From assembly GCA_963718915.1 (NCBI GenBank), contig CAVRAI010000004.1, positions 960,001 through 992,000 on the forward strand: a stretch of DNA of 32,000 nucleotides, given 5' to 3'. Made by a program: the position numbers and the translations under genes. Under the pieces are notes generated by a model. It was not told where the DNA came from, did not search any database, and worked only from the letters and a program-made list of their open reading frames with translations. The DNA is from an uncultured Chloroflexia bacterium. GTDB taxonomy: Bacteria; Chloroflexota; Ktedonobacteria; Ktedonobacterales; JADMIN01. Each line of letters begins with the position of its first letter. The stretch's first letter is position 1. Positions 1 to 32,000 of the stretch are shown one piece after another.

Positions 1-2422
1 TGTCGCCTACGTCTGACGATTGGCGCAATGCGACGGCAATCACCTCATCCATGGATTCGACTGGTGCGAATGAGATCTGCGCGCGGATATCGGGTGTCAC
101 GTCGTCTAGGTCTTTGAGGTTGCGGCGAGGCAAGACAATGGTATGGATGCCGGCCCGATGCGCAGCCAGCACTTTCTCCTTGATGCCGCCAACGGGCAGC
201 ACGCGGCCCCGTAGTGTCAACTCACCGGTCATCGCGACATCACGGCGCACCGGACGCCCACTTAACGCCGACATCATAGCGATAGCCATCGTCACTCCCG
301 CCGACGGGCCATCCTTGGGGATGCTGGCTGAGGGCAGGTGTACATGAATATCGTTGGTTTCGTGGAACAACGCTGGCAGACCAAGCGCCTGCGCCCGCGC
401 GCGGGTGAACGTGAGCGCAGCCTGCGCCGACTCTTTCATCACGTCACCGAGCTGACCGGTCAGCTGCATGGAGCCGTGCCCTGGAAGAGCCATGACCTCT
501 ACTGTCGTCAAATCGCCGCCAGCGGCCGTCCAGGCGAGGCCAGTCGCCACACCTACCTGGTCAGTCTCTTCGGCTTCCGTCGGGAAGTACTTTTGTGGGC
601 CAAGATACGCAGGGACTCGAACCGAGGTAATGCTGGCCTTGTGGCGGCGCCCCTCTGCAATTCGTTTGGCGACGCGCCGCATGATAGCGCCTAGTTCGCG
701 ATCAAGCCCGCGCACGCCTGCCTCGAAGGTATATTCGCGGATGATCCGATGGATGGCGCAATCGTCAATTTCAATTCGCGAGGTGTTCAGCCCAGTGTCA
801 CGCATTTGGCGCGGGATGAGAAACTGTTGGGCGATCTGTGCCTTCTCTTCCTCGGTGTATCCTGGAATTTCAATAACTTCCATCCGATCACGTAGCGGCG
901 CGGGAATTGTGTCCAGGACATTTGCCGTCAGAATAAAGAAGACTTTCGAGAGGTCGTAGGGCGCCTCAAGGAAATGGTCTGAAAAGCTGTTATTCTGCTC
1001 AGGATCGAGCACCTCTAACAGAGCCGCCGCTGGATCGCCGCGAAAATCAGAGGCGAGTTTGTCGATCTCGTCGAGCACAAAGACAGGATTGACGGTTTTT
1101 GCCAGCTTCATGGATTGTATGATGCGTCCAGGCAGCGCGCTCACATAGGTGCGGCGGTGGCCGCGAATCTCTGCCTCATCGCGCACCCCACCCAGCGAAA
1201 CGCGTACGAATGTGCGGCCTATCGCTTCGGCGACCGAGCGACCGAGCGATGTCTTGCCTACGCCTGGAGGGCCAACCAGACAGAGAATCGGCGCACGCCC
1301 CTCTGGCGCAAGCTTTCGGATCGCCAGGAACTCCAGGATACGCTCCTTCACCTTCTCCAGCCCGAAATGATGGGTATCGAGCACATCCGCCACGTGCGAC
1401 AAGTTCAAGTTATCGCGCGAGGCTACATTCCATGGCAACATGATGAGCCAATCGAGATAGTTGCGAAGGACGCTATATTCTGGAGCCATTGAAGGCATTG
1501 CTTCGAGGCGGGACAGTTCGCGGAGCGCGCGTGTCTGCACATCAGCGGGCATTCCAGCGGCTTCGATACGTTCGCGCAACTCGCTGATTTCACGGAGGGC
1601 AGGATCATGCTCGCCCAGTTCTTGCTGGATGATCTTCATCTGCTCCCGGAGGTAAAACTCGCGCTGGCCGCGATCGATCTCACGCTGGACGTCAGCTTGA
1701 ATCTTGCCCTCGATCTCAAGCACGTTTAGCTCGCGCAGCAGCAGCAAACAGGTCTTACGCAGGCGTTCCTGAGGGTCGAAGATTTCAAGGAATTCCTGGC
1801 GAATCGGTAGCGCGGGTTCTAGCTGAGCAATGATGAAGTCGGCTAATTCACCGACCGAACTGACATTGAGCGCCTGCACATACATATCTTCGTTGAGTCG
1901 CTGACTCAATCGTGTGCATTTCTCGAAGTATCCAAGTGCTGTGCGTGCAAGCGCTTCTGTTTGGTCGCTCGTACTTGGGGCATCAGTACAGGACAAGCCA
2001 CGGACTCGCCCAAAAGGGGTCTCATGCAGCCAATTTGTGATCCGAAACCGACGCAAGCCGTGAACAAGGACGCTGCTCGCACCGTCTGGCATGCGTATCA
2101 CGCGATTGATGGCGCACTCGGTGCCAACGGTATAAATGTCAACTGGAAGAGGATCGCTTGTCTGCTCGGAGCGCTGGGCCACCAGCAAGATTGTCTGATT
2201 TTCGGCAGTAGCTGCCTCAACGGCCTGGAGAGCAGGGTCACGGTCGACAAAAAGTGGAAGCACCATGCCTGGCAAAACGACGGTATTGCGCACGGGCAAC
2301 ACAGGCAGTTCCCGGATTGTCCCCATGCTATCTGTCGCACCACGCTGCATGCATGCGTTCACTGTGGTGTCTGAAATTCGCGCATCACGAACGCGGCGTG
2401 TGGGACGAGGCCGCTTATCCAT
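1..2422 (-). CDS. lon: ATP-dependent Lon protease (C-terminal few residues and stop lie outside the window)
   Basis: Absent from the ORF track; this is my own reverse-strand translation. The ATG at 2422-2420 follows AGGAGG (rc of 2428-2433) with a 5-nt spacer. The product begins MDKRPRPTRRV...ELPVLPVRNTVVLPGMVLPLFV (Lon N-domain). Walker A is LVGPPGVGKTSLGRSV (rc around 1291-1235) and the protease active-site motif is KDGPSAGVTMAIAMMSAL (DGPSAG = rc of 296-313). The frame stays open to position 2. Confidence 0.93.
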   Translation of the reverse strand, partial: MDKRPRPTRRVRDARISDTTVNACMQRGATDSMGTIRELPVLPVRNTVVLPGMVLPLFVDRDPALQAVEAATAENQTILLVAQRSEQTSDPLPVDIYTVGTECAINRVIRMPDGASSVLVHGLRRFRITNWLHETPFGRVRGLSCTDAPSTSDQTEALARTALGYFEKCTRLSQRLNEDMYVQALNVSSVGELADFIIAQLEPALPIRQEFLEIFDPQERLRKTCLLLLRELNVLEIEGKIQADVQREIDRGQREFYLREQMKIIQQELGEHDPALREISELRERIEAAGMPADVQTRALRELSRLEAMPSMAPEYSVLRNYLDWLIMLPWNVASRDNLNLSHVADVLDTHHFGLEKVKERILEFLAIRKLAPEGRAPILCLVGPPGVGKTSLGRSVAEAIGRTFVRVSLGGVRDEAEIRGHRRTYVSALPGRIIQSMKLAKTVNPVFVLDEIDKLASDFRGDPAAALLEVLDPEQNNSFSDHFLEAPYDLSKVFFILTANVLDTIPAPLRDRMEVIEIPGYTEEEKAQIAQQFLIPRQMRDTGLNTSRIEIDDCAIHRIIREYTFEAGVRGLDRELGAIMRRVAKRIAEGRRHKASITSVRVPAYLGPQKYFPTEAEETDQVGVATGLAWTAAGGDLTTVEVMALPGHGSMQLTGQLGDVMKESAQAALTFTRARAQALGLPALFHETNDIHVHLPSASIPKDGPSAGVTMAIAMMSALSGRPVRRDVAMTGELTLRGRVLPVGGIKEKVLAAHRAGIHTIVLPRRNLKDLDDVTPDIRAQISFAPVESMDEVIAVALRQSSDVGD

Positions 2423-2812
2423 GGATGCCTCCTGGAAGTATTGCCGGTGCGGTGGCAGATGCGCCGAAAGCATACTGAGCGAGTTGTCCGCTGGTGCTAG
2501 CCTGCTCGTTTGCAGTATACTTCAGCAGCCAGTCAAAGGCAATCAAATGGCCTGACTGTCTGGCCGCATCTGGGTGTACCTGTCGCGCTCCGACTGCTAT
2601 AATGACGGACGAGATTTGCGCAATGGCACGCAGTTATCCGTATCTGGTGACGTCTGTCGTGATTCACAGGGCAAGTGGGCAGCTTGACAGCAATCTTCAC
2701 GGCCCCGCGCAAAAAAAGTCGCAAGCCTGCTTAGTTGCCGAACGTACCTTTCAGATTACTCTCGTGTGAGGCGCGCTTTTGCGACAAGGTATAATAGAAT
2801 AACATATGTGAC

Positions 2813-3145
2813 GTGGTGACCATAACGACGGAAGCGGCTGGCCAGGTTCAGGATAGCAAATCCGTGAAGGCGCCGAGTGGCGCCAGTTGTGGTTCTGGGG
2901 CGGACCTGGAGAGTGAGGATGGGGTGATGGGGATTGAATTCACATTTCCGCGCTGTCGTAAATGCGGTGCGGGTGATCTGGTTCCGCTGTCAGATTTCGG
3001 CAGCCAGGGAGCGCCGATTCAGTTTAAGGCCTGGGTTTGCACAAACCCCAACTGCCTCTACAACATCAAGATTCGTAATGGCGATGTCATCGTCAACGAA
3101 CCAGTTAGCGACGCTTTACAGCATCCCTATAGAACGTCACGCTAG
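2813..3145 (+). CDS. small hypothetical zinc-ribbon protein (CxxC ... CxxxxC)
   Basis: ORF with a GTG start at 2813. An alternative ATG at 2927 follows GAGG (2915-2918) with an 8-nt spacer. The core is FPRCRKCGAGDLVPL...WVCTNPNCLYNIKI, with four Cys arranged as a zinc ribbon. Third-position GC of the N-terminal extension looks coding-like, so the start is uncertain. Confidence 0.5.
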   Translation: MVTITTEAAGQVQDSKSVKAPSGASCGSGADLESEDGVMGIEFTFPRCRKCGAGDLVPLSDFGSQGAPIQFKAWVCTNPNCLYNIKIRNGDVIVNEPVSDALQHPYRTSR

Positions 3146-3465
3146 CGCGCTCGCATGTTCAACATGTCTGCTTCATGTGTCACTGAGGACGATGGCGGCA
3201 AGTACCACACTGAGACCACATCCATCCACCAGTTTACGGCGTGAGAAATGCCGTATCTATGTGGCATTGCGCTTCTGGTGGTGGCGGTTCATCGTGTGAC
3301 ACAGGTATGCTCATGCTAGCGACTCGGTGTCTTGATGCGGTATAGTTTCCGGGATGCGCTGGTAAATTCATCACTGATGAAGAACATCAGTCGCAATGTT
3401 GATATTCGCCCAGTTCATACGACTCGCTTTCGAGTCACTCAATACACATCCTGAGGAATAGCATC

Positions 3466-4728
3466 GTGTTCAAACGACTCCGTGACGGACTTCTCGGGCG
3501 CACCGAGCCAGACCAGCAGGAGATAGCGCAGACAACTGTCTCACCTGAGGCTGATGATGCCGTAAATGAGACAGATGAGACAGATGAGACAGATGAGACA
3601 GATGAGACAGATGAGACAGATGAGACCAGTGTCGCCATTGATGATGACGGGGCGTTGCCGCCTGAGAATCCGCCAGCCGCGCTGACCACTCCAGTGTCAG
3701 GCCTTTCGGAACCGCCAACTGCGCTGTCTGAACAAGTGCTTGAGGCAGGTGAATCGCCAGACGACCACCCCGCTGAACATGATGGGCTAGATAACGATGA
3801 GCAGGAGCGGCGAGGCTTTTTTCGCAACCCATTCAAGTTCAGTCTGGGCAAGACGCGCCAACTCTTCGGGCAGATGAATGCCGCCTTCGACGAGGCAGAT
3901 GATATCACCGATGCGCTGTGGGATGAGTTGGAGGAAACGCTCATTACCGCCGATGTCGGCGTTCAGACAACCGAAAGCCTGATGGACACCCTGCGCGAGC
4001 GTGTCCAGGCAGAGGGGCTAAAGCGAGGTTCAGAGCTGCGCGACGCGCTGAAAGAAGAACTTGAAATTCTGCTAGGTGATCCTGAGCCTCTTGTGTTTTC
4101 GGACACCTCGCCGATCTCGGTCTACCTTGTCGTCGGCGTCAATGGCGTTGGTAAGACGACCAGTATAGCCAAGCTGGCGAATCAACTCAAGAAGCAGAAG
4201 CACCGTGTTCTTCTGGCCGCCGGTGACACTTTTCGAGCGGCGGCAACCGAGCAGTTACGTACTTGGGGTGAGCGCATTGGCGTTCAGGTCGTAGCGCACC
4301 AGCACGGCGCTGATCCGGCGGCAGTCGTGTATGATGCGATGCAGGCGGCCCAGGCGCGCGGCTCCGATGTGCTGATTGTAGACACTGCGGGTCGCCTCCA
4401 TACAAAGTACAACCTGATGGAGGAGCTAAAAAAGATCGTTCGCGTATTACAGAAGTATGATCCCGAAGCGCCCCATGAAGTCTTACTGATCGTCGACGCA
4501 ACCACCGGCCAGAATGGCTTCATCCAGGCCAGGCAGTTTGTCAAAGATGCTGGTGTCAGTGGCGTCATACTGACGAAACTGGATGGAACAGCCCGCGGCG
4601 GCATCGCGTTCGCCATTGCCGCCGAATTAGGCTTGCCGATTAAATACGTTGGAACAGGCGAGCGTGTGAACGATGTCGCGCCTTTTGATGCGCAAGAATT
4701 CGTGGATGCGCTGTTTGGCGACGAGTAG
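3466..4728 (+). CDS. ftsY: signal recognition particle receptor FtsY
   Basis: The SRP-GTPase NG domain has GVNGVGKTTSIAKLA (G1), DTAGRLH (G3), TKLDGTARGG (G4) and a C-terminal GTGE. The long acidic N-terminal A-domain contains (ETD)n. Confidence 0.93.
   Translation: MFKRLRDGLLGRTEPDQQEIAQTTVSPEADDAVNETDETDETDETDETDETDETSVAIDDDGALPPENPPAALTTPVSGLSEPPTALSEQVLEAGESPDDHPAEHDGLDNDEQERRGFFRNPFKFSLGKTRQLFGQMNAAFDEADDITDALWDELEETLITADVGVQTTESLMDTLRERVQAEGLKRGSELRDALKEELEILLGDPEPLVFSDTSPISVYLVVGVNGVGKTTSIAKLANQLKKQKHRVLLAAGDTFRAAATEQLRTWGERIGVQVVAHQHGADPAAVVYDAMQAAQARGSDVLIVDTAGRLHTKYNLMEELKKIVRVLQKYDPEAPHEVLLIVDATTGQNGFIQARQFVKDAGVSGVILTKLDGTARGGIAFAIAAELGLPIKYVGTGERVNDVAPFDAQEFVDALFGDE
3566..3630. 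repeat. perfect 9-bp tandem repeat (gagacagat x6 plus one degenerate copy) inside ftsY
   Basis: Copies of gagacagat lie at 3568-3576, 3577-3585, 3586-3594, 3595-3603, 3604-3612 and 3613-3621. A degenerate copy, gagaccagt, follows at 3622-3630. The repeat encodes ETDETDETDETDETDETDETS. Confidence 0.95.
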
Positions 4729-4942
4729 CCATAGTGGGTGCGCTCGTATGGCGACTTTGGCGCTTTCTTGCAGTGCAAGGCGCAGTCAAGGCGCAGAAAT
4801 TCACAATTGACGGGCGTCCGACAATAGAGGAAGATAGAATGACAGTCTTTTTCCGCTCGTTGCGCTTCACGCGCAAGAAGGAAGCGGGCGGCGCCCACCC
4901 TTCATGCCAAGGTTCGCAGCCCTGCGGGTACGGAGGTAGAGC

Positions 4943-5824
4943 ATGAGTGAAAATGGTAAGCAGGCGGAAGTACCAGTTAGCTTTAATGGCGCGCACCCTG
5001 ACATAGCAATGCGCTCCCTACCAGACAACCTGGCTGTCAAGTGCCCGAAATGTCGCGAACTGTTACTCGGCAAGGATTGGGAGCGCAACCTCAAGGTTTG
5101 CCCACGCTGCGGCCATCACGCGCAACTGACTGCGGATGAGCGCATCGACCTGCTCACCGACGATAATACGTTTATCGAAATCGATCGCGATCTGGTCTCG
5201 AATGATCCTCTCAAATTCGTCAGTAACGCGCAGACATATAGCTCGAAACTGGAGGGTCTGGTCGCATCAACGCAACTGACCGAGGGCGTGAAGGCTGGTG
5301 CGGCGAAGATAGATGGCCTGCCATTTATGCTTGTCGTTATGGATTTCCGCTTTCTTGGTGGCACTATGGGCGCGGTGGTTGGGGAGAAAATAACCCACTC
5401 CATTGAGATAGCGACTCGTGATCGCATACCGTTGCTCATATCAACCGCCTCTGGTGGCGCCCGCATGCAGGAGGGCGTCATCGCGCTCATGCAGATGGCC
5501 AAGACGTCTGCCGCCTTGGCCAGGATGGCTGATGCTGGTGTGCCGTTTATTGTGCTACTTACCGACCCCACAACTGGCGGCGTCACCGCCAGCTTCGCGA
5601 TGCTGGGCGATGTCACGATTGCGGAACCGGGCGCGCTTGTTGCCTTCACTGGCCCACGCGTCATCGAACAGTCGTTGCATGTAAAGTTGCCGAAAGACGT
5701 GGGCTATGCGGAGTTCTTGCTGGCCCATGGCATGATCGACAGCATTGTTCATCGCCGCGAGCTAAGGGCGACCATAGCACGTCTTTTACATTACTATGCA
5801 GTCGCCGAGGCCGCCGTCCATTAG
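4943..5824 (+). CDS. accD: acetyl-CoA carboxylase carboxyltransferase subunit beta
   Basis: N-terminal Zn finger CPKCRELL...CPRCGHH, then FLGGTMGAVVGEKI, SGGARMQEG and FAMLGD motifs typical of AccD. Confidence 0.93.
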   Translation: MSENGKQAEVPVSFNGAHPDIAMRSLPDNLAVKCPKCRELLLGKDWERNLKVCPRCGHHAQLTADERIDLLTDDNTFIEIDRDLVSNDPLKFVSNAQTYSSKLEGLVASTQLTEGVKAGAAKIDGLPFMLVVMDFRFLGGTMGAVVGEKITHSIEIATRDRIPLLISTASGGARMQEGVIALMQMAKTSAALARMADAGVPFIVLLTDPTTGGVTASFAMLGDVTIAEPGALVAFTGPRVIEQSLHVKLPKDVGYAEFLLAHGMIDSIVHRRELRATIARLLHYYAVAEAAVH

Positions 5825-5895
5825 ACTTCTGACTTCGCTTTGCATGATGCTGATCCAGCGACGTATGCGACAGACAATACGTTGTGGGGGGACAT

Positions 5896-6879
5896 ATGAT
5901 GATATTCGATCTCGAGTTTGAGCGACCGTTGGCGGAGCTGGATAAGCGCATTCAGTCGTTACAGAGAAAAGCAGCCAGGCTTAAGAGCGACGACCGCGCA
6001 CGCCTGAAAGAATATCAAAGCGAACTCGATCTACGTCTTCGCGAAATTTATGACGCATTGACTCCTTGGCAATGTGTGCAGGTGGCACGTCATCCGAAAC
6101 GCCCTTATACCTCAGACTATATCGATTTGATGTGTGACAATTTCTTCGAGCTTCGTGGGGATCGGCGCTATGGTAATGACCGCGCCATTCTGGGCGGACT
6201 GGCGAGCCTTAGCGGTCAAACAGTCATGATTCTGGGAAACCAGAAGGGACGCGACACCAAAGAACGGATGGAGTGCAACTTTGGTATGGCGCATCCCGAA
6301 GGGTACCGGAAAGTCTTGCGCCTCCTGCGTCACGCCGAACGCTTCCACCTTCCCATTGTGACATTGGTTGATATTCCAGGGGCATCACCTGGCCTCGAGG
6401 ACGAGCAGCGTGGCATTGCTCAGGCAATCGCCGAGAATCTGATGGTGATGGCGAACCTGCGTACCCCAATCATCGCCGTGGTTATTGGCGAAGGTGGCAG
6501 TGGAGGAGCGCTCGGTCTGAGTGTCGCCGATCGCATTTTGATGCTGGAGTATAGCATATATACGGTGGCAAGTCCGGAGGCTGCCGCCTCGATTATGTGG
6601 CGCGACAACGCGTTTGCGCCGAATGCTGCCGAGGCAATGAAGATTACCGCGAAGGATCTCAAAGAATTACGCTTGATCGAAGACATCATCCCTGAGCCGC
6701 TGGGGGGCGCTCATCAGAACAAAGCCGAAGCTGCCGCCGCTGTCAAAGCCGCAATCCTTGCAAATCTGGCTGAGTTACAGGCGCTGCCAACCGAGGAGTT
6801 ACTCGAACGGCGTTATCAGCGATATCGCGCCATCGGCCTCAGCGCGATTAAGAATGTCGCAATTGAGGCAACACGCTAA
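5896..6879 (+). CDS. accA: acetyl-CoA carboxylase carboxyltransferase subunit alpha
   Basis: Motifs are RHPKRPYTSDYI, DIPGASPG (the usual DTPGAxPG), IGEGGSGGAL and PLGGAH. The gene lies directly downstream of accD. The ORF opens at GTG 5884, but ATG 5896 sits 5 nt after a GGGGG run. Confidence 0.93.
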   Translation: MMIFDLEFERPLAELDKRIQSLQRKAARLKSDDRARLKEYQSELDLRLREIYDALTPWQCVQVARHPKRPYTSDYIDLMCDNFFELRGDRRYGNDRAILGGLASLSGQTVMILGNQKGRDTKERMECNFGMAHPEGYRKVLRLLRHAERFHLPIVTLVDIPGASPGLEDEQRGIAQAIAENLMVMANLRTPIIAVVIGEGGSGGALGLSVADRILMLEYSIYTVASPEAAASIMWRDNAFAPNAAEAMKITAKDLKELRLIEDIIPEPLGGAHQNKAEAAAAVKAAILANLAELQALPTEELLERRYQRYRAIGLSAIKNVAIEATR

Positions 6880-7059
6880 GACACGCTCGTGTGGCATGTT
6901 GTGTCGGAAGGACATACAAATACCCTGTGTCCTTGGGGAAAAGAACAAAGGCGAAGGAGGCAAGGCTCCAATTCGCCCTCGTGTGCTAGTTGCGCGCCCG
7001 TGGTGGTCATTTCTGGTAGACAGATAACTCCCGCTGAATCACACAGACGCTTCGCTTAC

Positions 7060-7356
7060 TTACTTTTTGTTGCTGTCCGGCTGGACACGCGCCCGATTGC
7101 GCTGGCCGCCGATGCGCCCAATGCGCGCATAGAACTCGGAACCCTGGCGATTCTTTGTCTGCTCGCCGCCTTTACGTCCAATTTCCGCGTAAAACTCTGA
7201 ACCGTGCTCGCGCCGAACCGTGTCGCCGCCCTTCTTTCCGATGCGGGAATAGAATTCTCGCCCGTACTTTTTGCGAACCGCCTCGCCACCACGGCGCGCT
7301 TCCTCAGTGCCGGCGACCGGCCCACGCTTCTTGCCAACCTTCTCTACATCCGTCAT
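7060..7356 (-). CDS. KGG-repeat general stress protein (YciG/GsiB-like)
   Basis: Three tandem ~20-aa repeats G(R/S)EFY(S/A)(R/E)IG(K/R)(K/I)GG, i.e. the KGG stress-induced motif. ATG at 7356 follows GAGGGG with a 7-nt spacer; the ORF track extends to TTG 7362. Confidence 0.8.
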   Translation of the reverse strand: MTDVEKVGKKRGPVAGTEEARRGGEAVRKKYGREFYSRIGKKGGDTVRREHGSEFYAEIGRKGGEQTKNRQGSEFYARIGRIGGQRNRARVQPDSNKK

Positions 7357-7807
7357 AGCCAATCCCCTCTTAGGTCTTTCTGCGTCATGCGACGGCGGCT
7401 ATCGAGCGCAAAGACCGGAGGAAGGGATCAGCCTGGGTTCGCGATTATGATCACGTACTGATTTGCCGTAACCGGTCCAGCGGTGACGCCGGAACCCGTC
7501 TCTCTATAGTGAAGTATCACATGCGAATTTGCATGCTGCGGGAGTCGGCAAAGACAATAGGTTTTGCTTGCTCCTAGAGTTAGTACGTGGCTTGATATCA
7601 AAAGGTTCCATGCACACACCTGTCTACCTAATAGTATGTGACGATTCTCATGATGCATACCAGCGTACATAACAGCAGCCGCCATTAGGAGTTTGAGCCT
7701 GTGCCTGCTGGTTCTCCGCTGAAACGTTCGCCAGCTTCGTGATATACTGCCACCGCTTACTAAAGAACGACCAGTGCAACTGGCCCGCTCGGACGGGTCT
7801 GTGCGAA

Positions 7808-9607
7808 ATGGACGAATCTGTGCAAAGACCAGCCCCAAGACCGCATGCCACTGATTCTGTCGATCCTCCAATTCGTGTGACTTTTAGCGATCCTTTCTTT
7901 GAGGCGCGAGCAACACCCACAGCCGAACCAGAACAACAGCCGACAGCTCAACGGTGGTATTTGCTGGCATTGCGCGCGCATCGTCACCGTATCGCTGCGT
8001 CGTTCGACCGACTGCTTGCCCCTGCGGTTCTGTATGATCGTGTCCGTCCCCACAGTTACCAGCTACGGGTAGTTGAGCAAGTGTTGCGCGAGAAGGCGCC
8101 AGCGGCAATTCTGGCGGACGATGTTGGGCTTGGGAAAACGATTGAGGCGGGGCTTATCTACAAGGAACTAGCGTTGCGGGGACTGGTGCGCACGGCGCTG
8201 GTGCTGGCCCCAAAGTCGTTGCTGACCCAGTGGCAACAGGAGCTGCGCGAACACTTCGACGAGGATTTCGTGCTCACCGACGAAAAGCGCTTTCGTGGTT
8301 TTGAAGTCGAGCCACGAGTGATCTGTTCATTGCCGCAGTTCGTACGTTCGTTTGCGCGTATCAATAGTCACTTGTGGGATTGTGTGATTGCCGATGAGGC
8401 GCACTTGCTGGCGAATCCGGCCTCGCGTCGCAGGCAATGCGTCAGCGAGCTACGAAGTACCTGGCGACTGCTGCTCACCGCTACTCCGGTAGCCAACCGC
8501 ATTACCGATCTTTACAGTCTGATTGATCTTGCGGTTCCTGGCCGTCTCGGCACGCAGCGCGAGTTCGAAGCTGAATATGTCGCGGATCCCGGCACTTGTC
8601 GTGTAGTGCGACCTGACCGAGTCAAAGAACTGCGCAGCCTGGCCCGTGAGCATATGTGCCGTACCCGCCGGAGTGACACTGATATCGCTTTCGCCGGAAG
8701 AACGGTGGATACGCGCAGTATCCGGGCAACCCCCGCCGAGGACGCACTGATCTCAGATGTCACCGACTATTTGCGCGCGCTCTACCGCCGGGCGCCTACC
8801 AGCTCAAGCAAGATGAATCGTGGCGCGGTCATCCGTGAGATCATGGCGCTGCAACAGTCTTTGAGCAGCAGTCCTCAAGCTATTGAGCGGTCATTGCGCG
8901 CGCGCGCGGAAAAGCATCCTGACGAGCGCGGAGAGTTGCTCGCGCTGGCTGATCGCTGCGCTGTTATTGTCAGCGCAAAAGAGGCGACTCTACTCGATGT
9001 TCTCACCGAACTACGCGAAGAACCGGTGTTGGTTTTCACTTTACGCCTGGAAACGGCGGCGCGCCTGCGCGAGGTAATTCGCGCGCGGGGACGAAGCGCG
9101 GAAACGTACATTGGCGCACTAAGCCGTTCTGAGCGTGAGGCGCTTGTACAGCGCTTCAATAGTGGCAGGCTGCAAACGTTGATCGCTACCGATGCTGGCG
9201 CGGAAGGCCTGAATTTGCATGAGCGCTGTCATATTGTGGTGAACTACGACCTTCATTGGAATCCCATGCGCATTGAGCAAAGGATTGGGAGGGTGCATCG
9301 ATTAGGGCAGACACGCGATGTCCGGGTGCTCAACTTTGTCCTACACGAGACAATAGACGACTATGTGGTACGGCTCCTCTACCAGAAAATATCGCTCTTC
9401 ACGATGACAGTCGGCGCTCTGGAGACGGTACTCTCTGAAGTACAGGAAGGTGAGTTCGATCTCGAAGAGCGCATCCTCGAACTGTTGCTGCAAACCGATG
9501 ATCGGACCCGGCTACGTCGGGAGATGGCCGAATTGGGAGATGAACTGTTGGGCGCGCGCGAACGCCAGTCGGCCGCGGAGTCACTGACGGTGGAGGTGCT
9601 GCGATGA
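7808..9607 (+). CDS. SNF2-family (SF2) DNA-dependent ATPase/helicase, minimal architecture
   Basis: Motif I is ILADDVGLGKTIEAG, motif II VIADEAHLLAN, motif III LLLTATPVANR, and motifs V/VI TDAGAEGLNL and HWNPMRIEQRIGRVHRLGQ. Only ~70-95 aa lie N-terminal to the core and ~90 aa C-terminal. The ORF opens at GTG 7739; ATG 7808 (MDESVQ) is the first ATG. Confidence 0.9.
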   Translation: MDESVQRPAPRPHATDSVDPPIRVTFSDPFFEARATPTAEPEQQPTAQRWYLLALRAHRHRIAASFDRLLAPAVLYDRVRPHSYQLRVVEQVLREKAPAAILADDVGLGKTIEAGLIYKELALRGLVRTALVLAPKSLLTQWQQELREHFDEDFVLTDEKRFRGFEVEPRVICSLPQFVRSFARINSHLWDCVIADEAHLLANPASRRRQCVSELRSTWRLLLTATPVANRITDLYSLIDLAVPGRLGTQREFEAEYVADPGTCRVVRPDRVKELRSLAREHMCRTRRSDTDIAFAGRTVDTRSIRATPAEDALISDVTDYLRALYRRAPTSSSKMNRGAVIREIMALQQSLSSSPQAIERSLRARAEKHPDERGELLALADRCAVIVSAKEATLLDVLTELREEPVLVFTLRLETAARLREVIRARGRSAETYIGALSRSEREALVQRFNSGRLQTLIATDAGAEGLNLHERCHIVVNYDLHWNPMRIEQRIGRVHRLGQTRDVRVLNFVLHETIDDYVVRLLYQKISLFTMTVGALETVLSEVQEGEFDLEERILELLLQTDDRTRLRREMAELGDELLGARERQSAAESLTVEVLR

Positions 9608-11817
9608 GATGGTTCTGGCAGCGTCGACGTCAGCGGCAAGCAGAAGTTGCGGCGCCATCATCCGCGGCGACCCATTCGAAAGCTGTTCAGCGTGCGCCCA
9701 CGACCAGCGGACGCCTTGGCCAGCCGCGGCTACTCACTGGCGATCTGCTGGCGCTTGCGCGCGACTACCTTCAGTCGGTCGGTGGGCGGGTGCGCGTCGA
9801 GGATGAAGATGTGCTTTCCGCAACGCTGCCTGATGGCAGTCTGGTGCGCTACACCACGACGCTGGCGAAGGCGCGCGCCGACGAGAGTATGACGCTGTTG
9901 GTTGAAGGCAGCGAAGCTCTTGCCGTGATGCTCGATGATATTGCTACCCGCTCCCGACTCACCGCGTTGCGTTTGACATCTGTGGCTAATCCGGTCGCGC
10001 TTGCCGTTGAGCAGGGGCGACTGGCGTTGCATTGGCGGACTGCTGGACCGCTCTCTGCGCGTGTGGTGCAACACGACGAGTCGGTTGCCGTCGAGCTTGC
10101 TTATCTCGTTGTTGCGCGAGACCGATATGGACGCCAGGATGTGTGGGTGCGGCAGGCAGTGGAAACCGCGTTTGGAAGAACCGTACCGATGCTTTCGGAT
10201 ACCGCGCTGGCGCCTGCCCAGCCAGATGTTGTTCCCGCGGATCACGAGCAACAATTAATTCTGGCGCGTGCCTCAGCCGAGCGTTTGATAGAGGAGACCC
10301 TCGCGGCGACAGGCGTTTTCCTGAGGCAGCGATCGCTCGACGAATATCGTCGACGGCTGGAAGAAGTGGCCACCACGTTTGACCGACTTCAACACGAATC
10401 ACCAGAGACCGCGCGAGCCGCCAAGATTGGAAGGAAACGCGAGATCTCCGCGCTCTCAGAGGTCTACGCGGTGGATGTTGAGGCCCGACTGGAAAGCGCC
10501 TGTTTCATAAGATCGAGTCTCGCTCAAGTCGCGTTACGTCCATCCAATGGAAACACCGAACTGCTGGTTCATGTGGATCTGGGACGGCAGTGTGTAATTC
10601 TGCCAGACTGTTCCGTCTGCGGGATGAGCATGCAAGCAGGCTACGTCTGTGATTCGGGGCATGCGCTCTGCGCTCAGTGCGCGCTGGCATGCGAACAGTG
10701 TGGCGCCTGGCGATGTGGCGCCTGTGGTGAGCCAGAGCAGGTCACCTGTGCGAAGTGCGGGCAAACAATTGACCAGCCCGCCGTTTCTCGTAAGGATGCA
10801 ACGGTTCTGGTCGCTGGCGAGGCGCTGAGCGTGCACCATCTCGAGTTGCTTCCGCCGGAGATGTGGTGTACAGCAATGGATTGGCTCCTCTTGAACCAGG
10901 GGATTACCGTAGAATCTCGGCGAAGTGTCGGATCGCTTGCCATCTGGCAAGGGGAATCATCTACAGGCAAGGTGGTCGCGGCCTCTATTCGCCCAATAGA
11001 GCAGCAGTCGCTCGATGAAGCTGCTTTGCGTCAGGCAGCCGCGCATCTGGCGCCGGAGCAACGCTCTGTGACCCGGATGGTGTTTTCGACGGCCCCCGCG
11101 ACCCGTGAGGCCATTCAGGCAGCAGAGCAACTCGGTATTCAAGTAGTTGATCGATCCACGCTCGAAAGCCTGTTGGCCAACCTGGCAGCGGCGCATGATC
11201 GCGAGCGCGAGCGCCAACTGGAAGACATGCAGGCGCGCGCCGATGCCGCGAATGCTACCCGGCAGGCCATGCTTAATGTGGTTGACGCCGTGGATCATGG
11301 GCTTGCTTCGCTACGGCGTTCCCGTCGAGCAGGCAGCCGTGTGGCAATCGCCGGGACAGCCGCCAGTCGCGCTCTCGCCGAGGCGCGCACTGCTTTCGAG
11401 CGAGCGTCGCTAGCGTGGGAAACGCTTCTATTTGACTGGGTGGGGTCATTTGGCGAGCGTCCGGCACGGAACGGTAACCTTGTGGTGCAGGGCGATGTGA
11501 GCCGCTTCGAGGAGATGGGCGAGCGTGCCTTTCATCTACAGACCACGCTGCTCGACGCCACAGCGCTGCTGGTGGCAACCGCCGCGCACGGTGAGGCTGG
11601 CTACCTGGCCTGGCGTCAGGCTGTGGTAGAAGAATGTATCGCGCGGTGCGAGTCGTGGCGCTGGCGCATTCGCACCTTTGATCCAACGGTCTGGGGCGAT
11701 TTCGACCGCGCCTGGAACGCGAACGCGGCAGCAAAAGCTGCCGAGGCCAGGACTGCCGCTGGACATGCCACAGCCCGCGCGGATAAAGCCCAGGCGCAGG
11801 CGCTCCGCGCGGGGTAG
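9604..11817 (+). CDS. 737-aa hypothetical multidomain protein: Arg-rich N-terminus, unassigned alpha/beta region, CxxC zinc-ribbon cluster, degenerate Mrr-like nuclease-fold segment, Ala/Arg-rich helical tail
   Basis: Its ATG at 9604 overlaps the helicase TGA (ATGA at 9604-9607). Residues 336-385 read CSVC-x11-CDSGH-x2-CAQC-x3-CEQC-x4-CGAC-x8-CAKC. Residues ~418-525 resemble the Mrr/restriction-endonuclease layout. Coding confidence is high; function is unknown. Confidence 0.8.
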   Translation: MRWFWQRRRQRQAEVAAPSSAATHSKAVQRAPTTSGRLGQPRLLTGDLLALARDYLQSVGGRVRVEDEDVLSATLPDGSLVRYTTTLAKARADESMTLLVEGSEALAVMLDDIATRSRLTALRLTSVANPVALAVEQGRLALHWRTAGPLSARVVQHDESVAVELAYLVVARDRYGRQDVWVRQAVETAFGRTVPMLSDTALAPAQPDVVPADHEQQLILARASAERLIEETLAATGVFLRQRSLDEYRRRLEEVATTFDRLQHESPETARAAKIGRKREISALSEVYAVDVEARLESACFIRSSLAQVALRPSNGNTELLVHVDLGRQCVILPDCSVCGMSMQAGYVCDSGHALCAQCALACEQCGAWRCGACGEPEQVTCAKCGQTIDQPAVSRKDATVLVAGEALSVHHLELLPPEMWCTAMDWLLLNQGITVESRRSVGSLAIWQGESSTGKVVAASIRPIEQQSLDEAALRQAAAHLAPEQRSVTRMVFSTAPATREAIQAAEQLGIQVVDRSTLESLLANLAAAHDRERERQLEDMQARADAANATRQAMLNVVDAVDHGLASLRRSRRAGSRVAIAGTAASRALAEARTAFERASLAWETLLFDWVGSFGERPARNGNLVVQGDVSRFEEMGERAFHLQTTLLDATALLVATAAHGEAGYLAWRQAVVEECIARCESWRWRIRTFDPTVWGDFDRAWNANAAAKAAEARTAAGHATARADKAQAQALRAG

Positions 11818-11959
11818 ATGTATTCTGTATGATGATGGCTATTTATCCATTGTCGGCGGACCTGATATGTGTGATAAGTTGAAAGCATCCACTGTGGCTT
11901 CACCGACAAGCTGATCCACCGGCAATGATTGCCCGCCTCAAAGAGGAGGATGAGTGACG

Positions 11960-12808
11960 ATGCGTGTAGGAGTTGGGCTGCCCACGACGTTTCCTGGTGT
12001 GAGCGGTCGACTCATCATCGACTGGGCTCAGAGCGCTGAGGCGCAAGGGCTGGGCAGCCTTGGCGTGCTGGATCGAGTTGTGCATGATGGCTTCGAACCG
12101 CTGGCCGCGCTCGCGGCTGCAGCGGCCGTTACGTCCATTATCCCGCTCGTCACAATGATTGTCATCAGTCCTCTGCGCAACACAGCATTGTTGGCGCGAC
12201 AGTCCTTGTCTGTGCATGCGCTCTCTGGAGGCCGCCTTTCGCTTGGCGTGGCCGTTGGCGCGCGTAAAGACGATTACAATGCCGCCGGGATAGACTACAG
12301 CAGTCGCGGGCGGCGCCTTGCCGAGCAGTTGGCATCGATCCGTGGCCTTTGGGAACAGCGGCCAATGGCGATGCCACTTGAGATGCCCTCCACGCCCGAG
12401 TTGCTTGTGGGTGGTGGCAGCGATATCACGTTTGCTCGTGTGGCCCGTTACGCCGATGGCTACGTACATGGTGGCGGACCACCACGCGCCTTTGCACGTG
12501 CCGCCGATAAAGCGCGCGCTGCCTGGGCCGATGCTGGTCGTCCGGGCAAGCCAGGACTGTGGGGACAAGGTTACTTTGCGCTTGGGGATGATGCGACTGT
12601 CGCCGCCGGAATTGCCTACATGCGCGAGTACTATGCTTTCACGGGGCCGTATGTCGAGCGTATCGTCGCAGAATTGCTGACAACGCCTCAATCGATAGCA
12701 CAATTTGTGCGAGGTTACGCAGAGGCTGGCTGTGATGATCTGGTGCTTTTTCCGGCGGTGGCGCATCCTGACCAACTGGGTCGTCTCGCCGCAGTCCTCG
12801 CTGGCTGA
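11960..12808 (+). CDS. luciferase-like monooxygenase (LLM) class, probably F420-dependent oxidoreductase
   Basis: MRVGVGLPT...GLGSLGVLDRVVH...GGRLSLGVAVGARKDDY...LVGGGS is the TIM-barrel LLM pattern. ATG 11960 lies 9 nt after AGGAGGA (11944-11950); the ORF opens at GTG 11954. Confidence 0.8.
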   Translation: MRVGVGLPTTFPGVSGRLIIDWAQSAEAQGLGSLGVLDRVVHDGFEPLAALAAAAAVTSIIPLVTMIVISPLRNTALLARQSLSVHALSGGRLSLGVAVGARKDDYNAAGIDYSSRGRRLAEQLASIRGLWEQRPMAMPLEMPSTPELLVGGGSDITFARVARYADGYVHGGGPPRAFARAADKARAAWADAGRPGKPGLWGQGYFALGDDATVAAGIAYMREYYAFTGPYVERIVAELLTTPQSIAQFVRGYAEAGCDDLVLFPAVAHPDQLGRLAAVLAG

Positions 12809-12846
12809 CCGATACAACTGGCTGAGCCTGTCATCTACGAAAAGAG

Positions 12847-15102
12847 TTGCGCGTGAAGGTCGTCATTCTTGGCGCTGGGCCAGCAGGCATGTATTGTGGA
12901 TTGCTGCTGAAGAAAGCACGACCCGACGCTGAGATCACCATTCTCGAGCGCAATCCAGCGGGTGCAACCTACGGTTGGGGAGTCGTCTTCTCTGACCGAA
13001 CGCTGGCCTCGTTTCGAGAGGCGGACTATCCTACCTATGCACGGATCACCGAGCAGTTTGTTCTGTGGGATGCGATAGATACGCGCTTCCACGGCGAGCT
13101 GATGCGGTGCGGAGGTCATGTCTTCGCGGGGCTGGCGCGCAAGGCGTTACTCGATATCCTGCGCGAGCGCTGTTTCGAGTTAGGCATTGCGATGCGTTTC
13201 GAGACAGACATCACCGACCTGACTGTAGTACCAGATTGCGATCTCTTCATCGCCGCAGATGGCGTCAATAGTCTTGTTCGCCAGCAGCAGGCAGCAACCT
13301 TCAGGCCAAATCTGCATTACGGCGCATCGAAGTATATCTGGCTCGGTACCAATCGAGTACTCGATGCGTTCACCTTTCTTTTTCAAGAGAACGAGCATGG
13401 TCTGTTTCAGGTGCATGCCTATCCTTTCAACGGGACGACCAGCACCTTCATCGTTGAGACTGACGAGGCGACCTGGCTGCGCGCGGGACTGGACAACGCG
13501 ACTGAGGACGAGAGTATCGCCTATTGTGAGCGGCTTTTCGCCGACGATCTACACGGCCATCGTCTGCTTGGCAACAACTCGAAGTGGATCAGTTTCGTGA
13601 CTGTCAAAAACGCCGTCTGGCGCTCTGGCAATACGGTTTTGCTTGGCGATGCCGCGCATACCGCCCATTTCTCGATAGGTTCTGGCACGAAGCTGGCGAT
13701 GGAAGACGCGATTGCCCTCGTCAACGCACTGAGTACCCATGGCGATCTTACCGAAGCGCTGACGATCTACGAACTGGAACGCCGCCCTGTTGTCGAAACG
13801 CTCCAGCAGGCCGCGCAGGAGAGCCGCGCCTATTTCGAAGGGATTGCACGCTATCGGAATCTGCCGCCGCGCCAGTTCGCCTTCAACCTGCTCACCCGTA
13901 GCGGGCGTATCAGCTACGATGATCTGCGACTACGTGACGGCCGGTTCGTGGAAGCGCTCGACCGCGATTTCACGGCTAACTTTCAGCCGTCAGACATGCT
14001 CATCGTCTCCCCCACTCCCTGGCTTACGCCGCTTGCGCTCTGTGATAGTATGGTACCCAATAGAGTAGCTATGGCGGTAACGGACACTGCGTCCGCCAGT
14101 AATGGACTTCCAGACAACTCGCTAGTGGGTCGACTCGGAGCGCGCGCGCAGGCAGGCGCTGGGTTGGTGATGACGCCGCCGGTTGCCGTCGCGCCGAATG
14201 CGCGGATTACGGCACAAGATGTGGGAATCTATAGCGATGAGCAACGGCAGGCATGGTTGTCACTGGTGACATACATGCGCCACCTGGATGCACACACATT
14301 GGTGGGCATCGTCTTGAATCATGCGGGTCGCCGCGGAAGCATGCAGTCGCGTCGGCGCGGGCTAGATGTGCCGCTACGTGATGGCGGCTGGCCTTTGGTC
14401 GCTCCCTCAGCGATACCATATACCCCAGCAGGAACGACACCGGATGCGTTGGATCGCGCGGGAATGGCGCGCATTCGCGACGAATTTGTACGGGCGACGC
14501 ATATGGCCGTTGAGGCGGGGTTCGATCTCCTGCAACTGCACGCCGCCCACGGCTATCTGCTCGCCAGTTTCCTCTCGCCGCTGACCAACATTCGCGACGA
14601 CGACTTTGGCGGCAGTCTCGCCAATCGGATGCGTTTCCCACTGGAGATATTCGATGCTGTGCGTGCGGCATGGCCAGCGCCCCGCCCGCTCGCTGTTGCG
14701 CTCAACGTCACCGATGGTGTGGCGGGCGGCCTCACCGTCGATGATGGCGTGACGATCGCGCGTGAGTTGAAGAATCATAGCTGTGATCTCATCGTGATCA
14801 TGGCCGGGCAGACCACACCCGCATCCCTCGCGCCATACCGCCGCGGATTCCTGACGCCGCTTTCGGATCGTGTGCGCAATGAGGCCGACATTCCTACGAT
14901 GGTCGGCGGTTATCTGCTTACCTCGAACGAAGCCAACACATTGCTTGCCGCAGGACGCGCTGACCTGTGTACACTAGAATATCCCTGGCCAGACGACGGC
15001 ATAATACCGGAAACATCACCTTCAACCGATGTGACTCACATTCGTTCTGAATCGCGTTCGACAAGGCGACGCGCGAAACAGGAGGCTCGACATGGCAGAT
15101 GA
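12847..15102 (+). CDS. bifunctional FAD-dependent aryl-CoA monooxygenase / Old-Yellow-Enzyme-like reductase (2-aminobenzoyl-CoA monooxygenase/reductase or salicylyl-CoA 5-hydroxylase family)
   Basis: The N-terminal half has VVILGAGPAGMYCG (GxGxxG), GWGVVFSDRTL, AADGVNSLVR and LLGDAAHTAHFSIGSGTKLAMEDA. The C-terminal half has OYE motifs HAAHGYLLASFLSPLTN(I)RDDDFGGSLANRMRFPLE. It is a single uninterrupted 751-aa frame. Confidence 0.88.
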   Translation: MRVKVVILGAGPAGMYCGLLLKKARPDAEITILERNPAGATYGWGVVFSDRTLASFREADYPTYARITEQFVLWDAIDTRFHGELMRCGGHVFAGLARKALLDILRERCFELGIAMRFETDITDLTVVPDCDLFIAADGVNSLVRQQQAATFRPNLHYGASKYIWLGTNRVLDAFTFLFQENEHGLFQVHAYPFNGTTSTFIVETDEATWLRAGLDNATEDESIAYCERLFADDLHGHRLLGNNSKWISFVTVKNAVWRSGNTVLLGDAAHTAHFSIGSGTKLAMEDAIALVNALSTHGDLTEALTIYELERRPVVETLQQAAQESRAYFEGIARYRNLPPRQFAFNLLTRSGRISYDDLRLRDGRFVEALDRDFTANFQPSDMLIVSPTPWLTPLALCDSMVPNRVAMAVTDTASASNGLPDNSLVGRLGARAQAGAGLVMTPPVAVAPNARITAQDVGIYSDEQRQAWLSLVTYMRHLDAHTLVGIVLNHAGRRGSMQSRRRGLDVPLRDGGWPLVAPSAIPYTPAGTTPDALDRAGMARIRDEFVRATHMAVEAGFDLLQLHAAHGYLLASFLSPLTNIRDDDFGGSLANRMRFPLEIFDAVRAAWPAPRPLAVALNVTDGVAGGLTVDDGVTIARELKNHSCDLIVIMAGQTTPASLAPYRRGFLTPLSDRVRNEADIPTMVGGYLLTSNEANTLLAAGRADLCTLEYPWPDDGIIPETSPSTDVTHIRSESRSTRRRAKQEARHGR

Positions 15103-15877
15103 CACCATTACGGGCAAACGGGCGCTCGTCACAGGCGCGAGCCGTGGCATCGGGCGCGCAATCGCTCTGGCGCTGGCGCAGGCTGGCGTCGATGTTGCGC
15201 TGGCGGCGCGCGGCGCCGACGAACTGGAGCAGGTAGCGGCGGAGATAACTGAGTGTGGCCGCAACGCCGCCGTGATTTCGTGCGATGTGAGCGATGTCGC
15301 GCAGGTTCAGCGAATGGTGGAGACGGCGCAGACACAACTTGGTGGCATTGATATCCTGGTGAATAATGCCGGAAGCGCTCTGAGCGCCAAGTTCCTTGGG
15401 CATCCCGATGAGATATGGCATCGTCTGCTGGCGCTGAATCTCACAGGCGTCTACTATGTCACCAAGGCAGTCGCGCCGGAGATGGTAGAGCAGAAGTGGG
15501 GACGAATTATCACCGTCGCCTCTGTTGCCGGGAAAGTCGGCAGCCGGTATACCGCCGCATATAGCGCCTCCAAGCATGGCGTGCTCGGACTGATGAAATC
15601 GGTTGCGATCGAGCTGGCTACCACTGGTGTCACCGTCAACTCGGTCTGCCCTGGATATGTCGATACACCGATGACGGATGCGGCAGTCGCCAATATGATT
15701 GCGCGTACTGGTATGAGCGAAGATGATGCCCGCGCATACCTCGCGAGCACGAACCCACAACGTCGGCTTGTCACCCCGGATGAAGTTGCGCGCGTCGTGC
15801 TCTTTCTTGCGCAGACGACCAGCGGTGGCATTACCGGCCAGGCGATCAATATCGATGGTGGCGCGGTGATGTGGTAG
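15092..15877 (+). CDS. short-chain dehydrogenase/reductase (3-hydroxyacyl-CoA dehydrogenase-like)
   Basis: VTGASRGIGRAIA (TGxxxGIG), NNAG, and a catalytic YSASK preceded by S. It overlaps the upstream gene by 11 nt. Confidence 0.9.
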   Translation: MADDTITGKRALVTGASRGIGRAIALALAQAGVDVALAARGADELEQVAAEITECGRNAAVISCDVSDVAQVQRMVETAQTQLGGIDILVNNAGSALSAKFLGHPDEIWHRLLALNLTGVYYVTKAVAPEMVEQKWGRIITVASVAGKVGSRYTAAYSASKHGVLGLMKSVAIELATTGVTVNSVCPGYVDTPMTDAAVANMIARTGMSEDDARAYLASTNPQRRLVTPDEVARVVLFLAQTTSGGITGQAINIDGGAVMW

Positions 15878-15914
15878 CCAGGGCCAGTCTGACTCAACGG
15901 AGAGGCTGCTGACG

Positions 15915-16706
15915 ATGGGGTACGACTTTCGGTACGCGGTCAAAGACGGCGTGGCCACGATCACGCTCGATAGACCTGAGAAGCTGAATGCGCTGACATT
16001 CGAGATATACGCCCAACTCCGTGATCTTTTCGATGCGTTACGCTATGAGGACGCGGTAAAGGTCGTCGTGCTGACCGGCTCAGGTGACGCCTTTTCGTCG
16101 GGTGGCGATGTACAGGAGATTATCGGCGAGTTGCTCAAGCGCGATCTGAAGGGCCATCTCGACTTCACCCGCATGACTGGCGCGGTTGTGCAGCATATGC
16201 GCCTGCTCGATAAGCCGATTCTCGCCGCGCTCAATGGCATGACTGCGGGCGCGGGTACGGTGCTGGCGCTGGCGTCCGATCTGCGAATAGCGTCGGAAAA
16301 GGCGCGCATTGCTTTCCTCTTCACCAGGGTTGGACTGACCGGCGCTGACATGGGCGCGGGCTATCTGCTTCCGCGTATTGTCGGGCTTGGGCGCGCCATG
16401 GAGTTACTGATGCTAGGCGATACGATTGATGCGGCGACCGCTGAGCGCTATGGGCTGGTCAATCGGGTTACGCCGCATGATGAGGTGATGTCTGTAACGA
16501 TGGAGTTGGCGCGTCGTCTGGCCGATGGGCCGTCGCAGGCGCTGGCGATGACCAAGCGTATGCTCAACAACGAACTAAGTATGGACCTGGTCTCGGCCAT
16601 CGAGGCGGAGGCGCAGGCGCAGGCATTGTTGTTGCTGGGCGAGGATCACCGCGCCTTCTACGAAGCTTTCACGGCGAAGCAAAAAACGACGTTTACAGGA
16701 CGGTGA
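15915..16706 (+). CDS. enoyl-CoA hydratase/isomerase (crotonase) family protein
   Basis: ITLDRPEKLNAL, VVLTGSGDAFSSGGD, LNGMTAGAGTVLALASDLRIA and TRVGLTGADMG, a typical crotonase-fold oxyanion-hole pattern. Confidence 0.9.
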   Translation: MGYDFRYAVKDGVATITLDRPEKLNALTFEIYAQLRDLFDALRYEDAVKVVVLTGSGDAFSSGGDVQEIIGELLKRDLKGHLDFTRMTGAVVQHMRLLDKPILAALNGMTAGAGTVLALASDLRIASEKARIAFLFTRVGLTGADMGAGYLLPRIVGLGRAMELLMLGDTIDAATAERYGLVNRVTPHDEVMSVTMELARRLADGPSQALAMTKRMLNNELSMDLVSAIEAEAQAQALLLLGEDHRAFYEAFTAKQKTTFTGR

Positions 16707-16712
16707 CGCTAG

Positions 16713-17123
16713 ATGAGCAAGCAGATTATCAATCCTGCGAGTTTGCCTGAGCCGCGTGGCTTCAACCACGGCTTGCTGACGTCTGGAGGCAGGCTGCTCT
16801 TCCTCGCCGGGCAGGATGCCAGCGACGGCGAGGGAACTATTGTGACTCCGGGCGACATGGTTGGTCAGTGCCGCCAGGTGCTTCATAACCTCCATGCCGT
16901 CGTCCATGAGGCAGGTGGTCAGATGGTGGATATCGTCAAGTTGAATGTCTTTGTGACGAGCCGCGACGCCTATGTGGCGCAGCTCAAACCGCTGGGCAGG
17001 CTGTTTCGTGAATATTTCGGCAACTACTATCCTGCGATGGCGCTCTTTGAGGTGGTGGGGCTCTTCCAACCAGAGGCGATGATCGAGATGGAGGGGTTCG
17101 CCGTGCTGGGCGTGGAGGAGTAA
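16713..17123 (+). CDS. RidA/YjgF family reactive-intermediate (enamine/imine) deaminase
   Basis: 136 aa with P.PRGFNHG....G.LLFLAGQ, a ...KLNVFV... segment and a C-terminal IEMEGFAV, which is the YjgF/RidA layout. It starts 6 nt after the crotonase stop. Confidence 0.85.
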   Translation: MSKQIINPASLPEPRGFNHGLLTSGGRLLFLAGQDASDGEGTIVTPGDMVGQCRQVLHNLHAVVHEAGGQMVDIVKLNVFVTSRDAYVAQLKPLGRLFREYFGNYYPAMALFEVVGLFQPEAMIEMEGFAVLGVEE

Positions 17124-17128
17124 GGCTA

Positions 17129-18280
17129 ATGGACTTTGAGCTTTCGCCAGAGCAGCAGCGGCTTCAGTCCCTCGCCCGTGACTTCGCAAATGATGAGGTA
17201 GCCCCTCTGGCGCGCACAGCCGACGAGACAGGCGAGTTCCCTATGCATCTCATCGGTCGCATGGCAACACTTGGTTTCCTCGGTGGCCCGATTGCGAAGG
17301 AAAATGGCGGCTCGGCGATGGACGCCGTGGCGTTCGCGCTGGTCTGCGAAGAGTTGGGGCGCGCCGATTCGTCCGTACGAGGGCTATTGACGGTGCATGC
17401 GAGTCTCGTCTCGGGCTGCCTGGAGCAGTGGGGCACTGCCGAGCAAAAACAGCGTTACCTGCCCAGACTGACCAGTGGCGAATGGATCGGCTGTTACTGC
17501 CTCACCGAGCCAGATGCCGGGTCGGACGCCGCGAACATTCAGACGACTGCCACAGCAGATGGTGAGGGCTATCTGCTCAATGGCGAGAAGATCTGGATCA
17601 CCAACGGTACTATGGCGCGTCTTGGTGTCGTTTTCGCCACACGTGACCGTATCGAGCGCCATAAGGGCATCTGCGCGTTCCTGGTCGAGGCCGACACACA
17701 GGGGCTGCGGCGTGAAGAGATGCCCGGCGTTGAGTTAGGCCATCGCGCCTCCGACCACGCGCACATCACGTTCGAGAACTGCCGTGTCTCGGCCAGCGCC
17801 ATGCTCGGCGAGCCAGGTGAGGGCTTCAAAATTGCCATGTCGGCGCTGGATCGCGGGCGGCTGGGTGTTGCTGCGGGCGCCGTGGGTATCGGCCAGGCCT
17901 GTCTGGATGCCTGCGTCCAGTGGGCGCGTGAGCGGCGACAATTCGGACGTCGCCTCGGCGATTTCCAGATGGTACAGGCGAGCATTGCCAACATGGCGGC
18001 GGATATCGCGGCGGCGCGGCTGCTGGTTTATCACGCAGCATGGCTCGTAGACGCTGGCCGCCTGGCGACGCAGGCGGTTTCTAGCGCCAAGTTGTTCGCC
18101 ACCGAGGCAGCGGCCAGGGCGGCGTCCGAGGCGGTCTTGCTCTATGGCAATCGCGGCTATTCGAGCGAGTATCCCGTTGAGCGCTATTATCGTGACATCA
18201 AAGGTTTGCAGATTTACGAGGGGGCAAGCAACATCCAGCGCATCATCCTCGCGCGAGAATTGATCGGGCGCGAGCAGTAG
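17129..18280 (+). CDS. acyl-CoA dehydrogenase
   Basis: 383 aa with CLTEPDAGSDA, GEKIWITNG, RRQFGRRLGDFQ and IYEGASNIQRIILAREL (catalytic Glu region). Confidence 0.92.
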   Translation: MDFELSPEQQRLQSLARDFANDEVAPLARTADETGEFPMHLIGRMATLGFLGGPIAKENGGSAMDAVAFALVCEELGRADSSVRGLLTVHASLVSGCLEQWGTAEQKQRYLPRLTSGEWIGCYCLTEPDAGSDAANIQTTATADGEGYLLNGEKIWITNGTMARLGVVFATRDRIERHKGICAFLVEADTQGLRREEMPGVELGHRASDHAHITFENCRVSASAMLGEPGEGFKIAMSALDRGRLGVAAGAVGIGQACLDACVQWARERRQFGRRLGDFQMVQASIANMAADIAAARLLVYHAAWLVDAGRLATQAVSSAKLFATEAAARAASEAVLLYGNRGYSSEYPVERYYRDIKGLQIYEGASNIQRIILARELIGREQ

Positions 18281-18328
18281 TGGGCCGGAGGCGATGGCGC
18301 ATCCAGCTCGAGAGCGGAGGGTTCGCAG

Positions 18329-19666
18329 ATGGTGTATTCCGAATACTGGAATCCGAAGAATGAGATGCTGCCACGCGAGCAGCTTCAGGCACTCCAACTG
18401 GCGAAGCTGCAACGTATGACGCAATGGGCATACGCCCGTAGCCCGTTTCACAGGGTGCGATTCGACGTCGCTGGCTTCCATCCCGACCAACTCAAGACGC
18501 TGGATGATCTGCGGCGTATCCCCTTCATGACGCGCCAGGAGTGGATGGCGACGCAGGCGGAGCAGCCGTTGTTTGGCGCGCTGCCGACGACCAGTCAGGA
18601 TAACGCCATTCGCTACCACCTGACCTCCGGCACCAGTGGGAGTGTTCCCATCCGCGTGCTGGATGGCATGAAGGACTGGGAGTGGATCGCCGAGATGTGG
18701 AGCTACGGCTTCTGGGGGTTTGGTGTTCGCCCGGAAGATGTCGTCTATTTCGCCTTTGGCTATGGTTCCTTCATCGGCTTCTGGGGCGCGCATTACTGCT
18801 GCGAGAAGATTGGCTCCCTTGTGATTCCTGGCGGCGCGCAGACCACCGAGGCGCGCGTCAAGCAAATTGTCGAGATGGGCGTCACCACCGTCTGCTCCAC
18901 TCCGACCTACGCGCTTCGCCTCTGGCAGCAGGCGCAGGAGATGGGCATTGACCTGACCCAGAGTGCTGTGAACAAGGTTATCCTCTCTGGAGAGCCATCT
19001 GGCTCTATTCCAGCGGTCAAGCGGCAGCTCGAAGAAGCCTGGGGGGCGAAGTGTGGCGATACCGCAGGCATGACGGAGCTGGGTACGATCATGATCTTCG
19101 AGTGCTCGCACCAGCCCGGCGGGACCCACATTATTGAAGACCACTTCATCGAGGAGGTCGTCCATCCCGAGACAGGCGAGCCTGTGCCATATGGGGAGTT
19201 AGGCGAGCGCGTTGTGACCTCTTTTGGGCGCGGCTTCATTCCCGTGCTGCGCTATCGCACCAAAGACATGGTGCTGAAGGTACCATACTCCACTTGTGAC
19301 TGTGGCCGCACTGGTGATATCTATCAAGGCGGCATCCGCGGTCGCTGGGACGACATGAAGCTCATCCGTGGCACCAACGTCTATCCACGCGCGGTCGAGG
19401 CGCTCATTCGCGAGCACGACGCCATCGACGAGTTCCAGCTCTACATCTGGCGTAACGATATCCGCGATGAGATATCGATTAAAGTCGAGATGAAGCCGGG
19501 GCGTGAGGATGAATGGCCGGTGCTGAGTGAGGAGCTAGCGAACGAGCTTGCCGCCGCTCATGAAGGGTTGCGTTTCATCATTGAGTTGATGCAGCCGGGC
19601 ACACTACCGCGCTTCGAACTCAAGGCGAAACGGCTGAAGGATGACCGGCCCGTCGCTGTCTACTAG
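18329..19666 (+). CDS. phenylacetate-CoA ligase (PaaK)-family aryl/arylacetyl-CoA ligase
   Basis: The N-terminus E.LPREQLQALQLAKLQRM and PFMTRQEW are PaaK-like. YHLTSGTSG is the AMP-binding P-loop, followed by GDTAGMTE and a C-terminal ...IRGTNVYP... segment. An SD GGAGGG sits 7 nt upstream of the start. Confidence 0.88.
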   Translation: MVYSEYWNPKNEMLPREQLQALQLAKLQRMTQWAYARSPFHRVRFDVAGFHPDQLKTLDDLRRIPFMTRQEWMATQAEQPLFGALPTTSQDNAIRYHLTSGTSGSVPIRVLDGMKDWEWIAEMWSYGFWGFGVRPEDVVYFAFGYGSFIGFWGAHYCCEKIGSLVIPGGAQTTEARVKQIVEMGVTTVCSTPTYALRLWQQAQEMGIDLTQSAVNKVILSGEPSGSIPAVKRQLEEAWGAKCGDTAGMTELGTIMIFECSHQPGGTHIIEDHFIEEVVHPETGEPVPYGELGERVVTSFGRGFIPVLRYRTKDMVLKVPYSTCDCGRTGDIYQGGIRGRWDDMKLIRGTNVYPRAVEALIREHDAIDEFQLYIWRNDIRDEISIKVEMKPGREDEWPVLSEELANELAAAHEGLRFIIELMQPGTLPRFELKAKRLKDDRPVAVY

Positions 19667-19723
19667 CCGTATCTCGCGGGCATATCGAATGGTTGATGAA
19701 GATGATTATGAGGAGTGACTGCA

Positions 19724-19930
19724 ATGGCCGAGACCGATATCCTGGGAACAGCACAGACGCCAATGGAGCAGGAGACGCTACGAGCGTACGACCTGCTCAA
19801 GCAGCTTGCCGCGCGCGATGACCTGCCGCCGTGCGCCGCACGAAACGTGCGTAAGGCGCTTGCCTGTCTCTGGCAGGTGACGAATGACCTCGACCTCCAG
19901 TTCGAGCAGTTGTACGAACTCGGCGTCTAA
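19724..19930 (+). CDS. 68-aa hypothetical helical protein immediately upstream of the amidase
   Basis: ATG 19724 lies 8 nt after GAGGAG (19710-19715); the ORF track opens at GTG 19715. The stop is 17 nt before the amidase ATG. I recognise no motif. Confidence 0.45.
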   Translation: MAETDILGTAQTPMEQETLRAYDLLKQLAARDDLPPCAARNVRKALACLWQVTNDLDLQFEQLYELGV

Positions 19931-19947
19931 CGAGCGAGGATAGTGTG

Positions 19948-21477
19948 ATGAGCGAGTGGCAGGCGCCGCACGGCGATCTGGAGGAACAGACCATCGCCGA
20001 TCTCCAGGCGGCGATGGAATCTGGGCAGCGTACGTCCCGGCAACTGGTGGAGGCGTATGTAGAGCGGATTCAGGCGCTTGATGTGAGCGGCCCGACACTG
20101 CGCGCGGTGATCGAACTGAACCCCGATGCGCTGGCAATCGCCGAAGCGCTCGACCGCGAGCGCTCTGAGCGTGGCGCGCGTGGACCACTCCACGGCATCC
20201 CAATCCTGCTCAAAGACAACATCGACACCGCCGACAGGATGGAGACGACCGCTGGCTCCCTGGCGCTGGTCGGGGTAAAGCGCGCGCAAGATGCCTTCGT
20301 AGCCGCTCGGCTGCGAGCAGCAGGCGCGGTATTGCTCGGCAAGGCGAATATGAGCGAGTGGGCCAACTTCCGTTCAACCCATTCCTCCAGTGGCTGGAGC
20401 GCGCGTGGCGGTCAGGCGCTCAATCCCTACGCGCTTGACCGGACGCCCTGCGGCTCAAGCTCTGGCTCGGCGGCTGCCGTCGCAGCCAACCTCTGCGCCG
20501 CGTCCGTGGGCACCGAGACCGATGGCTCGATTCTCTGCCCGGCCTCGATCAACGGTGTGGTAGGTATCAAGCCGACTGTTGGACTGACCAGCCGCGCGGG
20601 CGTTATTCCTATCTCGCACAGTCAGGATACGGTTGGCCCGTTCGGGCGCACCGTCGCCGACGCGGCAATCCTGCTGGGCGCGCTGGCGGGCGAGGATGCG
20701 CGCGACCCAGCCACCTTGGCGCGTGCCGGGCAGATACCTGCGGACTATCGGCAATATCTCAACGCAGACGCCCTGCGTGGCGCGCGCATTGGTATCCCGC
20801 GCGAGGTTCATACTGGCTTCAGCGAGAAAACGGACGCTATCTTTGCCACCGTCGTTGAGACGCTGCAATCGCTTGGTGCGGTGCTGGTCGATCCAGCGAA
20901 TCTGCCGTCGTCGAAGGAGATGCGCACGTCAGAGGCTGAGCTGACCGTGCTGCTCTACGAGTTCAAGGCTGACCTGAACGCCTATCTCGCGATTCTTGGA
21001 CACGAGACACAGGCGCATACCCTTGAAGCGCTGATTGCCTTCAACCAAGAGCATGCCCCGCAGGAGATGCCCTATTTTGGGCAGGAGCTATTTGAGATGG
21101 CGCAGGCGAAAGGCCCGCTCACCGACGAGGAGTATCTTGCAGCGCGTGCCGAATGCTTGCGGCTGGCGCGTGATGAGGGAATAGATGCCGTCATGCGCGA
21201 GCATAATCTTGATGCGCTCTGTATGCCAACAGGAGAGCCAGCCTGGAAAATCGACCTGATCGATGGCGATCATAGCATGGGTGGCGCAAGCCAACCTGCC
21301 GCGCTGGCTGGATATCCGGCGATTAGCATTCCCGCTGGATACACATTCGGTCTACCGCTCGGTGTCACCTTCATGGGCCAGGCGTTCAGCGAGCGTAAGC
21401 TTATCGGCTTCGTCTATGCCTTCGAGCAGGCGACGAAGCTACGACGCGCGCCGACCTATCCAGCGCACGTGCCGTAG
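19948..21477 (+). CDS. amidase-signature (AS) family amidase
   Basis: GIPILLKDNIDT (catalytic Lys), CGSSSGSAAAVAA and GTETDGSILCPAS (Ser-cisSer region). No signal peptide is apparent. Confidence 0.9.
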   Translation: MSEWQAPHGDLEEQTIADLQAAMESGQRTSRQLVEAYVERIQALDVSGPTLRAVIELNPDALAIAEALDRERSERGARGPLHGIPILLKDNIDTADRMETTAGSLALVGVKRAQDAFVAARLRAAGAVLLGKANMSEWANFRSTHSSSGWSARGGQALNPYALDRTPCGSSSGSAAAVAANLCAASVGTETDGSILCPASINGVVGIKPTVGLTSRAGVIPISHSQDTVGPFGRTVADAAILLGALAGEDARDPATLARAGQIPADYRQYLNADALRGARIGIPREVHTGFSEKTDAIFATVVETLQSLGAVLVDPANLPSSKEMRTSEAELTVLLYEFKADLNAYLAILGHETQAHTLEALIAFNQEHAPQEMPYFGQELFEMAQAKGPLTDEEYLAARAECLRLARDEGIDAVMREHNLDALCMPTGEPAWKIDLIDGDHSMGGASQPAALAGYPAISIPAGYTFGLPLGVTFMGQAFSERKLIGFVYAFEQATKLRRAPTYPAHVP

Positions 21478-21528
21478 CTCATCGCGTTAATGTGGGTCCC
21501 CAACAATGCCCATAGCTGAGCAGTACTC

Positions 21529-21557
21529 TTGACCAGGGGCGCTTTTCTTGTCATACT
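21529..21557 (+). promoter_or_regulatory. candidate sigma70-type promoter TTGACC-17-CATACT upstream of phaJ
   Basis: -35 is ttgacc at 21529-21534, the spacer is 17 nt, and -10 is catact at 21552-21557. The element lies 50 nt upstream of ATG 21607, in the first real gap after the long operon. Confidence 0.4.
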
Positions 21558-21606
21558 GTGACACACATGTGGGTGGTAGCCCGGTTGCTGCGGATACGGT
21601 GGGACA

Positions 21607-22092
21607 ATGACTGTTCGCCGCGACCACCCAATTGCTACCAACTGCCATTGGCGCCAGAACTGGAGTTACCCGTTGACTGACCTTATCCGTGAATTGCGTC
21701 CACTACCAGCCCTTGGAGACCGCGCTGAGCGCACCCGCACCTTTACTGAAGCCGATGTTGTCGAATACGCCGAGTTGAGCGGCGACCTCAATCCCATTCA
21801 CCTGGACGACGACTACGCCGCCAAATCACGCTTCGGGCGGCGTATCGTCCATGGCTTCCTCACTGCGGGCATGATTTCCGCACTGCTAGGCACCGAACTG
21901 CCGGGCATCGGCTCTATCTACGCCTCACAGACATTCAGGTTTCTGGCGCCCGTCTATATTGGTGACACCATCACCGCCAGCGTCGAGGTGATCGAGATTC
22001 GCGAGGAAAAGCGGCTCGTCACATTGCGCACCGATTGTGTCAACGCAGACGGCGTTCTTGTGCTGACAGGCGAAGCCGTCATTAAGTGCTGA
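21607..22092 (+). CDS. phaJ: MaoC-like (R)-specific enoyl-CoA hydratase
   Basis: The hot-dog hydratase motif YAELSGDLNPIHLDDDYA...IVHGFL is present, in a PHA-locus context. The true start may lie downstream of 21607. Confidence 0.82.
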   Translation: MTVRRDHPIATNCHWRQNWSYPLTDLIRELRPLPALGDRAERTRTFTEADVVEYAELSGDLNPIHLDDDYAAKSRFGRRIVHGFLTAGMISALLGTELPGIGSIYASQTFRFLAPVYIGDTITASVEVIEIREEKRLVTLRTDCVNADGVLVLTGEAVIKC

Positions 22093-22149
22093 GCGCTTGC
22101 CACACCTGAGATATACCCACAACTACGTAAGATTGCCTGCCGTAGCCGC

Positions 22150-22179
22150 TTGCAACCTGCGCCTGCCGCGTCGCATACT
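22150..22179 (+). promoter_or_regulatory. candidate promoter TTGCAA-18-CATACT upstream of phaB, overlapping a GCATAC-N12-GTATGC inverted repeat
   Basis: -35 is at 22150-22155 and -10 at 22174-22179. The inverted-repeat arms are 22173-22178 and 22191-22196. Confidence 0.35.
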
Positions 22180-22253
22180 GCACCTGTCTCGTATGCACTC
22201 TCATCGTGGCACATGAGCCGCGATGAAATCTCCTGATGAGAGGGAGGCACGGC

Positions 22254-23000
22254 GTGGCAACTCTTGAGGGAGCGGTTGTACTGGTCACGGGCGCGGGCCG
22301 TGGCATCGGACGAGCCATCGCTGAGGAACTTGGTGCTGGTGGCGCGCTCGTCGTAGTCAATTATGGCAGCAGTCGTGGCCCGGCAGAAGAGGTAGTGAGC
22401 ACGATCACCGAGGGGGGATCGAAGGCCATTGCCGTTCAAGCGGATGTCTCCGATCCCGAGCAGGCAGCGCGACTCATCGAGCAGACGGTGGCCCAGTTCG
22501 GACGTATTGATGCCCTTGTCAACAATGCTGGCATCACCATTGATCGCTCGATGAAGAATCTCTCGGTTGAAGACTGGAATCGGGTGATCCAGAACAACCT
22601 CAACAGCTGTTTCTACACCGTCAAAGCTGCTCTTCCCCACCTTATAGAGCAGCAGAGCGGCACAATCGTTAATATCAGCTCATTCGTCGGCCATATGGGC
22701 AACTTTGGCCAGGCCAATTATAGCGCTGCCAAGGCCGGCATCATCGGCTTCACCAAGACGGCGGCCATTGAAATGGCAAGGTATCACGTGACGGTCAACT
22801 GCGTCTGCCCGGGCTTCACCGAGACCGACATGTACACAGTTGTGCCCGAGAAGGTGAAAGAGCAGATTGTCAAGCGCATTCCGCTGGGGCGTGTCGGCAC
22901 ATCGCGGGAAATCGCGCGCGCCGTCCGCTATCTCATCGTGGATGGCGACTATATCACCGGCCAGACGCTCAACGTCAACGGCGGCATTTTCATGATGTGA
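22254..23000 (+). CDS. phaB: NADPH-dependent acetoacetyl-CoA reductase / 3-oxoacyl reductase (FabG/PhaB type SDR)
   Basis: VTGAGRGIGRAIA, NNAGIT, a YSAAKAG catalytic tetrad region, and a C-terminal GQTLNVNGG. GTG 22254 lies 6 nt after GGGAGG (22242-22247); the ORF opens at ATG 22236. Confidence 0.9.
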   Translation: MATLEGAVVLVTGAGRGIGRAIAEELGAGGALVVVNYGSSRGPAEEVVSTITEGGSKAIAVQADVSDPEQAARLIEQTVAQFGRIDALVNNAGITIDRSMKNLSVEDWNRVIQNNLNSCFYTVKAALPHLIEQQSGTIVNISSFVGHMGNFGQANYSAAKAGIIGFTKTAAIEMARYHVTVNCVCPGFTETDMYTVVPEKVKEQIVKRIPLGRVGTSREIARAVRYLIVDGDYITGQTLNVNGGIFMM

Positions 23001-23027
23001 GCCGACTCAGCACGGCACAGACAGAGA

Positions 23028-23060
23028 CAGACCGGAGCGAATCGCCCCGGTCTGCGTGTT
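23028..23060. terminator. bidirectional intrinsic terminator between convergent phaB and phasin genes
   Basis: An 8-bp stem pairs cagaccgg (23028-23035) with ccggtctg (23047-23054). Inner gcg/cgc pairs extend the stem, and a T-containing tract cgtgtttcg follows. Confidence 0.5.
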
Positions 23061-23081
23061 TCGACGAATGCTATCGCCAGT

Positions 23082-23417
23082 CTAGCGGGCCTTTTGAGCC
23101 GCCTGGCGTGTCACATCGATTCCCTTCTGATAGAAGGCAATTGGCGCGGCAAGCAGATCAAGATAGGCGTTGATCGATTCCTGGGCGACCTTCTGGAATG
23201 CCGTTCGCTGCTTCTCGGACTGATCGGCCATTGTCTGGAATAGCCCGCGTGCGGTCTCTTCCTGGGCGCGGAGTTGTGTGACGCCATTCTCGAAGGCCGT
23301 TTGCGCGAACTGAATGTTGCGCTCCTGTGCCGCTACGATGCCGCTGGCGACCGCTTGGTACGCCTGGCGGGTCGTCTCGGTCCACTCTAGCGCAGCCTGA
23401 TTGATGCCCTTTTCCAT
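23082..23417 (-). CDS. phaP: putative phasin (PHA granule-associated protein)
   Basis: 111-aa, entirely helical-looking, Ala/Gln-rich protein. It starts 39 nt downstream of the PadR/PhaQ-like gene on the same strand, mirroring the Bacillus phaQ-phaP arrangement. The assignment rests mainly on context. Confidence 0.5.
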   Translation of the reverse strand: MEKGINQAALEWTETTRQAYQAVASGIVAAQERNIQFAQTAFENGVTQLRAQEETARGLFQTMADQSEKQRTAFQKVAQESINAYLDLLAAPIAFYQKGIDVTRQAAQKAR

Positions 23418-23456
23418 GTGATGTCATCCCTTTCGGCGGTGAATCCGCCACTGGTC

Positions 23457-23873
23457 TTATCGCGAGTTGTTTCTATCTTCAGGCTGACCTGTATACAGCC
23501 GAAAGAACGTATTCATCATCGTGCGGTAGTGTTCGATGCCGCTGGCCCAGAGCTTCAAATACGCCTCGCCAGCTTCGGTGATCGAATACATCCGCCGCGC
23601 TGGACCCTGCCCGCTGGTATCCCAGGTGGAGTTGACCATGCCATCTTTCTCCAACTGGCGCAGCACCCGGTAGAGCGATCCGGGATTCATCGCGGCGAAG
23701 CCAAACCCTGCCATGCGCTCCATCAGGTCGTAACCGTACGAACTCCACTCGCGCAGGAGTAGCAGGATAACCGCGGTCATCCAGTTACGTGGGGTTGCGC
23801 CTGCCTTCGCCTCCGTCCCGGAGGTATCGGTATCATGTTCGGTTTGCTGGGATTTGGATTTCCTGGTGCTCAT
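23457..23873 (-). CDS. phaQ: PadR-family transcriptional regulator (PhaQ-like PHB-responsive repressor candidate)
   Basis: The PadR winged-helix core is VILLLLREWSSYGYDLMERM...NPGSLYRVLRQLEKDGMVNSTW...RRMYSITEAGEAYL. ATG 23873 lies downstream of a consensus promoter; the ORF track extends to 23969. Confidence 0.85.
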   Translation of the reverse strand: MSTRKSKSQQTEHDTDTSGTEAKAGATPRNWMTAVILLLLREWSSYGYDLMERMAGFGFAAMNPGSLYRVLRQLEKDGMVNSTWDTSGQGPARRMYSITEAGEAYLKLWASGIEHYRTMMNTFFRLYTGQPEDRNNSR

Positions 23874-23893
23874 GTTTTTACGGCCCTTATACG

Positions 23894-23936
23894 GTGCATC
23901 TATGTGCATTATACATATAGATGCACTGCGTGTCAA
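23894..23936 (-). promoter_or_regulatory. perfect consensus promoter TTGACA-17-TATAAT (minus strand) interlocked with a 10-bp perfect inverted repeat and an ATGT-N7-ACAT box
   Basis: On the minus strand, -35 is ttgaca (rc of 23931-23936), the spacer is 17 nt, and -10 is tataat (rc of 23908-23913). The inverted-repeat arms are gtgcatctat (23894-23903) and atagatgcac (23917-23926). The central atgtgcattatacat contains ATGT-N7-ACAT around the -10. Confidence 0.6.
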
Positions 23937-24095
23937 GGGGGAAGAGCTAGTGGTCCAGGGCGAACGCAAACCGCGATGATCTCGGCAGCCGCTAAGGCCA
24001 GCATGTGACTATTTGCCGCACGATGCCGCCTGAAGTAGTGATATGTTTGCGCGCGTCGATGCTGTCTGCTATGGCGCTGCACGCATCCAGTGTAT

Positions 24096-24113
24096 ATACT
24101 GCCATGGCAGTAT
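24096..24113. promoter_or_regulatory. 18-bp perfect palindrome ATACTGCCATGGCAGTAT upstream of phaR-phaC (candidate operator)
   Basis: The sequence at 24096-24113 reads identically on both strands. It overlaps a TATACT -10-like hexamer (24095-24100) and lies 38 nt upstream of ATG 24151. Confidence 0.35.
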
Positions 24114-24150
24114 CTCTTTGTAGACTGCCCAAGGCCACGGAGGTCTTACG

Positions 24151-24657
24151 ATGAGTCAGCCCAATGATATTCCTAATCCTTTCGACCCATTTAGTTTCTG
24201 GCGAACCACGCAGAGTGCTTCGCTGGAGGCATGGTCGAAGGCGATGATTGAACTTGTCAATAGCGAGGCGTACGCTGAGGCCACCGGTCGCATACTGGAT
24301 AGCTATCTCGCCGCATCGGTTCCGATGCGCAGGGCTGTTGAGCACGCGATGACGCAGGTTCTGGGGCAGGTTAATATGCCAACGCGCGCCGAGGTGCTCA
24401 GTCTCGCCGAGCGTATGACCAACATCGAGATGCGACTGGACGATCTTGATGCTCGCTTCGATGAGATGCAGCGTATGTTGACACAGATTGTCACAAATAC
24501 CGCGCACGATCGAGTGACGCCTGTGGCCGCTGCAACGAAGAGTTCGCCAAAATCGGCGGGCGCATCAACTCCTGCTACGAACAGCAGCCGTCCGCGTCGC
24601 TCGCGCGCTGCCAGCGCCTCAGGTCGTTCCGCAACTGCCACGCGCAGCAAGGAGTAA
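24151..24657 (+). CDS. phaR: PHA synthase small subunit (PhaR of class IV / PhaE-like)
   Basis: 168 aa with FDPFSFWRT...W.K, then QVNMPTRAEVLSLAERMTNIEMRLDDLD. As I recall it, this pattern matches Bacillus PhaR / the PhaE C-terminal region. The stop is 9 nt before phaC, whose AAGGAG SD overlaps it. Confidence 0.7.
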   Translation: MSQPNDIPNPFDPFSFWRTTQSASLEAWSKAMIELVNSEAYAEATGRILDSYLAASVPMRRAVEHAMTQVLGQVNMPTRAEVLSLAERMTNIEMRLDDLDARFDEMQRMLTQIVTNTAHDRVTPVAAATKSSPKSAGASTPATNSSRPRRSRAASASGRSATATRSKE

Positions 24658-24666
24658 TCGTATCCT

Positions 24667-25770
24667 ATGGCGACTCCCACCCACCCAACGACTGCAAAAA
24701 ACGGTGCGAAACAGAAGCATCTGCAACTGGTCGAGGAGCAGCTTCGCACGCTGCAGAGGGTGCTAACCACCCCGTATCCCGTTGCGCAGACGCCGAAAGA
24801 GACGATCTGGACGCTCAATAAAGCCAGGTTATATCACTACATTCCAGTGGTTCCGCCGGAAGAACGTTACCCTACTCCGCTGCTGCTGGTCTTTGCCCTG
24901 ATGAATCGGTCGTCTATCCTTGACCTACGCCCAGGGGCAAGTTTTGTCGAATACATGGTCGGCAAAGGCTACGAGGTCTATCTGCTCGACTGGGGCACTC
25001 CCGGTCTGGAGGATCGCAATCTCAAGTTTGATGACTACGTGCTGGATTACCTGCCGCGCGCGGTGCGCAAACTGAAGTCGTTTAGCGGATCTCAGGAGTT
25101 TAGCCTGCTCGGCTGGTGTATTGGCGGGCTTATCACCACCATGTACGCCGCGCTCCGCCCCGACGATGGCCTGCGCAATCTGCTGCTGCTGACCGCGCCG
25201 CTCGATTTTACCGATAGGAACTGTACCGGGTTCATCCGCTGGGTGGATGAGCAGCATCTCGATGTCGAGCGGATACTGGCGGCATTTGGCAATATGCCCG
25301 GCGAGATGCTGGACTACGGCGCGAAGGCGCTGAAGCCGGTCGATAACTACATCATCAACTACCTCAAGTTGTGGGAAAACATCGATGACCCCAAAGTTGT
25401 CGAGTCGTGGCATGCGATGAATACGTGGGTCACTGATCTGACCCCCATCGCTGGCGCGACCTACCGGCAACTGATTGTGGATATGTATCGCCACAATCGC
25501 CTGATGCAGGGGACGATGACGCTACGTGGCGAGCCGGTGCATCTGGAAAATATCACTGCCAGTGCGCTCAATCTCATTGCCACGGAAGATCATATCGTGC
25601 CACCAGCGCAGACCGAGGGTGTGATGACGAAGATTGGCAGCAAAGATAAAGAACTGCTACGTATCCCTGGCGGGCATATTGGTATGATGGCGGGCAGCGC
25701 CGCGATTAAGCGCACCTGGCCGCAGATAGACGCCTGGCTCGCGCCACGCTCTGAGGTACAGAGGGCTTGA
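24667..25770 (+). CDS. phaC: class III/IV poly(R)-hydroxyalkanoate synthase catalytic subunit
   Basis: 367 aa, the size typical of class III/IV PhaC. The lipase-box variant has a catalytic Cys (LLGWCIGG). It has an alpha/beta-hydrolase layout and a C-terminal PGGHIGMM. Confidence 0.92.
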   Translation: MATPTHPTTAKNGAKQKHLQLVEEQLRTLQRVLTTPYPVAQTPKETIWTLNKARLYHYIPVVPPEERYPTPLLLVFALMNRSSILDLRPGASFVEYMVGKGYEVYLLDWGTPGLEDRNLKFDDYVLDYLPRAVRKLKSFSGSQEFSLLGWCIGGLITTMYAALRPDDGLRNLLLLTAPLDFTDRNCTGFIRWVDEQHLDVERILAAFGNMPGEMLDYGAKALKPVDNYIINYLKLWENIDDPKVVESWHAMNTWVTDLTPIAGATYRQLIVDMYRHNRLMQGTMTLRGEPVHLENITASALNLIATEDHIVPPAQTEGVMTKIGSKDKELLRIPGGHIGMMAGSAAIKRTWPQIDAWLAPRSEVQRA

Positions 25771-25784
25771 AATTTGGCGGTTCG

Positions 25785-25823
25785 GAGGCGTCCCCAATGC
25801 GCAAATCAGAGACGCCTCTTTTC
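25785..25823. terminator. intrinsic terminator after phaC (shared with the convergent gene)
   Basis: An 8-bp GC-rich stem pairs gaggcgtc (25785-25792) with gacgcctc (25811-25818). The loop is 18 nt and the stem is followed by tttt (25819-25822). Confidence 0.55.
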
Positions 25824-25826
25824 GGG

Positions 25827-26381
25827 CTAGCTCAGGCGGGTGAAATCCATCGTCCAGTTTGTCTCCCAGGTAGCGCCGCCATCCTGCGAAAATGCCTGTT
25901 CCCATCGGCAGGTGTCTGGTGAGTCATTGACCCAGAGAAAGCGGCTGAAGATCCGTTTGCCCTCGAATGGCTCGCAGTCGTAAAAGATGCCGCGCCCATC
26001 CTTGAACTCGCCGACCATTGGCGCTCCCAGCGTTGCGCCGAGGCTGTCTGCCCAGTAGATACTCCACTGCCCTGTCGCAGGATTGAAGAGACGTACCGTA
26101 ATGCCCCTCATCTCTTCTGACTCACGTTGCATCGTGACTTCATCGAAGTTGCCCAGTCCGCCGAGCATCTTCCTGACGACAGATACGCTCTCGAACTCCT
26201 CCCACGATTGCGACCCTTTCAGCCGCTCGCGTAGCCGCCGTTGGTAGCCCCTCCAAGAACCGATGAGGAAGTCGAAATCCGCTCTGCCGTCGTGTATTGT
26301 CTCCACACTACTTGTGTCCATCGCCATCGGTGTCTTCCCATCCGTTTCTACAGTTGTGCAACTGGCAACGACTCGTTTCAT
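25827..26381 (-). CDS. conserved hypothetical protein (beta-rich, family not assigned)
   Basis: The ORF has coding-like composition, with FDFLIGSW...WSIYWAD...WEQAFSQDGGATWETNWTMDF. An alternative start at ATG 26327 follows GGGAAG. Confidence 0.65.
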   Translation of the reverse strand: MKRVVASCTTVETDGKTPMAMDTSSVETIHDGRADFDFLIGSWRGYQRRLRERLKGSQSWEEFESVSVVRKMLGGLGNFDEVTMQRESEEMRGITVRLFNPATGQWSIYWADSLGATLGAPMVGEFKDGRGIFYDCEPFEGKRIFSRFLWVNDSPDTCRWEQAFSQDGGATWETNWTMDFTRLS

Positions 26382-26416
26382 GCACGGATCCGCTGCGAGA
26401 TGTGTCTGCGCGTGTC

Positions 26417-26782
26417 TTAGGACTGCGGCGCTGGCGTATCGCGGAAGGTGTATTCCGCGGGTGCGAAGAATACCAGAATCGTCACTGCCTCCGTGATCGT
26501 GTGACAGCGGTGAATGACAAGGGCTGGCACGTAGACCATCGAGCCAGCTTCTACTGGTATATTCTCCTCACCAACGAGCAGCGTCGCCCTCCCAGACACG
26601 ACATAGTACAGCTCGTCTTCGGTATGCGGCTGCTGACCGTCCTCTTCGCCGACGCCAAGTTCATACACTCCGGCGCTCATGGCTGGCACATGTAAGAACT
26701 CGTGATAGGGCGCGTTACCTCCAGCCCGGAGGCGCCGCAGATCCATCAGAGAAAACCGCTCCATTGGTGCTCCCTCATGCAT
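26417..26782 (-). CDS. cupin domain-containing protein
   Basis: 121 aa with the two cupin motifs, ...QQPHTEDELYYVVSGRATLLVGEE... and ...GSMVYVPALVIHRCH.... Confidence 0.8.
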   Translation of the reverse strand: MHEGAPMERFSLMDLRRLRAGGNAPYHEFLHVPAMSAGVYELGVGEEDGQQPHTEDELYYVVSGRATLLVGEENIPVEAGSMVYVPALVIHRCHTITEAVTILVFFAPAEYTFRDTPAPQS

Positions 26783-26827
26783 GAGAACGCAGTGGAAAAA
26801 TCCACTACTCTCAGGGTACAGTCCTTA

Positions 26828-26846
26828 CCGGACACATACTGTCCGG
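26828..26846. promoter_or_regulatory. inverted repeat CCGGACA-N5-TGTCCGG in the cupin/WYL divergent intergenic region (candidate operator)
   Basis: The arms are ccggaca (26828-26834) and tgtccgg (26840-26846), perfect 7-bp arms. They lie 31 nt upstream of the regulator ATG 26877. Confidence 0.35.
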
Positions 26847-26876
26847 TTATCGGCGAATCTCGCCAATGAGGAAATT

Positions 26877-27878
26877 ATGTCGTATTCCACGGCTCGCGTG
26901 CTTGCCTTGCTGGAGCTTCTGGAGGTGCGCGGTCGCGTGCATGGCGAGGAACTGGCTCGACGGCTGGAAGTGGACGAGCGCACTGTACGTCGCTATGTGA
27001 CGACGCTCCGTGATCGTGGCGTACCAATCGAGATGGAACGCGGGCGCTATGGTGGGTATTATCTGCACGCTGGTTACAAGCGTCCGCTGGCGCTCACCGA
27101 ACGAGAAGCGCTCTCGACCGCCTGGGGCTTGCTTCGCACTAGTCGGCACGATGTTGGTTTCGTCGGCGGAGACTCGCGGCGCGCGCTCGATAAACTCTCG
27201 ATGGCGTTGCCACTGAGCACTCGCGATGTGGTGCGAAGCCTGGAACAGGTGGTGACGTTCGCGGATTTCCCTATGCATGCGGACGACCCCATAGACGTTG
27301 AGCATCTGAAGACAATTCTGTACGCCGTCGCATCACATCAACAAGTGCGAATGACGTACCACTCTTGGCGTGGAGAGATGACTGAGCGGATCGTCGACCC
27401 CTATCATGTGGTCTGCCGGTACGGGCGCTGGTATCTTGTCGGCTATTGCCACCTGCGGACGGATCAGCGTGTGTTTCGTCTCGATCACATCCTCAACGTC
27501 ACCCTGCTCGCCGAACCATTTTCGCCGACGACTATCGATGCCCTGGCAGCCGTCGAGCAGTCCATCGGTCAGGCGCCATGGCGCTGGAAATATCGCGTTC
27601 AGCTCGATCTCTCACTGGACGCGGCGGCGCAACGAATATCTCCCGCGACTGCCAGTCTGGAACAAACTGAACGCGGCGTCATCATGCATGGATATGCCGA
27701 AGACCTTGCATGGATAGCGCATCTTCTGGCAGGACTGCGCTGTCGTCTGGTTGTACTCTCACCGCCGGAGTTGCGCGATGAGTTGCTGGCGCTGGCGGAG
27801 CATGCACGCCTTATCGCGAGTGAGACGCCATCGGCTGACGATCCTATCGACGGCGCCGATGGCCATTGCCGTAATTGA
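26877..27878 (+). CDS. HTH + WYL domain transcriptional regulator (YafY family)
   Basis: The N-terminal wHTH is ARVLALLELLEVRGRVHGEELARRLEVDERTVRRYVTTLRDRGVPI. The WYL domain is VRMTYHSWRGEMTERIVDPYHVVCRYGRWYLVGYCHLRTDQRVFRLDHI. ATG 26877 lies 5 nt after GAGG; the ORF opens at 26781. Confidence 0.88.
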   Translation: MSYSTARVLALLELLEVRGRVHGEELARRLEVDERTVRRYVTTLRDRGVPIEMERGRYGGYYLHAGYKRPLALTEREALSTAWGLLRTSRHDVGFVGGDSRRALDKLSMALPLSTRDVVRSLEQVVTFADFPMHADDPIDVEHLKTILYAVASHQQVRMTYHSWRGEMTERIVDPYHVVCRYGRWYLVGYCHLRTDQRVFRLDHILNVTLLAEPFSPTTIDALAAVEQSIGQAPWRWKYRVQLDLSLDAAAQRISPATASLEQTERGVIMHGYAEDLAWIAHLLAGLRCRLVVLSPPELRDELLALAEHARLIASETPSADDPIDGADGHCRN

Positions 27879-28791
27879 CAGTCAGTGGAGTCGCGAATGA
27901 GATGACGACAATCAGTATTCCCAGTCCCAGTACAGCGTAGGCTAAAATCTGCGAGAGCAGCGACTCGCGATAGACCCCTGTCGCGAACAGGACGTGAGCT
28001 TGATCCAGAATGCTTGTAACGATCCAGAAAAGTGCCGCGGCAAACGTCAGCGCGTATCCAATCACCAGGCGTCGCATCACAAGCAGCAGCCCCAGCGCCT
28101 GAAGAGCGCACACGCCGCCGAGTAGAGCAGTTGCCATGTAGATGTCAAGGCCGATCTGGGTCGGCATGCCAAAGGCGATGTTGTTGGCCATTTGAGTGAC
28201 GCCTAGACCCAGCAACACCAGCGACGTAACCGATAGTGTCGTCGGCAGCACTGTTGCCCGATGGCCTGGTATGCCCTGAATGTATGTCCTGCGCACAGGC
28301 GCCGACGGCACACCTTCTCTTCCGCTACCCTGCGAGAGGACTTGAATGGTCTGGCTGCGCACCTTTTCGAGGTTGACCCCCAGACTCTCGAGCACTCCGG
28401 CGGCAATCCCTTCGCCTTCCCGCACCAGCCCCAGCAGCAGATGCTCGGTGCCGATGTAATGGTGGTTGAGCCGCCGCGCCTCATCCACCGCCAGCTCGAT
28501 CACCTTCTTGGCGCGCGGGGTCAGCCCAATCTCTCCCAACACGATGCGGTCGCCCCGGCCGATAATGAACTCGACCGCGCTGCGCACTTTGTTGAGTTCG
28601 ACCCCCAGGTTGGCCAGCACTTTGGCCGCCACTCCGTCGCCCTCGCGCACCAATCCCAGCAACAGGTGCTCGGTCCCAATGTAGTTGTGGTTGAACCGTT
28701 GCGCTTCATCCTGCGCCAGGCTCAACACTTTGCGCGCTCGTTCCGTAAACTTCTCGAACTTCTCGTTCATCGTTTCTTGCCATCGTGTCAT
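27844..28791 (-). CDS. Clp_N (double Clp repeat) domain protein with a four-helix transmembrane C-terminal half
   Basis: Two Clp-R repeats are present: FTERARKVLSLAQDEAQRFNHNYIGTEHLLLGLVREGDGVAAKVL and LTPRAKKVIELAVDEARRLNHHYIGTEHLLLGLVREGEGIAAGVL. Four hydrophobic ~21-aa segments follow. There are no AAA+ motifs. An alternative start is ATG 28770. Confidence 0.85.
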   Translation of the reverse strand: MTRWQETMNEKFEKFTERARKVLSLAQDEAQRFNHNYIGTEHLLLGLVREGDGVAAKVLANLGVELNKVRSAVEFIIGRGDRIVLGEIGLTPRAKKVIELAVDEARRLNHHYIGTEHLLLGLVREGEGIAAGVLESLGVNLEKVRSQTIQVLSQGSGREGVPSAPVRRTYIQGIPGHRATVLPTTLSVTSLVLLGLGVTQMANNIAFGMPTQIGLDIYMATALLGGVCALQALGLLLVMRRLVIGYALTFAAALFWIVTSILDQAHVLFATGVYRESLLSQILAYAVLGLGILIVVISFATPLTVNYGNGHRRRR

Positions 28792-28950
28792 CTGCCCATA
28801 GGCGAATACGCACTACGATACTGATGAACTCTCGATTCCGCAATTCATTGTGGCCGTTTTACGGTGACTGGCTCCTCGTATCTGGGAATTGACGTTACGA
28901 TGTATACGGCGCCTGAGACAGTGAGGTTGCGACCATGCGGCATATCGCAC

Positions 28951-28979
28951 TTGTCACGCTCGCCTGATTCTGGTACTAT
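28951..28979 (+). promoter_or_regulatory. candidate promoter TTGTCA-17-(TGg)TACTAT upstream of radC
   Basis: -35 is ttgtca at 28951-28956, the spacer is 17 nt ending in an extended -10 TGg (28971-28973), and -10 is tactat at 28974-28979. The element lies 66 nt upstream of ATG 29046. Confidence 0.4.
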
Positions 28980-29045
28980 GGACAAACTACCGCCATTCTC
29001 CTCGATGTCATATGAATACCCGCAACGCCAGTGGAGGAGCTTTCC

Positions 29046-29765
29046 ATGACCGTCGCCCGCTCAGATCGCCCAGATGCGCAGTACCGTGTCACCGTTCGCG
29101 ATATGCCGAGTGATGAGCGTCCGCGCGAGCGGTTGCTGAAATACGGCGCTGTGACGCTACAAACGGCAGAGCTACTGGCGATCATTCTGCGGGTGGGCAC
29201 ACAAGGCGAAAACGTCATCGAACTTGCGGCGAGGTTGCTGCGCGAACATGGCGGACTGGGTGGACTGCTGACGGTAGATGCCGCGCTGCTCAGCGCGGAA
29301 CGGGGTATGGGTGAGGCGAAAACGTCACAACTGAAGGCGGCGCTCGAATTGGGCAGGCGGCTGAGCGCGTTGACGCCAGGTGGGCGCTCGCAGATCACCA
29401 GTCCAATGGATGTCGCTAACCTGATGATGCTGGAAATGGGCTATCTCGCCCAGGAGCAGTTGCGGGTGCTGTGCCTTGATACCAAAAATTACATTGTAGC
29501 CCAGCAGGTCGTTTACCAGGGCACAGTCAACAGTAGTGTTGTGCGCGTGGCTGAGGTCTTCAAGCCTGCCATCAGCCGGACATGCCCCGCGATTGTCGTT
29601 GTCCACAATCATCCGTCGGGTGATCCCGCTCCCTCGCCCGAAGACGTACGCACCACCGAGCAACTGCGCAAAGCGGGCGAGTTGCTGGATATCGAGCTGC
29701 TTGACCATATTGTCGTGGGGCACAATTGTTTTGTGAGTATGAAGGAACGCCGCCTTGGCTTCTGA
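29046..29765 (+). CDS. radC: RadC-family JAB/MPN domain protein
   Basis: The N-terminal HhH-like region is [24 protein letters not shown]...GLGGL. The C-terminal JAMM motif is [23 protein letters not shown] 29046 lies 7 nt after GGAGGAG; the ORF opens at GTG 29031. Confidence 0.9.
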
Positions 29766-29878
29766 GGCTGAGCCTGCCAGAAAGTCCGATATTGGGAGGG
29801 GTACGCAAACCAGCCGTGCGCCTGTATCGTATGAAATGCAGTCGGCATGAGACGAGAAGTGACACGGAGTAGGCGCGC

Positions 29879-30739
29879 GTGACTCCTAAGCAGCTATTTC
29901 GACGCGGGATCGCCTGTGCCAGCGTGACGGCACTGGTCGGGGTCGCCTATTCCACCCTGATCGAACCCGGTTGGATTGACGTCAAGCAGATGTCGCTGGC
30001 GCTACCCCGACTGTCCCCAGAGTTCTGTGGCTATCGTATCGTGCAACTGAGCGACATCCACATGGGAGATTGGATGAACGCTGCCCGGCTGGATGATGTG
30101 GTCCGTCTCGCCAATGAGCAATCTCCCGACCTCGTGGCCATTACCGGGGATTTTATAACGCGCCGTGCCGGATCTCATATGCGCGACTTAGCATGTGGAT
30201 TAAGCTGTCTGAAAGCGCGCGACGGGGTGGTGGCTGTGCTGGGCAATCATGATCACTGGTCTGGCGCGCAAGCGGTTCGCGATGTGTTGGCTGCCATTGG
30301 TGTATGCGAACTCGCGAACGACGTCCGCACGCTTCTCCGCGCTGGAGCGCAACTACATGTCGCAGGGGTAGATGATATCATTGCGGGGCGTGATCGGCTC
30401 GATCTGGTGCTTTCCCGGCTGCCAGCGAATGGCGTCGCGATTCTGCTGGCGCACGAGCCGGACTTCGCCGACGAGAGCGCTGCGACCGGCCGATTCGCGC
30501 TCCAGTTATCCGGGCACACGCACGGAGGCCAGATCGTTGCGCCGCTGATTGGACCGCTACTGTTGCCCTCTCTTGGGCGCAAGTATCCGTCCGGATGCTA
30601 TCAAGTCGGCCGCATGATCCAGCATACCAACCGTGGCGTTGGCGTGGTAAGCCCATTTGTTCGCATGAACTGTCGTCCCGAACTCACTGTTTTTGACCTG
30701 CATGCACGGTCTGGCTGTTCCTGTAAGGCAGACAGGTGA
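29879..30739 (+). CDS. metallophosphoesterase (YkuE/calcineurin-like), N-terminal membrane anchor
   Basis: Motifs are QLSDIHMG, ITGDFI, LGNHDHW, LAHEPD and SGHTHGGQ. A hydrophobic N-terminal helix is CASVTALVGVAYSTLI. Confidence 0.85.
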   Translation: MTPKQLFRRGIACASVTALVGVAYSTLIEPGWIDVKQMSLALPRLSPEFCGYRIVQLSDIHMGDWMNAARLDDVVRLANEQSPDLVAITGDFITRRAGSHMRDLACGLSCLKARDGVVAVLGNHDHWSGAQAVRDVLAAIGVCELANDVRTLLRAGAQLHVAGVDDIIAGRDRLDLVLSRLPANGVAILLAHEPDFADESAATGRFALQLSGHTHGGQIVAPLIGPLLLPSLGRKYPSGCYQVGRMIQHTNRGVGVVSPFVRMNCRPELTVFDLHARSGCSCKADR

Positions 30740-30751
30740 TATATCGGTGGC

Positions 30752-31543
30752 TTATTTGCTAGGATGTAGCGGCTTACCCCAGACTACTTCCGTCACCAAC
30801 TGCACTGTGACTGTACCCGTGCAGTGCTGGCTTACTAACGCACGGATTGCGGCGTCAAAGGCCGATGCCGCAGCAGGCCCCATGCGTTCTCGCGCGAATG
30901 ACGCTCTCCCATGGAAAGACTCGATGTATTCGTCGAGTGGTTGGACGAAAGAGACAAGCGTAGTGGTATGTCGGCCAGATGTGTGGAAAAGGCCGCGCGA
31001 TTCCAGTTCGACGACGAGGTCGTAAGGGTGATAGCCACTCACCGTCGAGTAGCGTTGGATAATGGGCAATAAGTGGTCATCCCAGGGTGTCGCTAGTTGG
31101 CCAACGCCGAGAATCGCCAATGAGCCATGTGGTGTCAGCATCGTGGTGAGGCGTGGCATTACCGTGGCCCAGTCCATCCAGTGCAGGCTGTCGCCAGCAG
31201 TAATCAGGCTGTAGGGGGGATTGAGTGGCGCGGTTTCCACGGCGCCAACGATCCATGTGAGCGAAGGCGCATCGCCCCGTGGTAGTTGTTTGCCCTGATC
31301 GATCATCGCGGGTGACATATCGATTGCATCGATATGGACTACTCTATCTACCAATTCGCGCGCGACGAATCCCGTACCGCAGCCGATATCCAGAACTCGT
31401 TGTGGCTTACCTATTGCGAGGTGGACGAGGATGTCGAAGGTGGAATCAGGATACGGCGGACGGAATCGGTATACTCTGGCAACCCCTTCATCTTGAAATG
31501 CAGCGGCCTGCTGCGGCCCCAAGAATACCGGTTTGGGTTTCAC
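30752..31543 (-). CDS. class I SAM-dependent methyltransferase
   Basis: Motif I is VLDIGCGTGFVAREL, followed by an acidic post-I DAIDMSPAMI, then ...ITAGDSLHWMD. Confidence 0.85.
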   Translation of the reverse strand: MKPKPVFLGPQQAAAFQDEGVARVYRFRPPYPDSTFDILVHLAIGKPQRVLDIGCGTGFVARELVDRVVHIDAIDMSPAMIDQGKQLPRGDAPSLTWIVGAVETAPLNPPYSLITAGDSLHWMDWATVMPRLTTMLTPHGSLAILGVGQLATPWDDHLLPIIQRYSTVSGYHPYDLVVELESRGLFHTSGRHTTTLVSFVQPLDEYIESFHGRASFARERMGPAAASAFDAAIRALVSQHCTGTVTVQLVTEVVWGKPLHPSK

Positions 31544-31696
31544 GGCCTTGCTCCTCGTAGTTCGTAGTGATCTTGAGAGACGCGGCGACTCTTGGTAGAC
31601 TATGGTTCGGAATAGATACGATTCAGGAATAACACCTGTTCCATTTGTTGATGTATATCAAGCGCGCAGCCACTGTCAGGTTGGGGAAAGTTGCAA

Positions 31697-32000
31697 ATGC
31701 GCCAGACGTACCAAGAACTTCTGAGCCGCGTGGACATGGCGCAGCCACTGGATGATGTGCTGCGAGATATCGCACGAAACTACAAGCTTGGTCGTATTGA
31801 GCGCTCAAGCATCATCACGCAAGGCTACGACGACCTGAATGTGCTGCTCGTTTGCGAGCGCGGACTATACGTCGCCAAATTCTTCAATAAAAGCAAAGGA
31901 GTTGCCACCGTCGAGGACTATGTACGGGTGCAGACGGCGCTGTCGAAGCGTCACATTCCAGTTCCGCGCATATGCACGATCGACGGCGCGGGGTTGTTTC
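31697..32000 (+). CDS. aminoglycoside/choline-kinase-like phosphotransferase (APH family), N-terminal fragment running off the window
   Basis: My own translation from ATG 31697 (GGGGAAAG upstream) gives MRQTYQELL...ITQGYDDLNVLLVCERGLYVAKFFNKSKG...HIPVPR. This resembles the APH N-lobe (G-x-x-N ... V-x-K). The frame is open to the window end. Confidence 0.55.
   Translation, partial: MRQTYQELLSRVDMAQPLDDVLRDIARNYKLGRIERSSIITQGYDDLNVLLVCERGLYVAKFFNKSKGVATVEDYVRVQTALSKRHIPVPRICTIDGAGLF

Follow-up and report, generated by a model that had tools for sequence, protein, structure and literature searches.

The nine genes that fill positions 11960 to 21477 of the window, the stretch of 32,000 nucleotides that was analysed, form a real operon in this Chloroflexota bacterium, and with moderate confidence we read it as serving the aerobic, CoA-dependent catabolism of anthranilate or of a very close ortho-aminobenzoate, as a variant of the abm pathway in which a luciferase-like (LLM-class) oxidoreductase is the proposed reductase. 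The ORF listing and the Pfam and NCBIfam scans placed all nine genes on the + strand, with intergenic gaps of, in gene order, 38, -11, 37, 6, 5, 48, 57 and 14–17 nt (ORF listing). An earlier reading made from the sequence alone (the sequence-only reading) had counted ten genes in this interval, one too many; its single strand, its gap range of -11 to 57 nt and its domain assignments for all named genes were borne out by the listing and by the scans.

The ATG of the first gene, at 11960, has an AGGAGG ribosome-binding site in front of it. The promoter-like TTGTCG-17-(TGT)GATAAG on the + strand (11850–11878), proposed earlier for the 142-nt gap before this gene, is present in the sequence, but it is weak and putative and was not among the matches of a consensus scan, which found 7 sites as compared to 4.7 ± 2.3 expected by chance from shuffles. 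Because the scan missed the site and found no enrichment over shuffles, we count it as no evidence. No leader RNA or riboswitch before the operon matched Rfam at the gathering threshold, nor were tRNAs found.

The comparison of gene neighbourhoods, which the sequence-only reading had proposed as a check, revealed that the order LLM, fusion protein, SDR, crotonase, RidA-like protein, acyl-CoA dehydrogenase, PaaK-like ligase and 68-aa ORF is kept across Ktedonobacteria. The same eight-gene order was found in loci L010, L011, L083 and L084, and in part in L008 and L086, and a five-gene core composed of the fusion, SDR, crotonase, RidA and acyl-CoA dehydrogenase genes was found again across many phyla. 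This conservation of gene order is far beyond chance.

With regard to known systems, the closest parallel is the abm cluster of Azoarcus evansii, specific for 2-aminobenzoyl-CoA, in which Schuhle et al. reportedly described, in 2001, a ligase and ACMR along with three enzymes of beta-oxidation and a ‘translation inhibitor’ protein of the RidA type. Like that cluster, the operon combines a fused FAD-monooxygenase/Old Yellow Enzyme (OYE) protein and an aryl-CoA ligase with a crotonase, an acyl-CoA dehydrogenase, a hydroxyacyl-CoA-type dehydrogenase and a YjgF/RidA-type gene of the ‘translation inhibitor’ kind; its intermediates would all be CoA esters, and a ring-cleavage dioxygenase is absent. 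The partners expected around such a fusion, namely enzymes of the beta-oxidation type, a RidA-type protein and a ligase forming aryl-CoA, are all encoded in the cluster, with the ligase being of a class other than the usual one. Unlike the Azoarcus cluster, the window has a ligase of the PaaK family instead of the benzoate-CoA-ligase type, an added 68-aa partner, an LLM gene 5' of the fusion and an OYE half without FMN-contact motifs, and it lacks both a MarR regulator and an ABC binding protein.

The fusion gene (12847, or 12853, to 15102, + strand) encodes a 751-aa protein, or one of 749 aa if translation begins at 12853, in which the Pfam scan placed PF01494 at residues 3–321 and PF00724 at residues 394–707. 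The N-terminal half, in which the GxGxxG, DG and GD motifs are conserved, represents a group-A FAD monooxygenase, and the C-terminal half an OYE-like TIM barrel with degenerate FMN-contact motifs; the PDB matches of the two halves were VioD and thermophilic-like OYEs, respectively. The best NCBIfam match was NF006101, at 869 bits and hence under the cutoff of 1078, and homologues from the proteobacterial Ralstonia and from Haladaptatus score 1441 and 795 on this model. The match to NF006101, together with the name anthraniloyl-CoA monooxygenase given by JGI to homologues, upholds the kinship with the ACMR/SdgC family that had been suggested before. A word-indexed search returned at least 8000 homologues with E ≤ 1e-20, and in a tree of 81 uncharacterised homologues the fusion falls within a clade (clade A) made up of Chloroflexota, Actinomycetota and haloarchaea.

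What sets clade A apart from the other clade (clade B) is, firstly, the state of the OYE half. The window fusion has lost five FMN-contact elements, each of which occurs in the solved OYEs 7O0T and 5OCS and is conserved to 95% or more among 57 clade-B homologues: SPM[C/D]xY in beta1 is replaced by AVTDTA, EMT in beta2 by PPV, Gln489 in beta3 by Val, Arg618 in beta5 by Ala, and the C-terminal GR by EY. Clade-B-invariant positions survive in clade A at 44 of 94 sites in the OYE half and at 80 of 93 in the monooxygenase half, OYE identity divided by monooxygenase identity gives 0.87 for clade A versus 1.16 for clade B, and the NamA (OYE) model scores the window fusion at 187 versus 293 for that of Ralstonia. 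The sequence-only reading had taken the OYE half as a working reductase; this was not supported, given that the FMN-contact motifs are gone in clade A and that the half does not present the canonical FMN-binding/ene-reductase residues, with the HAAHGYL motif being retained in the window. The clade-A OYE half is still under purifying selection, with a mean within-clade identity of 52% and 44 invariant positions kept. As HAAHGYL is kept and this selection continues, the OYE half may still bind flavin in a non-canonical manner.

The second feature of clade A is the LLM gene (11960–12808, + strand, PF00296), whose 282-aa product is probably an F420-dependent oxidoreductase, as predicted from its sequence and its modelled structure. 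Its top NCBIfam models are TIGR03619 (F420_Rv2161c), the best match with 126 bits against a cutoff of 167, and TIGR03621, and it stays below every curated F420-family cutoff; its best PDB sequence matches are the F420-dependent oxidoreductases 9GNC and 9G64. The top 18 Foldseek matches of its AF2 model (pLDDT 87) were all F420 enzymes, with KvPepI and FGD2/Rv0132c as the closest solved relatives. Thus, the protein shares the TIM-barrel LLM fold with F420H2 hydride transferases such as Fht/Npd of Rhodococcus and Nocardioides, KvPepI, FGD2/Rv0132c and Mer, but, unlike these, it lies under all curated family cutoffs. We know of no F420H2-dependent luciferase-like hydride transferase that acts on aryl-CoA esters or partners a flavin monooxygenase. 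LLM-family F420H2 enzymes can transfer hydride to aromatic rings (PMC8498797), and no sequence fingerprint separating F420-LLMs from FMN-LLMs is given in PMC6279831.

The earlier reading had treated the LLM as peripheral. In our comparison it turned out to be the defining partner gene of clade A: of the 28 informative loci of this clade, 27 have it immediately 5' of the fusion gene, versus none of 59 clade-B loci; a clade-A-like locus, L052, has no LLM within 10 kb upstream. In 9 of 19 loci, the stop of the LLM gene overlaps with the start of the fusion gene. Since the correlation between the LLM and the degenerate OYE half is essentially one evolutionary event, these locus counts are not independent of one another. 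All 27 LLM-linked loci belong to Chloroflexota, Actinomycetota or Halobacteria, taxa for which F420 production has been described (PMC8498797). From sequence and model, we infer that the ring-reduction step may be supplied by the LLM. More specifically, we tentatively propose that, in F420-producing lineages, the OYE half would be a cofactor-less scaffold and the coupled F420H2-dependent LLM would carry out the dearomatising reduction.

The strict link between both features also bears on the best-surviving alternative, in which the fusion is a canonical bifunctional ACMR and the LLM performs some other step, for example an F420H2-dependent 5-oxo or beta-keto reduction. KvPepI is a ketoreductase, and both KvPepI and FGD2/Rv0132c, the closest solved relatives of the LLM, act on keto or hydroxy groups, which fits such a role. 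However, clade B has the same downstream genes without any LLM, so an extra ketoreduction leaves the association of the LLM with the degenerate OYE half unexplained. Although the two-domain architecture is retained with both halves conserved, and the window fusion keeps an intact His-x-x-His-Gly-Tyr motif, 11 clade-A members have Asn or Asp in place of the first His of this motif, and the five lost elements are those shared by clade B and the solved OYEs. We consider this alternative rather unlikely, and continue with the LLM as the proposed reductase.

The enzyme that would activate the substrate is an aryl-acid-CoA ligase of 445 aa (18329–19666, + strand; PF00501 and PF14535). It belongs to the PaaK family, but it is not PaaK itself, as judged from a score of 262 on the PaaK equivalog TIGR02155, far under the cutoff of 646; no paaABCDE/G/Z genes were found in the window. 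It matched 4R1L, 6HDW and 2Y27 in the PDB and carries the P-loop TSGTSGSVP, without the usual Lys. Its short two-domain architecture is that of PaaK1/2, the Bacteroides protein 4R1L, 2-hydroxyisobutyryl-CoA synthetase and NatL2/AjiA1. Among the 85 loci compared, a PaaK-like ligase was present in 12 and a benzoate-CoA-type ligase in 27, with zero overlap, which indicates ligase replacement and agrees with the earlier remark that the ligase is of an unusual class. We propose it as a candidate anthranilate-CoA ligase.

Adjoining the ligase gene, here as in all the loci compared in which it occurs, is an ORF for a conserved 68-aa protein (19724–19930, + strand), preceded by a GAGGAG ribosome-binding site. 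Every one of its 828 homologues is annotated as ‘hypothetical’, and neither Pfam nor NCBIfam gave a match. Alignment and an AF2 model (pLDDT 82) depict a helical hairpin whose C-terminal tail is conserved, and for this model Foldseek returned nothing at E ≤ 0.001 and only insignificant generic helical hairpins. An MbtH-like protein was considered and rejected, as the Trp/Pro signature is absent from the sequence. An obligatory 68-aa neighbour is, to our knowledge, without precedent in other PaaK-family systems. This family may be an obligate partner of the PaaK-type anthranilate-CoA ligase and, as such, a second new element of the operon.

Judging from gene content, anthranilate is the likeliest substrate, given that clusters of the abm type are widespread and that genes for tryptophan 2,3-dioxygenase (TDO) and kynureninase occur in related loci. 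Next to the fusion, TDO-like genes were found in 12 loci, kynureninase genes in 7 and class-V aminotransferase-like genes in 6, and the PaaK-type loci L016, L019 and L049 are among those with such kynurenine-pathway-type genes. This weakens the idea, put forward in the sequence-only reading, that the substrate may be new. In addition, CoA esters consistent with the anthraniloyl-CoA route have been found in Arthrobacter (PMC3534580).

A different substrate, matched to the PaaK-type ligase, would be an arylacetate (2-aminophenylacetate or indoleacetate), salicylate or another ortho-substituted benzoate. The kynurenine-pathway genes are missing from both the window and its close relatives, but they adjoin the fusion in Actinomycetota loci of the PaaK type, whose ligases are 63–66% identical to that of the window and which carry TDO together with kynureninase. 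Most characterised members of the ligase family use arylacetates or small acids; against this, the PaaK-like ligase fills the slot of the benzoate-CoA-type ligase, never occurring together with it, and aminobenzoate-activating enzymes do exist within the family, with NatL2 adenylating 3-hydroxyanthranilate (PMC7204872). The NCBI name of the fusion family, taken from salicylyl-CoA 5-hydroxylase, would point to salicylate, but the conserved Rid deaminase favours an amino substituent. All in all, a substrate other than anthranilate appears improbable to us, and anthranilate is kept as the substrate below.

The Rid-family (YjgF/L-PSP) protein (16713–17123, + strand, PF01042) has the YjgF fold, but it does not qualify as a canonical RidA, a 2-iminoacid deaminase: alignment to PH0854 and others revealed that the carboxylate-binding Arg105 is absent, with PAM replacing PAR (Arg to Met). 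Its gene accompanies the fusion in 32 of 85 loci, spread over both clades, as would suit an intermediate that carries nitrogen, and the protein is a candidate for the enamine/imine deamination of the CoA-bound ring product. The crotonase-superfamily enzyme (15915–16706, + strand) belongs to NF006107 (PRK08258), a family specific to ACMR clusters, on which it scores 381 (cutoff 330) and the crotonase of the Ralstonia abm-type cluster 505. Its gene was found in 49 of 85 loci. Alignment to PDB entries, including 3G64 (about 65% identical) and the PaaG-type 6SLB, showed that both hydratase glutamates are missing and a PaaG-like aspartate is retained; the enzyme is a candidate isomerase or ring-opening hydrolase.

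The classical SDR (15092–15877, + strand, PF00106), with TGxxxGIG and YxxxK motifs, is a likely keto/hydroxy-acyl-CoA oxidoreductase of the lower pathway, as predicted from its sequence. In most loci of both clades its gene lies directly 3' of the fusion, about 2.2–2.4 kb from the fusion start, which is approximately the length of the fusion. The acyl-CoA dehydrogenase (17129–18280, + strand) has all three Pfam domains of its family and its catalytic Glu within a YEG motif, is SCAD-like according to the PDB search, and is conserved in 40 loci.

This set of genes also separates the operon from the systems typified by SdgC of Streptomyces sp. WA46 and found on Arthrobacter and Tsukamurella plasmids, in which a fusion of the same family hydroxylates the ring after CoA activation. 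Sdg-like clusters have further genes for thioesterase, cupin dioxygenase and FAH hydrolase, which implies oxygenolytic ring opening after CoA removal; an aryl-CoA thioesterase, a gentisate-type dioxygenase and an FAH hydrolase were present in L087 and L088, and none of the three in the window. A route by hydroxylation only, without ring reduction and with the crotonase, acyl-CoA dehydrogenase and SDR serving elsewhere, is very improbable: a degenerate reductase half would by default yield an aromatic 5-hydroxyaryl-CoA, thioesterase, cupin and FAH genes surround the fusion gene on actinomycete plasmids and thioesterase genes adjoin several clade-A actinomycete loci, but the fusions of the sdg-like plasmid clusters are of clade B, with their OYE motifs intact, and the window, which lacks thioesterase, ring-cleavage dioxygenase and FAH hydrolase alike, shares the NF006107 crotonase, Rid protein and acyl-CoA dehydrogenase with abm-type clusters.

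The last gene of the string (19948–21477, + strand; PF01425) encodes a cytoplasmic, Pam-like amidase-signature enzyme, which scores 717 on NF006006 (cutoff 534) and whose best PDB match is the peptide amidase 1M21 (E 6e-149), with about 50% similarity to the Stenotrophomonas peptide amidase. The earlier inclusion of the amidase in the gene set stood as to its domain assignment and its place in the string; as part of the conserved set it did not, since the gene was found at this position only in the closest relatives (L011, L027 and L084) and is absent from L083, L086 and most related clusters. It is thus a recent, lineage-specific add-on to the operon, and may either supply the pathway with an amide precursor or have no connection with it. 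A role as kynurenine formamidase or N-acylanthranilate amidase was considered and found unsupported, the nearest characterised relative being a peptide amidase and the gene not being conserved in the clusters.

Further downstream, a MaoC gene (21607–22092) and a second SDR gene (22236–23000) were provisionally rejected as members of the operon, given gaps of 129 and 143 nt; a promoter-like site at 21529–21557 also counts against their membership. Both better fit the adjacent PHA module, being PhaJ/PhaB-like and next to PhaE/PhaC. The cluster of Haladaptatus includes a MaoC gene.

The data show which genes are present and in what order, their families and conservation, the loss of motifs and the strict tie of the LLM to the degenerate OYE half; the substrate, the use of F420 and all catalytic roles are predictions. 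Taken as an anthranilate pathway with the LLM as reductase, the operon would work as follows. The PaaK-family ligase, replacing the usual AbmG of the benzoate-CoA-ligase type and perhaps aided by the 68-aa protein, would form the aryl-CoA thioester, and the intact FAD monooxygenase half would then hydroxylate the ring para to the amino group. The resulting non-aromatic intermediate would be reduced by a hydride from the LLM, often translationally coupled to the fusion and probably using F420H2. The Rid protein lacking Arg105 would next deaminate the enamine or imine, and the PaaG-like crotonase, the SDR and the acyl-CoA dehydrogenase would open and shorten the ring in a beta-oxidation-like manner.

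The steps after dearomatisation in the aerobic anthraniloyl-CoA route have been unsolved since the 1990s, and the route is left out of pathway-prediction tools for this reason (PMC9007349); the earlier remark that these steps are poorly defined thus still applies. The abm-type gene set occurs very widely among soil phyla, and the NF006107 crotonase, the Rid protein without the Arg, the acyl-CoA dehydrogenase and the SDR are candidates for the missing steps. What is new here is that a large clade with an apparently non-canonical reductase half and an attached F420-type LLM has been set apart. If the LLM is indeed the reductase, aerobic aryl-CoA catabolism would have its first F420-dependent step, a case in which a flavin module has been replaced by a deazaflavin enzyme with the relic still fused. 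The label ‘bifunctional’ given by annotation pipelines would then be wrong for clade A, and central aromatic and tryptophan catabolism would join the known roles of F420.

Nine tightly spaced ORFs were found on the plus strand at 11960-21477 from the ORF listing, and domains were assigned with Pfam and NCBIfam. In order, they encode a luciferase-like (LLM) oxidoreductase (11960-12808), a 751-aa protein in which an FAD monooxygenase is fused to an Old Yellow Enzyme (OYE) domain (PF01494 and PF00724; 12847-15102), an SDR (15092-15877), a crotonase (15915-16706), a Rid/YjgF protein (16713-17123), an acyl-CoA dehydrogenase (ACAD; 17129-18280), a PaaK-family ligase (18329-19666), a 68-aa protein with no family in Pfam or NCBIfam (19724-19930) and an amidase (19948-21477), with successive gaps of 38, -11, 37, 6, 5, 48, 57 and about 15 nt. 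The layout and domains described in the sequence-only reading were accurate, but it had counted ten genes instead of nine. The promoter that it placed at 11850-11878 is present as a sequence, but it is weak, and the hits of a consensus scan did not exceed those in shuffled sequence. Rfam and tRNA scans detected no Rfam families or tRNAs in the window.

The best curated family for the fusion was NF006101, 'bifunctional salicylyl-CoA 5-hydroxylase/oxidoreductase', and its homologues carry the JGI name anthraniloyl-CoA monooxygenase. The NF006107 cutoff was passed by the window crotonase, as well as by that of an abm-type cluster in Ralstonia. The abm cluster of Azoarcus evansii, reportedly described by Schuhle and coworkers in 2001, is said to comprise a ligase, 2-aminobenzoyl-CoA monooxygenase/reductase (ACMR), three beta-oxidation enzymes and a 'translation inhibitor' (YjgF/RidA) protein, together with a MarR regulator and an ABC binding protein. 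The window core matches this gene content and is therefore of the same cluster type. We conclude that the string is a real operon whose pathway type is known, so that it is not categorically new. It does represent a variant not remarked on before, set apart in three ways: its F420-type LLM is coupled to a fusion whose OYE half is degenerate, its ligase is of the PaaK type and stands where AbmG (the usual benzoate-CoA-ligase-type enzyme of the abm cluster) would be, and it includes a new small protein family, represented by the 68-aa protein.

Conservation was surveyed by tblastn of the window proteins against 80 genomic loci and by clustering all ORFs of 85 loci. In the 85-locus survey, a core of fusion, SDR, crotonase, Rid and ACAD was common to Chloroflexota, Actinomycetota, Gemmatimonadota and Acidobacteriota, and was also present in Rokubacteria, Eremiobacterota, Proteobacteria and one haloarchaeon; the clade-restricted genes were the LLM and the pair formed by the PaaK-like ligase and the small ORF. 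The closest fusion proteins among the matches listed (81-87% identity) came from Ktedonobacterales/Chloroflexia MAGs, and synteny between the window and the related locus L084 spanned FtsY to PhaC. Cultured Ktedonosporobacter rubrisoli harbors the LLM, fusion, SDR, crotonase, Rid, ACAD, PaaK-like ligase and small ORF, without the amidase. Its ligase was called as two ORFs of 160 and 296 aa (L083, 15573-16915), which may reflect a frameshift or pseudogene in this sole cultured relative found. Of the 85 loci, only those of the three closest relatives have the amidase at this place in the operon. The amidase most resembled the Stenotrophomonas peptide amidase and was treated as a recent appendage to the operon.

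Downstream of the amidase, MaoC and a second SDR lie beyond wider gaps (129 and 143 nt) and a promoter-like site; they fit the neighbouring PhaE/PhaC module better and were by default not counted as operon members. This polyhydroxyalkanoate module (21607-25770; syntenic in the related loci L011, L027 and L084) consists of a MaoC/PhaJ-like dehydratase, an acetoacetyl-CoA-reductase-like SDR, a weak PhaE-like ORF and a class III PhaC-like synthase, with a 111-aa helical ORF and a PadR regulator on the minus strand. On the other flank (7739-11817), the gene of a 622-aa SNF2-family helicase shares 4 nt with that of a 737-aa Cys-rich protein without a Pfam match, and the three closest relatives keep this pair immediately before the operon. 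A WYL/HTH regulator, an opposite-strand protein with two Clp_N repeats and RadC lie at 26781-29765. In one Chloroflexota cluster (L085, 16448-17311), the Rid protein carries a fused Clp_N domain and is 287 aa long.

In a neighbour-joining tree, the 81 fusion proteins compared fell into two clades. Clade A (n = 24) included Chloroflexota with the window protein, Actinomycetota, Thermomicrobia and Haladaptatus, and clade B (n = 57) all other phyla, with the plasmid proteins of Tsukamurella and Arthrobacter likewise grouping there. The OYE hallmark elements of clade B (NRvvvSPM[C/D][M/Q]YS, E-M-T, lQlxHxGxKG, HxAHGYL, VRxS and a C-terminal GR) were near-invariant in that clade and matched the solved OYEs 7O0T and 5OCS, whereas they were degenerate or deleted in clade A. 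Compared with clade B and the solved enzymes, the window protein had AVTDTA in place of SPM[C/D]xY, PPV for EMT, Val for Gln489, Arg for Lys496, Ala for Arg618 and EY for the C-terminal GR, with HAAHGYL as the only surviving hallmark. Among positions with at least 95% invariance across clade B, clade A kept only 44 of 94 in the OYE half, against 80 of 93 in the monooxygenase half. The ratio of OYE to monooxygenase identity was 1.16 within clade B (OYE more conserved) and 0.87 within clade A (OYE less conserved). In agreement with this, the Ralstonia, window and Haladaptatus proteins scored 1441, 869 and 795 against NF006101, and 293, 187 and 163 against the NamA (OYE) model, respectively. The clade-A OYE domain is still under purifying selection and is therefore altered, not dead.

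Of the 28 clade-A loci with upstream DNA, 27 have the LLM gene as the immediate upstream neighbour of the fusion; none of the 59 clade-B loci does. In 9 of 19 loci, the LLM stop codon overlaps the start of the fusion. Only L052, with no LLM within 10 kb upstream of the fusion, may break the association of the LLM with a degenerate OYE. This Actinomycetes MAG locus (8782-12154) shows a clade-A-like degenerate OYE motif and a divergent ACAD upstream, and the contig stops 61 nt past the fusion. With regard to the cofactor, the best NCBIfam matches of the LLM were F420 families, below cutoff, as was also the case for the haloarchaeal and actinomycete copies. The best PDB sequence matches were F420-dependent oxidoreductases, and the top 18 Foldseek matches of the LLM model (pLDDT 87) were all F420 enzymes (KvPepI with F420, FGD2/Rv0132c, Mer). 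Judged by these sequence and model matches, the LLM looks F420-dependent. Clade-A taxa are F420 producers, and F420H2 enzymes of the LLM family, e.g., picrate reductase, transfer hydride to aromatic rings (PMC8498797). A literature search returned no report connecting aryl-CoA hydroxylases to F420 or LLMs.

The ligase shows the short architecture of PaaK, but its score was 262 bits where the PaaK cutoff is 646, and no paa genes lie nearby. A benzoate-CoA-ligase-type gene was present in 27 of 85 loci and a PaaK-like gene in 12, with no overlap, as would be expected if AbmG had undergone non-orthologous replacement. There is precedent for aminobenzoate activation in the PaaK family, as NatL2 adenylates 3-hydroxyanthranilate (PMC7204872). 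The 68-aa ORF followed the ligase in 10 of 12 PaaK-type loci, also where the pair is inverted. It has 828 homologues, every one annotated as 'hypothetical', and its alignment showed extreme conservation. The AlphaFold model consists of a helical hairpin and a conserved C-terminal tail of low confidence, and a Foldseek search with it found no significant structural match. We suspect that this protein is an accessory to the ligase.

Other settings of the fusion family were also observed. A different gene architecture surrounds the clade-B fusions of the Tsukamurella and Arthrobacter plasmids (L087, 3547-10361; L088, 3454-10397), with RidA, FAH hydrolase, cupin, acyl-CoA thioesterase, AMP ligase and PaaX regulator genes, and kynU nearby in Arthrobacter; these clusters resemble an sdg-type route, possibly one acting on anthranilate. 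Stand-alone plasmid homologues of the monooxygenase half (about 370 aa) adjoin benzoate-CoA-ligase genes in Rhizobium, Sulfitobacter, Rhodococcus and Rhizorhabdus, and may be aryl-CoA hydroxylases entirely devoid of a reductase half. Many clade-B fusions of myxobacteria, Planctomycetota and Acidobacteriota (L022, L025, L032, L036, L039, L067, L069 and others) are solitary, with no ligase, crotonase, Rid or ACAD within 10 kb, and the family may thus have roles beyond the abm-type pathway.

The substrate is probably ordinary anthranilate. In the 85-locus survey, tryptophan 2,3-dioxygenase-like genes adjoined the fusion in 12 related loci, a true kynureninase (TIGR01814, above cutoff) in seven and a class-V aminotransferase-like gene in six, and kynU was also near the fusion in the Haladaptatus and Arthrobacter plasmid clusters. 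Such kynurenine-pathway neighbours were seen in both clades, including the PaaK-like-ligase loci L016, L019 and L049; the window itself contains none. A Rid-family deaminase gene accompanied the fusion in 32 of 85 loci, again in both clades. Arthrobacter grown on anthranilate contained anthraniloyl-CoA as well as C7H7NO3- and C7H8O4-CoA esters (PMC3534580). It is the combination of these neighbours, the Rid genes and the CoA esters that makes anthranilate the most probable substrate.

Since clades A and B share the same downstream toolkit, the same kind of intermediate is expected in both, and clade A must therefore have some means of reducing the hydroxylated ring. We propose the LLM for this role because it is the only clade-A-specific, strictly linked oxidoreductase. 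According to the main rival explanation, the fusion has kept both activities and the LLM acts as an additional ketoreductase; this alternative is kept in play by the His-His-Tyr motif retained in the OYE half and by the nearest solved relative of the LLM, the ketoreductase KvPepI. Only gene content, motif loss and co-occurrence were observed here, and we infer every catalytic step of the following route. The ligase would form the aryl-CoA, perhaps with the 68-aa protein, the FAD half of the fusion would hydroxylate the ring, and the LLM would reduce the hydroxylated ring, probably with F420H2. The product would then be deaminated by the Rid protein, in which the alignment revealed no Arg105, consistent with a substrate without a free carboxylate. 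The crotonase, lacking the hydratase glutamates and keeping a PaaG-like Asp in the alignment, would isomerise or open the ring, and the SDR and ACAD would carry out beta-oxidation-like steps. The interest of this variant lies in the possible replacement of both a cofactor and a module, and also in the short list of candidates that it provides for the long-missing lower pathway.
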